Below are positions 1 to 64,000 of a stretch of 64,000 nucleotides of DNA, in pieces. Source of the stretch: Psilocybe cubensis. Lineage: Eukaryota. The stretch spans positions 4,588,001 to 4,652,000 of the forward strand of contig CM038998.1 of NCBI GenBank assembly GCA_017499595.2. The letters are read 5' to 3'. Positions within the stretch are counted from its first letter, which is position 1; each line of letters begins with the position of its first letter. Both the position numbers and the translations under genes were made by a program. The notes beneath the pieces were generated by a model. That model saw nothing but the letters and a program-made list of their open reading frames with translations, did no database searches and was not told where the DNA came from.

Positions 1-789
1 CCAGGAAAACGGAGTTCAGATATGTTGTTACTTAGGAATCACTCAGAGACGAGTACCGATTTTTAGACTGCACGACATATGTGGGTCGGGCGTCATGTAT
101 CCCTGTACTTGGGGCCGAGGGAACGACGTGAGGGTTGGAGCAACAGTTTTGACGTGAGTGAAGTATGCCTATACTTTTGTCAAGAAAAAAAAAATACGAA
201 CACCGATCTCTCCGACCTCTTGATGAACCATATGTTTTGCATTCTGAAAATACACTCAGGAAATTTCATTGCATTGGGGTGAAGAGACTCGACTGTTTCG
301 TTATTGTATCAAAATTCAGTATGGACCAGGTTGGGTCCTCTGCACCTGATGTCAGAGGCAATTGAAAAGCGGTGAAAACAACAAAGTTGCAAACGTCCGT
401 GGCAACGGAACCGCCGTTAGCAACGGAGTCAAACTCAAGGCACCATGCTGGCCTTCGCTAAAGAAATGAAGCTTGAAGCAAAGGCCCTTTCATTGACTCC
501 TGGAATAGTGTCATTTTGCTGATATCTCCCATGAAATCGAAATATGAACACGGAATGAAATGAGGTGGTGGAAAGGTAAATTTTTATTGACACGCTTGAT
601 GCTGAAAGTGGGCCGTATAGAAAGCAACAAGAAAGCTATTTTGCAAGTCGTCAAGGCCACTGACGAAGATAAATCTACTCAACAGCTTTGTTCCAGTCCA
701 TTGGAGAGTAAAAATTCGTCTGGTCCAGGAGTAATTGTATTGGGTCGAGAATGCCGTCCGTGGTGAAGCAAGAGTTGAGGAATCCTAGC

Positions 790-3008
790 TCAACTGAACG
801 TAGAATTGAGGAACATCAACAAATCCTGCCTGTTAACATCCCTCTCTCGATCGGTTTTGTCCTTCTTCACTTTAAGCTTGATCTATTCACCCAAAGAAAA
901 AAAAAAAGGTCAGAAAACATGCCCGTGGCATATCATAATTAACAAACGCGAAAGTGCGTACCCTTTTACCAGTCAAAACGCTGCGCCTCTCTTCATCTTT
1001 CTCCTTCTTCTCTTTCTTATGCTTCCTCTCCTTATCTTTTTCCTTATCCTTGCGCTTCCTTCTCTTGCGATCACGCGAATCCGAGCGGTCCCTTCGCTTG
1101 CGCTTATGCTTATCTTTCTCTCGTTCTTTCTCACCGTCCCTATCTCTGTGAGAATGCGAGTGAGAGTGCGAGCGGTGCCTTTTCGAGTGACTGCGGTGTC
1201 GCGATGAAGACCCATGGCGACGCGAATGCGAATGATCGTCCGACGATGAAGTCGAGGAAGACGAAGAGGAGGAAGATGAAGCCGAACGCGAGGAAACAGA
1301 CGCAGAGGAACGAGTGGGCGAGCGTCCCCGGCGATGCTCGTCCTTCTGCGGACGCGAGCTATCGCGGTAAGAAACTTCGTCGACGCGAGAACGGGAGTGC
1401 GAGTGAGACCGGCGTTCTCGTTCGTTGCTCCTGTCACGACGGCGGTGACGACCTTGGTCACCCTCGCGCTCATGTTCGGAGGGGGTAATCATTCCTTCTG
1501 CCTATGTATACATGCGTACAGGAGTTAGAGTGCATTTAACGTACACCTTCGAAGATTAGCGTCCCTTAATTATTTGTGAATCTATGAACACGTACCATGT
1601 CCCTGTGATTCTTGGAGTATGAAATATGTCGGTCATCTTCTTCATTATAATTTCCTCTTCGATATGAATGGGAATGGGAATGAGTGGAACTCTGATATAT
1701 GGTTTACGTGTCAGCAATACGCTTAAACATAAAAAGTCTACTTACTTCGTGACGATAACGATGCCTCGATAAAGAGTGTTCCTCTTCCCTTCTTTCCTTG
1801 GCCTGACCACCACGTGTTTCTTCTTCAACATCCTGGTATTCTTTTCGACTGCGATGTCGATCATGATTGTGCTCTTGACCTATAGAATGCGGTTCCTCCC
1901 GGTGCATGTCTCGATGGCGCACTGGTGACGACCTGTGTATATGCTTGCGGCCCGAAGAGTCTATATCACGCGTATGTGAAGAATCTCGAGGGAAATCCGT
2001 TTCCTTTCCTCTGACACATCTATCTTCTTCTCCCTTGTTGTTATACTGTGATTCCTCTTGCGCATGGCGGCTTGAGAAATGCTAAAACAGAGTAAAAACC
2101 AGTTTTAATGAGAAGTTGCGTCGTTTTAGAAACATAGAAGTAGAGCCCACCTCTGATTTATGATCATCTCGACGCGAATGGTGAGAATGATGATGATTCC
2201 GTGTACGTGAGCGACTGCGCTCGTGTTTTGGTTTCTGATCGTGGTCGTGGTCCCGGTCCCGGTCACGCCATGACGTGGCCACAGCATCTCGCGAACCTCG
2301 AGAGGAAGACGAATACAAGTAGGACTCCTTCTCCCTGGAATGCTGGTGACGGCTTTGGTAGTCCCTCCGCCTCTCTCGTTCAGGATTCGCCGTGAGATCT
2401 GAGGCGTTCAGCGCATCCTGGCGATGGTCTTCGAATTGCCCGAGACGCGTGTCTTCTCATACACATGGGTAAGGAGCAAGCCCAGAGCAAATGATGGGGG
2501 CCATTTCAGCCAAAACGGGTGGACGTTGGCACCCAGCGAATCGGGATACGGGTCGTGTGCGTTCGTTTAGGAGTTGCATGAGGATGAGGCTAAGAATGAG
2601 CAACGTTCGGGTCAGCCAAAATGGAGAGCATACTTACCACTACCAGAATGTGAGGTTTTGTGATATCCGCGGTCCTTCGTCGAGTTCTTGTCCGAATTGT
2701 GGAGGTTGTCCATCGAGGACTTGTCGTGGAACAATTGCAAATTTAAAATAACTGCTGGGCTGGGCACCCTGGATCTGCTTCGAGCGGAGATTCAGTCGGA
2801 ACTTCAAATGGCCCCTGTCTGCATCTTTTTTTTTTTCCTGCTGGAGTTTCCCTATAGTCTTTGCACAAACATTTCTCAATTGAGGATTTTCATCGGGGAA
2901 CCCTCAGAATCTAGAATTAAAGGTGACCATCTCGATTTACAATACGTTCAGTTCATTTATAGCGTGTTTTTCGGTTACCAGCTTAGTCGTCGGCCGTGTT
3001 TTGCTCAT
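790..3008 (-). CDS. Multi-exon Arg/Ser/His-rich low-complexity protein (likely nuclear); 5' end uncertain
   Basis: Minus-strand RS/RD/H-rich ORFs (2082-2318, 1704-1922, 887-1492) are separated by GT..AG introns. The last exon splices RRSVLTGKR to IKLKVKKDKTDRERDVNRQDLLMFLNSTFS*, with the stop at 790-792. The ATG at 3008 is tentative; I could not resolve the 5' exons. Confidence 0.55.
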
Positions 3009-4071
3009 CGCGTTACGGTTGGTTTGCTTTGTATGTGTTCGAGTTCTTAATCTTTGTGGAGGTGTTGCGGAAAGGATAGTAAATGGATACCAATAACCAA
3101 TAAACCTATCAGCACCCCTAAGCAATATGCATGTGTCGAGGAAGATTATGAACGGTGAGATTGCCACCCACCATAATTATCGTCATTTCAGGGTCCTCTT
3201 ATAGACTAACCGACGCAACTATTAGCAATGTGATTCGAAGACCTCCTTCTTAGCGCCCACGAGGCTCAACAATGTTTAGGAATGGTGATGCGCTTTCGCC
3301 AATTTTCGATTTTTCTCAGCCATCAAAACATTCCCGTGCGCGTCCGATGGGCAAGGACAGGAGGACACGCGCTCTGTGCAAGCCGTCATACTGTCTAATG
3401 CAGGCATTGACTACGTACGGCGGCCTTTGGTAGTTTATCGTTGCTTGATCCCCGACCGATTTGCCTGTTGACACACCTGCTTAAAAAGCTCGTTGCTCCT
3501 GCGGAATCTTGACACCGTGTCTGTGTACATGGACCATTATTTTTATCCAGTCTTCTGCTTAAACATTTTAACAGAATCAATCCCTTCAATATCTACGGCA
3601 GCTCGATATTCGGTACACCGTGTTTTATTGCCTGTTTAGGCCTTTTTGGGATCCGTAAAGTCGTGTGGGGCCCCCGATTTCTGTCCAGTAAATGCGCTGC
3701 CGGAACTTGTCTTAGTTGCTCTTCCGAGTCTTGTCCCACCCCCGATTTATTTCCTGTTCAGTGTCCCTTATCATCACTAATAGCAATACCTAAACATGAC
3801 GTCCGCTTCCAGCGTACGCAGAACCACGGCTTCCACGCGTGACCGGCCATATATCCATATTTCCCATTCATTCTCCCTCGATACAAAAGGGTCTTTTCGT
3901 GTACGGATCTTCCCTCTTCATCGTCTGGTTATCTCTAGGCTCCATTCCACACAATACCCCCGTCGTCTTCACTTCAGACCACGATAACCTTCACCTTCAC
4001 TATCACTATTGTCCATTGTCGCTCTCTCTCTCTCTAACTGTATACGACCCCTCTCCCAGCGTTCAACCACG

Positions 4072-6516
4072 ATGTCGCTGGTACAGATAGCTATGCAACC
4101 CCAAACCATCGCGATGGCGGCATTGTGCTTGACCCTCCTCGCATTCATCCACCATCGACTGACGCGCTCTTCAAAACTGCCTCTTCCACCAGGTCCTCCG
4201 GGGAACTTGATCTTTGGCAATTCTATACCTAAAGCTTTGTACGTGCATCACATATTCGTTCAGTCCTGAGACCATTCTTACTGTTAGACTATATCTGTTC
4301 ACCACTTTCACCACAAAATGCTCCAATATTCCCCAATATAACCCATACCCCGCTCCCCGCATTCCACGTGCGCATGTCATGTACTATTTTTTTCGCTTCA
4401 CATAGCGCCTACCGACACTTTGAAACTTGGACCCAAGAATACGGGCCCGTCTTCACACTTCGCCAAGGATTCAACACTATCATTGTCATAGGGCGCATGC
4501 AAGCCGCTATTGATATACTAGAGAAAGAGGGGGCCGCGACCGTCGATCGGCCGCTGAGCATCGCTGCAGGGGAGACGCTTTCCGGGGGGATGAGGATGTT
4601 ACTGACTCCAGCCGGGGAACGGTTCAAAAAGATGCGCAGGTGCGTTGATATGCCCGAAGAGCTTCCATTTCCGACCTGAGATTCTAAAGCTACCGTTTCA
4701 TTGCGTTTGTAGGGCCCTTCATGCCCACCTCCAACCTAAGATTGTTTCGAATTACGCACCTACGTTAATGCGCAATGCAAAGCAGCACATCATGGACATT
4801 ATAGACGAGCCTCACCGGCACCAAGATCACGCTAAACGGTACGTGTATTGTATTATAACTCATTGTCGACATGTCTCACAATTTGAATCATCATTCATCC
4901 CACAACGCTATATCTTACATCGATCTTACATCATACCCTCTGCCACCTACCACACAACTGTGATGGAAACAACGCGTTCACTTTCGGATATGAATATATC
5001 AGATATTCCGCTGCTGTAGTTATGGCGCTTGCGTATGGAAAACAGGCCAAATCTTACGAAGATCCCGATATTCAAGCTGTCAACCGCTGCCTGACGCGAC
5101 TGGGTAATAACCTGCGTCCTGGAATGTGGAAGGTCGATGCCTATCCATTTTTGAGGTCCGTATGACGTCCATTTTAATCTCACGTCAATTTGAGAAAAGG
5201 CTGACCCGTCGTGGAATGCCGAATAGATACGTGCCAGGGTACCTCAAGGAGCTCCAAGACGGTCACAAAGAGGAGCTGAACTTATTCAAGAGTCAGATAT
5301 ATGAAGTTAAAATGAAAATGGTGCATATCTATCACTTCTGTTGTCTTATAAACTTTCGCTTATTCATTACATTAATAGGAACGCGGAGAAGAGGTTTTGC
5401 CTTCGTTTGGCAAGTATCTCCTGGAGAGACAGAAGGAGCTCGACCTCTCGGATGACGAGATGGCATACCTGGCGGGAAGCATGTTCGGTGCTGGGTCAGA
5501 CACAACCGCGTCGGCGATCAGTGTCACAGTACTGGCAGCTGCATGCCATCCCGAAGCCCACAAACGTGTTCAAGAAGAGCTAGACGCCGTTGTTGGAAGG
5601 TCACGGCGTAAGTCTTTTTAACGCTTTCATTTCATGCTTTTTTGCTTTTTGGAATTTTATGAATAACCTCACATATTCTTTTACTAACTTTGTTTCTGTC
5701 GTTCTCAGCACCAACGATTGCGGATCAGGAGATGCTTCCTCAGACAATGGCATTCGTACTGGAGTCGGTTAGATGGCGACCTGTTAGCGCTGGAGGTGTG
5801 TAATATATCCCCCTCATTTAGTTACGACTTTCTGACCCATTTCACGTATAAGGGTTTGCGCACAAGGCAATCAAAGACATAGTTTGGGTTTGTGCAATTC
5901 TTAATTTGAGCTTCAGCAAAAACACTTATCTAATGCTTTCACAGGGGAACTACGTGATTCCAAAAGGCGCGAGCGTTATTGGAAATGTTTGGTATGCCTT
6001 GTTTGACGCTTGAAATAATTTTGCGTGATCTTATTGGTCTTGCAACTGTAAAGGTCTGTTGGACGTGATCCAGAGTTTTTCCCTGATCCCGAAACATTCA
6101 ATCCACAGAGGTGGTTGACAGAGGGAGGAAAGCTGAGGGACGATCTGAAATCCTATTCGTTCGGCTTCGGTAGACGGTAAGTATTCCATTCTGCCCAAGC
6201 ACACAAATGTTCTGACCACAATTAATGTAGGGTATGCCCAGGGCAGCACATGGCTACTGTGTAAGTTATCCGGACCCAACTGTAAATTTTCTATAGGCTG
6301 ACCTTTCCTCTCCTCGTATGCAGATCGATATTTGTGAACGCAGCTCTAATACAGTGGGCGTTTAAAATTTCCTCCGACCCCTCCTCCCCGATTGATCCAT
6401 TGGCGTTCACCGAGTCCGCCAACACTCACCCATTGCCTTTCAAAGTCATTTTTGAACCCCGCATCGCGAGCTCAATGGAGGCTACGAAGGAGCTATTTGA
6501 AGATTATGGTCTTTGA
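4072..6516 (+). CDS. Cytochrome P450 monooxygenase (multi-exon)
   Basis: N-terminal membrane anchor followed by LPLPPGPPG; I-helix AGSDTT; K-helix ESVR (ExxR); FNPQRW; heme motif FGFGRRVCPG split by an intron. Many GT-AG introns; stop at 6516. Confidence 0.95.
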
Positions 6517-7327
6517 GTTCCCCCGGTACCATCCCCCATTCCTGATGCTCGGGTTTTTCGTTGCCTGGTTTGTACCTCGCTGAACTGATTTTGATGTCTG
6601 TGACGCTATATTGTGCATCTTTTTGTGGATCGCAGTAATGCAGATCCCAGTTGTATTTCTATCTAGATGGACCTATTAATACCAGAATACCAGTAATTAA
6701 CCAGAAGCGTACCTTAATTTCATTCGCAGTTTTTTACGCACAATGCGGGAACATTGAGATAATTATTTCTTCGATTGGATGCCAATGTACTTCGGAATTG
6801 TAATGAACGCGGAGTAATTGGTGAGCAGGCTGACCTGTTGGCCAGACAAATACGTGAATACCTGAGCGCAGCGGAATACAAAGTGCGGCGCAATAGGAGA
6901 TTCTTCCCCTCCTGTCGCCGCCTGTCTTAACATTGCTGGCATGATAAATAAGCTGGCGGGCAATAATGAAACACTCCATACGTATTTCTGACAATTCATT
7001 TTGTGTACAGTAGTACATATGAACAACAGAAAGCAATGCCTACATACAAATTCTTCCAACATATGCAAAAGAAATTCAATGAAAGAAAACTACTAAAGAT
7101 GCACGTCTAGCGCTTAGAGAAAAATAAAATAAAATCAAAGCAATAAAACACGCTTTCTGACAAAGTGCCGTGGTGGCAGATTGTTCTCCAGGATGCGGGG
7201 GTATCATGATTAGTGCCACAATCAATCAATCAGGAGTTGAAGCTGAGTTGAAGTGTTTGAGTGTCGTTTCTTGCAGGACCTGATGCAGATGGACCGAAAC
7301 AAATGGACGCAGTTAAGACGATTTCGA

Positions 7328-8813
7328 TCAATCGAGCCGTGTCCTAGCGCGTTGTCCCGGCTGGTTCTGGGCAGAATAATATCCACTGCTGTTCCCCGCG
7401 TTATGCTGCAGTAGCTGCGAAGGTGGGATATACCCACCCGTACCGCCGTATCCCTGGGCAGGTTGGACCTGCGGTGCAGCGTAGATGTCGCTCTCTCGCG
7501 AGTCAGTGTATCCCTGTCCGTATCCAGCGCCTTGCCCGATGCCCTGGCCGTATCCGTAGCCCGGTCCAGCGGACGGTGGGCCAGGGTTCACAGCGTATGC
7601 GAGGTCCGACGATTCGTAGTAATCCGGTCCGGGTGTGGGAGGCATGTACCCTGCCGGTGCTGGTGTGTAACCTTGGCTGCCATATCCTGGTGTCTGAGCT
7701 TGAGAGTAGCCCTGAGTGTAGGCAGTTTGGGGTTGTCCATAAGTTGAGACGCTGAGCGACGATGCGGTGTCGTTGCGCGTCATCATAGGTGCGCGGGGAG
7801 GGGTGGGTGTGAAAGGCTCGGTCGTCTGAGGAGGAGGTGCCGATGAGGGAGTAGCTGCTGCCTCAAGCGGCCGGTTCCAATCTACAATTACGATAAGACC
7901 GTAGTTAGCACAATGTCAAGAAATCCGCTAGAAGAGTTAACTCACAACTTTGTGATCCTGCAGCCTTGTAATCTAAGAATGAGTGACGCCGCTGACGTTT
8001 TCGGTTCCAGTAAAATAGACCAAACACGAGGAACGCTAACACAACGATCCCAGCAATCACCCCGCCGACAATAGCACCCGCGTTCGACTTTTTAGCAGCG
8101 CCGACATCTCCTGCGTTGTTGTTAGCACTGTCTGCAATAGTCGACGCCGAGGGTGGGGGTGGGGTTGAAGTCACAGTGATTGTGTTTGTTTGGAATTCAG
8201 AGGTGGTAGAGCTTGCGGTGGTACTGGTCGAGCTTACGGACGAAGAAGAAGAAGAAGAGGAGGAGGATGACACAGAAGTTGACGACGCAGTTGTACTACT
8301 GCTCGTCGATGACCCTGGGATAGCTGAAGAAAGCGTAGGTAACCCGCCAGTCACTGTCGAATCGGGATCTGCGTCCAAAACAAATAAAAAATCAAGGAAG
8401 AACGGGTCAGTCGCAGCAAGTTTGTTGGTTATGGTCAAGGTATGAGTCCCGTCAGACATCGAAGGCGACTGGAAGAACAGCTGGCTATATTGAGGCTTGG
8501 CCGCCTGTGTGGGCGTGAACTGGACCTCTGAGCCGCCATCGATGCTGTATCCCGACACAGGGGGAACTGACCGGCGTTGTTTCGCACTGATGGTTCCATA
8601 CACCCCAATGCCTGTACCTATTGCAATTTTTCATTTCATAGCCCGGTTGGTTTATAAATGTGGTGGCGCACCTCGGAACGTCACTTTAGCTGTTGTACCA
8701 GCAACGATGCTCCAAGTGGTCGTTCTATTAAATTCCAAAGACGACCCAGCCTTATTCCAACCAATCGAATAGTCAATCGAAGGATCCCTATCATCAAGCA
8801 CAGAGAGGCCCAT
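7328..8813 (-). CDS. Single-pass membrane protein: N-terminal beta-rich domain, Ser/Thr stalk, TM helix, Gly/Tyr/Gln-rich tail (Mid2/Wsc-like architecture)
   Basis: Exon 1 reads MGLSVLDDRDPSIDYSIGW...VTFRG, then YSIDGG...HTLTITN...FFLDF, a poly-S/T stalk, TM GAIVGGVIAGIVVLAFLVFGLFYW and basic NRKRQRR. Last exon contains ORF 7328-7786. Confidence 0.8.
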
Positions 8814-9432
8814 GTCGACAACGCGCGTTCAAGAAACGAGAAAAGACAGATAGGAATGTGCACAGAGACCTTAAAGGAATGGCGGGATAGGAAAGTACAT
8901 CAGGGTGGGAGGAGAAGAGCGTGTATTGTTTTGATTTTTGTTACTCGTCAAAAGTACAGTATGGCAGCGTAAAACCGTTGCTATGTTCCGCAAAGCTGCC
9001 GAAATCATCTTGGCGCATCGGAAATAGACGGCTTCTACTTTTGCCGGCCAGTCCCAAATGAACTCTGAAGCAAAGCGTCGTTGTATAGACTCGAAATCTT
9101 CTTCATTGCGACGATTAGTGTTCAGTTTTTGGAGGGAAAAAAGTATATTAAACCGCTGAAGTGGGAATTGGTTTGATTTACTGATCCGACTGATGTGTAC
9201 AACATTATTAGTATTACTACACGACGAAGAACAAGTTGGATTTTGAACAGACATTCTGATATGTACAAAAAGATTTCCGAGTATTATTACACGACGAAGC
9301 AAACTGGAACCGTAAGTTGGATTTTAAGCAGATACTGAATAGACGAGCAAAGGTGTACGATATGTACAGAACTGTAAAGTAATCTTCCTGAAACAAACGG
9401 TGAAATATAGGAAGATTCAGAAACGGTTCAGA

Positions 9433-10140
9433 TCAAAGATCCAATCCCATCATTGACCGGCCAGCTGCAGCGATAGATGCAACACTGCTATTGAAGGAGC
9501 GAGGATCAGGACCACGTCGAAGGTTCAGGCCATGACGTGAGGCAGATTTCATATTATAAATGCTGTTCGGCAACGGCTTTCCCATCCTTCAGTAAAAGCG
9601 CATGATCAACCACATGAACAAAATCAAGAAATAATTAAACGCACCTGCAGAAATCGCACGTACAGGGCTTCGATCCTGTCCCATGATGGTCGCATCCCCA
9701 GTCCATCCCTGCGTCCGTTCCACAGCACGTCCACCTAAATCCCTGTGGCCAATGTTTGTGCAGAGTCGCCTCGTCACTTCCATATTTCACCTCGAATTTA
9801 CGTTTGAGGGCATCGGATTCCTCAGCCAAGCAGCCACCCCAGCCGGTGCCTTCTTCTGGGCACGGCCAAGTTATAAGCTCCAGTTTTCCCTCGTGTAGAG
9901 ACCCGTCGCGGCACTTGCGAAATTTATCATACCATTGGAGTGTCTTGCCGCATGCACGTCTATGAGTAGGCCAGTCCTCTCTCTGACATGTGGTTCCTAG
10001 AAAAAATCACATATTGCGCAATGTCGTATCATTTAGAACTTACCGCAGTACAGACGGCTGTGACACTTTGAACAGCGCTGAATGGCCGTATTGGAGTCCG
10101 CCTTGGTGTGGCAGACAGAACATGCAAGCTCATTTACCAT
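9433..10140 (-). CDS. MYND-type zinc finger protein with a Cys/His-rich C-terminal domain
   Basis: Three-exon spliced reading gives CSVC...RCSKCHSRLYCGTTCQREDWPTHRRAC (MYND pattern), then FRWTCCG...GCDHHG...PCTCDFCR. Confidence 0.85.
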
Positions 10141-11350
10141 TGTGACTGTATAAGTACTGATAAGAAAGAAGATAAGAAAGAAAGAAAGAACTTAACATAT
10201 ACGGAAATTTTGAAATAGCATAGATCGTCGTCACAAAATTTCAAAATACCAACACGTGGGTGCTGTCAATTTCATACCATTAAGGTTCCCTAGATGTTGC
10301 ATACATTTAGGGAGGCAGACAGACGCCCAATTCTTCTGTTGCGTATGACGAGCCGGCGCTTAACTTACCACAACTTTCCGTCGGAGAAGGACGATATCTC
10401 CAAGTAGAAGGAGTGGAGAAGGAGTGGGCATATTCTCCCGACGAGTCCACATCCATCAATTGGTCACACCGTTCACTCCCCATGGATTAAAGGATAAGAT
10501 GAGAATGGGCACAGGGCCTCATAGATAGATAACCACCTTCAATATGATCTAACTAGTCTCTGAAGAAGTGACGAATGCTGAGAAGGCTCGTGTTAGGCGC
10601 CGCAACGCAAGCCCTACGGCGTACGCTGCCAAAGCCTTACCACTTTCTCATCTCTTTCTGGCCGTAAATTGCTTTATTTGTGCATGTAGCGTCGCTCTAG
10701 GGTGAGCAGAAACTGAGCAGAAGAGTGTGATATCTTTTTACAAATTTTTTGTCGTCAAACATTGATCGGACTTCGGACTATGAAATACCTGAAGCGGAGC
10801 TCAAAGAAGCTGAGTCAGAAAAAAGTTGTATGCTTACGCAACTTCCTGGTACCACCAACGCCCAACTTGCTCCTTTACCTTTGCGGCTATTTTGTGTTAC
10901 TTGATACCTCTATAAAATCGCAAAAGCTATTTATTTGGATTGACACTTCTCGGGGTACGTGTTTAACAGATACGTGTTCTTATCAATTTCCATAGTGCCA
11001 GGCCCACATATATCGCATCATCCGTACAAATACGAGTTGACCGATACTTGGGACCCTGAACTGGCGTATAATATTCTCATGAAGATGTTCTCAACCTGAT
11101 TGACATTACCTTAACAATACAGACAACTTGTATATCTGATTCGGTGTGACTCGACATGACCATCAAGTGCCCACGAACACAGCATTGCATACGCCATCCG
11201 CGCTGTTTACAGGGACTTCTCTGCCTAGTTTGACAGTGCGCCCAGTCACGCACTATGTTCCCATATCCATCTATACTGAATGACTCCTCACTGGAATGAT
11301 ACATATATGAGGTACCATGACGAGTCCAAACCCCATCTCCTCCGGCAACA

Positions 11351-13871
11351 ATGCACCGTCGTTTTTCCTCCCTCGTCAAGAACCCTCCTGGTGGATCGTC
11401 TTCTCGTACAAATGAGATAACGATTGAGGACGATGGCGAATCCAAGGTTTCCACCATCGTTCGTGAGGAACCGCTCCCCCCCGTCTCGCTGAAGGTCAAG
11501 CGGGTCGACTTTTACTACAGCCGATGGACCAAGTCATGGAAATATCGGGTGTGTATTTTCAGAGAGAATTGTTGTATTAGGCTCATGTATTGAGGTACCT
11601 ATCTGCAGAACACAAGCTCGAAGGTTACGGTAGAGACCATCCCCATCATGCAGGGTGCCAGCAATGATGCGTGGAAGGAGTTTTGTTTTGTGTGAGTGGT
11701 CAATCGTTCACTCTGTTCGATTATTATCTCGCTAATGGGAGGGTTTCTTCAGTATCGTTCGTACTATGCCGAGGCGCGAGAACTTTGATCCTACTTTCAA
11801 GGTGGTTATAAAGAGCGAATACCTTCTAAAAGCATGTAAAGATGTTATTAAATCGTGGCCCGGTATATCCTGGAACTCTGATCCTCTCGAGGTAAGTGTC
11901 TAAAGTGCAATCATTAACACTATTTCTTACAAGACCTTGTTAGCTCGATCCCGAAATTTTTATAACCTTCCAACCCAAATTTCTGGAATATGCTTCCGAG
12001 CTCGCGGCCAAAAAGGCTCGAACCCATGAGGAGAACAACGTCCTCGCCTCCGTGAATCTGCTCACGGAGACCATCGCCTCTGACTATCGAGTGACGATGG
12101 CAACGATCGAACGGCTCATCCAACACGGGGAGATCACATTCGACTTGCTCTACGCCATTCTTGTCCCAAGAGACTTGATGGTGACAAAGTGTCCTATTAC
12201 CGGTTCCCCGAGGCTCTTCCAGCTGACTTCGTGGATCCGCACGTCAATTGAAGGCAAGCCTATGTATCAGCTCAACCTTGAGAGCGTCGATCTCGTCGAT
12301 AGGCAGATTACCCACAGTGTAGTGGTTGGCAGGGTTCAGACCACAGTGTATCTCAAACCGATGCGTGGAACTGTAAAGATCGACACTTTGGATGCTTATC
12401 CCATGAAATTCCATTCGGATCCCCAGGGCCTGAAAGAAACCATCTTGAAAAGAGGTCAAAAGTGGGTTAGTCTAATTGGGGTGCATCATAAGCAGTTCGA
12501 TGGTATCGCTGCTTTGAAGGCAGGTGACAAATTGTTGAAACATAATGTTCGTTGATTCTGCGTTCCCATCCATTTCTATGACTCAAGATTTCTTTAGGTG
12601 CGAAGCAGAATCATGATCGATAGGGCCACTTTCCGTCGACTGAACGCTAACTACGCTGTTCCTAACCCAGTACCACCAAAGACAGAAGAAAATATTCATA
12701 TACCCGGCTTTGGTCAACAATATGATCGTTACGGAAATCCGATACCAGAGGCGGCTCCACCTGTCAATCCCCCAGGTATGTATTTGTGAATATAGCATTG
12801 TTACACATCGACATGACTTACGATTACCATGATGGTAGAACATCTCGTACAGCTTTCGTCGAGCGATTCTACCGCTGATGTTGAATTAAATGAGCAAGAC
12901 CTTCTACTGACGCCAACCGTCGTCTTTGGCTTCAGTCTCTCGGACAAGATGTGGCGTGCGTTTTGAATTCTCACTTTCGGACACAGCATTTATTGAAATT
13001 TTGGGTTAATTTTATAGTTGAATTCGACGTCGACAAGATCAAAGATGTTGACTGGAGCGAGGATGCATTTTCAAATCTTGTCCTCCCAGGTGACCGAAAG
13101 AACCTTCTCCAATCACTTGTTGAAGCCCACCACAAGGAAGTTGGCTTCGACGACTTCATCAAGGGGAAAGGACATGGTCTCGTCATAAATCTCTTCGGTC
13201 CTCCGGGTGTTGGGAAGACGTTCTCTGCTGAAGCTACGAGCGAACATGTTCGAAGACCGTTGTATGTTATCGGAGGCGGAGATCTTGGAACATCCGCTGC
13301 AGCTCTAGACGTCTCTTTAGAGAGAATCTTTGACGTGGCCACTGCCTGGAAGGCAATCGTTCTCATTGACGAAGCCGATGTATTCCTTGAGCAAAGGTCA
13401 CTACACGACTTGGAGCGGAATGCAATGGTTGCCATTTTGTACGTTCATCTCGGTGTTTTTTTTACTTCGAGTCTAAATGCTTGCCTTAGCCTTCGCCATG
13501 TGGAATATTATCGCGGTATTTTGTTCCTCACGACAAATCGCGTAAAGGCATTTGACGAGGCTTTCCTCTCCCGGATACACGTCGCGTTGCACTTCCGCGA
13601 GCTCACACAGGAATCAAAGGAGCAAGTCTGGACCGCATTTATCAAGAAGATGGGACCAGCTGCAAGTGGAATCACAAAAGAACAAATCACAGAGCTCGCG
13701 AAAAGAGGTATTAATGGAAGGCAAATAAAGAATGCCGCGAGAACCGCGCACTCTCTCGCTGTTGCAAAGGGAGAAAGTGTCTGCTTTGAGCATTTGATTA
13801 TGACTCTTGATGCGCTCGACGAGTTTACGAAAGAGTTTGAAAAGAGAAATCAATTTAACATGTACGCCTAG
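11351..13871 (+). CDS. Fungal AAA+ ATPase with a long N-terminal domain
   Basis: Walker A GPPGVGKT, Walker B IVLIDEAD, sensor FLTTNR, DEAFLSRIH and INGRQIKN; GT-AG introns. Confidence 0.92.
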
Positions 13872-14450
13872 TCAGATATTATCAGAGTTTTGTATTTCTA
13901 TCAATGATATTATTTCTACCTTTTCCATTTATAAAATGAGCCATTGGACCAACCTCAAGTTTGAAGATTTCAGATTCCAAGATTTCATTTCGTTGTTGGT
14001 TGATCGGCACTACGGCATATCCCAATTGACCCCCATCCTTCGGCTTGATTGCTTTGTGCGCCTTGATCACACTTTGCTTTCTTGCAGTCACGTCGCATTT
14101 GATCTCACTACGCCAGCGTCTTTTGTATCAACCCACATAGAACCAGCGACTACCACCGAGCAGCTTCACTGGTTTCAACTCCTGAAAGCTGATGGCCATT
14201 GGCCTGTGGCTATCGAAAGTGCTCTGGCTTGCCGAGGGGGTACAGTACACCGCTTGCATGTGGTCAAGCCAAGCCAAACCTCTCATGAGCCTGCATCATC
14301 GTTGCCAATGACTCACCAATCATGAGGTTGTTCAATGTCTTGGCTTTTCCTTTGCAACGCAAATTGTGAACAATTTGCTCGAAGATCGAACACAACGCAG
14401 CCTCGTTGGCCATGCACAATCATCACTAGCTCAACATTACCGTTACTTTC

Positions 14451-15928
14451 ATGACATCTCCCTCATCGTCGTCTTCTCCGCAATACTTTTTTGTCGATGA
14501 TAACAGCACGGACATTCGTTACCTGGGTAGCTGGTCTTTGACCACCGTTACCGCCGACAATTACACATCTGTCGGTCTCACCGCCTATCCTATGTATGGA
14601 ACAGTCCATACGTACAAGGCTCAAGGCGGGTTGGCAAACTTCACTTTTACGTTTAGCGGTGAGGATGGTTCTTCGAAGTTTCTCAGCAGAATGTTTATTC
14701 CTTGATAAACAGGATCTTTCGTCGAGGTCAGATTCGCACCGAGTCCGAGTAACGACTACATCGAGTGTACAATTGATGAAACTGAATATCTAATATCGAC
14801 GTCCAACGGCTGCTCAAGTACAAGTCTTGATCATGGCGTACATACGCTCACTCTAGGAATAAGACCCAGCTCCCTCAATTCTCAAATATTTGATTACATT
14901 CGCTATCTTGCTCTACCCAACGCCACCGTTACGCCGGGTGACCCTTGGATCAGTATTGGGGATGAATCGATCAGAAGTACCAAGCTCTCTGCTCAGACAG
15001 CAATTCTTTCTCCGGGTGGGACTTTGGACTACGAGTTTATGGGTAAGCATGAGATGACTAACCGAGGGCTGAACTGAATTAAGTATCTTTCCTCGTAGGA
15101 ACATCACTGAGTCTCTACAAAGCTTCGGTCTTCACAGATTCGCATTCGGCATCCTATGGATATTATACACTCGACGGAGGTGAACCAGTCAACGTCACAC
15201 TTGAAAACAACGCTACTCCTCTGACCTCGTATATATACCCTCAAATCCTTATACAAACACCTTCCTTACCCTACGGCAAACATCACTTTCATTTTGCACT
15301 CGATCCTTCTCCTGAATCAGATACAATGCCTTTGCGAGGGACAATTATTGTCCAGAATAGCTCGGTGCAGTCGGAGCCAATCCCACAAACAGTTTATCAG
15401 TTCGACGATCTATATTCGCCACCGACATCTACAGCATCGACAAGTAAACTAGGTGGTATAGTTGGAGGGACATTGGCGGCTGCTCTATTGGCGGTTCTCC
15501 TGGTCTATCTAGCGATTCTCCGCCGGCGTCGGAAGTTACTGCTCAGGCGACATTTCGTGAATGAGGAAGAACTGATTCACCCTTTTTTCTCAGGCCAAGG
15601 GCCTCCAGACGATAGCACCAGACGACCGATGGAAAAACGGAGTATGGGTACTTTGGGGACAGGTCTCTCTGGCAGTTGTTCGAACTCTGCGGAGAATGGG
15701 CAAGAACTTCGTGCTCCGAGGTTCAGGGTCCATGAGGACAGTGGCGAAGATGTCATTCAGCCTGACCAGGGAGTGGAAATAGTTGATCTACCACCGACGT
15801 ACGAGGGGATCGAAACGCGCAGACGTATTGTTTCTGCGCCACCGCTGGCACAAGAAGGCTCTTCAGCGGCAACAGTAAAGCACTCCTCAGTAATATTGTC
15901 TTGGCAGAATAGTCCTTCAACAAGATGA
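14451..15928 (+). CDS. Single-pass membrane protein related in architecture to 7328-8813
   Basis: FVDDNSTDIRYLGSW...FTFTFSG start, YTLDGG motif in an internal exon, and TM GGIVGGTLAAALLAVLLVYLAIL followed by RRRRK. The cytoplasmic tail has HEDSG...LPPTY (PY-type motif). Confidence 0.75.
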
Positions 15929-16384
15929 TTTCAAAGGACTCTTGTCAGCGCTAATGGTTTCAAAAGGTTGCGAATAACAGCCGTACAAAGACGGTTTCCA
16001 TTGTGACAGCAATTTTCCTATTCTGTGTTGCACATTCCACTCCCAAGTGGCATTCAACTCGTTTGGAGCCACATATGGCCCAGTGGGCGCATAGCAGCCC
16101 ATGAGCCTCTTGTGCCACCATAGGCCATTTGTATCTCTTCTATGAATGGTCAGGGCTTCATATTTAAGCAGACCGTATAATCCAAAACGAGTCGAGGGTC
16201 CCACTTACCACGTTCTTACTTTTTTTTCTGTGCTTACTGGCATCGCGCATACTTTCATTCCGGGCGTCTGGTAAATGTAAGCATTTTTGTCAATGAAGCA
16301 TGCATCGTTCACAGATGTTCCTCAGATTGTCATCTGCTTCTTTGTCGTCGTTATTAGCAATCACGTTACACCTTGTGGAAAGAC

Positions 16385-17454
16385 ATGGCGTTTCTAGTAA
16401 GCGCTGAACTTTGCGGCTCACAAAGAGTCACGGAACTGTGGTGCGAAAACGGTGCTATCGAGTTTCATGCTGGCATGAAGGCGTTTCGCCCTCAGGCAGA
16501 AATTATAGTCGCCCTCAAACATGTGATGAGCATCCTTCTCAATTTACCTAAACATCCGGAATGTTGCAGAGCTTCTGAAGCTCCAGGAGGAGTCATTCAT
16601 CTCCCAGAATCTGGCCCGAACGTGGAACAATTCTTCCTTGCATTGCTTGACCCCATGTGAGTAAACAATTCTCCACTCCTAAGATTGAACTGGCTGTTCT
16701 GATACCAGCTACGTGCAGGTCAGTATCCGAAGGCCGTGCACCTTCGCAGAGCCTCGCTTTTTATTACACGATTCTGCGTCTCTCATATATGTGCAATATT
16801 CGTTTTCTCAAGAAATTTACCTTGACTCGACTGCAGCAAAACTTGCTTCCTCTCGACATGATGCAACTTGAGAATAATCTTCGCCTTTACCACTGGTCGA
16901 AGTATCACACGGGCGAACTCACCATCCAGCAACTTTTGCACCTTATATTCATATGTGACACGACGCCATATCCATGGCTCTTTCCTCCCCTCTTCATTTA
17001 CTTGAATCACTGGGAAAGTCTTGACATATTACAAGCATCAACATGGCCACTGCTCCGTCCGTTTTTGAGGGAGATATATATCGAGTTCCGAGAACGGTGT
17101 ATGAAAGAGAACGCGGAAGTGTCCTGGGTATCAATGGTTCCTTCGAAATCTTGCCAGGATCTGAACATGTGTCGAGCCACGACACAGAAAGTGTTACTTT
17201 TGCATCACCAGGTGTCAGCAAACGTGATCAGGCCGTCGTTCGAGGCCACAATGCTGCATTTGCTGAATGCTGTCACGATGACCGAGGAGGCGAGCAACAC
17301 AGGATTTTGTTTCAAATGCAGGGGGGTTGCTGCTGAGGCTTCCTTGGAGGTTGAACGTGCTAGGTGGGAGAATTATCCGAGGCACATGGGATTCGATTCG
17401 TGGACTCACATGAAGACGTGTTGGTCTGCACTTGAAAAGTTGAAGGAAACTTGA
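16385..17454 (+). CDS. Divergent BTB/POZ-like protein
   Basis: LWCENGAIEFHAG...IHLPESGPNVEQFFLALLDP | intron | ILRLSYMCNIRFLKK aligns by eye with the neighbouring BTB gene. The C-terminal C-x5-C, FCxxC and W-x2-[LY]P-x5,6-W features are also shared. Confidence 0.6.
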
Positions 17455-17634
17455 GAAAGAAATATTATTCCACAGTGGTAAAGAGAGTACAACAGTAAAA
17501 ACAGTACAGTGTGTCGAGCCCCTTCCCGAGCGGTTCTAGTTAAATATATAGGAAAGAGCACGAAAGCAAATGATTAGTATATCCAACCGATGATCCCAAT
17601 TAAAACATAAACCGAGAAAAAGAAAAAAAGACTT

Positions 17635-18650
17635 TCATTCCAAAGACCTGCGTCTCAGACCTTCAAGTACCTCCCAATTCGGGAGATCGAACATGGAAGG
17701 CAACTCGTCCCACAAATCCTGGCATTCAGATGCACAGAGGTCTTTGAATGCAGCACGGCACCGCGCGCAAAAGCCAGAATAATACATGTCCGCATTGTCC
17801 TCGAAGTAGTCGAGCAGGCCGGCCATATCCCAGTCAGCGAGCACCTGCGCACAGCGCTGGCGAGTCGCCGCGCACATCTCGCTCGTGCAACCTTCGACGG
17901 CGTTAGTGTGTGCATGCTTCATCATCTTGAGGGCATTCTGTGTCTGCTTCATGATGATCCTCTGCCGGCCGAGGATGCACATGCGCTTGTCGGGCCATGA
18001 GAGGGTTATTTCTTCAGAACCCCATGTAGACTTGTCGAGTGTCTTCTCGAAAGGGTGGCTGCTGATGCAGTATAAAATAGATGGAAGCAGCCAGGTGAGT
18101 TCAAATTGCCGTGCCAGACGGAACGCAGCAAAGGGAGTATTGTCGACGGGGGGTATCGTGCGGTGAGTATCGCGTTGTTTCCAATGCTCAAGTGTGGTAG
18201 GGAACGTGGAGAGGAGATGCTGGAGAGCACGACGGCGTAGATATTGTACGTCGTATTTGAGACTGAGGCGTAGTACTCCTTCTACGATAGGGAGTTCTGA
18301 CTGAACTGGCGGTGGCTCAAAATAACTAAAATGCACGGTGAATTACCTAAAGCTAGCCTGTCAGAACACACGCACCTAGTATCGAAGACCGCCCTCAAGA
18401 AGTATCCCATGTCCTTCGCCGAATCGTATACGGTGACTATAGGGCATCCGGAAACTGTCGCGTTCCCTTCAGCGGGCGGTGGAAATGCCAGCATATCGCG
18501 AAACACAGAAGATCTGGCGGCCAGGAGGCCACTGTATATCTTAAACAACGAGTTCTCCGCTTTGAGAATTAAGTTGCCATCCTCGAACCAGAGGTCTTCG
18601 ACTGGTGTAGCAGCCCCGTTCTCGGTAACCAAATCTTTGGTCATGGTCAT
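17635..18650 (-). CDS. BTB/POZ domain protein (Agaricomycete-expanded family)
   Basis: DLWFEDGNLILKAENSLFKIYSGLLAARSSVFRDML, VLRLSLKYDVQYLRRRAL, C-terminal FCARC and LWDELPSMFDLPNW; one intron. Confidence 0.85.
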
Positions 18651-19381
18651 GCTTTGGAAGACTTGCGGGGAAGAAAGTGCCCAATGAGGGACGACGTGTA
18701 GTTGGAGGGGCGGTTGGAAAGAACGTGGTGGTATGTGTGGTATGAAAAGGAAACGAAATTTGAGGCCGGGGTATAGATGATTGAAGATCAAGCAGCAACG
18801 ACTGGCCGGGCCAGCTGTGGGTCAAAGAACACGAGAAGGGAGGGTGCTGAATCTGGCTGCATTTTCTTTTATGTAAGTTCTCGATCTCTGCTTGACAAAA
18901 AACATTAACCAATATCAATGGCCGGCTCTTCGGCATCAAATTACTTGATGACAATTACTCCTAAATCTGCTGATCTTCGCAGGATCTTCAACATCTTCAA
19001 CCGTCCAAGTTGGCATTTCTTCCAGAAGTTGCACTATAGATTGGTTCTGCTATCGTCTCCAGATGATAAGCCAATCATACTTTCAACAGACAGCTGCTAA
19101 GTGCTCCACGTGTGAAATTCTATCGCTTTGGCCAATCGCCAATTGCTCAAGTTTTCCCCGATCGGTAAGGGTCTCAGCACGTGACTTAAGCGCGCTCCGC
19201 GGTACCGGAGAACGGTTAATACATCCGATATTGAGACGCGTCGCGTCGACTTGGCGTCAACAGGGGTTGATACTAAACCAATACTTATAAACCGATATTC
19301 AGAATGTTAATACAGTTAAGTTATTTATTCGACTTTGGAACTCAACGATGGTTAGAAATACTGAATCTGAGCATAAAATAA

Positions 19382-21189
19382 TTAGCATGGTCCATATTTT
19401 GCCGCGGCAACATGGGCGGCTAATCCGCTAGCACTGGTTTTGGGTGTAAATATAGATCCGCCCTGTTGCGAAGAATATGTTGTCAGTTTATCGCTGAGTT
19501 TTTAGATCCGAATTACAGGATCATAAGGTAGTACGCACCTGATTGGGGGCGTACCACACCGATCCCACGTCGTCATTTGCATTTGTACCAAAGTGGAATA
19601 CTGCGGACTCCTGCGAGCCTAGGAAGGCGCTATATTTTCCAACACGAGCTGGTCCAGCCATATCAAGATAATACTGAAGGTGCTTTGTCCATACTCCCTA
19701 AATTGTTGTTATGAGTTACTCGATATAATAACTAGGTGTATCATAGATACCTTGAAAATTTGCTAATTTGTAAAAGACCACACGGGAAACACCATTAGGC
19801 CAGTGGCAATGAATGGAAACATAGGACTTGCCTGGTCTTGGTTGCATACAGGTCCACCAGATTGAGCATCATCGCATGATTCCTTTAGGATATTTGTGCC
19901 AGCTGTGAGATGTTGCATCGTCGCATCCAATGTTATTTCTGCTTGGTCGAGCAAGGTGCTGTTCCCCGTTGCAGCAAATAGATATGCTAGGCCAGAAGCA
20001 ATGACTCCCTAGATTATCAATACTCAACACCACTGCGAAAAGCCAACATAGTATAAAGAAATAACCTGATTGTAAGTCCATGTTGTCTGGAAAAGAGATT
20101 TAGTTGTCTGATTTATACCATTAAAGTGCAGGAAACTCACTTGACCATTATTCTTACAAACGCTGGTACTGGAATCAAGTCCATCATTGAAGAGTCCCTG
20201 TGAGTTTCTCATTCCGGACCCCTCAACTAGAATAATAAGATCTGTCAAACAAGAACGTAGAAAAATAAAATGAAATGTCCTTACTCCATGCCCACGTCTA
20301 TTTGTATCAGACCAAAAAAGATTAGTCATATTTCATGGATACTTTAGTTGCCTTACTTTGCGAGCATTCTCAAGGTAAGTTAGGTTCTTATTTCTAAGGT
20401 ATCCCTGTGCTGAGAGGAGCAGGAATAGTTCATTCGTGATAGCATTCTTGTAGGTGTGGGCAGTCGACCACCATACACCACCGCCACAAGTGCTATCCCA
20501 CTGGCCTGCAATGATGTCGTAGATTGTGCTAGCGGCATTCTGCAAGAATTAATTATCTTGAGACGAAGGCTGCAATGATATATTGAGATTTAAGACAGAA
20601 CTTACCAAATACGCCGTGTTTGAAAGACCTCTATTGGCCTTGTAGTCCGCCATCTTCCACAGAGACAACACTACCCACTTTTCAATCTGATGTCAGAAAG
20701 TATGAACATACGAAGATCAAGTGAACGAAATCACCCCAGCATCGTCATTGCTCCCTCCGAGGAGACTGGCCCAGTTGGTGTTCGGGTTCAGAGCAGATCT
20801 TCCTATGAATGACTCATCGGCGACGGCGCTGTATTGATCAGTGCCGCTGGCTAGCATAAGGTTGTGCAGGTCCTCGAGGGTATTCTGTGCATGGGCAGAA
20901 TAAGATATGTCAGTTGAGGAGCTCTGGAGAATTGGAGTGTTGGATGTTTTTACAGCATCGGTCCATAAGCTTCCACCAGTGTATTGTCCGTTAGCGGTGT
21001 TGAAGTACTCGGATTGTAGGCGATTGGCAACGCCCTTTTCGTAAGATTTAGTATATTGTCATTGGGATAACCTAGCAAAGAATGGCTCACAATAGCAGTA
21101 TTCAACGTTGCTTGACATTGGCTGGCGCCCACAAGCGTACCAGCACACGCAAAAGTAACAGCAGCGAGGAGAGATTTCCAAGACCTCAT
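19382..21189 (-). CDS. Secreted glycoside hydrolase family 76 (alpha-1,6-mannanase/Dfg5-like)
   Basis: Signal peptide MRSWKSLLAAVTFACAG, catalytic NDD motif (SNDDAGW), CGGGVWW, YKNAITNELF, GLFNDGL and WTYNQG. Ends KYGPC*; no obvious GPI-anchor tail. Confidence 0.9.
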
Positions 21190-22180
21190 AATGACGTTGT
21201 AATAAGCAAGCGGTTCAAAATCCGTCGCGATGTCGACCATTTTACCTCTGCTATTCCGTTTTATACTCTGACAACTTGAGTTTGGAATGGGCTTCTTGGG
21301 CATCTGACAAGTCACGACCTCTGAAGAGCCGACGAGCAAATGGTTTGAACAGCTTCGAATTAGGTCATGTCAAAAAATAAAGAAGAAAAGGTGCTAGTGA
21401 TACGCATGGAAAAACGATCATATGCGCTGAACGGAGGATGGTTCGAATTCAAGTAGACAGAAGTCGTCCTACGAACTATGATGCATTTTGAGTCTTTTTT
21501 TAACGATACCGGGTCACCGGATAAATGCAATTTTGTTTGGAGGTGGAGTCTAGTGTTCAGAAATTGAATTTTACACGAAATATGAAGTGAACAGTATGTC
21601 ATCACCTGTTCTACAATCTAGTAACCCAGTCTTCTGTGGGTGTATCGCAGAGCGATATACTTACTATGGGGATGAATAACTGTTTCAACTGCTAGATGTG
21701 CATCACGGCGAACGTCTGTCGTTAGCGCGATCGTCTATATATAGATTGGTGGGACCCGCATCATACTAGAGTGCCTCAACGGAACGTTAACCCACCCCTC
21801 CCAACATGATAACATCATAGCCCTTTATTCTGAATGTCAATTAGGTATATTATGTACATGTGTGCCGTCCATAAGCTACTCTCGGTATCCTTGTGCCCAT
21901 CTAGGGTGCTTACTCTATTATAGTCTACAGATCCGTACTAGAATAAAGATAATCGCTGTCCATAGTATATTGTACCAGAATAAAACTGCAGCAGCTGTCC
22001 AAGTGAAAGAATCGTGAGTCGTCGCATCTACATCGGATAGATGTCCAAGGATAATCTCCCTCTGGAGGTGACCCTCCACAACCGTGGCGAAAGAAATACA
22101 GGGAATGGCAAGAACCCAAACCATAATGAAGATCGTGAAAAAGTGTGATTGAAACTTGAGCTTGAGGCCTTCAAGTCCGA

Positions 22181-23683
22181 TCAATGGCTATCTCGTCGCC
22201 TCCTCCTCTTTGATATGGTACTCGAACTCTTCTTGTGCCCGATCAAGCTTGTACCGAGTTTCTTGAAGCTCCCGAAGAACGAACCTGGACCGTGCCCGTG
22301 CTCCTGGTCATATCCGGTCCCGCTGTGGGGCCCGGGCCCATGCCCATGAACGTGCACGAATCCATCACCCATCTCCGAGTCGGAATCAGATTCCGAATCA
22401 GAGTCCGGGTATCTGTACGTTCCGCTATTGTATGAGTAGTCTTTCGGCGTATAGTATGATGGTTGGGCGCCGGCACCGGTCTAGAGAAGAATGAGGGGAA
22501 AGCGAGACGACCAGAGAGTCAGCGCTTATCGAAGATAAGCATACATCGAACAGACAGGAAAAAGGGTAAATGAAAAAGAGGGACGTATAAGAAATTGTGA
22601 AAGGAGGGTATTAATGTGGTGCGATATAAAAAATTCAGGGTGCTCCAAACCCGGCCATCTATTCCATCGCCAATACTCGGTGATCGAATTTCGGAGTCAA
22701 GACCCATGTCGCGAAGAGAAGCCAAAAATGTTCGAGGCAAAAGTAGAGGGTGGTGATGATCAGGAACTCACAATAACAGCGCTCTGACCTGCAGGCACAA
22801 CAATGTAACCACTGCGACCGCCATGGATGGGAACAACCATGGGTTGATGTGTTGGTGATGTCACGAACTGTTGAGGGCCGTATGGTCCCATTGTTTGCAT
22901 TCCGTATGAGATGGGAGGGGAGGTAGGGTATTGATTGCTTGTGCCATGGGGAGCCCGTGAGCGGGTATACCTGTCTCGGGAATGAGACCGGGAACGACGA
23001 GTATGTGAAGAAGATGACGGCTTCGAAGAATACGACGTCGAATGTGAAATAGCAGGGGCAAGCGCCGGAGGAGATGTAACGAGTTGCTGTGGAGGGAAAG
23101 GAAACCCTTGCACCTGTGAATGCATCTGCATGGTGGCAGGAGGTGAAACCATTGATGTTGAAGATGCAGGGTACACCATCTGCTGCTGCACGGGTTGATA
23201 GCCGAAGTATGACTGCACTGGCATGTTGGGGGGTGTGCTGACTGACCGTTGCGGCGTTGGGGCGTACGTCAGACCTACCGGCGCCAAGGGTAGCGCCGCA
23301 GACGCTGTGTGCGGGCTCGGACGCAGGCTCTTGCTTCCACTTGGATGGTGGCTGCCAGTGTGATGATGCTTGCGGTGATGTCGCTTCGAAGGCCCTCCAT
23401 AGGTAGGCGATATCACACCCTGAGCCGTGGCGTAGTACACAGGATAAGGCTGCTGCACCTGATACGAAGGCTGCTGTGACGGATAATGGTGGTGCTGAGC
23501 TTGGGGAAACTGTGGAGGGGTAGACGACTGAAAATATGTCTCCGAAGGAGCATGTTCACCAGGAATAGGCTCGAAAGGATTTGCAGGCTCGCACTTGCGG
23601 TTGTTGTCGACCCAGCGTGCAATTCCAGCCTGCTTGTCTAGATACCTTTCGACTGCGTCCGGGGAGTAATCGTATTCAGTCAT
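22181..23683 (-). CDS. Pro/Gln/Ser/His-rich disordered protein of unknown function
   Basis: 307-aa ORF starting MTEYDYSPDAVERYLDKQAGIARWV. A GTGAGT donor near 22770 probably joins a last exon ending KRRRRRDSH* at 22181. Confidence 0.65.
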
Positions 23684-25232
23684 GCTTGGGAGATGAGGGT
23701 TGGCCGAACGGTGGATGAAGTGAAAGAGGGACAGTTACAATAGATGCTTAAAGCAAAAGTCGTGGTGCAAAAATATGAATGACAGGCAAGAGCCGGCGGA
23801 CGTGAGGCCCAGTTGGACGAGGACCCTGCCACGTTTTCCTCAAACGATGACAGTAAGAAGGCGAGAAACTGTAAGGACAGCGTGAGTTCATTTACGGGGG
23901 ATGTGCGCATGTCATAGAACATGGGTCACAGAGCAATTGAAAAAAAGATTCATACCCTGGTACCGTTTGCTCTGCAAATTTAGCAACACATTCGGTGGAA
24001 TCTGTGTAACCGATGCTGAGAGCCTCTCGGGCTGGCAGAGACCCGCTGCGCAATGGTATGTAGAGAATGTATTGGGCCGGGGAAGAAAAAACGAGGCAGA
24101 TTCGGATCCCTTTTTATGGCTGTTCTACAACGTAGATGCGAACATCTACCGACAGGCCACAGGCATCCCAAGATTGACCGCACAGCTCCCGTACCTCGTC
24201 TGATATCCCCTGTTCCCTTAGCAAGGAACAGACGGCACCCTGACTCGGAGTCGGATAACGCTGATGTCCGGATACAGGTTTCTGAGAAAAACTACAATTG
24301 AGGCAACCACAAAAGCAGTTGATGACATCGACAGATTCGAAATGAATCATGCAACGCCGGGCTTGCGCTGCTGCTTGCCGTTCACCGGCATAAAGCCCTT
24401 TGGAACTCAGAGCTGCCCAACAAAACAGCAACTTTCTTTTTATGTACAAGTGCCCTGATATTTTGGTATTGGGGTCTACATGCGATTCTTCACAACCGCC
24501 CCATATGACTTTGTACGAGATTGCCATCCGATGAAAAGCCGAGAAGCAATGCAAGAATTTAGGGTAATCTTAAACTAGTCAGGACGAGTCATTGCAAAGT
24601 CATCGAAGGGAAGAATATCACAAGGCGATTGGGGATTCCAAAGAAGGCCACTAGCTTTCCAGTAACGTTCTGGGCCACTGTATTGCTTTTCAGTCAATTT
24701 GGCCTTCTTCTTGCGAGTATCGCGTGTTCAAAAAATCTGGTGTACAGGTTCCAATTAGGAATATCCATATCCCGCTTTTGCGGATTTGATCTTGCTTATG
24801 TGGGGGCCATAATTGGGGCGACACTGCTGCCGCACAGATGACGGCCCTTACCATGTACAACTACGTTTTTCTGATTGTGAAGACCTGCAAGCAATCAAAG
24901 CTCAAGACCATGAGGATACTGTAATGCAATCCACTGGCACTGTTCACTAAAGAACCTATTGATCATCAGCTGCCACAGCATCAGTACTAAGATCAGTATT
25001 TATAAAACAGTAACGATTGGAGCGCTCGCCTCATTTTCACATTGTTGACATTCGAATCATGTGTCGGAATCATCAGTATTATACCGCAGTATATATAAGG
25101 TTCCAGGGCGGCTGTTCCTAACTAATATCTCTCCCACTTCATAACCATGTATAATGCTCGCACATCAAGCAATTCTATCGCAAGTAGTAAATTCTGTCCA
25201 TCTTTGTCACAAACAATCTGACATATAAAAAA

Positions 25233-25598
25233 GTGAATGCTCCGACCTCCACATGTCACTCCATTGATTTCACAGACAAAAACTTCGCCCTTGTAGAGAG
25301 AATAGCGGATTGGATCAACGGGATCGACTATCCCACTAAGCAGATACTCGTAAATTGGCTATATAGCTCATCTAGAGCCCGCTCTGGCACGATTCATGGG
25401 GGAGACTCTCGCAATGTTGCAATTTCTGCAATTCAGACGTTGGCATATGAATTGGCAATGCGATTACCACAACAATTTTGCGAACAACTCCTACAAACCA
25501 TCAACGGAGATCCTCGAATTTTCTCGAGATCTCTCGACTTTCAAGTTAGCAAGCTCATACTTGAGCCGCTTGGTCGTACTCCACTGTCTGGAAGATAG
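25233..25598 (+). pseudogene. Remnant of a fungal NLR-type NACHT NTPase domain
   Basis: TCH...LVERIADWING...VNWLY and RN...IQTLAYELA...INGDPRIFSRSLDFQVSKLILEPL resemble the segments before and after Walker A in fungal NACHT domains. The GxxGxGKS P-loop is absent and the ORF stops before Walker B. Confidence 0.6.
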
Positions 25599-26004
25599 GA
25601 ATTGGTTGGAATTCAAATGGGACACGAGATAGTAGTTATTTGTTTTTGTACAACGTTGAGGGTTCAGCGCTCAGCTGTTACCAATTTCATGGGTACGCAC
25701 TAGATTTTTGAACCTGATAAATCCCCCTTCTTGGTCTTTCACGCCAGTTTGCTTGCAAATTAAAACTCTTGAGATTCATTGTAAAGGGGCCAATAAAATC
25801 GGAGCGTTATCTTATCTTATCTCAGTATTTGCTAGTGATGCATTGATGGGTCATCGGAGTCGAGAGTGCCACAACCAAAATTCAAACCAACTTGCAATCA
25901 ACTCTTCACGCTTCACGTTCAAATATACTCCAAGCTGTATTCTACTCTTTCTTAGCTGCCCACGCTCTAGAACCTATCCAAGTCACCATTGAGATATCGT
26001 TACT

Positions 26005-29000
26005 ATGTTCAAGACGCCGCTTCCGACAGAATTATCCCTATTAATCCTTTCATATCTTCCTTTATCGTCAATCAGGTCTTTGATTTTGACCAACACTGAA
26101 TGGGCCGCATTTGTAGACCAAAACCAAAGTACTGTGTATAGAAATGCCGCTGCTGTGGAGGGATATATCGAAGCAAGCGCGAAATTTGTGTATGTGGATG
26201 AGGTCGTCGCCCATCCTGAAGGAAAGCGAGACAATCGGCGTTCATATTCTCAGCATTCCATGAAAGGCGTAGAGGGTTGGCGAAGCTTTTGTAAGTCCAC
26301 CTCGTACATTTGTGGTTTCCGACGCGGTTGACGTACATGTTTCAGGTCAACGGCGAAAACTCGTTGAACGCTCCTGGGCGGGGAGAGCGCCCTCGCGGGT
26401 CGTGCCATCTCCGAGACCTGCGCCCAGTCCGTCAGGGGAGGTTGATGTGCTCGATCCACCGCACTACAAGCGTGTGCATCGCATAAAAGTGGATGAAAAC
26501 GCGGGCATCACGATAGCAACGACGCAGCTTGGAGGGTTATTGGTGCGGGATCTTGAGAGCGATGTGGTGCTTTGGGAGCTTCCGGTGGTACGTTCAACCC
26601 CTATTCGCTGCATTGTATCTGGGTTTACATTCTGACAGTGGTATGTTCGTCAATACGCTCATTTGGAGTATGGACAAGGGTACATGATATTCGACCGCGA
26701 TGACGGGAACAAAGAGGTTTGGAGAAGAATCGCTGACTCAAGCGCGAATGAACAGTTGGAGGATCCAGAATTTGAGCCCAAATCTGCCCCCGACGAGCGC
26801 CAAAAGCACGTCGTGAATTATATCGCACACCTCACGCCTAACTTTCCTCCTGCTAATTCTTCGTCATCAGCCAGCAACTTTAAAGCCCGGTTTGCACCCC
26901 ATGCGGTTCTCCACATGCCGGAGATAACGAGAGCATATCGATATGTGTACCCCACGCTTCTCGTAGCGAGCTTGGAGAGAGCGTATCTATGGGATGTACG
27001 GACAGGGAAGCTACAACAGATGATCTCGGGTATTCAGGTTATCAGTATGCCAGAAGAAGAGGACACACAAGGCCACGAACACGGGAACGATGGCGCAGAG
27101 TCTGATGACGACGACGAAGAAGAGGAAGAGTCTGGGGCAGGTAACCCTGATAACCATATCTCGGCACAACAAGAGCTCATGCCGCATGATATTGACCTGA
27201 TGGACGTTCTCCCGAGGCTCAACCCAGCGCGAATCCTGGATCAATCGTCAGAGCAAGCTGGAGCGAACGGTGATACTGACCCTATTGACGACTCAGAGGA
27301 CGAAGAACTATCTATGACATCTGAAGACGAAGACGAAGCAGTGCAGCTTCCACGTTTCCTTGGGCTCGTGAGGTACGTTGACCTGTCAGAGAGACATGTC
27401 TTCTTCGCAGGCAGGTACCTCTTGCGTATTTTCTCGCGGGAGACAGGAAAATGTGTGATGGACATCCCATCGACAAGGTGGCGGTATGGGAAATGGCGTT
27501 GGGAGATAGCAAGTCGGAAGAGTGCCACTGCTACTGATTTGGACTCATACGAGAAAGCGAAGAAAGAGGAAAGAGAGGCCGTACGCATGCCCGTGCGTTT
27601 TAGTCTGGAAGAGTATCCAAGAGGCGGTGGCAGAGTAGTCATTGACCAGTTTATCGCTGGTGAGTTCTTCAACCGCTTGAGCACTTTGACTACTGTTTAC
27701 TCTTCTACACGTAAATTAACCTTTCACAACTCATTTCCTTGCGTTTAGTTCATGTCTCAAACGACGGGAAACATCTCGTTGGGCTTCTCAGTGGATCAAG
27801 GCTCATAATAATACATAATTTTGAGTCATTTCTAGGCCCCCCGCCAGTCGTTGCCCCACCACCGCCCAGCTCAAAGGGCAAGGAAACCTCAACCTCTACC
27901 TCTACCTCTGCAACTAACTCAAGAAGACCGCAATTATCCAACAGATCCACCGCAAACTCCACTGAAAATGTTCCCCCTATGTCCTTCGATCCCGTTTTTT
28001 TCATGCCTGGATCATTCCCGGGCCCCTTTTCAGGCCCCTCCACATCCACGTCTAATGCTGCTGCCTCATCCTCGTCACAGACTCGGGATGAAGCATCCCG
28101 CGCTCGCATCCGCCGACGAAACGCGCGCAGGAAACGGAGGCAGCGGCATAGGGAAGCGCGTGAAATGCGCCGGCGAGCAAAGGACGCGAAGGACGAGGAG
28201 ATTTTCGAGCACACTATTGACGTTCAGCTCGGCGCGCCTAGTGCTTCGAGTGGGATATATCTTGCGTATGAAAACGGGCGGATTGGAATTGTCACAGTAA
28301 GCCTTTGACTCTCTTTCGATGTCCTTTACGCCAGGCTATATTTTGTTTTCGCGTTGTTACTACTGAGTTACTCATTCACCATGTTCAGTCTAACGCGATT
28401 TACATCGTAATCCCTCCTATTCCCCCGCCACCCTCTGCATCCAACGCATCCACACCGCTCGGCATACGGCGTAACCGAACAATCGACGTCCCAAAACTCG
28501 AAGTGATGCGCTTGCCCTTCTTCTCGAACCCTTCATGGCTCTGCGAAGTGAGCTGTCTGATGATGTCGGACACGGGGCTATTTGTTAATTGGAACCCGCT
28601 TTGGCCGAGGATGGTGGGTGATGAAGTCCAGCTGGCGGAACGCGTGTGGGAGGATGAGGAAGATCAGTCGGAGTTGAACTTGGATGTTGATAGTGACGAT
28701 TATGAACCAATGGAATGGGAACTGGAGGACATGGAATTTGCTGGAGATGGCGATGAGGTCGCTGGTCCCAGTGTGGACCGAAGGTCTGGCGGAAACGCGC
28801 ATCAGATGAGGAATGCTCGTGAAGAGGACAGAGAGGCTGTTGACGCTCTCGTGAGCGAGCTACTTCCACTGAGGCAAAGACGTGACCCTGAATGGCAGAG
28901 GCAGCACCAAGACAACCGTCAAGAAGAAATGATGCGTCAGTGGGAGCGGGAATACGAAGATGATTTACTTCATTACGAACTATCAGAGAATGAGCGGTAT

Positions 29001-29232
29001 CATCGTGAGTGCTATAATTTTTTAATTGTTCGTGACGAGATTTTAACCGACATTGTATCATCAGTCTTCCCTAATGGCGATATGTTTGTTACTCCTCGTC
29101 AAAGAGGCATGTATACTTCGTTTTGATGTTGGCCCCAGTGCAATTCTCAATTCTCACTTGCCAGATGTTGTGGAATCTGAAGTATCTACTATATATCGTG
29201 TGGACTTCGCGCCTTATTCCAATGGGGCGTAA
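26005..29232 (+). CDS. F-box protein with a beta-rich C-terminal region and acidic/disordered insertions
   Basis: N-terminal LPTELSLLILSYLPLSSIRSL (F-box), then VHRIKVDE, HLEYGQGYMIF, YRYVYPTLLV, VRYVDLSERHVF and VSCLMMSDTGLF across several exons. Ends VDFAPYSNGA*. Confidence 0.8.
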
Positions 29233-30038
29233 ATGAAGATGAAGCACAATTTATATTATCCAAACCGCTACAACAGTGAGTCGATTTTGTTTCAACAATT
29301 CGTATACAGAACCGTAGTGATAATCATTATATCCTCAGATTGTATGACAGAGCCCCCATGCATTCCCTGTATTTTGAACAAATTCTTGTCATTGTCAATA
29401 AACATCATACGCTGTTTATGGACTAATAATCCTCAATTGCTACGTGCAGATCAGGTGCGCATGACTCAGAAGAATAGGAGTTCTTTCTTAGATTATGCAT
29501 TAAACCCTGTCTGCGGTTCTTTTGGGCCGTGATAGCGTCAATCTGGCACAAAGTCCCGATTCCCGCATGTTCTTTCATTGATCCTGTAGGTAAAGATGCC
29601 TACGAATATACTGTGGGGTGGCAGACACGTTGCCATAAGTCGACATGACTCCCATCCCAGTGTATGTAATGGGACGGCGCTTTCGGGACGTTTTTAACAA
29701 GTTTAAGTAACCTCTCTCAACATTGTCCACAACGTCGTGCAAGCGATGGGAGTCGACGGGAGATAGTCAGGGAATAATGCCAGTAAGACAGCCGACGGGT
29801 CGTATTGCCGGGTCTCAAGCATGCGTTCCATCCACTGCAACTCCACTGAATGTCATGGTTGTCCTGCGCTTGAGAAAAAAGTGATGATCAATACCTCGGC
29901 CATGAATTTGTGCCCGAGGCAGGTTTCGTTTTTGGGTTCTATATAACTGACAGCGCCTTAGGAGCTCCGAGAAGGCTGTCGCAGTGTTGCTTTCTTTCCT
30001 GCCCGCTACATTGTAACTGCCTACACTGCGACGGAAAA

Positions 30039-32330
30039 ATGGCCTCCACTGGATCTGTCAGTATGCAGGGCTCGGAGAAAGAAGATACGACTTCGTCTCT
30101 AGATAACAAAGCTTCTGAATCTGTTAAATCGAGTCGTATTCATGTTCAAGAGGTTTTGAATGAATATCATATCAACACCACCGCCACCAGTGGGGCTTTC
30201 CCTGAAGGAGGATACCGTGCCTGGTGCGCTGTTATTGGAGGGTCAGTCCAGATACTCTCCCGGTCATCATATAATAACATATTCTGTCAAATTTCGTCGG
30301 GGCCCTTGATATCGCTGATGACAGATTCTTGATCCAGTTTTGTTGCTTTGGGTGAGGAACAAATCCTTGAGATATTCTTACTTTTGCTTTGTTGCTGGAC
30401 GCTGAGGATTATCTTTGACAGGTACATCAACTCTTTCGGTGTCTATCAAGACTTTTATGTCCGTAGATATCTGTCGGCCGTCTCACCAAGCAATATTGGG
30501 TATTTGGCCCTCCTGATTGCAGTCATGCATATTATCTTACTGCAGTGCCATACGCAAGGTGGATTGGAGGCGTCCAGATTTGTCTAACGTTTTCGTTAGG
30601 TGCTATCACCGGCAGGATATTTGACAGAGGCTACTGGTGAGCAATGCGCTGTTTCTTTCTTCCGGGAAGACTTTAGACTTAAGCCGGGGGGTAACACTCA
30701 GCAAGGCCTTGATGATCAGTTGCACTCTCGTTTACGCGTTGTCGTGTAAGTTACCTTTATAGTAAAAATAGAGCTTCGATTTGGTTTGCTTACTTGTTCT
30801 GTATTCGGCAGTGTTCACGCTCTCGCTGTCTCACGAAAACTCGTATTATCAGGTATAACATACATTCCGACAAATTTCGCTGCTTCGGTATTGACACTGC
30901 TTTGAAGGTCTTTTTGACAAATGGCATTGGACTGGGAACGGCATCTGGGTTGACATATACATCGAGTGAGCCAACCAACCCATTCCCAAATTTGATCTCT
31001 CTGCTTAAACGTTTAAACATCGCAAGGCTTTGCTTTGATCGGCCATTACTTCTCAAAAAGAAGGTCACTTGCAGTAGGAATTGTATCGTCAGGTTCAGCA
31101 ATAGGTGATTGAACTCTCCACCATATCAATCAACGCACACAAGCGTTCCACCTCGAGGCTAAAACTAAAATTTAATTACACACAGGCGCGATTCTCCATC
31201 CCATCCTCGTCAACCGCCTCATCAATGGCCGCGTCGGATTCCACAACGGCGTCCGCATAAGCGCGTCCATCAACGTCGCACTGCTTATCATCGCAACGTG
31301 CATCCTCAAGACCCGGCTACCACCGAAAACGAACCAGACGTTCCCCGTGAAGAAGTGGATGCGCGAGCCGCCATATCTTGCTATTATGATTGCGTCAGTA
31401 TTTTTTCACTTCTTATCACGTTGGAATTTGTTGGCTTGTTGGTATTAGAGTGTGTAAGCTGATGTGAATGATCTGAAGATGCGTGTTTTGCTTTGCGGGA
31501 TTGTTTTTCCCTGTGTTTTATTTGCAGCTGGATGCCATTAAACACGGTGTGCCCACACACCTCGCATTTTACGCCGTTAGTATTTTATCAACTCCCCAAT
31601 ATCCTTTCGAAGTTCCACGGGATATTCAGTGCTAACACATGTCCCTGGACCAGTTATCCATCCTGAATGCAGCCAGCTTCTTTGGACGAATCATCCCCTC
31701 GTTCCTCGCGCCCAGATTCGGCGTCTTTAACCTCGGGGCGATCTTTACGACAGTAACGGGCGTGCTTATCCTCTGTATGGCGTTCATGAAAGATCTGACT
31801 GGCACAGTCCTCTTCGCTGTGTTTTTTGGACTTTGCTCGGGAGCGTCCGTGGCCCTCACGCCGTCTTTGCTAGGTATATTTTATGAGCCTTGATTGGGGT
31901 TAGGTATTGACTGGGTTTGTGGTGATTTAGCTTGTACTGCGAAGGATATGAATGAGGTTGGGACGAGGATGGGGTTGTATTTTGGGTTAGGCGGTGAGTG
32001 AGATAAGGTTGCTTCATTCAGTATAAGACTTGAATTGAAAGCCGCCAAATGTATAGGTATCCTGGGTCTGTTTGGTATGTCAATCCGAATTGCACTGCTT
32101 CAGGGCGTCTAATATCTCTTGCAAATTCAGCGACACCGATATCGGGTGCTCTGCTAACTAACGAGTACCACTGGGTCCATGCTATTTTGTTTTCAGGCGT
32201 GAGTGTTCGTGCTACTTTCCAAAGTGTACTCTCTCAAAATGTCGGATAGCTTACTATGACCGTGGGTGGTCTATTTTTTGGAGTATCGAGGACGTACTTT
32301 GCCAGGCTAAAAGGGACGCATTGGGTTTGA
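30039..32330 (+). CDS. MFS transporter, monocarboxylate porter (MCT/MCH-like) family
   Basis: FPEGGYRAW, GYINSFGVYQDFY, GRIFDRG, LSILNAASFFGRIIP, EVGTRMG and TPISGALL; many short exons. Confidence 0.88.
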
Positions 32331-32445
32331 AAAATCTCATATAGATTGGTAATGAACATTGCATAGTTATTACGACCTGTTCCATTCTGCACAAAGCATA
32401 ACCTCCATGTACAACCAAGATATTTAACTTCCATTAAGATGGGCG

Positions 32446-33706
32446 CTAAACGTTAAGGAAGGAGATCAGGGCATCAAAATACCTGAAACCCAGGAATCAG
32501 AGTTAATCGAAGCACTGCTGAAGAGAGAAATTACCTGTCGGGCGCTTCGTACATAGCGACATGCGAACACCCCGGGATATCAACCCATTTGACTTTGGGG
32601 ATGTGCTCAAAAAATGGCATGTATGCAACAGGCTGGATCTCGTCTTGCGGTGAGGATAGGAGGAGAGTGGGGACGGATATTTGGGCTAGAGAGGGGATGA
32701 TGGACCAATCCTTGAGGTTTCCTGTGAGCTGGAACTCGAGCGTCCCCCACCTAAAAACAGTATAAACTGAGATTTTGAAGGGAATCCGAGCAGGAAGGGC
32801 ATCCTCACAAAGCAAGATAGACTGTCTGATCCTTCTTGTATTCCTCAAATGAATCTACAAGCCCTTGTGGCCACGGGTCCAAAGCGCAAATATGCTTCTT
32901 CTGGAATACCTCCAGTGTCTTTTGATAGTCTAAGTCCTGGAGCGTACCGGCTGCCTCGTTTGAGCGCACGATCTCTGCTGCGTTTCCTGGGAGGAGATCG
33001 AGGAGGTCGTTGAATCCTTGCATCATAAGAGGGCCCGAGGCGGGTGAGTTGGCAATTATCAAGCGGTGCAAACCTGATGGGATGCGGATGGATGCATATG
33101 CGGATGCTAGCATACCTGATACAGCAAGTTAGCTACACTATGGAGGAAAAATACAAGTAAACGTGTCTATCATACCTCCCCAGGAATGCCCTAGCAAGTC
33201 GAAGTTATCTTGGATTCCGAGGTGTTTTAGTAAATTTTCGAGCTCGTTCATGAATAACTCCAAGGTCCAGAACTCTGTTGGGGCGTCGCGGATATGCGAC
33301 GATGCACCATTGCCAATTTGGTCGTATAAGACGACAGGGATACTGGTAAATTTCAACGTCCCAATGTCAAACCAATATAATGCCTGGGTCAATAATTGAT
33401 TCTGACCAAGCACTCACCCGGAACGAGAGTAAAGCTCCTTGTTAGGGCTTCAAGTTTATCAATCAATCATCCACCATGTCACAATAGACGCTCACTGCGT
33501 CCTGGAATGATATAGGTATGCAGAATGAAAGAAACGTACATCATGTAGTGGTGCGAGAACCCAGGTCCCCCGTGTAATCCCACCAACGGCCTTCGCTTCC
33601 CCAGGTTTCTCAAATCGCCATATATAATGTAGAATGTCTGGTACGTCTTTCCGTCGACGACAAAGTCGGCTAGTCCGCTAGTCGTTGGAATATCTTCTGT
33701 TGTCAT
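32446..33706 (-). CDS. Proline iminopeptidase / L-amino acid amidase-like alpha/beta hydrolase
   Basis: LHGGPG, YDQIGNG, nucleophile GHSWGG, acid QDE and His in CSHVA. Confidence 0.9.
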
Positions 33707-34601
33707 CCTCGTTCACTGGAAATCAGGAGACAATGCTCGCGTTCTCAGGTCGGTTCTTTCGTTGGACTGCGGTATTCTTGATAAGCATTGCATGCTGTGA
33801 ATGTGTACTGATTAGCATGTGCTGCAAATGTGGAATCCTGTGGGATCCACTTATGCTGATTGATCATTTATATAAGACATCTTATCAGGATTGACCCGGG
33901 AATACGTTGCACGTCGGGATATTCAGAAAATAGAGTTCCCACGTCGAAGTAGGTAATCAAACGTTGCAACATACTGGAACTATATCAAGTTTCTTATATT
34001 TCACATTGAAAGGAACCTCATATCAGTAAACCCCTGCCATTTTACTGATATGATGTTCCTTTCAATCTGAAATATAAAGCACCTTTGTATGTGGTAGGAA
34101 ACTTAAAATATTTAGCACCATTATATTTCAAACAAATGTGAAAGACGGATGGCCCAATATATTTCAAGTATGTTGTTTGTAGGAATTCTATATTCTGAAT
34201 ATCCCGCCGTGTTGTCCTGACCTATTTTCCCCGCTTGGGACCGGCCGAATGCGTCGAATTCCCCGCATATTCTCGGACCTCCTTTCTGGCCATCTGATGG
34301 CGCTTTGCCGGCTCGGCGACCCCTCCTCCAAAGAAATTCCGTCTCGGGTCAAGTCTATTCCTCGAATCTCGAACGCTGGTTGGCATTCGGTTCATGGCGG
34401 TCAATGTTATAAGTAGCTCTGCGGAGGGCTCATGCCAGCTCATTGCCTTCCCTTTTTCTTTCGACTTGTTTCTGTTTCGCTTTGTCTCGACTCCCACCCC
34501 ACCACGATCGTCAGTTGTGATTCCGTACTCCACCCAACAAGTCTCTCCACGGGTTCGACCTAACTACCAGAGCTCTATCTCACATATTCTTTCAATCTAC
34601 G

Positions 34602-37291
<2,690 letters not shown>

Positions 37292-38408
37292 ACTTGAATA
37301 TACATGAAGCGAGGAGGAAGAAGAAGACTCGATAGTCGATGAACGTCGAGGATAAAAAATGTGTTGTGTTTTTTTGTATTAGCCGCATTGTAAATTAGGC
37401 CCCCTTCAAATAAAGTCGTATCGCGAAATTGTATATGAACTTCAGTGACCTTCACAGAGACATCGTAACATCATAATAGCATTGTGCATGCTGTCGATGG
37501 TACGTAAAAGGCTCCCTTTGGCCTGAAGATGGTCTATTACTAGTGCTGGATTGGATTAATGACACAGGCATCACAGGTGTCCTCTGAGATGATATACCCT
37601 TTCGGTACTTACTACATATTATTAAATCGAGGACTTCGTGCGGCTCTCCGAGGTTGAAGGTGACTATATACGCGTTAGAAGGCCTTCTTTTTCTTGGAAT
37701 GAGCCATCATGGACGTGTTTCAAGTTGAATCTGGACTATTCACCTCTTTAATGAAAATGACAGAGCTAAAGGATACTCGACACAGGCTTGTCGATGTCTT
37801 CATTTGTTCCACTTGAAGTAAACCACAAGCACCCTACAGGTTTATACGGATTTCCGCTGACTTTGGCCCTCAAATTCGCCAAACCGGACACACGTTCGCA
37901 CAACCTTACCATATATAGTAAGTTTTTTGCACCCATGTTACTAAATTTTGATAGTATCCTTTGCAATTAAAGAAGACTTCTGTGTGGAAAGTATATTTTG
38001 ATCTGGTAGCATTTCCAAACCTGGCATTTTTGCCGAACAAGTCCCTCGGGTTTCTTGAAGTAGGTTACACCAAGAAATGGTTCTGAACTTGGAATCATGA
38101 GATTCGGAAGACCCTCTCTAGTTTATTTTTATGGCCTAGAATAAATCATAGATATTAGATAGTAATTATTCGCCTTGGTGTCCCTTCTCACCTAGAGTCC
38201 TTGTCTGGATCATTCAGTCAACTTTGGCTCACACAGGGTTAACACAATCCTAGAATAGTTACATAATGTTGCAAGTATATAAACTCCCTTCTCATATCAC
38301 CTCTATATCCAGTTGTTCTCTAAATCCGCCAAGCAAAACAAGGTATCTTTGCAATACATGTATTTGCGAGTGTTTTCAGTCATCTAACATCTTATCACTG
38401 GATGCAGT

Positions 38409-38833
38409 ATGAGCTACACGATCGCCACCCGTACCTACCAAACAAACACCAACGCTTTCTTCAAACCTGTCGAAAAACGCTATGGATAACTGGAGCATGG
38501 ACCCCTGATTCCGCAGGAGAAACTACCCTTACAATGGGCAGCAGCGGGAATTCCGGCATGCTAAGTTTCGTTTCTGATACTGGAGAGAACATTGCCGTCG
38601 TCGTCGGCGTCCACAACTATGTCAGGTGGTGCGACATTATCACCGATATTCCTGATAACCAGACCGCCGCTTTTATCCATCCTCTTTAATATCAAGATGG
38701 AACGACGCAGAATGCCCAACTCTCGAAGCAGCTCGCCGCGTGTAGTGCGACTACGAGAAACGGGAGGAGAATCACCGTCACGTACACTGTTGCTACTGGA
38801 AACAACCTCAGCGCAAACATTGTTATTGGATAG
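38409..38833 (+). pseudogene. Fungal fruit-body lectin (ABL/XCL actinoporin-like family) pseudogene
   Basis: MSYTIATRTYQTNTNAFFKPVEK, then a frameshift in the A5 run at 38473-38477. The next frame gives LTMGSSGNSGML...VVGVHNYVRWCDI...IHPL, an in-frame TAA at 38687-38689, and YQDG...ITVTYTVATGNNLSANIVIG*. Confidence 0.85.
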
Positions 38834-39118
38834 ATACTAATATGCGTAAGCAGACTCCGTGACATATCCTCTGCAGATAAAAAACCCGACAAATTATATC
38901 TTACTCACCTTTTCTCACCCAGTTTACAATCATCTTTCATCGACGTGATAGTAGTGAACTACGACTGTTGTAAATTGTCTAAAGCTTGTTGATTTCTTTT
39001 ACAATTCATGCAATGAATAGTATTAAAATCCTTAAGTCAATAATATGCGTGTTCCGTAAGAAATTAAGGTCATTTTAATACAGTACTATTTTACACTGTC
39101 ATTCAGGAGGCTTAGCCA

Positions 39119-39871
39119 TTATTCCTGATTTGTCACGCTGAGAATGAAGTCCCAGTGTCCGTCTGTCCCAGACTTGACTTTCAGTCCGACGTACATCCTC
39201 CCTGGCAGGAAATCGATTCTTCGAAGACCGACCTCAGGTGATCCGATTGGGATCGACAGAGCTCTCTCCCTATATCTCTCAGAAATGGACATCTGCTCAC
39301 TTCGTTTTCTGCTGTGATACGATTCACCAGTAACCTTCTTTTGAAGGTGATTATGGATAGCCAATAGCACTTGCTTGACTTTTAGCTCTTCCGTATCTGA
39401 GATTAGAAGTGGCCAGTCTGCGAGATCGTCGTGTACCACTTGCATTTGGCGAATGGGTTCGCCAGAGGGCAACGTTCCAACAGGGTCGTCACCTCCATTA
39501 TCTCGAAGAAGGCTGATTAATTTATCCGGTTTTTCATTCATATCCCATTGCATTGGGTGAGCGGATACGAGAACCGGATTGAGTTTGGGCATCGCTGAAG
39601 TATTGAGCGCCGATGGTTCTCTGACAGAAAAATGTCTTGACCCAGACGGTCCTGGAAACGGATGACCCGGGGGAGGAGTGAGAGGTCCAATGCTTGAGTC
39701 TAGCGTTGATTCTGAAAATGTAGGCGATGGAGTGGGTGTAATGGGAGGTGGTGATTGCAGCGGAGTAGAAACACCTTCACCATCGGTCTCTTCCATATCG
39801 TCGTTCTCGTCCTCTAAGTCTACATCATCGAGGCTAAAACGAACTGATTTTTCGGCCGAGGCACTAGGCAT
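39119..39871 (-). CDS. Hypothetical protein with Pro/Ser-rich N-terminus and a conserved Agaricomycete C-terminal domain (DUF6699-like)
   Basis: 250-aa single ORF with LNPVL...MQWDM, LKVKQVLLAIHNHLQ and GLRRIDFL. The family assignment is from memory. Confidence 0.65.
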   Translation of the reverse strand: MPSASAEKSVRFSLDDVDLEDENDDMEETDGEGVSTPLQSPPPITPTPSPTFSESTLDSSIGPLTPPPGHPFPGPSGSRHFSVREPSALNTSAMPKLNPVLVSAHPMQWDMNEKPDKLISLLRDNGGDDPVGTLPSGEPIRQMQVVHDDLADWPLLISDTEELKVKQVLLAIHNHLQKKVTGESYHSRKRSEQMSISERYRERALSIPIGSPEVGLRRIDFLPGRMYVGLKVKSGTDGHWDFILSVTNQE

Positions 39872-40802
39872 TATTTATGTGCACCGCTATCGACAATGTT
39901 AATTGGGATGAAACAGAATCATGATGATGACTGTCTGCACACCTGGAAGTCTAACTGCGTGTGGTGAGTATCAAACGATATTGAGAATGTAAATCTTACT
40001 CGGTAAATGATTGGGGGAGAAGAAGATAGCACTTGCATAGAATCCATTCCATTCCATTGTCTGTATCATTTTTATATCATAATCCCTCCACATCCCCGAC
40101 GCGGCTGTGTTCCTACTATAGCATAGGTCGGATCATTTGGACCCAAGTAGGGGTTGACAGCCAGTGAGTCACAGATATCATACGTACTGTGCACCACTAA
40201 CAAAGTTGTAGTACAGCAAAAAGCCTGAGCAAGCCTATATTACAATAGTGAGCAACTGCCGACGCGGCGGCACTGAGCGTCACGCTGACTGGTCGGTCGC
40301 CCATTCGGTGCTAGATGCTCATGTATTTCCCACGAGCGGGCGCTGGGCGCTTGAGCGTTTTCGCATTGTTTGACAGGCGGCCTTACTGGTTGGACAAAGT
40401 CACAGCGCTATTGTCTTGAAAGAAACTGATATAATTTGGCCGCATTTATACCCTCTCGGTGGCGTGACGAAGGTGAACGCGTATCGCAAACTATCAGCTG
40501 AGCAAATTGGAGTATTTTTGCTCTTTTTTCCGACACTCCCCAAAGAATATGATATAGTAACGTGTAGGGAGATATCACCTCTACACATAGCGTCTAATTC
40601 GACAGTCCAATGCATTAGAATGATAGCTTGATCCTGACGTAATCTGTATTGTGGCTCATAGCAGATGATCTGTTGACTCACCCAAGTATATATTACCTTC
40701 CAGAACCTTCGATTATATCTGGTACATTACCCTGATACTGTTTTTAACATATTCACTTTACTAAATAATTTGGAGACGATGATAACAGCCTTAGCTGCTA
40801 GT

Positions 40803-41275
40803 TGAAGCCTTCATACCTGGCAGTTTCCAGGTGTATGGGAAGTATCTACGCTGGCAACTGCCAGGTGCCACAATTGAAGTCTTCAGCTGGGCAATGGTCA
40901 ATACGGCCAAACAAACCCCAAACACAGTGAGCGGGGCCCCGCCGGGCGCGAAAAATGGCGTAGCTCGTTGTTCGGGGGGCCGTTTGGGGCGGGAAAAAAT
41001 GCGTTGGGGTCGGTTCGATGAGCAGACCACGTCGGCATTGTTTGCGCGACGTTATGGACAGCGGGCGGGGTGGATGGGGCGGGGCGACGTTGGATGACGC
41101 CCGCATTATTTCTGGGTGATTTCCCGATTCGGGTTGCAGATCATTGATGTGTTGATGTGATCAAATTGATCATCACCATCAATCCCATCACGCCGCGGCC
41201 ATCGATTCAGCCAGCGCATGCACCGTGCGCGCGCGCGCGTTGAAAACGCGCACTGCTCGTTGTCCTGTAAGTCTT
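40803..41275 (+). repeat. Left inverted arm (473 bp, GC/CpG-rich)
   Basis: Its reverse complement matches 42578-42899 plus 50740-50893. The ORF track also shows the same MRASSNVAPPHPPRP... peptide on opposite strands. Confidence 0.95.
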
Positions 41276-42577
41276 CCAGCGCGGATAAAGCATCGAAGTA
41301 ACCTGTACAGGTATGCGACAGAGGTATATGGTAATATAGACCCATACCTACGGAGTTCAGCCAGTCTCCCGTGGGTAATTGCCTTGGATAGGCTTGGGGA
41401 AGCAGAGGCATATGATACCTTGACTAGCAGAAGTGCTGAGTAGACAACTTATTTATCTCAACCTATAGTCTACTAATGTCACTTAAAGCCTGGATCTTGT
41501 GTATGTAGTCATGTATACCAAAATTATTGTAAGAAATCTGATGTAAAATGCATTTGCTGCTGCTTCGCAAGTATCAATGATGCAAAAACAAAGGGTCACT
41601 GATTACTTTCCCATTCTAATGAACTCCAGGTCAAATAAAAGGGTATATAAGTAACGAAACAAATATACTGGTCATTCATATTAGAAGTACAAAGATTAAA
41701 ACAGTGTTATATTTGCTGTTTCACTCAATATCAACACGTACACGGTCTCGGAATCTAGTTTGGTGATCTCGGATTCAATTTTTTTGATGTATTTCTGAAA
41801 TTCTGGACGCAGTTCTGAAGATTACGTTAAGAAAAAGGTACCAACATGTAGCTGGTTTAAAACTAAATCAAAATGCATACACTTTATAGTGTGTGTTGTA
41901 TTTTGCCACATGGTGATCTTTGTGGACAAATTTATGGTTTTAGTGGTTTATGAGGTTGGCCTTCCGAGCTTGAAGCACACCTTTTGAGGCATCCATTTTT
42001 TTTTCACCGTATATTTGGATATAGAATGATTTTACATTATTTTAGCAATAATTCTTTTTGCAACTTCAACATGAAGATGTATCCCAATTGAATATTTACT
42101 TTTGGAATTGACGTAGAAAAAGCGTCCGGAAAGGTGGCTATTTTTAGATATTGACATAAAAAAGTGTTCTCGAGATGCTTTACAGTTGTGCATAAGAATA
42201 TACATATATAGCAACATCTGTTTAACTTTCTTAACGACATACAAAGAAATATAGCATCCACAGGAAGGGCACGACAAGTGCCAGTCAATATAGCAGCAGC
42301 AACATTCATCAAAGTCCATCACATGAACTGTATTTGACAAGTATTAAGAAATTACTCAGGTATTGATCATCTTATTGCTATGTTTTCTAATCCATAGCCA
42401 CTCAAAATATGTGCGGTGTCCATCAACTATCTAGAAACATGTAAAGATACCAGTGCTGTGTTGCATAATGCATTGTGATCCTTTGGATATCTCATTGGTT
42501 TGATTTGGTGAGCATACGGCGTCGCAGGACGTCACTCTATTAGTAATATTATGTCTCAGAACAACACCTCTGCGCGA

Positions 42578-42899
42578 AAGACTTACAGGACAACGAGCAG
42601 TGCGCGTTGAAAACGCGCGCGCGCGCACGGTGCATGCGCTGGCTGAATCGATGGCCGCGGCGTGATGGGATTGATGGTGATGATCAATTTGATCACATCA
42701 ACACATCAATGATCTGCAACCCGAATCGGGAAATCACCCAGAAATAATGCGGGCGTCATCCAACGTCGCCCCGCCCCATCCACCCCGCCCGCTGTCCATA
42801 ACGTCGCGCAAACAATGCCGACGTGGTCTGCTCATCGAACCGACCCCAACGCATTTTTTCCCGCCCCAAACGGCCCCCCGAACAACGAGCTACGCCATT
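42578..42899 (-). repeat. Right inverted arm, inner part (interrupted by the Plavaka insertion)
   Basis: Reverse complement of about 40954-41275, apart from a 3-nt loop inversion. Confidence 0.95.
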
Positions 42900-43344
42900 T
42901 GTCGGAAACTTCCCAGGTGCATGATCAGGCCGATAATGCCGTTAATGCTAAATTTGTATGATAATGCCTGATCAGAATTGTAGTCGCATGATCATTAAGC
43001 ACCAACGTGATCAGGTAGGCCATGATCAGACAACAAATACCTGATAAGATGCATTTGACAAGATTAGGTGACCCGTAAAATGAGAAGAGTCAAACATGAT
43101 CAAAAGAATACAAGAGCGTTGCTTGCCTTTAACACATACCTATAAGCCAGATATTGTAATTACAGAGCATTCATTAAGAGGATGTACTTAGCGGGATTCG
43201 AACACATTACCTTGAAAGTTGTTAGATATACGTGAAAGACTTCTTACCTTTAAAACCACTGAGCCATTTAGCTGGATATTAACTGGTTAAAAAAGGTTAA
43301 CTCGTACCTTTGTAAACATTTAACTCTTGAAGGCGTCACTCTTT

Positions 43345-43416
43345 GCCTCGCAAGTCGGATGCGCCTTGCAAATCGGATACACCTCGCAAATTGGATATGC
43401 CTCACAAATCGGATGA
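43345..43416. repeat. 18-bp minisatellite, 4 imperfect copies
   Basis: GCCTCGCAAGTCGGATGC / GCCTTGCAAATCGGATAC / ACCTCGCAAATTGGATAT / GCCTCACAAATCGGATGA. Confidence 0.8.
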
Positions 43417-43549
43417 GATTGACTTTTGCTCTTACAGTAATACCCACAATTTGCAAGGGACTAATAGCAGTCGGATAATGACAGTAAGTTCAGTTTAAAA
43501 TCTACACTGGATGTACTAATATTATCAATAGGACATCGACAATAATAAG

Positions 43550-45843
43550 TTATTTCCGTCCTCTTTTTCCAGAACCCCGGGACCGCGTTGAAGACTTCCC
43601 ACCTCGTTGCGTGCCTGGGTCATGACTGGTGGGAGAGGAATCATTGGCATTGTCATCGGAATGATGGGAGGCATTGATTGTGTGAAAAGAAGTATGGGCT
43701 GGAAATCTTTCTTCCACGGCTAGACGAGAAGCTATAGCTCTGGACTCGGTGCGTGTTAACCGTTTTGTCAATGTTGCGACGGGTTCTGATGGATTGGCTT
43801 GAGAAGGTAGGGATTCCGTCAAAGGGTCGGCAAGTGTCAATGGATTGATAGTCGTCGGGTTGACATTGATATCATTGACAGAATCTAAAGTTGGATCGTT
43901 GCGGGGCTGTTCATTGAGTGGACGTGCGCCATCGTGATGTGGTTCTTTTTCAAAATTATCAGAGTACTCCGCATCTGTAGTCGGACCATGGATAGGAACA
44001 AGTACTATAAGCCAGTATAAATTAGTACAGTATTAACAAACATAGTCACAAAAGTTGAATTTATGACTTACAATCTGAGCGCATATCTTGACCTTCAATA
44101 TCGTTGTCTGCATCCTCCGTTTCATCGAAATCTTCTCGATCAAATGCATCAGAATATGAAGACACAGCAAATTCAGATTCTTCTTCAAGACGCAGACGCT
44201 CCATGTCTCGCTCAATTTCGGCAGCTTGATCTAATTCAATAACCTCTCCATCACCATCGTGTCCAGATTGTCCATGTGCCGAAATATTGACAGCAAATAC
44301 TTCACTGTCCCACTCTTTGAGAAGTCTAACAACATACCCTGCAGTTGCCGGATTTGCATGAAGTTGGGTGAGGTACATTTTGTAATAATTGATCTCGGCA
44401 TTGTAGTCAATCTTCGTATCGGGTCCAATTCCTGACCCGCCAAACGATTTGTCGCTAGATAAAATATATCTGCACTGATAATAGATGAACGTTGTATATA
44501 ACAAATAAGGTAGACGGTCCAGCAACTTACAAATCCACAAATATTTGCAATTAGACCAAATGTAGTCTTTGCAGGCTTGTCCGACCCTAGATAAAAGCTT
44601 GAGGCCCGAGACACAGCATTGTCCTTGTCCATAGCGGATGTCTTTCCAAAAAGCGTAGCACGAGCAGTCTACAACAAGCCACCATAGTTAGTGTGAGCTT
44701 TGTAATTAAAAAAAATAAGCAAGTAACTGTTCATACCATATATAGAGACCTGTTTCGAAATCTATGTTCAACACGGGAGGTATCACCATTTTTACACAGA
44801 ATAGGTGGAAAGCGAGCATAAGCCTTTTCGGGTGAGGCCTTTCCTGCTTCCGAGTTAGCAAATGCGACATTAAATCCCAAAAGCTTCTGAATTTCCGGCA
44901 TCTTGATTCGTTGGGATGTAAATTTAGGATCAAAGTAATGTGTCGGAAGGCCAAAAATACTGGCTGCACAAGACGTTCGAAGCATTGATAATGATGTGGA
45001 CCGACCAGCACTGAGTCCCTCCCTAAACTGTCGATGTAATTTGCACCCATTCAACAAAACATTAGCATTCTATCGACAACTCGTTTAATTTAGAATATTA
45101 ATGACTTACCAATCGGAGAAATGTTTTACCCTTTGAGCTAGACGCCAACCGCATGATTGGATGATACTTGGAGGGAATGTGCTCGTAAAGCTCTAGAGTT
45201 GCTCCAATAGCCTCATTAGCTGGTGATTTGTAGCGCTCAACGCTGTCCAAGGCAAATGATGCAGTAGGTAATGTTGGAGAAAACATGGCAGGTGTAACAA
45301 AGAGATTGTAAAACAGTCCAAAATACCGCCCCCATTTTTTCACATCCAGCGCCATATCTGTCACAGCAGGGTCTACTTCGGATGAAATTGGGTCTACAAT
45401 AGTGCCTGGAATACTTGCATTTTTAGCATTCTGCACGCGCTTTGGTTGACGTGTGAGCTGTAGCTTTAAATCTGCAACCTCAGCTTTAAGCTGTGAGTTT
45501 GCAGTCTGTAGAGACGAGTAGTCCTTTTGCAGTGTACAGTAGGCCTATAATATGTCAAAGTGATTCATTTTCTGTTATTCTATACAGAAGTGTGAATGAA
45601 CTGCACCTTATAGAGCTGTGTCATGTCTAGAAATTGAGGAACAGCAAAAGATTCTGAAGGATTATTTGATAGCAAGGAAGCGTTGGAAGAAGAAGTATCT
45701 AGTGGGAGTAATGTTCCGGGATCTGTAGCAAGTCCTGGCATTGAATCCACAATAAGAGGAGGAGTGCTAGTACGTGATAGCATTGGGTGATTGCCAGATG
45801 TACTTCTAGCAGAGCTTGGACCTTGGATACGACGACGGGCCAT
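43550..45843 (-). CDS. Transposon accessory gene of unknown function (multi-exon; coiled coil, conserved core, acidic/disordered tail)
   Basis: Spliceable exons MARRRIQ..., KKWGRYFGLFYNLF, YARFPPIL, ARATLFGKTSA, TTFGLIA, RYILSSDKSF..GPDTKIDY and LLKEWDSEVF, ending GKRGRK*. The gene lies wholly between the TIRs. Confidence 0.75.
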
Positions 45844-46535
45844 CACTTTTATGTAGTTAGATTATGTCTACATATGCCTTTGGCTTGTTTTTTTATAAGA
45901 GCTTCCCTTCTACCCGCTTCCAAATTAACTATAAACAATGTCTTCTATCTACTGATAATGAGGTAGATGTGAAAGTATTGTATTTTAGAACAGTCTGAGA
46001 CACATGCTGCTTGGAAGCGCATGCAATATGATTAGCAGATAAGCATGTTGTAGCTACACACCATTTTGATCAATGCACCCGGTTGATAGTGAAGGGATTC
46101 TCAATTTATTAATTCATCACTAATGCACATGAAATTGCATTGACACCACATGAGCAACTATCTATTGAGACCTCCACCTGATATGTGAGCGCATTCTAAC
46201 ATGATAGAATGCTATTCTATACTACAAATTAATTGAATCTATGTTTAATTTGTTGAATTTAGCCATGCCGCTCTCCAAACGCCTGTTACCATGTGCAATT
46301 GATTTGTTCTAAGTCAACTTTCTCACGGCTGTGAACTTTCTCACGATGTCGCATTCTTCTTTACTTGCATTTCAGGATGTGCCGATGTGTTACCGTTGGG
46401 CCAAAATTAAGTCTTTCAGTTTAATATGCCTAAATATATATGAAAGCGCAGCAAGTCTAAAGAAAATACCTTTATTTGGGGTGACCATTGACAAGTACAA
46501 AGGCAAGTGCAATTAATAGCAGGGCGGACAGTATA

Positions 46536-49500
46536 TTACACATTTGCATGATTAATCAATTCTACATGACCTAAATCTGGATTTAAGCGTTCCCACATAT
46601 CCTGATCAATGAGATCGTTGACCAAAAATTCTGATCCAGTGACATCCGTGCTGTGATTTTTGGATAAAAGTGCACCCCGAATGATTGTATCAGCATGTAT
46701 GAAAACAGCTGATGATCTTGGCCGAGACCGAACCCTGATTAATCCCAAGTCTATGTCGCGTCGGCGAGCCAATAAGGATCGGGGGACATCCATAGGCAAG
46801 GCTAGTGCCATATAATATGTTTGATTATGTAGCTCGATACCAAATAGATACAAAAGCTGCACAAAAATGCATTGCTTTTGATCAACCTTGATAAGGGCAA
46901 AGTCATATCTTTCTTTATGATGGAATTTGGGATTTGTTCGGAGTATATTGCTTTCTACCCGCCAGTCAATGAGTGATTCATAGAATACCTCAATAGACTG
47001 ATAGGGTGTGATCTAAGTATTGAGAAATTTGATGTTAGTTCAATGCTTCAAACTGCATGCAAAAGTCTAAGTCTGATAAAGGTTAAACACTTACTGGATG
47101 ATCTGTACTCAACAAAACTCTACTTCCAACGGTTTGTGAGAGTGATTGACCCAGCCTTCGTCGGAATAAATTAAATGCAGTGTCTTGTGAGTGGATAGTT
47201 TCCAGCTCAAGTTCAGACAATGTAATGGTAGGAAGCTTTGATCCAAGATGTATATGGTCATTTCCAGGCTTAGATTTTGCTGGCAGGTCTAGGCCGTCTC
47301 GTTCTTCTGCATCTTCTATATTTTTCTCCACAGAAACATCGAGTAAGTCTATTCCATCACGTACAATATTTGACACAAGATCCATTTCATTGACTTGGAG
47401 AATCTAACGAGTTAAAAAGATGTAGTGATTCAGTTATGTATCAGGTAATGCTCACATAAAATAACACAGTTCATGGCTTACTTGTGGTGCTACATTCTTG
47501 AAATTGGTATGATTCTGATAGAACTTTTTCAATGGTCCGTTTGCCTTCTCATATGGCTTTGTATTATAGTTGCGAGTTACGCCTTTATTAAGAATGTCGT
47601 CAAATATATGCTGGTGCGTGTGTGTCTTGGGAAAATTCCAAGACTTCTCTGGACTTTCAGATGCATACAACTATTTTGTTAAAATTTTGTGACAAAGTAA
47701 GCCACAAACCAATATTTGTAAAAGAAACACACCTGAAGAGTTTTGTTGAATATTTCAAGATATTTCCGGCCATTACTGATTGTTGTTTCCGTTTGCAGAG
47801 TTAGTGAAGCAAACATTCGAAGGTTTAGGTAGCTCCGAATTAGCCGTAGTAGTAAGTATCCACGTGGAGAAGCTTCAGCAGTCAGCACATGTTGAGCAGC
47901 AAAAATGATAACCTTGGATAGGTGTTCAAACTTTCGTCCATCAGACATTTCTCCGGTTTTATTTAGTGCATCAAAGTGGTTGAGTGCAGGCCATGGGGGA
48001 ATACTTTGCAGACCAAGATCTACACCAACCTCAGCATCTCTACCTAGATCCCTAAGCACTGCTTTTAGCTCCACCAACATATGTGATTTGAATAGTCCCC
48101 CATCATAAGCATGTAGCACATCAAAGGAGAGTGCTTTGTATATATCGGTTCGGTTTATATCCCAGAATACATTCTAGAAACATAAAATATAATTTCAGCA
48201 CAAGAGTAAACAATCACCCTGCTAATGGGCGCTTATTTGAAATATACCATAACATCTGTAATCCCATATGATTTAAGCAGATCTTCGCTCTCTGTTGCAT
48301 TTAAACTTTGGGAATGAATGTAAATTTGACGCATTTGAGAGGTTGTGCGTCGAGGATACACAGTTGAAAGGTTGGAAAGCTCGGAATTTGGAACTAAACA
48401 AATTGGGCAAGGAAACAGTCCTGTTCGACCTCGTGTCAATGCCATCATTGTCCTGTCAATAAAATTATAAATTAGTTATGCTACAGAACTCTACTTTTAT
48501 AATACAGCTTACTGTTCTTCGTAGTCAGCAGATATTGAGAGAATATGAGGAAAGATATTTCGAGTCTTTCCATCACCACACTTGATTGCAGCTCCAAAGG
48601 TTGCTGGCGCTTCAATTGACTGTAGAATTTTGTGTACGGCCTTATGCCAAATTAACCGTTTAAGGTCAACGTAGCTGGCTTTGTGAGTATGGGCTGAATC
48701 CTCGTCTGGCTATAATGAGAGAAGTTCAAATAATATTAGCAAAGATATGGGCTATTTGAGAGACATTGAATCATGTAACAAAATAGAGACATACAATGGG
48801 TAACCAGCCAATAAGTCGACCTCCTCCAACTCCAGTTCCATTCCGAATATCAACAGGAAGGTTTGCACATCGTACCATGACAGGATAGCCTTTGACTGTT
48901 CCAAAGGATGATAATTGGGATTTATCTGCCCAAGGATTGATGAACATTACACTAGCGTCATTTGGAATGTCTGGCCGTGACTTTGACATATCAAACATTT
49001 TGTGAGTAAATAGACTTGATTCTCAATGAAGTATTAGAATTTTGATACCTGGATGTCCCACCAAGTGTTCGCAGTCCACGGCTCATCAATTATCCGCTCA
49101 AACCTCTCTCCTTTATACATGAACAACTGTTCTGCATTCCAGTGAAACCTTCGGACAAGTGCTGGATCCAAAAGAAGTTCACGGCACCATTCCCATAGGG
49201 GACGGTACCACACATTGTAGGTAAGGCTTTCACCCTTGTAATCGACCGAAATGGGAGTCTTGATAAACTAAACCAGTTTCCAACAGGTGAATAATGAATT
49301 GTTAAATAAAGTTGCAGTGTGCACGTACTCCCTGTGCACGGGTTTCCCGTGCAAAAGTCCATATTTGAGTTAAATCGGCATCATTTTTCAGTGTGAATTC
49401 ATTCGGTGATGCGATGGCTTGATGAATTAGAGCGATAAGCACCTCTAACTGATTATGGCTCAGATGGGCGCTAAGAAATATCTCTGCAAACTCGAAGTCA

Positions 49501-50142
49501 AGACGTGTACGGAACGGGCGCCAAGGCCTCTGGTCCACATTGACCGAGTTTAATGGTGAGTTGCCTTCGCTTTCAAGCTCGCAGTATTCGTCAAAAGTAT
49601 AATTTGCATCTGGCATTTGGGAGCTTGGGTGATACTTAATGTGTATGTCTTGAAATTGGGGAGTGTCAGTGCTGCGAGCTTGCTCAAAATTGACGTCTAA
49701 TTCAGAATCCTCTTTTACAACATCATCAGTAGCTTCTTATCTGTTTTTCTCTCAATTAAATAGTGCTTACCTTCGGAGAATATATTCGGAAAGTTGGGTA
49801 CTTCTGGTAATATACCGGCCTTGTGATAGTTGTTTGGATGTTGTTGTTGAGCAATTCGGATAGCATCATCAACTATTAGAAATACAAGCATTAGAAATAT
49901 GTATGCACAGAAGTAGATACCATCTTTCCATTTCTGCCCTCTTGCTCAGCAAGAGCAACAAATTCCGTGTCGATTTCCGGTGCGTGACGGTTTGAATTGG
50001 CTGGATTGAGTGCGCATCGTCGTTCATGAGCTCCAATTCCGCGAGGAAGGTACATGTTTGTGCACCAGGTGCACTCAACACGACCAGGATCTGCATGAGA
50101 CATCATGTGCCCTTTAGATTGAGATGTTTTACGAGGAGGCAT
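46536..50142 (-). CDS. Plavaka-family DDE transposase (multi-exon)
   Basis: PWRPFRTRLDFEFAE, YRPLWEWCRELL, DEPWTANTWW, WADKSQLSSFG..GYPV, LSISADYEEQ, FPCPICLVP, LSFDVLH, WNFPKTH, NYNTKPYEK and RYDFALI. Exons from about 49735 to the stop splice in frame without stops. The phase of the first exon (CxxC...H...C finger) was not cleanly resolved. Confidence 0.9.
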
Positions 50143-50739
50143 AATATTTGGTAAGAGGCTTGTAAGAGAGAAGATAAGGGCGCTATTTGTTCATTTAAGA
50201 AAGCACACATTCCACTGTAATTTATACTTTTCTATGTCTTAAGAAATTGAGTTACATTAAGCTAGAAGAGTTCTATACCTTCTCTAGAAGTTTACATGTC
50301 TACTTTCTTGTGGAACTAAGTGTTCTAAGCATGCTAAACTTTGTAGATGACAAAAAATCGAAGCCATTAAAGGCATTTAAAGTGTTCTATTGTCCATTTT
50401 ATTTGTGTTTAGTATTGTGATATACAATCTAATCATACAACCTAGTGCACAGATTGCCCGTAGAAGCATAATGTGTGGTGCTATTAGGGTTTTTGGTATG
50501 CTTAAACAACTCCAAAGTCTCTAGCAATCGTTTCCTCACGTCGTCTATGACAAGTCCCTAGTGTACGTTATCTTATCTTAAGGTCATTTATAACATCACA
50601 CTGCTCTTAGCATTAACAGGAGGCGGTCTCGCTTATCATACCACGTTGTGCATTTTAGCCCATTAACAATGATCTGATCAGTAAAATTGGGGCAATGATC
50701 AGACTAACGCCTGAAAAGGCGATCTAGAGGTTTCCGACA

Positions 50740-50893
50740 TTTTTCGCGCCCGGCGGGGCCCCGCTCACTGTGTTTGGGGTTTGTTTGGCCGTATTGACCA
50801 TTGCCCAGCTGAAGACTTCAATTGTGGCACCTGGCAGTTGCCAGCGTAGATACTTCCCATACACCTGGCAACTGCCAGGGTACGAAGGCTTCA
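50740..50893 (-). repeat. Right inverted arm, outer part
   Basis: Reverse complement of 40803-40955, with two substitutions and one indel, all in the outermost ~30 bp. Confidence 0.95.
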
Positions 50894-51843
50894 GGGCGCT
50901 ACTACAGGTGATGATAATGGTTTTTCTGGAAACATGATCAAAAGGTACCCTCGTGGTTCTGATTCAATGAAGATCACGGACACAATTCTTTGTTCAACAT
51001 TTTATATCTATAGTTATCGTCGCAGTTTTTCGTTCCGCATATGGGGGAGATACTGCCATCTAATCTGAGTCCATACATCTTTGCTGTCATATGGATGATT
51101 GTGTATGCTTGCGCAGCGTTGTGTGTGGCACTTGACACTGTAATAAAAATAGGCCGGCTTACAGATGATTAATGAGGCCGGACGTCCTTCAAGAGAGACT
51201 TACAGTCCTAACACCTCTCCCAAGCCATATATTGACGCAATATATGCAGAATCAAACTAAAAGGCGCTTTTAGGTGTCTCATGCTGGACGGTCTGGCATC
51301 CGGGAGGGCCAAGCCATACGACATAAGTGGTTAAAAACAAGGGATACATGTTACATGTCAATTATAGATGGGCAGACAACATGATAAAAAAACCACCTAT
51401 CCCCAGTGATCGAGTTCTGCTCATTGTATCTAAGCATTTTCTGACCTAAAAATATTAAAGAGTTGGAACAATCATAGATTCATCATTACAGGGCCGCATA
51501 TCACAGACACACAACAAGTCAAGAAAGTTGTACAAGGAGCCGATCGCAATCCATGCCAGATGGGTACAACGCTACAGAAGTGGACAAAATAAACGGCTCC
51601 TAAAAGAGTTGATTGGTTACCTGAATGATCTGAGGTAGGACAACCCTACTATTCAGCGTTCATCACAAAAATACAGTGCCGAGCCATGGTAAATATGAAA
51701 AGATGAAAATGTCCACAACAAATGACTGATGGGAAAGAGGAGCACTGGCAAACCAAGACAGTACTCATCGTACCCAGCAGCCATACATCAGACACGACAC
51801 GCTCACAGATATATGATTTGAGATGCAACTCGATCCGAAGAAG

Positions 51844-53696
51844 TTACGATTTCCCGCCAATGGACTGCCCGGAAAGCCGTTTCCTGGATGATTACACGCT
51901 TAGGCATACGTTGGAGGGAAGAAAATAAATGAAGCACGTACATATTCATATTCATTTCAGCTATAAGCTTCTGCAGGTTTCCGATTTCTTTCCTTACAGC
52001 GCTCAGCTCGCTCTGGACCTCCTCAATATTTTTGTTTTGCTTAGTTGCATAGCGTTCCTGTGCCCGCTTTATCTCAGCAATGTCAGTTTCGAATTGCTTT
52101 GCCACATTTCCCAGACCGTCCTTTAGAGCCAAAAAGTCTTTGTCTTGATTATCGGCCATGCCTTTCAGTTCCGAGCTAACGCTAGAAAACTGGCCCTGTT
52201 GATGAGCATCGAGTTCCGTAAGAAAATTCTGTAGAACATCGAAACGACCGCGGCTCGCATTCTTTGCGTCTTCAATGAGAACCTCCATACTTGCAATGTC
52301 TTGTTGATGAGACCCTGATAGATCGTCAAACTGATGAAAATACTTGGATTAGAAACCGTGAGCTCATTGAACGAGGTCTCTCGCTAACCTTCTCTTGAAG
52401 TGTGTTGTGTATTTCACGTCGGAATTCATCCGAGAATACCATCAGATCGTCAACGACTTCCCGCGTAAGCTTCAGACCTTCTTCGACTTCGAGATGGGCC
52501 ATGGGCCACAGTTGCAGGCCTTCTCCTTCGGAGAACGAGAGAAGGAATTTTCCGTCTGGGGAGAATCGTACAATTTTAACGCGATCAACAGCGATCTGGG
52601 TGCCCAGCTGTCCACGAGTGGCAACGCTCCATACTCGTATGGTTCCATCGTTCGAGCCACTGGCAATGTATTTTCCATCAGGAGAGATGGAGATTGTTTT
52701 GACTAAGCGCTCGTGACCATAAATCGGAGCACCATCCTCCTTTCCAGTTCGTGAGTCCCATATGCGGATCGACTTCTCACCACAGGAAGCGATGCGCTGA
52801 CCCCCCGGAAACCAGGAGAAGGCATGTGCGTAGATGCTATGACCTACCATCTCGTTTGTCTGCTCTCCAGTGTAAGTGTTAAAAATGCGAATCTTCTTAT
52901 CTAAGGTGCACGTAACCGCAATGACACCAGAATGGGAAGGTGAGAATTGGATAGAGGTTATGGTACATCCGGGGATCCTAATAGCTCTTTTGGGATTCGA
53001 ATAGGCGTCGGTCTTAACTTCCCATATATTGGTCACACCGTCTGTGCCACTAGATGCCACGAGCATGGGGTACGCAGTTGAGCTAAATGCTACAGAAAGA
53101 ATTCCAGAGGATCCGCTGAAGGGGCCAGCAAACAAGACCTTGTGGGTACGCCTGTCGGATTCCTTCCACAGAAGGACCTTGTTGTCGCTTCCTCCAGTAA
53201 CAACGTCGTTCCCAGTCTTGGACACAGCGACTGCGAGAGTGATATGGCTATGGCCAACGAATGGTTCACCATCTTCTTCCCCGCTTTCCAGGTCCCATAC
53301 TCTGGTTGAGTTGTCATCGTGGCCAGCTGTCACGATGCGCTTCCCGTCCGGAAAGAATGCTATCTCTTTGATAGAGCCGCGCCAGTCTTTCCATGGATAG
53401 TATCTTGTTGGCTGAAGAGGCGACTTGGGAGAAGTGGAAAGCATTACTGCACAGAAATGTGAGGAAAAGATAAGCGCCTGTACAAAGCGATAAAGTAAAA
53501 TGAACAGTATCGGAGTCGGAACCAACCCAATTGTACTGGATAAAGGCTCAATCCCGTGAGATTCCCGTGGGCATTCTGTCACTTTGAATGTGCTTCCGTA
53601 CCCAACATCCTCAGTTCGGGATAAAGGTTCCCACTGGATGCTTATTTGATCAACAGGAGGCTCATCTGTATCGACGGTAATGCCCATTTCGGTCAA
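51844..53696 (-). CDS. WD40-repeat (about 7 blades) protein with a C-terminal coiled coil; 5' end uncertain
   Basis: AFFPDGKRIVTAG..TRVWD, GHSHITLAVAVS..VLLW, GHSIYAHAFSWFPGG..IRIWD and GHERLVKTISISPDGKYIASGSNDGTIRVW; heptad-rich exon at 51803-52288. Confidence 0.85.
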
Positions 53697-56502
53697 TTTA
53701 CATCAACCCAAAAATAAAACGCAATTCAGACTAACAAGATGATCTATTCTTAGAACGTCACCGTAAAATCAGCTTTATTGAGCACACCAACGCTGTAAGT
53801 ATGAGTAAAGAGAGCTTACATCCACAGTCAAAGAAAAGGAGAACATTACAGTGAGCGACAGAACGTATCATATTTATCAAATCTGCATTACTAGTATTTT
53901 GAGAAGTTGGAAGGCAACTCCCTCCTATAGTTGTTTCTATAGTAACAGCTCAACTCTCCATCCTCTTGTTCTACAGACCAAATCAGCTCGGCCAATCAGA
54001 GCAGGATCCGCCGAAGCACACTGCCAGTATTATATCGCTCAAGAATAACAGTCGACGATGCCGATCAGATCTAATTGCAGACCTTTCTAGAGGACAGGAA
54101 AGAACACCGACTACAAGTACAAATACCATAAAAAAGGAATTTTTCTCAGACAATATGGTAGAAAAACACTACTGACTGTAGATCCTGCCTACATACTGCA
54201 GAGTTTCATCGCGAATGAACGGAAAAAAGCGTACGTCCGACGACAACGGCCGCTCGTCTCCGCCTTTGCGTTTGATTGTCCAAATAGAGTGACGATCTAG
54301 GGCATAGGTCGCCAATACCACGTAGGTGGGACTGAGGTAGCGTTCTCTTGGAATGTCGTTGTCACAAGATGACAAAGGCGTTGGTGCTGCTGAATCATTG
54401 GGAAAGGACCGACGTCAATTTAAAGGAGCCTGCCGCTGAAAACGGGACGAATATTGAAGGAAAGTGTCCAAGCATTGTTCAACATACGCACTACAATTTC
54501 TTCATATACGTGAGCAATTTAATACCCAGCTCCAAGTAGATTGACCCTGACAGGAAGAATGCCCAAGGAGTATTCACAGTAACTTTGAATAGATTCCATG
54601 AAAAGGGAGCACACCTTCAAGTTCAGACTTCGAGTCGCAACGAAGATCCCTTAACCCTAGGATCTAATAGTCAGGCATACAAAGAATTACTTCATCTTTA
54701 ATTTCCACATTATACGTCCCCTGGCCAGACCAAGAGCAAAAACACCACGCTCCTTTGCCTCAGGCCTACTACGTACGTATCGTGGTCTGTCTAGGAGAGA
54801 CTACAGGCCTGTGGCTTTATATGGCCCATGTTTGGCTAATGTTTGGCGTTGGACGGCTTTTTCCGAAATCCGTGACCATATGACAAATGATGGATCGGAA
54901 CATAGTCGGCAATCAGCCATCACTTCGACTTCACGCTTGCGAGCGAAAAAATATTCAACTTGGTGAACATACTCATAAGGAAGGAATATCAGAAAGCCGC
55001 CCAAGAAAAGGAATATTAAAGCAATTATATCGCCGCAATTTCATAGATGCGATAGATAAATTTGTTTCTCCTTAACGAATGTGGTCCGGTGGAATGGTTG
55101 TTGCCGTTTTGGTTTTTGAAGGATGCGTTTTTTGGGACATCAATCCAAATCTAATCTACCTTGATCTGCTTTAAGGTGGTGCTGCTAAAGTGGTGTGGAC
55201 CCCAGAGTCATCCAAGTACGTCCAGAAGGAAATCAAGACTTATACCTGCCATATGTAACACAAATCGTAGATTCCAATGATCTTGTTGAGCCACAATGCT
55301 TCCAGTCTCCAACGAGCCGAATGAGGAGACTTAATCAAGCACCTAAAATTGTCTAATGTATCTAAAAGTATGTATATCGTCTACCCTGTAGAGCATTAAA
55401 CATCCTCATAGCATCGTTTACTAGAGTAATTGGATCACAAACTCTCCCCCTGCTTCTGAAATATCCAGTTTATTAACTTTATACTGGATTGATTAAATGT
55501 TTAGAGTTTCCAACATTCTCAGGATTTGACACTCCGATGTGTGGGCGTCTCTATGCTTTACAGTCAAACTAAACATTTTATTCATTACAAAATCCATCAT
55601 CATGCAACGCATTTGTTAATCAACTCTTCTCTGAATCTAGAACGCAATCCAAGAGGTGACCACCTACACTTCGCCCGGGATCCGAGTAGACAAGGTCTGC
55701 GCAATGCCCTTTGGCCGGGCCGACCGTAGTAATGTACCAATGTGGTATTGTACACAGACAAAGTCGAGTGGTTCGGTGATCGCCCCGGACTCGGACTCGG
55801 AGATCAAGATCAATTGCGCGTAGATTCAGATGTAATAACTTACTAGGACCTACTAGTACTAGGAGAGTAACGATTAAAAAACTTTGGAATATAGGATATG
55901 GATAAGAGGTATGACGGGCGGTGGGTTTTCGATGGACATTGATTCACGCCACAATGATTTTGGAAGCCTGATTTTCGGGGCAACAATCAACTGTTTATGT
56001 CCCCATACGCTCTTTTCTTTCGTTGGCTTTGGAGAAACCCAGCTTTGCACATATTATTGATACTCTGGCCCCTTGGCGCATATTTCGATATGATCTAAGT
56101 ATGTGATTCATCAACAGCGATTAATTGGAGCGAAAGAGGAAGAGCGCATGATGAAAAATTTATGGCCAAATACTTTGGAAACGCGATTCAGTCATGATAT
56201 TTCCTCACAATGTGCGGAGTCGAGTAAGATCATAAATACATTGCGACTACCAGAAAGACAGTGGTAGAAGATTAAGCAATAGGGCGCCAAAACAAGCGTC
56301 GCCTGTATTTTTCAACTGACGAAGACTGTATCGCTAGTCAATCCCGCTCGCTTCGTTGGCGAGCGGGAGGCAAGCGGAAGGGACGCCACTGTGAGATCTA
56401 AGCGCCGGTTATCAATCAAGCGAGTGTTAATTTTATCTCTCGCGTGGGGACTATGAATAGCTTTATCGTTCCAAAGCATTTCTATCACACCTCAAAGCAA
56501 TG

Positions 56503-58036
56503 GGGCAACAAGAAATGTCAGTGCATGTCAGTGCATGTAAGTGCACGTCTGCACTGACATACACTGGCAATATAATGTCCATGCACTGACATGCACTGAC
56601 ATGCACTGACGTGCACTGACATCACTTAGTACTCGTGAAACTGTGTTTGAGCAGGATATTACATTACGGTGCCATTTTAACCTCATAGATTTTAATTTTT
56701 CTTTCTATTTAGATGCTTATATAGTAGGTTGTTGTACTAAGAGAACCACGGAGTTGTAATTGCTATGTGTTTGATACAAACAAAATTTGACGAAGTGTCA
56801 CACCGTGTGCCTTTACATTTTTAGGTGGTTGTGTCCTCAGTAAAATGTACACATCAGTTGGGGCATCTACCTTTAGGATGGATGCTACATACAATTCAAA
56901 TGATATTATAAATGTGCACAAAATGATATAGTTTGCTCATGCCACAGGGGCCAGGCTATTATTTGTAGAGAAATTTGTCATTGAGTAATATATTCCGTGT
57001 AATATTGAAGTCTGTACTTATATACAATAAAAGGATGTTGAGTGCCCAACTGCTTAGACGGATTTTGATTGTATTACAAGTGTCTAGAAAGCAATTTAGT
57101 CACATAAATTATCTTTACACTAACTGCCAAGAGTTGATGCACTGACACATGCACTGACCGCCAAGCAATTGCACTGACAATGCACTGACATGCACTGACG
57201 ACGCACTGACATGCACTGACAACGCACTGACATGCACTGACAATGCACTGACGACGCACTGACATACACTGACATACACTGACCTTCAGTGATGATGCAC
57301 TGACAATGCACTGACATTGATTTTACCTCTTAATCATGTTATCTTTGATTTTAAATGAGGAATACAATAGTAGGTAGGTAGACTGTATCAATTCCCTCCA
57401 GTCTATCAGCTATTCCCAAGACCCGCTTAAATAGGGTGCTCCAATGGGCCTTTTTAACTCCCTTGCCCTTTCAGCTGTGACATGATAACATTGAATCCCT
57501 ACCAGCAAACCGCACCCCAATACAAGGCCAATACCAAAGCATTGTTGCACCTTCAGCAAAAGATGATCCCAAAGCATTGTCAAATGAGCATGTTTGATTA
57601 GTTATACAAAGGGATACTCTGAAGCGCCTATCTAATAATTCCTACACAATTCATTCATTTTCCCAACATCTATGCTTGATTTAGTACACCGGATTGTTAC
57701 TTGAAAATGTAGAGAATATATGTCTACTTCTATATCTTGGTATTTAGCCATTCCTGACCCAAAAATTCCGAGACTGTATGCTTTAATCCTCCCCAAGTTG
57801 ACTTTCTCACGGCCCACAACTTTCAATTAACAAGTACAAATTTTACCACCACACGATGAGCTAACCAATGCACTAACATAACCCTGAACGCACTGACACA
57901 CCCTGACCAATTTATAGATCATTGGAAACATGCACTGACATTGCACTGACATCACTGCAGTTTGCACTGACATTACTGCGGTATGCACTGACATGCACTG
58001 ACCGCACTGACGTTGCACTGACATTTTCCAGTGCCC
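56503..58036. mobile_element. Non-autonomous Mutator-like (MULE) element, 1534 bp
   Basis: Perfect 9-bp TSD AAAGCAATG at 56494-56502 and 58037-58045. Termini GGGCA..TGCCC, with an imperfect TIR continuing AAATGTCAGTGCA. No transposase ORF seen. Confidence 0.85.
57138..57316 (+). repeat. Tandem array of the GCACTGAC-core 10-12-mer (also at about 56515-56621 and 57869-58023)
   Basis: Directly visible (T/C)GCACTGAC(A) repeats with short variable spacing. Confidence 0.9.
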
Positions 58037-59158
58037 AAAGCAATGTCATTCATAACTAGATAGGTTCAGTACATTATTCCTCCTATTCTTGGCTGAAACC
58101 TCAATTCATGGCGACATTGAAAAAATTGACTCGTATGTTGTTGCGTGGTTTGGCTGAGGATTAGATAATCTTCAATCCGCTTTGCGGAACAGGCGATCTA
58201 TATGGAATTTGTCCGTTCCGGGGTAAACTCATCTTTCATCGACCGACACGGTTCCGAATGAAGTGGCGAGGTCCTCGTGGGTCGTCCGTTGATTTTATCG
58301 CCCATGACTTTTAATGTCGACCCTGATTTCGCCACTTTGGTGCGCTCTTTTCTCCATACGAGGAGGCAATGAACTTTTCTCTCCACTTCTCTCGTGCGAC
58401 CGTTGACCATAATCGCAATTGTTTCATTGCTTTCAGTCGGTCTACCAGCTTCTTGGTATCTCGCCGAGCTCTTCATGATATGTATTGACAGATGTGGTAG
58501 ATAGAAAAGTTATTTTTTTGCTCTTCGGGCAGAATGTACATGGCCGCAACGTTGTTGAGAGCATAAGGACTACTGTCTAGCATGAAGCCATCCACCTAAT
58601 ATGACGCCGAATGATATCCGAGCACCCAGTAAATTCCATACTTAGAATGTATGTCATGAATCTAAGATTGCATGGTCAAGCAGGTACAGTGTCAAGAAGA
58701 CTTGTAGACTTTTTAGAGAAGGATTTGCATTCCCCTTTGGCTCCAATGGTTTCCGAGCCCATTAACCGGGTCCCGGGATTGATTGCCCCATGTGTCGGTG
58801 TCAGGGGTCCTCGGGTATGCTCACTCCCAGTGTCCGATTTCTTATGCAATTCCAACTTGAACCCAAACGCTCAATCTGTTCATTTTTCTGGTATCGTGCT
58901 GACTGTTCTGCGTTTACTTAAAACATGGAGGAATCAATCTCCAGTTCGACATTGTCTTCCTCTCCCGGATTTCAAACACCATATTTCTTTAGACCTCTCT
59001 TCTCGACTCCTCTTCGTCGACCTCGTTCAAGTTCTCGGTTCTCATTCGCATTACTCGCATAGACCTCAGTCTGCTCTAGAGCATCTACACTTACTTTCGA
59101 CCTTCGTCGTCTTTTCATCTGCACACTTCATTTTCCGTTACCAAAACTAGAATCCACA

Positions 59159-60863
59159 ATGCCTATGCGATCTTCCTTCCGTCTCGTATCTCCTCCCCAC
59201 TCCTCTGGAAGCTCCGACACCTCGTCCTCTGCCGACAGTTCTGAGAATGCAAAGAACATGGTCGAGGAAGTCCGCTCCCTTGCGCAGTGCATCGATATTT
59301 TCGAGAACGGGCCCCGGCCACTCAGCGAATCTCTCGCACTTTTGAACGACGAAGAGGTGATCATGCTCGCCCAGTGCGGCAAGATCGCTGCGTACTCTTT
59401 GGAGAAAGTACTCGGCATGAACGAGTTGGAGAGGGCTGTCAGAATCAGGAGAGCGTTGATCTGTAAGTTCCTTTTAATTGCATCAACGTCGATCTTCATC
59501 TCAGCGTGCTATTCTTGTAGCTCGTGCTTCTTCTACTCAGACACTTGAGGCATCCGATATCCCTTTGGCAGATTATGACTACTCCAAGGTCCTTGGTGCC
59601 TGCTGCGAGAATGTCGTAGGATACATCCCCCTTCCTCTCGGTATCGCAGGCCCACTTTACATTGACGGCACGCTCTACCCTATCCCTATGGCCACTGCCG
59701 AGGGCACTCTCGTTGCTTCTGCGTCTCGCGGTTGCAAAGCCCTCAACGCTGGCGGAGGTGTCACTACTGTCCTTACCCAAGACGGTATGACTCGCGGCCC
59801 TGCCATCGACTTCCCCAGCATCGTCGACGCTGCATCTGCTAAAATCTGGATCGACTCCCCCGAAGGCTACTCTACCCTCAAGAAGGCCTTCGAGAGCACC
59901 TCGCGCTTCGCTAAGCTCAAGAGTCTCAAGACTGCTATGGCTGGTCGCACACTCTACGTTCGCTTCGCGACGTCCACTGGCGATGCGATGGGCATGAACA
60001 TGATCTCAAAGGGCACAGAGAAGGCACTGGAGGTGATGCAGGAACGGTACCCCGGGATGGTCGTTCTCGCTCTCTCAGGCAATTACTGCACAGACAAGAA
60101 GCCCGCGGCTATCAACTGGATTGAAGGTCGCGGGAAGAGTGTGGTTGCTGAGGCTGTCATCCCCGGACATGTTGTCAAATCGGTGTTGAAGACGACTGTT
60201 CCGGCCTTGGTCAACCTCAACACGAAGAAAAACTTGGTCGGAAGTGCTATGGCTGGCTCTATCGGAGGATTCAACGCGCACGCTGCAAACATCCTCACTG
60301 CGATCTTCTTGGCTACTGGCCAGGACCCTGCTCAGAACGTTGAGAGCTCCATGTGCATGACTTTGATGGAAGCGTAAGTCCTCTTTTTGAAACCTTGCAT
60401 CTAGCGATTTAATTTCTAATAACTGTCTTTTACTATAGTGTCAATGACGGTGAAGATCTTCTTATGACTGTCAGCATGCCTTGCATTGAAGTCGGAACCG
60501 TTGGCGGAGGCACCGTTTTGGGTCCCCAAAAGGCCGTTCTTGAAATGCTTGGTATCAAAGGTGCTCATCCAACCTCACCTGGACACAACGCACAGACGCT
60601 TGCTCGTATCATCGCCGCCGCTGTCATGGCGGGTGAACTTTCCCTTCTTGGTGCTCTCGCAGCTGGCCATCTTATCCGGGCGCACATGCAGCACAACAGA
60701 GCCCCCCAGACAGTCGCTGCCCCCGTTTCCGAGAAGATTTCCCGTAGTTGGTGCGCAGAAGAAGGGTGCGATCTACCGACCACATCTGGTTAGGGAGCAG
60801 TCTTCGGGAAGTGTCTTGACACCTTCGTCGTCGACTACATCGCTACCTCCATACTCGCAGTGA
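59159..60863 (+). CDS. HMG1: Class I HMG-CoA reductase, catalytic domain only (no N-terminal membrane/sterol-sensing domain seen)
   Basis: [64 protein letters not shown] and AHMQHNR. There are two clear introns. The stop is at 60793, or at 60863 if a 43-nt GTGCGC..TAG intron is spliced. Confidence 0.93.
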
Positions 60864-61877
60864 GCGCCTGGCTACCGTCATACCTTTCATCTCATACATC
60901 GTCCGGATTCTTTGCACTACACCTTTTCTTCTGCCTTTAACATTTTCTAGTACAACATCACATACATTCATTTGTTGCGCTAAGCAACTGGCCTCCTTCT
61001 CTTCAGATAGATCTATTATTTGGGCGTGATCATTTTACCTTACTATGTTTTATTAGACACACAAATTATATAACAATGTATATTTTGACGGAGACGTATT
61101 TCATTGACAATTAATGTACAATCTACGATCTGCAGAATCTTTGAGCAATTCGTTATAAACGTTTTATCATTTTGGTTCAATCCCTTAAATATTTTAGGTG
61201 TCTTGGTTGAACCATTGCAAATCCTGACTTCACCTGTTGTCTAGCAAGAAAAACAAGCTACTCTACTTGTACAATGTAACTCCCGTGCTCACCGATGTTT
61301 AATAATAATATACCGAAACACTCAGGCCGATCCCGAGGAGCAACTTGGTGAGTTGACGATGCACTGCAAGTGAGTACCGTTACCATGTGTATAATACGTT
61401 TTCTATTTCAATTAATCATTTTGTAGAATATACCATCCGTCCTCATAGACCAAGTGATGATGTATAGCTCAGCAACGAACTGAGGCCTTTGGACTTGCGT
61501 AGTTCTAATTTTAGAACACCTGAGCCATTCTTGCAATTCCTCGCAATGGCCCTGACGGGCAGGCCTGGACTCTGGGCTTTGCTAAGGCAATAATACCAAT
61601 ACCAATACTATCATTGACCAGATGTTTGGTTTGACCGTTGATTTATTTTAATGGCTTATTTTCATTTCTAGCTGCTACCGACAAGACAGCTTCAGGCTCC
61701 GGGAAACTTTCCTAAGAGCTTGTCTGGAATTTTGCCAATTTTGGCCCTCAAATCTGCAAAACCAAACAGACCTAAACTATCCCTTGCCAATATTACTTCT
61801 CCAACACAACTTCGCCTTGCACTGCGTTTTTTTTTTAAAAACATGCTTTATCTTAACTTCTTTTTGTAAGACTAGAG

Positions 61878-62750
61878 TAGTGCTGCCGCCACAGGACAGG
61901 ACTGCACTGTGATTTTTCACACTCCGATATACTGCACAGCGTACCACAGTCACTGTGAAGGCTGTGCACAGTGTGCCGTAAATTTATGTTATTTTGTCAA
62001 GCCATGGTTACGAGGACATTTATGCAATTCCTGCCCTTTCTTTCTGTTCAACATTATGATTTAGTATGGCCTTAAAATGAAGGACTATTACAATTGGAAA
62101 CAAAAATTCTCTTCTAGGTTACTTTTTAAGTAACCTACACAAGCTTGATAAAAGCTTAAATAGATTTTTGTCCTCAAAAATGTGCAATTTCGATAAAACT
62201 TTCTGCAATCGGAAAGAAACATCTCAGTCTGGGTGGCAAGAATACAATATTATACTTAAAAGTGAATAAAAACATGTAGCAATGTGTCTATGCTTTCACA
62301 ATGAGACTTGAGAGTGTTGCTTAGGTGTTACGAAATGGTTTTATTTATTAAGTACAAACACTGGTTTTTGTATCTAATCTTATCTGCAGAGTATATCTAA
62401 TCTTATCACACTTTCTACTAGAATCTCATAATCTTGTTTGGATCTTGTCGGATCCATTACATGATAACAGTTTTTCTTCTACACTTATGGGTTGGTCACT
62501 GTCTAACAAGGGGATATAATGTTCAGAAATAAATTCTGAATTGTAGGTAATAAAACATCAGACAATAGTACTGGACATAGCCATCTTCTGTAACAAACGC
62601 TATGTATGTGGGCAAGGAACTGCGTGATTATGTGTGACGTCATTGGTCACTTCACAGTACTTCACAGTAAACTGTGATAACTGTGAAGCGTGTCACACTG
62701 CTAAAAATTATGCTGCACTGTCACTGCACTGCACTGTGGTGACAGCACTT
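61878..62750. mobile_element. Non-autonomous hAT-like element, 873 bp
   Basis: Imperfect TIR TAGTGCTGCCGCCACAG / CTGTGGTGACAGCACTT. The 8-bp TSD has one mismatch: GACTAGAG (61870-61877) and GGCTAGAG (62751-62758). Subterminal CACAGT/ACTGTG motifs. Confidence 0.7.
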
Positions 62751-63344
62751 GGCTAGAGCAATCTAGGCCAGTTGAGACATGTCCGAATTTTCTTTTTTGT
62801 ACAATATGCTAACATTCTAAACCTGAACTTACGAGTCCAGGCATTTGGGCATATTTAATGGATTTTGTATTTTATTTTTTCTATTTAAACTGAATTTTAG
62901 AATGTACAAATATTCTTTAATACTGGAAAATGTCCTAATAATTTGCAGTTTTAGTATCAAATCCATCAGATCCAGACAATGGTTAGCCTGCAATGCTATC
63001 AAATCCATAAAAAATGGAAAATAAAATGCCAAATTTTTGGCCTAAAATCTTTCAGAATCCGGACAAGCCTCTAAGAGAGCTTCTTAGGGCTTATGGCTTT
63101 TTATAGCCAAGATAATATATTTTTGTAAGACTTCTCCTTAAGCACGCAACATCACTTAATATATTTGTATGTGAAACACAATGCACCAACGTGCTACTTT
63201 TTTTCTTTGTTTTTAATTGTATTGTTTGCATTGCAAAATAATCAATTTTTAATACTTATTTGTTTTTGCTTGTTTCTGTATTATTTCTGGTCAAAAAGAA
63301 AAAAAAAGTAAAATTATGTATATGTATAATTTATATACTAAAGA

Positions 63345-64000
63345 TTATATTTCAGCATCATAACCAAATTTGTGATCCATATATTTAATATATAATATTT
63401 TCCAAACAAATTCTGCGGTTGACTGCAATTTGTGCCACTCTACCAAAAGAGGTCGATTCTATAAAAAATAAATATTTATTAATAGGACATATAAAAGTAT
63501 AATAAATTTCGTACCATTGTTTCCCGTTCAAACTGGTTCATACAAATATGGATAGTGGTCATGTGCTTGTAAATATCCTCGGAATCCTTGATATTGAAAA
63601 ACTCCAAAAATTTCTTCCAGTCTGTTTTGTCGATGAAACGGGATACAAGTGCAACATATACCACATACTTGCTGCTTAGAATTGGTTCTAGCAAGTAATA
63701 TGCTGCCACAAAACTAATAGAGCTAACAGAAACAACAAATACGTCGTTTGTTGGCCAGTAAATGTCGTTGGTAATTGGTTCAATACAATAACCTTCAATC
63801 AGCTCTGAATTAGCATCCTAAAATAGCAAAAATAAATATAAAAATATTAGTATATAGTGTAAAATGACTTACTAAAGCATATATAGCATATTCTTTATAA
63901 CCAAATTCTACAAATTCCTGGACAATTGTGCCGTATCCAGGAAATCTATCAGATCCATAAGGAAATACAGAAAATATTGCTTCTTTAGCATGACATGTAA
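63345..64000 (-). CDS. 3' part of an AT-rich spliced gene of unknown function (continues beyond the window)
   Basis: Three exons join in phase 0 through GT-AG introns: ...GYKEYAIYAL | DANSELIEGY...FERETM | NRPLLVEW...YDAEI*. Confidence 0.6.

Follow-up and report, generated by a model that had tools for sequence, protein, structure and literature searches.

A very probably intact PlavakaA transposon nested in a repeated element of a Psilocybe cubensis-type genome

Plavaka transposons were reportedly named by Iyer et al. in 2014. Two other systems invite comparison with them: the plant En/Spm (CACTA) elements, which combine two co-oriented genes with short terminal inverted repeats, clustered subterminal repeats and a short target duplication, and the RAG1/Transib system, in which the target duplication is 5 bp. 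According to the article text of a 2025 study (PMC12730594), PlavakaA families have 5'-TGT..ACA-3' termini and 2-bp duplications, and Plavaka transposases carry C(2)C and H(3-4)H motifs. That text, which treats PlavakaA of Agaricomycotina, mentions no Psilocybe family, nor does it describe a DUF6698-type second gene; the supplements may differ on the former and may show the latter. Inverted-repeat motifs of Plavaka are said to be characterised in a supplementary figure of PMC8290104, and MarorPlavaka of Marasmius oreades (PMC8290104, PMC9674265) resembles the element described here in being a PF18759-defined Plavaka in a mushroom genome.

The window, by which we mean the whole 64-kb stretch of DNA that was analysed, contains a Plavaka unit inserted into one arm of an inverted repeat, the other arm of which retains the corresponding empty site (Table 1); in this, the reading given in the earlier note stands. 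The interrupted arm comprises 42578-42904 and 50735-50879 and the continuous arm spans 40816-41275. With the insert and one TT taken out, an alignment of the two arms has 476 matching columns out of 493 and shows no difference around the insertion site. The filled site, with the unit at 42900-50739, reads CGCCATT/TGTCGGAAAC...GTTTCCGACA/TTTTTCGCG, and exceeds the empty site by 7842 bp (7840 + 2); the joined form that 'skips 7842' is present in all four public runs that we compared with the window (X3, X5, X7 and X11). The exact terminal 10-mer occurs twice in the 64-kb window, at the two ends of the unit and on opposite strands. Because the breakpoints are set independently by the homology of the arms, a perfect 10-bp inverted repeat lying exactly there is not due to chance.

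Table 1. Positions of the nested elements, their genes and sequence features in the window.
Feature	Position	Strand	Description
Host element	40786-50909		arms ~485-490 bp, 1302-bp centre; Plavaka insertion in right arm
8-bp duplication of host element, GATGATAA	left 40778-40785; right 50910-50917
Plavaka unit	42900-50739		7840 bp; perfect 10-bp terminal inverted repeats, position 11 mismatched
Left terminal inverted repeat, TGTCGGAAAC	42900-42909	+	window letters; homology of other copies starts at 42900
Right terminal inverted repeat, GTTTCCGACA	50730-50739	-	window letters; X3 and X7 contigs stop at 50739
TT target duplication, left copy	42898-42899		empty arm 5 T, filled site 2 + 5 T
TT target duplication, right copy	50740-50741		window letters against empty arm
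Paralogous empty site, CGCCATTTTTCGCG	40947-40960 (40960-40947 as read)	-	in uninterrupted arm
Left subterminal zone	42922-43102		six TGATCA cores, five of them TGATCAG
Right subterminal zone	50674-50702		TGATCAG cores
Gene 2	43550-45843	-	6 exons, 5 GT-AG introns (56-82 nt), 652 aa
Transposase gene	46536-50142	-	11 exons, 10 GT-AG introns (48-85 nt), 975 aa
Catalytic candidates D327, D432, E692	48926-48924; 48526-48524; 47550-47548	-	residue mapping
C2HC finger, C24, C27, H39, C43			N-terminus of transposase
C451-x2-C454 and H668-x3-H672			between D432 and E692; residue mapping

The element ends in TG..CA and is flanked by a 2-bp TT duplication, rather than ending in GTC..GAC beside a duplication of 4 bp, as judged from this one site, from the points at which the homology of other copies stops and from the literature. 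The earlier note had held both parses to be valid, and at this single site divisions of 2, 3 and 4 bp do all satisfy the arithmetic; the true ends might thus be GTC..GAC or asymmetric, with a duplication of 4 bp (ATTT) or 3 bp (ATT or TTT), and the run of T would make TG..CA merely look terminal. Duplications of 2-5 bp among relatives in the wider clade, as given in the article text of PMC12730594, would be compatible with this. However, other copies are bounded at the same two letters. In X11, 46 reads have loose ends before 42900 and match from T42900, and X7 contig record 18 fits the window from 42900; at the other end, the match stops precisely at 50739 in X3 contig record 7 and X7 contig record 21, and one X5 contig fits to 50740. 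T42900 and A50739 are present every time in the reads and contigs listed for other copies, whereas as target DNA they would agree among copies by chance only. Because the same copies may be present in more than one of the four runs, these observations cannot be counted as wholly independent, but the PlavakaA description in PMC12730594 (TGT..ACA, 2 bp) points the same way, and we regard different ends as very improbable. A misjoin of a transposon copy into the repeated arm during assembly is scarcely credible. The arm is a high-copy repeat, with a depth in X11 of ~381 compared with ~30 in the single-copy flank, and no contig among those listed from the four runs bridges either junction between element and arm, so that for the filled junctions the window's own assembly is the sole confirmation. 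A misjoin, however, would not yield an exact 2-bp duplication of the arm beside perfect inverted ends, nor would deletion of the insert and one TT then give back, around the site, exactly what the other arm reads.

With the TG..CA ends and the TT duplication in place, the surroundings of the element bear on its history. The inverted repeat that it entered had been presented as the target; the interrupted arm is real, but it is not plain host DNA, being itself part of a repeated, apparently non-coding transposon with an 8-bp duplication. The homology of this host element ends on the right at 50909/50910, and it contains no open reading frame of at least 50 aa with an obvious meaning. In at least two further sequenced isolates this locus lacks the entire nested unit: contigs of X5 and X7 connect the right flank, at 50910, straight to sequence resembling the left flank (40747-40777). 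The comparison between strains suggested in the earlier note thus finds a locus that differs, although what is missing is the whole composite and not Plavaka alone. It could accordingly be argued that this copy looks intact but no longer moves, that movement of the outer host element, or haplotype divergence, accounts for the differences between isolates, and that an older Plavaka was carried along. The intact outer ends and 8-bp duplication of the host element would fit such a history, as would the flanking single-copy DNA, in which a difference of ~5% is seen against contigs of X3 and X5 (57-60 changed letters and 8-9 gaps in 1090 nt). Against it stand the perfect inverted ends and duplication of Plavaka, its two open reading frames, and several copies elsewhere with transposases that are 99.9-100% identical and gene-2 proteins that are 98.8-100% identical. 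In X11, moreover, the depth of the element is ~1.4-1.5 times that of the single-copy flank and a third to half of the reads have variant letters, which together indicate more than one recent copy. On balance we consider an immobile copy somewhat unlikely. That the element is young and possibly autonomous, as proposed from the outset, is a reasonable reading of its sequence, given two intact reading frames and near-identical copies at other places.

The same runs describe the variation between copies. X3 contigs show 0-3 letter differences from the element in the window over 570-2474 nt. Relative to the window, all four runs have an additional 11 bp at 49714 and an additional 28 letters at 45986-45988, and the copy in the window is therefore a variant; both differences are non-coding. 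Among the variants in X11, the changes C>T and G>A together fall at 232 places, and A>G and T>C together at 190; a strong C-to-T bias between copies is not seen in these counts, and we do not claim repeat-induced point mutation.

The unit, which lies in a Psilocybe cubensis-type genome, is very probably an intact cut-and-paste transposon of the PlavakaA type, a lineage of the CACTA/EnSpm-Mirage-Chapaev-Transib-related clade. This assignment is based on the match of its transposase to PF18759, on TGT..ACA termini, on the 2-bp duplication and on the CxxC and HxxxH motifs, which lie here between the second catalytic D and the E. Since its termini and duplication match those already published for PlavakaA in the text of PMC12730594, the element does not define the end structure of the family, and the earlier suggestion that it does is superseded. 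CACTA/EnSpm proper, with 5'-CAC..GTG-3' ends and a 3-bp duplication, does not accommodate it, the ends being TGTCGG and CCGACA and the duplication 2 bp. The general layout is nevertheless that of En/Spm, with two co-oriented genes, short inverted ends, clustered subterminal repeats and a short duplication, whereas the ends are TGTCGG instead of CACTA, the two proteins come from separate genes and not from alternative splicing, and the gene-2 protein matches no transposase-associated Pfam family at E <= 1.

The spliced transposase product is identical over 975 of 975 residues to an annotated Psilocybe cubensis protein, P0274, and its splice sites depend on this agreement with a public gene model and on GT-AG rules. 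P0274 scores 175.3 bits on the Pfam Plavaka profile (PF18759; curated cut-off 26.3), which bears out the family proposed at first sight, and the single exon 48771-49022 by itself reaches 26.5 bits. A search at E <= 1e-10 returned 377 homologues, the best 120 of which are all named from mushroom-forming fungi. In an alignment of 62 homologues the candidate catalytic triad has an invariant first D and an invariant E, and the second D, both cysteines of CxxC and both histidines of HxxxH are conserved in at least 90%. The motifs WAD, SADYEE and KPYEK each lie within a single exon, as had been noted. The suspected 5' frameshift is absent: the intron 2 acceptor aaaagAG at 49710 keeps the 975-aa frame open. 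Enumerating open splice paths mechanically yields 89 solutions with one intron and 2144 with two, and an open path is by itself no proof. Two other gene models were discarded. One, with intron 2 ending at 49712, meets a stop at codon 113 and is ruled out by P0274 and the acceptor at 49710; the other, with a 101-nt intron 1 and a product of 958 aa, is ruled out by the annotated 975-aa P0274. The frame containing DDAIRIAQ, once taken as conserved from a weak resemblance to P0003, was also dropped.

Gene 2 gives a spliced product that is identical to P0277 at all 652 positions. Both reading frames are thus open, as expected of the complete two-gene Plavaka element that had been proposed. A structure model of the gene-2 protein has a coiled coil and an all-alpha domain with disordered tails. 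Its match to DUF6698 (PF20414) is borderline, at 22.2 bits (E 1.3e-4) against a curated cut-off of 23.7; 43 of 48 aligned relatives match DUF6698 at E <= 1e-3, and the nearest Atlas cluster scores 0.96, with 72% of its members carrying DUF6698. We found no paper under the term DUF6698 in the literature that could be searched. A Foldseek comparison with solved structures returned 0 matches at E <= 0.001, and a wide fold search returned single-helix coiled-coil matches only (Z <= 5.0, residues ~72-135), barely covering the all-alpha core at 140-435; a new fold is not claimed. A bZIP identity (NFIL3 and ZEBRA entries) was rejected, as these are long-helix matches and no basic region precedes the helix. 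The transposase and second gene adjoin at no fewer than four P. cubensis loci, seen as four adjacent locus-tag pairs, and Plavaka is followed by DUF6698, in the same order, in three of seven long annotated proteins. Downstream of gene 2, at 43345-43414, lies an 18-bp tandem repeat of 3.9 copies.

The two ends of the element align over ~110 bp with a score of 71, compared with a mean of -5.5 and a maximum of 36 for shuffles. Eight of the 13 TGATCAG heptamers in the window fall within ~200 bp at these ends. The heptamer is not over-represented in the window as a whole (13 found, 12.2 expected), and it is the clustering at the ends alone that is meaningful.

The transposase was compared with known folds through a structure model of P0001 (pLDDT 84.1), which is 90.8% identical overall to the product in the window. 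Among the solved structures of RAG1 and Transib (6dbo, 4wwx, 6pqx and others), the RAG1 core superposes on residues 160-722 of the model with 472 aligned residues at Z 17.6 and rmsd 4.3, and Transib does so at Z 14.2; Foldseek matched it to RAG1 at E 2.3e-8. A Foldseek-independent search of 48,161 representatives gave RAG1 (Z 16.8), an amphioxus RAG-like protein (15.8), the P element (11.2) and Transib (9.6). At the level of sequence, a profile of the 62 homologues had 0 matches at E <= 10 among all solved-structure sequences. Residues ~748-945 of the model resemble the BAH fold, with ORC1 BAH at Z 9.6 (rmsd 3.2, 126 residues) and DNMT1 BAH1 at Z 9.1. In the search of 48,161 chains this region matched ~15 BAH-containing entries and no other fold class, at moderate scores (Z 6.0-9.2). 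Pfam contains no BAH family that matches P0274, P0001 or P0003 at E <= 1, and we found no description of a BAH-like domain in a Plavaka transposase in the literature that could be searched. With high confidence for its RAG1-like architecture, the modelled transposase is predicted to consist of a RAG1/Transib-like core followed by a BAH-like C-terminal domain. It would differ from RAG1/Transib in its additional N-terminal C2HC finger and C-terminal BAH-like domain, and the element differs in its terminal dinucleotides (TG..CA compared with CA..TG) and its duplication (2 bp compared with 5 bp).

These features suggest how transposition could proceed. The transposase may use its N-terminal C2HC finger, the gene-2 protein or both to bind the ends and the subterminal repeats. 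It would then cleave at the TG/CA boundaries, with the nick-then-hairpin chemistry of RAG1 and Transib as the probable mechanism, and join the ends to the target with a 2-bp stagger. The gene-2 protein would be an accessory factor comparable in role, though not in sequence, to TnpA of En/Spm, and the BAH-like domain may steer insertion towards marked chromatin. A bolder proposal, which we think doubtful, is that Plavaka is a self-contained fungal counterpart of RAG, in which a RAG1-like transposase would carry its own BAH-type reader to steer it into marked, transposon-rich chromatin and a borderline-DUF6698 partner would recognise the palindromic TGATCAG repeats and pair the ends. On that proposal, landing inside another transposon would be an instance of such steering.

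As a transposon the PlavakaA element is ordinary, and its clean natural pair of filled and empty sites confirms the published end structure of PlavakaA. It also provides a reference copy suited to a transposition assay: an intact, apparently recent two-gene element whose ends are exactly placed and whose exons and catalytic residues are mapped, in a mushroom that can be cultivated. If confirmed, the RAG1-like architecture, the BAH-like fusion, the recurrent neighbouring gene with a borderline DUF6698 match and the palindromic subterminal repeats would make it a tractable fungal relative of RAG1/Transib, and such side observations could interest specialists in transposons and in V(D)J recombination.

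The Plavaka unit is 7840 bp long and ends in a terminal inverted repeat that is perfect over 10 bp, with a mismatch at position 11; the exact terminal 10-mer occurs twice in the 64-kb window, at the two element ends and on opposite strands. As the earlier note had described, the unit lies within one arm of an inverted repeat. The other arm is continuous and preserves the empty site, and when the insert and one TT are taken out of the split arm, 476 of 493 alignment columns match, with complete identity near the insertion site. All four public sequencing runs compared with the region (X3, X5, X7 and X11) contain a joined form in which exactly 7842 bp are skipped. Because the arm is a repeat, this form comes mostly from other arm copies and supports the arithmetic rather than an allelic empty site.

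Features of the Plavaka unit, the transposon that contains it and the neighbouring sequence
Feature	Position	Strand	Description
Left junction	42900		...GAGCTACGCCATT / TGTCGGAAACTTCC; element starts at 42900
Right junction	50739		...AGAGGTTTCCGACA / TTTTTCGCGCCCGG; element stops at 50739
Continuous arm	40816-41275		Uninterrupted
Split arm	42578-42904 + 50735-50879		Interrupted by the Plavaka unit
Empty site	40960-40947	minus	CGCCATTTTTCGCG, in the continuous arm
Left subterminal TGATCA cores	42922-43102		6 copies, palindromic
Right subterminal TGATCA cores	50674-50702 (cores 50675-50701)		2 copies, palindromic
Tandem repeat	43345-43414		GCCTCGCAAATCGGATAC, 18 bp, 3.9 copies
Transposase gene	50142 to stop 46536-46538	minus	11 exons, 10 GT-AG introns of 48-85 nt, 975 aa
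Gene 2	45843 to stop 43550-43552	minus	6 exons, 5 GT-AG introns, 652 aa
Host element	40786-50909		Inverted-repeat transposon
Host direct repeats	40778-40785 + 50910-50917		GATGATAA, perfect, 8 bp
Arm difference	41227-41249 vs 42602-42624		TTGAAAAC in one arm, TTTTCAAC in the other
DUF6699 open reading frame	39119-39874	minus	45.6 bits
AAA ATPase exon	12894-13871	plus	Ordinary neighbour gene
WD40-repeat protein	52326-53702	minus	Ordinary neighbour gene
HMG-CoA reductase	59478-60377	plus	Ordinary neighbour gene, 364.8 bits
Repeat arrays	56510-58025		Unit TGCACTGACA, periods 10, 11 and 21; inverted pair 56510-56627
Low G+C	62001-64000		Last 2 kb, G+C down to 0.30-0.35

Taken alone, this single site is compatible with duplications of 2, 3 or 4 bp, and GTC..GAC ends with a 4-bp ATTT duplication had been held equally valid in the earlier note. 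That parse fits here, but copies elsewhere include T42900 and A50739. Among the X11 raw reads, 46 match the element from T42900 onwards and carry unrelated sequence ahead of it; the consensus agreement, at 0.63, suggests that these reads come from more than one flank. The match of a 4740-nt X7 contig starts at 42900, whereas contigs of X3 (record 7) and X7 (record 21) stop matching exactly at A50739. Comparison of the ends of other copies, which the note had proposed, thus places the boundaries at 42900 and 50739 among the loose-ended matches listed (some copies possibly shared between runs), except that one X5 contig reaches 50740 and diverges beyond. Since both terminal bases are present in copies elsewhere, there is good, if not exhaustive, evidence for the TG..CA ends and 2-bp TT duplication that the note had also read, with T42900 and A50739 moving with the element. 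These ends agree with the published description of the family.

Although TGATCAG is not above chance in the window overall (13 occurrences), 8 of the 13 fall in approximately 200 bp at the element ends. In inverted orientation the two ends align over approximately 110 bp and score 71; shuffled sequences reach at most 36. Clustered subterminal repeats under both ends are the layout of En/Spm. The stretch from the end of gene 2 to the left end of the element also contains an 18-bp tandem repeat.

The transposase gene model is based on canonical splice signals and on identity to a publicly annotated protein: its predicted product is identical at 975 of 975 residues to the annotated Psilocybe cubensis transposase P0274, and the nearest proteins in the database come from P. 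cubensis. The Plavaka profile (PF18759) matches three single exons, one above the cut-off, and matches P0274 at 175.3 bits, the profile hit that the earlier note had proposed as a check. Key residues D327, D432, E692, C451/C454 and H668/H672 are each inside one exon, as anticipated for the candidate catalytic residues, and in a 62-homologue alignment two members of the triad, the first D and the E, never vary, while the second D is kept in at least 90%. An N-terminal C-x2-C...H-x3-C finger (residues 24-43) is also found in relatives from other genera. The predicted intron-2 acceptor aaaagAG at 49710 gives an open frame, and the 5' frameshift that had been suspected came from setting this acceptor two bases too early.

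A confident AlphaFold2 model of the related transposase P0001 (90.8% identical overall to the window protein) with the 62-homologue alignment has a mean pLDDT of 84.1 and a pTM of 0.82. Foldseek matched it to the RAG1 core (E 2.3e-8) and Transib transposase (E 3.8e-4), and a second structural aligner to RAG1 (Z 17.6, rmsd 4.3 Å over 472 residues, model 161-721 on chain 480-1029), Transib (Z 14.2) and P-element transposase (Z 11.2). A Foldseek-independent search of 48,161 representative chains was headed by RAG1 (Z 16.8) and an amphioxus RAG-like protein (15.8); the family sequence profile matched none of the solved structures. PMC12730594 proposed from motifs that Plavaka groups with EnSpm, Transib and RAG1, and the predicted fold supports this grouping at the structural level.

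Downstream of this core, the modelled C-terminal region (residues ~748-945; exons 47403-47095 and 47012-46536) superposes on BAH domains, led by ORC1 (Z 9.6, rmsd 3.2, 126 residues) and DNMT1 BAH1 (Z 9.1), then TNRC18, ZMET2, MET1 and others. In the 48,161-chain search, the entries covering the region are approximately 15 that contain a BAH domain, with no other fold class among them. Pfam BAH has no match in the transposase sequence at E ≤ 1, DUF6830 lies on this region in some relatives, and our literature search found no paper on a BAH-like domain of the transposase C terminus; the likeness is a moderate lead from fold only. A domain resembling this region also occurs on Transposase_21 proteins of Mucoromycota.

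The predicted gene-2 product matches the annotated protein P0277 at every residue, and P0005 at all but one. It scores 22.2 bits against DUF6698 (PF20414), just below the 23.7-bit cut-off, and the family is matched by 43 of 48 aligned gene-2 sequences (the query, P0006 and 46 longer matches, from 150 listed). An exhaustive search yielded 176 cluster representatives at E ≤ 0.001. The gene-2 model (pLDDT 70.8) combines a long helix (74-111) with a confidently modelled all-alpha core (~140-435) and disordered tails; structure searches with it found no convincing relative. Gene 2 is not a chance neighbour of the transposase, because a transposase is paired with a gene-2 relative at four places in the annotated P. 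cubensis genome (locus tags 0000062/0000063, 0000068/0000069, 0001546/0001547 plus 0001549, and 0013128/0013129) and because three of seven unusually long annotated proteins, probably run-on gene models, join Plavaka and then DUF6698 in the order seen here (P0173 from P. cubensis, P0247 from a Coprinopsis species, and P0021). The term DUF6698 was in no paper found by literature search; the supplements of PMC12730594, outside that search, might show the gene. For basidiomycete Plavaka, a preprint on algal Plavaka (10.1101/2025.02.11.637652) gives TET/JBP as the sole accessory gene reported so far.

The inverted repeat that flanks Plavaka is itself a multi-copy, apparently non-coding transposon. 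Its arms, each about 485-490 bp, have a read depth of ~381 in X11 against ~30 in the single-copy flank (~12x), its centre has several times that depth, and a search of the element gave no meaningful open reading frame. The 8-bp duplication is compatible with hAT, Zisupton or Mutator-like elements. The right terminal ~30 bp is unlike the common end type of other copies, and the only internal difference between the arms, adjacent to a (GC)n run, looks like a small inversion. Approximately 1 kb to the left of the nested transposons is an open reading frame with DUF6699, a Pfam family of unknown function numbered next to DUF6698.

Contigs of X5 and X7 join the right flank at 50910 directly to sequence like the left flank at 40747-40777, so the nested unit is missing at this locus in both; a long X3 contig, whose match ceases at 50910, is compatible with its absence there too. 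Single-copy flank differs by ~5% from X3 and X5 contigs, and these isolates are therefore divergent at the locus. By comparison, 570-2474 nt of Plavaka sequence in X3 contigs depart from the window at only 0-3 letters, and public P. cubensis proteins include transposases and gene-2 proteins that are 99.9-100% and 98.8-100% identical to those here, together with a second subfamily at ~90% identity. Plavaka depth in X11 is ~1.4-1.5x that of the flank, with variant letters in one-third to one-half of reads at many places, and the 46 loose-ended reads at 42900 approximate local depth, which fits a location elsewhere for all X11 copies. Taken together, these observations indicate that the element amplified recently and that the locus is polymorphic. 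They make the earlier note's description of a young, possibly mobile element reasonable, without implying present-day movement of this copy. Relative to the window, all four runs have an additional 11 bp at 49714 (transposase intron 2) and 28 letters at 45986-45988 (intergenic); the window copy is a slight non-coding deletion variant.

We propose that the transposase would recognize the ends and use D327, D432 and E692 to cut the element out at its TG/CA boundaries, probably by nicking and hairpin formation because the core is RAG1/Transib-like, and would insert it with a 2-bp stagger, repair of which would leave the TT duplication. Most likely the gene-2 protein serves as an accessory factor that acts at the TGATCAG repeats, and the BAH-like domain may bias where the element inserts. 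The earlier note took this copy to define the end structure of its family; that structure is already in print, and the Plavaka unit is an ordinary, well-preserved member of the family.

What the first reader, a model, noticed from the sequence alone, without database searches (positions are those of the whole stretch)
43550..45843. Uncharacterised second gene carried inside the Plavaka element
Seen: an intron-containing gene, co-oriented with and downstream of the transposase, entirely within the TIRs. It has a short coiled coil, a globular core and an acidic tail, with no catalytic motif I recognise. Established: CACTA elements use a second protein (TnpA) that binds subterminal repeats, and some fungal Plavaka/KDZ elements carry TET/JBP cargo; no TET/JBP motif is visible here. 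Inference: a dedicated partner protein, either an end-binding factor or an anti-silencing factor, making a two-component transposition system.
Basis: partly seen in the sequence, partly recalled or inferred. Interest (0 to 1): 0.7.

Follow-up and report, generated by a model that had tools for sequence, protein, structure and literature searches.

The report
Conserved second gene of Plavaka transposons
The gene is real and is a standard, selected part of one class of mushroom jumping genes (PlavakaA transposons); it belongs to an unstudied protein family (DUF6698) with no recognisable fold, and probably helps the transposase, though what it does is untested.

Summary
Window 43550-45843 (minus strand) is a 6-exon, 652-aa gene. 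It lies 690 bp downstream of, and co-oriented with, an intact 975-aa Plavaka transposase. Both sit inside a 7,840-bp element (42900-50739) with TGTCGGAAAC...GTTTCCGACA ends and a 2-bp TT duplication, i.e. PlavakaA. Source names place it in Psilocybe cubensis.

The protein is a divergent member of Pfam DUF6698: 176 clusters at 50% identity, and every species named to me is an Agaricomycete.

Linkage to Plavaka transposases is strong:
- 10 of 11 DUF6698 loci traceable in one P. cubensis annotation are adjacent or fused to one.
- Fused gene models occur in two other genera.
- 2 of 3 metagenome contigs show the same gene order.
- All 3 contigs carry the same 10-bp terminus downstream.

Two diverged copies give dN/dS of about 0.35.

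The AlphaFold models show a coiled coil, a basic all-alpha core with no match to any solved structure, an acidic stretch and a basic RG-rich end. This is not a TET/JBP fold.

Function is inferred only. I favour a TnpA-like end-binding partner (about 0.4). An anti-silencing factor or an import adaptor remain open. No searchable paper describes the DUF6698-Plavaka link.

The parts
42898..42899 (.). Target-site duplication TT (left copy)
   Evidence: Empty-site paralogue (reverse complement of 40930-40980) compared with both junctions. A 2-bp TSD fits PlavakaA as described in PMC12730594, section 3.2.2.
42900..42909 (-). 3' terminus of the element (GTTTCCGACA in element orientation)
   Evidence: The same exact 10-mer lies downstream of the DUF6698 homologue in L001, L002 and L003.
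42922..43102 (.). Subterminal cluster of six TGATCA palindromes (mostly [A/C]TGATCA[G/T])
   Evidence: Poisson P about 2e-9 for 6 in 203 bp at the window-wide rate.
43346..43414 (.). 18-bp tandem repeat (about 4 units, CCTCGCAAATCGGATRYG-like) in the 3' subterminal region
   Evidence: family D1.
43550..45843 (-). DUF6698-family accessory gene: 6 exons, 652 aa
   Evidence: gene model; identical annotated protein; family.
45844..46535 (-). 692-bp spacer between the transposase stop and the accessory-gene ATG
   Evidence: Coordinates. No feature was tested in it.
46536..50142 (-). Plavaka transposase gene: 11 exons, 975 aa, intact
   Evidence: 0 of 975 residues of P0168 unmatched; Pfam PF18759 on exons. 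An N-terminal C-x2-C...H-x3-C motif is conserved among relatives (ORF 49891-50190; consensus).
50675..50701 (.). Two TGATCA motifs in the 5' subterminal region
50730..50739 (-). 5' terminus of the element (TGTCGGAAAC in element orientation)
   Evidence: PlavakaA-1_CCO and PlavakaA-1_LB in Data S1 of PMC12730594 also start TGTCGGAAA.
50740..50741 (.). Target-site duplication TT (right copy)

Best explanation
The gene is the conserved second (accessory) gene of PlavakaA cut-and-paste transposons of Agaricomycete fungi.

Shown:
- It is carried inside the element's termini, downstream of and co-oriented with the DDE transposase.
- It has diverged roughly in step with the transposase through several element lineages.
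- It has been kept under purifying selection.

Inferred:
- The protein pairs up through its coiled coil.
- Its basic all-alpha core, and perhaps the RG-rich basic C-terminus, bind the palindromic subterminal repeats of its own element (TGATCA in this copy).
- It thereby marks or synapses the two ends and recruits the transposase, which recognises the conserved TGTCGGAAA terminus.
- This would make it a functional analogue, not a homologue, of En/Spm TnpA, in the same CACTA/Mirage/Chapaev/Transib (CMCT) group of elements.
- The conserved acidic helix (about 444-465) would be the contact for the transposase or another partner.

I put about 0.9 on the 'integral accessory gene' part and about 0.4 on the TnpA-like mechanism. 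The confidence given is for the whole statement.
For: Position inside a complete element with an intact transposase.

Linkage in one P. cubensis annotation:
- DUF6698 genes JR316_0000062, _0000069, _0001546 and _0013128 each have a Plavaka transposase at the neighbouring tag (_0000063, _0000068, _0001547, _0013129): 4 of 4.
- A second family, 31.5% identical, occurs as adjacent pairs at 3 loci (7191/7192, 8380/8381, 4027/4028) and as fused transposase-DUF6698 models at 3 more (P0156, three accessions).
- The neighbours of one further locus (JR316_0008922) are unknown.

Linkage in other genera:
- Six of the 150 listed HMMER representatives are 800 aa or longer. Three of these carry transposase sequence N-terminal to the DUF6698 part: P0017, P0094 (Crepidotus variabilis) and P0061 (Candolleomyces eurysporus).

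Metagenome contigs:
- In L002 and L003 the transposase C-terminus is followed on the same strand by the DUF6698 homologue.
- L001 has only 703 bp upstream and is uninformative.
- All 3 of 3 carry the exact terminus GTTTCCGACA downstream of the gene.

Selection and co-divergence:
- dN/dS is 0.35 over 289 codons between L002 and L003.
- Between the 92%-identical paralogues P0001 and P0002, the coil is 98% and the core 96.7% identical, against 79.5-80% in the acidic and disordered parts.
- Transposase identity and DUF6698 identity to the window copy fall together: 100/98.8, 90.8/91.5, 88.9/90.2, 60.6/53.5 (pairing assumed), 41.5/31.5, 39.6/25.2, 31.1/25.5.

Features that fit end binding:
- Coiled coil 74-111; core net +13 with pI 9.5; last 22 residues net +8.
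- Palindromic repeats are concentrated at both ends.
- The terminal 10 bp are conserved between diverged elements, while the subterminal repeats differ: TGATCA here, TAATTA/GATTAG types in L001-L003.

Precedent: TNPA binds the subterminal repeats, and both TNPA and TNPD are required. TNPA and Tam1 TNP1 share no similarity although a similar role is ascribed to them (PMC2613891, Background and Discussion passages).
Against: - No DNA-binding domain is recognisable. Pfam finds only DUF6698, and the PDB profile search gives only coiled-coil noise.
- The transposase has its own conserved N-terminal Cys/His motif, which could bind the subterminal repeats itself.
- A shared palindromic 8-mer frame between this element and its relatives was looked for and not found.
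- The repeats are asymmetric: 6 at one end, 2 at the other.
- The window protein scores just under Pfam's own DUF6698 threshold (22.2 against 23.7 bits).
- Locus-tag adjacency and fused gene models are indirect; I could not read those genomes.
- The three metagenome contigs may come from related organisms, so they are not three independent lineages.
- The dN/dS blocks were set by tblastn segments and contain 1-2 stops each where they run into introns, so the value is approximate.
Confidence: 0.4

Rival explanations
1. Anti-silencing or chromatin factor. The protein protects its own element from methylation or heterochromatin, as VANC does for VANDAL elements. It would fill in PlavakaA the role that the TET/JBP cargo is proposed to fill in PlavakaB.
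For: According to PMC12730594 section 3.2.2, all TET-carrying Plavaka families are PlavakaB; this PlavakaA element carries DUF6698 and no TET. A long acidic stretch (net -25 over 83 residues) is common in histone-binding proteins (my own knowledge). The VANDAL precedent is quoted in the Bostrychia preprint (10.1101/2025.02.11.637652, passages).
Against: No enzymatic or chromatin-reader domain is detected. Whether PlavakaB elements lack DUF6698 was not tested, so the complementary distribution is not established. The acidic stretch is among the least conserved parts between paralogues (79.5%), apart from one short helix.
Confidence: 0.2
2. Transposase adaptor without sequence-specific DNA binding. 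It binds the transposase and brings it into the nucleus or stabilises it, like the import role of the Harbinger Myb-like protein. The basic N- and C-terminal ends would act as nuclear localisation signals.
For: The start (MARRR / MSRR) and end (RGRG..KRGRK-type) are basic and conserved across the family. There is a conserved amphipathic acidic helix after the core (EVIELD..AEIERDL). Harbinger precedent: the Myb-like protein imports the transposase by contacting its N-terminus (PMC9392472, Introduction passage).
Against: A 300-residue conserved basic core is more than an adaptor with two localisation signals would need. No interaction data exist.
Confidence: 0.15
3. Regulator that limits transposition, for example an element-encoded repressor that binds the ends or the transposase and dampens activity or transcription. 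This would resemble the Suppressor side of TNPA.
For: TNPA is described as both a positive and a negative regulator (PMC2613891, Background passage). The same architectural arguments apply as for end binding.
Against: Conservation in every traceable autonomous copy, with co-divergence, fits a required factor at least as well. There is no direct evidence.
Confidence: 0.1
4. Passenger: a host gene captured by one Plavaka lineage, with no role in the element's life cycle.
For: DNA transposons of fungi do capture genes (TET/JBP in many lineages, PMC12730594 abstract). Some DUF6698 hits are fused in gene models to host-type domains: chitin synthase in P0041 and kelch in P0053.
Against: The same gene order is seen in element lineages whose transposases are only 31-42% identical. 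There is purifying selection. The family is multi-copy within genomes, for example 5 Flammula alnicola accessions in one 90% cluster. No single-copy host orthologue pattern was seen.
Confidence: 0.05

Closest known systems
TnpA of maize En/Spm and TNP1 of Antirrhinum Tam1 (second proteins of CACTA elements)
   Same: A second protein encoded within the element, co-oriented with the transposase. The element belongs to the same broad group (Plavaka is placed in CACTA/EnSpm-Mirage-Chapaev-Transib by PMC12730594) and has arrays of short subterminal repeats. TNPA and TNP1 are themselves unrelated in sequence (PMC2613891), so a third unrelated family in fungi fits the pattern.
   Different: No sequence similarity to any Pfam family other than DUF6698. 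Here it is a separate gene 690 bp downstream; whether it shares a transcript with the transposase, as in En/Spm, is unknown. DNA binding is untested.
Pfam PF20414 (DUF6698) and PF20149 (DUF6532)
   Same: 65 of 70 aligned relatives match DUF6698 at E<=0.01. In P0095 both models match the same stretch: residues 224-335 (DUF6698) and 231-332 (DUF6532, 27.6 bits against a cutoff of 24). The two DUFs are therefore probably related. The ESM Atlas ranks both at 0.95-0.96.
   Different: The Pfam model covers only about the C-terminal 200 residues of the roughly 300-residue core. The window protein falls just under the gathering score (22.2 against 23.7 bits). Neither family has a described function or a described link to transposons: 0 papers hold 'DUF6698', and 1 paper holds 'DUF6532', as a domain count only.
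TET/JBP dioxygenase cargo of PlavakaB, Kyakuja and other fungal transposons
   Same: An extra gene carried by fungal DNA transposons, including Plavaka (PMC12730594).
   Different: TET/JBP enzymes are double-stranded beta-helix proteins (my own knowledge). This protein is modelled as all-alpha with pLDDT above 90 over the core and has no Pfam Tet_JBP match. The host element is PlavakaA, not PlavakaB.
Myb-like ORF of PIF/Harbinger transposons
   Same: An obligatory second protein that binds the element ends, binds the transposase and imports it (PMC9392472, Introduction passage). This is a model for how a two-gene DNA transposon works.
   Different: No Myb/SANT/trihelix match. It belongs to a different transposon superfamily.
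Plavaka-associated genes PAG1-3 of red-algal giant Plavaka elements
   Same: Accessory genes inside Plavaka elements. PAG1 has no known domain (10.1101/2025.02.11.637652, passages).
   Different: I had no PAG sequences and could not compare them. Those elements are 17-19 kb with three accessory genes; this one is 7.8 kb with one.

Membership tests
PlavakaA DNA transposon (the element that carries the gene) | Transposase with the Pfam Plavaka (PF18759) domain | tested here: met
   Exons 49034-49267, 48771-49022 and 48509-48709 reach the gathering score (35.7, 26.5 and 36.9 bits against 26.3). Two further exons match below it. The full 975-aa product equals P0168, which carries PF18759.
PlavakaA DNA transposon (the element that carries the gene) | Termini 5'-TGT..ACA-3' and a 2-bp target-site duplication (PMC12730594, section 3.2.2) | tested here: met
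   TGTCGGAAAC...GTTTCCGACA with flanking TT/TT against an empty-site paralogue. The junction could also be read as GTCGG..CCGAC with a 4-bp ATTT duplication. I chose the 2-bp reading because published PlavakaA consensus sequences start TGTCGGAAA.
Pfam DUF6698 (PF20414) | Score at or above the family's gathering threshold (23.7 bits) | tested here: not met
   The window protein (as P0001) scores 22.2 bits, E 1.3e-4, over residues 296-427. It is narrowly below the cutoff.
Pfam DUF6698 (PF20414) | Significant full-length homology to proteins that do pass the threshold | tested here: met
   phmmer gives P0004 8.3e-83, P0005 2.8e-66, P0010 4.3e-33 and others. These score 35.5, 38.7 and 47.6 bits on PF20414. 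65 of 70 aligned relatives match at E<=0.01.
En/Spm TnpA-type second protein | Sequence homology to plant TnpA/TNP1 families | tested here: not met
   No Pfam family other than DUF6698 at E<=0.001 for P0001 and 27 relatives, nor at E<=0.01 for 70 relatives beyond single chance-level coiled-coil hits.
En/Spm TnpA-type second protein | Encoded within the element, same orientation as the transposase, in an element with subterminal repeat arrays | tested here: met
En/Spm TnpA-type second protein | Binds the subterminal repeats and is required for transposition | not testable with these tools
   Needs EMSA or DAP-seq and an excision assay.
En/Spm TnpA-type second protein | Produced by alternative splicing of a transcript shared with the transposase | not testable with these tools
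   No RNA run was listed as holding the stretch. Fused gene models (P0017, P0156, P0161, P0094, P0061) are predictions, not transcripts.
TET/JBP dioxygenase cargo | Tet_JBP sequence signature and a beta-rich double-stranded beta-helix core | tested here: not met
   No such Pfam match. DSSP on two confident models shows helices and only isolated one-residue bridges.
Harbinger Myb-like second protein | Myb/SANT/trihelix domain | tested here: not met
   No such Pfam match.
Any solved protein fold | Structural match of the core to a PDB chain | tested here: inconclusive
   Core model: Foldseek best E 1.1. VIA-align against 48,161 representatives gives best Z 4.7 and none at Z>=5. The second look at 625 Foldseek candidates gives best Z 2.6.

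The most novel reading that the evidence does not exclude
DUF6698 (and perhaps its relative DUF6532) is a fungal, transposon-born protein superfamily with a previously unseen all-alpha fold. Its members are sequence-specific, dimeric end-recognition factors that co-evolve with the palindromic subterminal repeats of PlavakaA elements. Plavaka would then be an obligatory two-protein transposition system. The hundreds of 'hypothetical' DUF6698 genes in mushroom genomes would be transposon genes, not host genes.
Probability: 0.3. Interest if true: 0.7.

Novelty: new variant of a known kind. Interest (0 to 1): 0.5.

Why it matters
It gives a genomic context, and so a testable function, to a Pfam domain of unknown function that is widespread in mushroom-forming fungi: 176 clusters at 50% identity.

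It shows that PlavakaA elements are two-gene transposons. The literature I could search mentions only TET/JBP as Plavaka cargo in basidiomycetes.

It flags many 'hypothetical proteins', and chimeric gene models of 1,300-1,470 aa, in Agaricomycete annotations as transposon genes.

The core has no detectable structural relative, so solving it could reveal a new nucleic-acid- or transposase-binding module.

An intact, recently active two-gene element with known ends is also a starting point for a transposon-tagging tool in Agaricomycetes.

Tried and rejected
**Whole-genome search:** no genome is held for this window. Copy number and linkage therefore had to be inferred from protein records and locus tags.

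**RNA evidence:** no RNA holder listed.

**Co-fold with the transposase:** Complex prediction was never accepted because its queue was full. The hand-ins were. No job ran, so no result exists.

**Fold searches found nothing usable:**
- Full model: Foldseek PDB best E 1.3. VIA wide gave only coiled-coil matches to residues 72-135, Z<=5.2.
- Core model: Foldseek PDB best E 1.1; VIA wide best Z 4.7; VIA on Foldseek candidates best Z 2.6; BFVD best E 0.2.
- PDB sequence-profile search gave only coiled-coil noise, best E 0.015.

**ESM Atlas:** beyond DUF6698 and DUF6532 there was nothing credible.

**Word-based search for long fused forms** with the 70-sequence alignment returned nothing, although P0156 (1,467 aa) exists. 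This was a tool miss, not evidence.

The 5-sequence alignment A3 worked.

**Ideas dropped:**
- A divergent 'PE-type' TET/JBP: rejected by the all-alpha model.
- A shared palindromic frame CTRATYAG in this element and its relatives: only 2 of the 3 window-wide sites lie in the element, and there are few in L001-L003.
- A tRNA-like stretch near 43180-43270: ARAGORN finds none.
- A tyrosine-recombinase-like catalytic set: the order of the conserved R/H/Y residues does not fit, and no fold match supports it.

**Papers:**
- Iyer et al. 2014 (PMC3918813), the paper that named Plavaka, is not held. I cannot exclude that it mentions extra genes.
- In the supplement of PMC12730594 the consensus sequences are cut when stored. 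I could not check whether its PlavakaA or PlavakaB families carry DUF6698.

**Earlier notes of this scan:** none bears on this.
Full report
**What is there**

The minus strand of 43550-45843 holds a six-exon gene.
- Exons: 45843-45607, 45544-45110, 45027-44737, 44668-44531, 44474-44072, 44004-43550.
- The five introns are 56-82 nt with GT..AG ends. The spliced frame is open for 652 codons.
- Its product is identical to stored protein P0173, which its source names a hypothetical protein of Psilocybe cubensis (JR316_0001546). It differs at one residue from P0001.

**The element around it**

An inverted-repeat search showed that a 460-bp sequence at 40816-41275 recurs in inverted orientation in two pieces, 42578-42904 and 50735-50879. 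So about 7.8 kb was inserted into the second copy. Comparing the uninterrupted copy with the two junctions gives the following:
- an element of 7,840 bp, 42900-50739;
- termini TGTCGGAAAC...GTTTCCGACA;
- a duplicated TT.

This matches Kojima's PlavakaA, which has 2-bp duplications and TGT..ACA termini (PMC12730594, section 3.2.2, read in full). Two PlavakaA consensus sequences in that paper's Data S1 also begin TGTCGGAAA (the stored sequences are cut).

Upstream of the gene, on the same strand, lies the transposase. All 975 residues of P0168 are encoded without a single mismatch in 11 exons, 50142-46539. Its exons hit Pfam Plavaka. The copy therefore looks autonomous: intact transposase, intact second gene, both ends and a target duplication.

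The ends are rich in the palindrome TGATCA. There are six in 42922-43102 and two in 50675-50701, against 34 in all 64 kb. The window-wide count is itself no more than shuffles give (29.8 +/- 5.5).

**Is the gene a regular part of such elements?**

No genome is held for the window, so I used protein records.

A HMMER search of 1.84 billion cluster representatives found 176 relatives at E<=1e-3, 41 of them at E<=1e-10. The homology spans residues about 60-470.

In one P. cubensis annotation:
- The four near-identical copies (JR316_0000062, _0000069, _0001546, _0013128) each sit one locus tag from a Plavaka transposase.
- A second, distant family (31.5% identity in the accessory protein, 41.5% in the transposase) appears as three adjacent pairs and three fused transposase-DUF6698 gene models.
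- One more homologue (JR316_0008922) has unknown neighbours.
- In total, 10 of 11 traceable loci are linked.

Outside Psilocybe:
- Six of the 150 listed HMMER representatives are 800 aa or longer. Three carry transposase sequence in front of the DUF6698 part. Two of these are from other genera, Crepidotus variabilis and Candolleomyces eurysporus. Of the remaining three, one is fused to kelch repeats and two show only DUF6698.
- A scan of metagenome contigs gave three loci. Two show the C-terminal part of a Plavaka transposase followed on the same strand by the homologue. The third has only 703 bp upstream.
- In all three, the exact 10-mer GTTTCCGACA lies downstream of the gene on the expected strand. 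By my arithmetic each such hit is expected about 0.002-0.006 times by chance.
- The three contigs may be from related organisms.

Named sources of homologues are all Agaricomycetes:
- Agaricales: Psilocybe, Flammula, Gymnopilus, Agrocybe, Galerina, Pholiota, Crepidotus, Candolleomyces, Laccaria.
- Boletales: Serpula, Pisolithus.
- Polyporales: Fomitopsis, Daedalea, Somion.

**Selection and co-divergence**

- Between L002 and L003 (75% DNA identity over the gene), dN/dS over 289 aligned codons is 0.35. The value is approximate because the blocks were set by tblastn segments.
- Between the two 92%-identical P. cubensis subfamilies, the coil and core are 97-98% identical but the acidic and disordered parts only about 80%.
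- Identity of the transposases and of the accessory proteins to the window copy falls in the same order across seven element pairs (one pairing is assumed).
- This pattern fits long association, not repeated capture.

**What the protein looks like**

Pfam assigns the family to DUF6698 (PF20414). Sixty-five of 70 aligned relatives match. The window protein itself scores 22.2 bits against a threshold of 23.7. In one relative (P0095), DUF6698 and DUF6532 match the same stretch, and the ESM Atlas ranks both highest. The two DUFs are therefore probably related.

An AlphaFold2 model built with a 70-sequence alignment (mean pLDDT 72) shows:
- a disordered N-terminus;
- one long helix, 74-111;
- an all-helical core, about 138-437, with pLDDT above 90;
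- a disordered C-terminal third.

A second model, of a 339-aa relative that is little more than the core, reaches pLDDT 90.5 and pTM 0.84.

Charge and conservation:
- The core is basic (net +13). Residues 438-520 are very acidic (net -25). The last 22 residues are basic and RG-rich (net +8).
- Conserved across the family are the basic start (MSRR-like), the motif LSxDxxF...GxGxxxxIxY in the core, a short acidic helix (EVIELD..AEIERDL), and the basic RG-rich end.
- There is no TET/JBP signature, and there are no beta strands to build one.

**Comparison with known structures and families**

Nothing matched.
- Full model: Foldseek against the PDB gave best E 1.3. VIA-align gave only coiled-coil matches to the long helix.
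- Core model: Foldseek best E 1.1. VIA-align against 48,161 representative chains gave best Z 4.7, with none at 5 or more. The second look at Foldseek's candidates gave best Z 2.6. Viral models gave best E 0.2.
- A PDB sequence-profile search gave coiled-coil noise only.

The tool's own notes say that a missing match does not prove a new fold, so I report it as no detectable relative.

**How it most likely works**

Shown: the position, the linkage, the conservation and the architecture.

Inferred: the function. I favour a TnpA-like role for four reasons.
- Plavaka belongs to the CACTA/Mirage/Chapaev/Transib group.
- In En/Spm a second protein binds the subterminal repeats and is required together with the transposase. 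The second proteins of different CACTA elements are unrelated in sequence (PMC2613891, passages).
- Here, a dimerising helix plus a basic core suits palindromic sites.
- The terminal 10 bp are conserved between elements while the subterminal repeats differ: TGATCA here, TAATTA and GATTAG types in L001-L003. That is what one expects if a conserved transposase reads the tip and a faster-evolving partner reads the repeats.

Against this reading:
- No DNA-binding domain is recognisable.
- The transposase has its own conserved N-terminal Cys/His motif.
- A search for a common palindromic frame failed.

Rivals:
- An anti-silencing factor. This gains some appeal because all TET-carrying Plavaka families are reported to be PlavakaB.
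- A nuclear-import or stabilising adaptor, like the Harbinger Myb-like protein (PMC9392472, passage).
- An element-encoded repressor.
- A mere passenger, which is least likely.

**Novelty**

- 'DUF6698' occurs in no searchable paper.
- 'DUF6532' occurs in one paper, as a domain count only.
- A search for 'Plavaka' found 20 papers, of which 16 were listed.
- The main text of Kojima 2025 has no occurrence of 'accessory' or 'ORF'. Its mentions of 'two proteins' and 'third protein' concern Harbinger only.
- The Bostrychia preprint states that in basidiomycetes just one accessory gene, TET/JBP, was found with Plavaka (passages).
- The founding paper (Iyer et al. 2014) is not held, and Repbase could not be consulted, so prior mention there cannot be excluded.

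The kind of system, a DNA transposon with a second non-catalytic protein, is well known. The protein family, its apparent lack of structural relatives and its tie to PlavakaA appear new.

**What was left open**

- No RNA evidence was available.
- The planned co-fold of the core with the transposase could not be queued.
- The cross-genome linkage rests on locus tags, fused gene models and three short contigs, not on a systematic survey.

Noticed in passing
window 40816-41275, 42578-42899 and 50740-50879: The Plavaka element has inserted into one arm of a 99%-identical inverted repeat of about 460 bp. The arms enclose a 1.3-kb AT-rich centre (GC about 0.34) and seem to start near TGAAGCCTTC. This may be a long-TIR non-autonomous or foldback element. 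It provided the empty-site control.
   Followed up: partly
window 43346-43414: An 18-bp tandem repeat (about four units, 82-100% identical) lies between the accessory gene's stop codon and the TGATCA cluster. It could be a second kind of binding-site array or just a minisatellite.
   Followed up: no
window 46536-50142 versus proteins P0166 and P0167: The accessory protein identical to the window's is JR316_0001546. At that locus the public annotation lists only 173- and 177-aa transposase fragments (JR316_0001549, _0001547). The window DNA nevertheless encodes the full 975-aa transposase. This is probably an annotation artefact or a different copy.
   Followed up: partly
window 49921-50142 (transposase exon 1): A C-x2-C...H-x3-C motif at the very N-terminus of the transposase is conserved in the 10-sequence transposase alignment. 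It is a candidate zinc-finger DNA-binding module that competes with the accessory protein as reader of the element ends.
   Followed up: no
L002 5136-7216 versus L003 3267-3746: Two related metagenome elements differ by about 2 kb of extra DNA between the accessory gene and the conserved 3' end in L002. This could be further cargo or a nested insertion.
   Followed up: no
proteins P0095, P0041, P0053: In P0095, Pfam DUF6698 and DUF6532 match the same residues, which suggests the two fungal DUFs are one superfamily. P0041 (Serpula lacrymans; 3 of the 4 cluster members are named glycosyltransferase family 2 / chitin synthase) and P0053 fuse a DUF6698 part to chitin-synthase and kelch domains. 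These are probably chimeric gene models at insertion sites.
   Followed up: partly
proteins P0017, P0156, P0161, P0094, P0061: Gene predictors repeatedly join the transposase and the accessory gene into one 875-1,467-aa protein. Either these are systematic mis-annotations or there are real read-through, alternatively spliced transcripts as in En/Spm.
   Followed up: no
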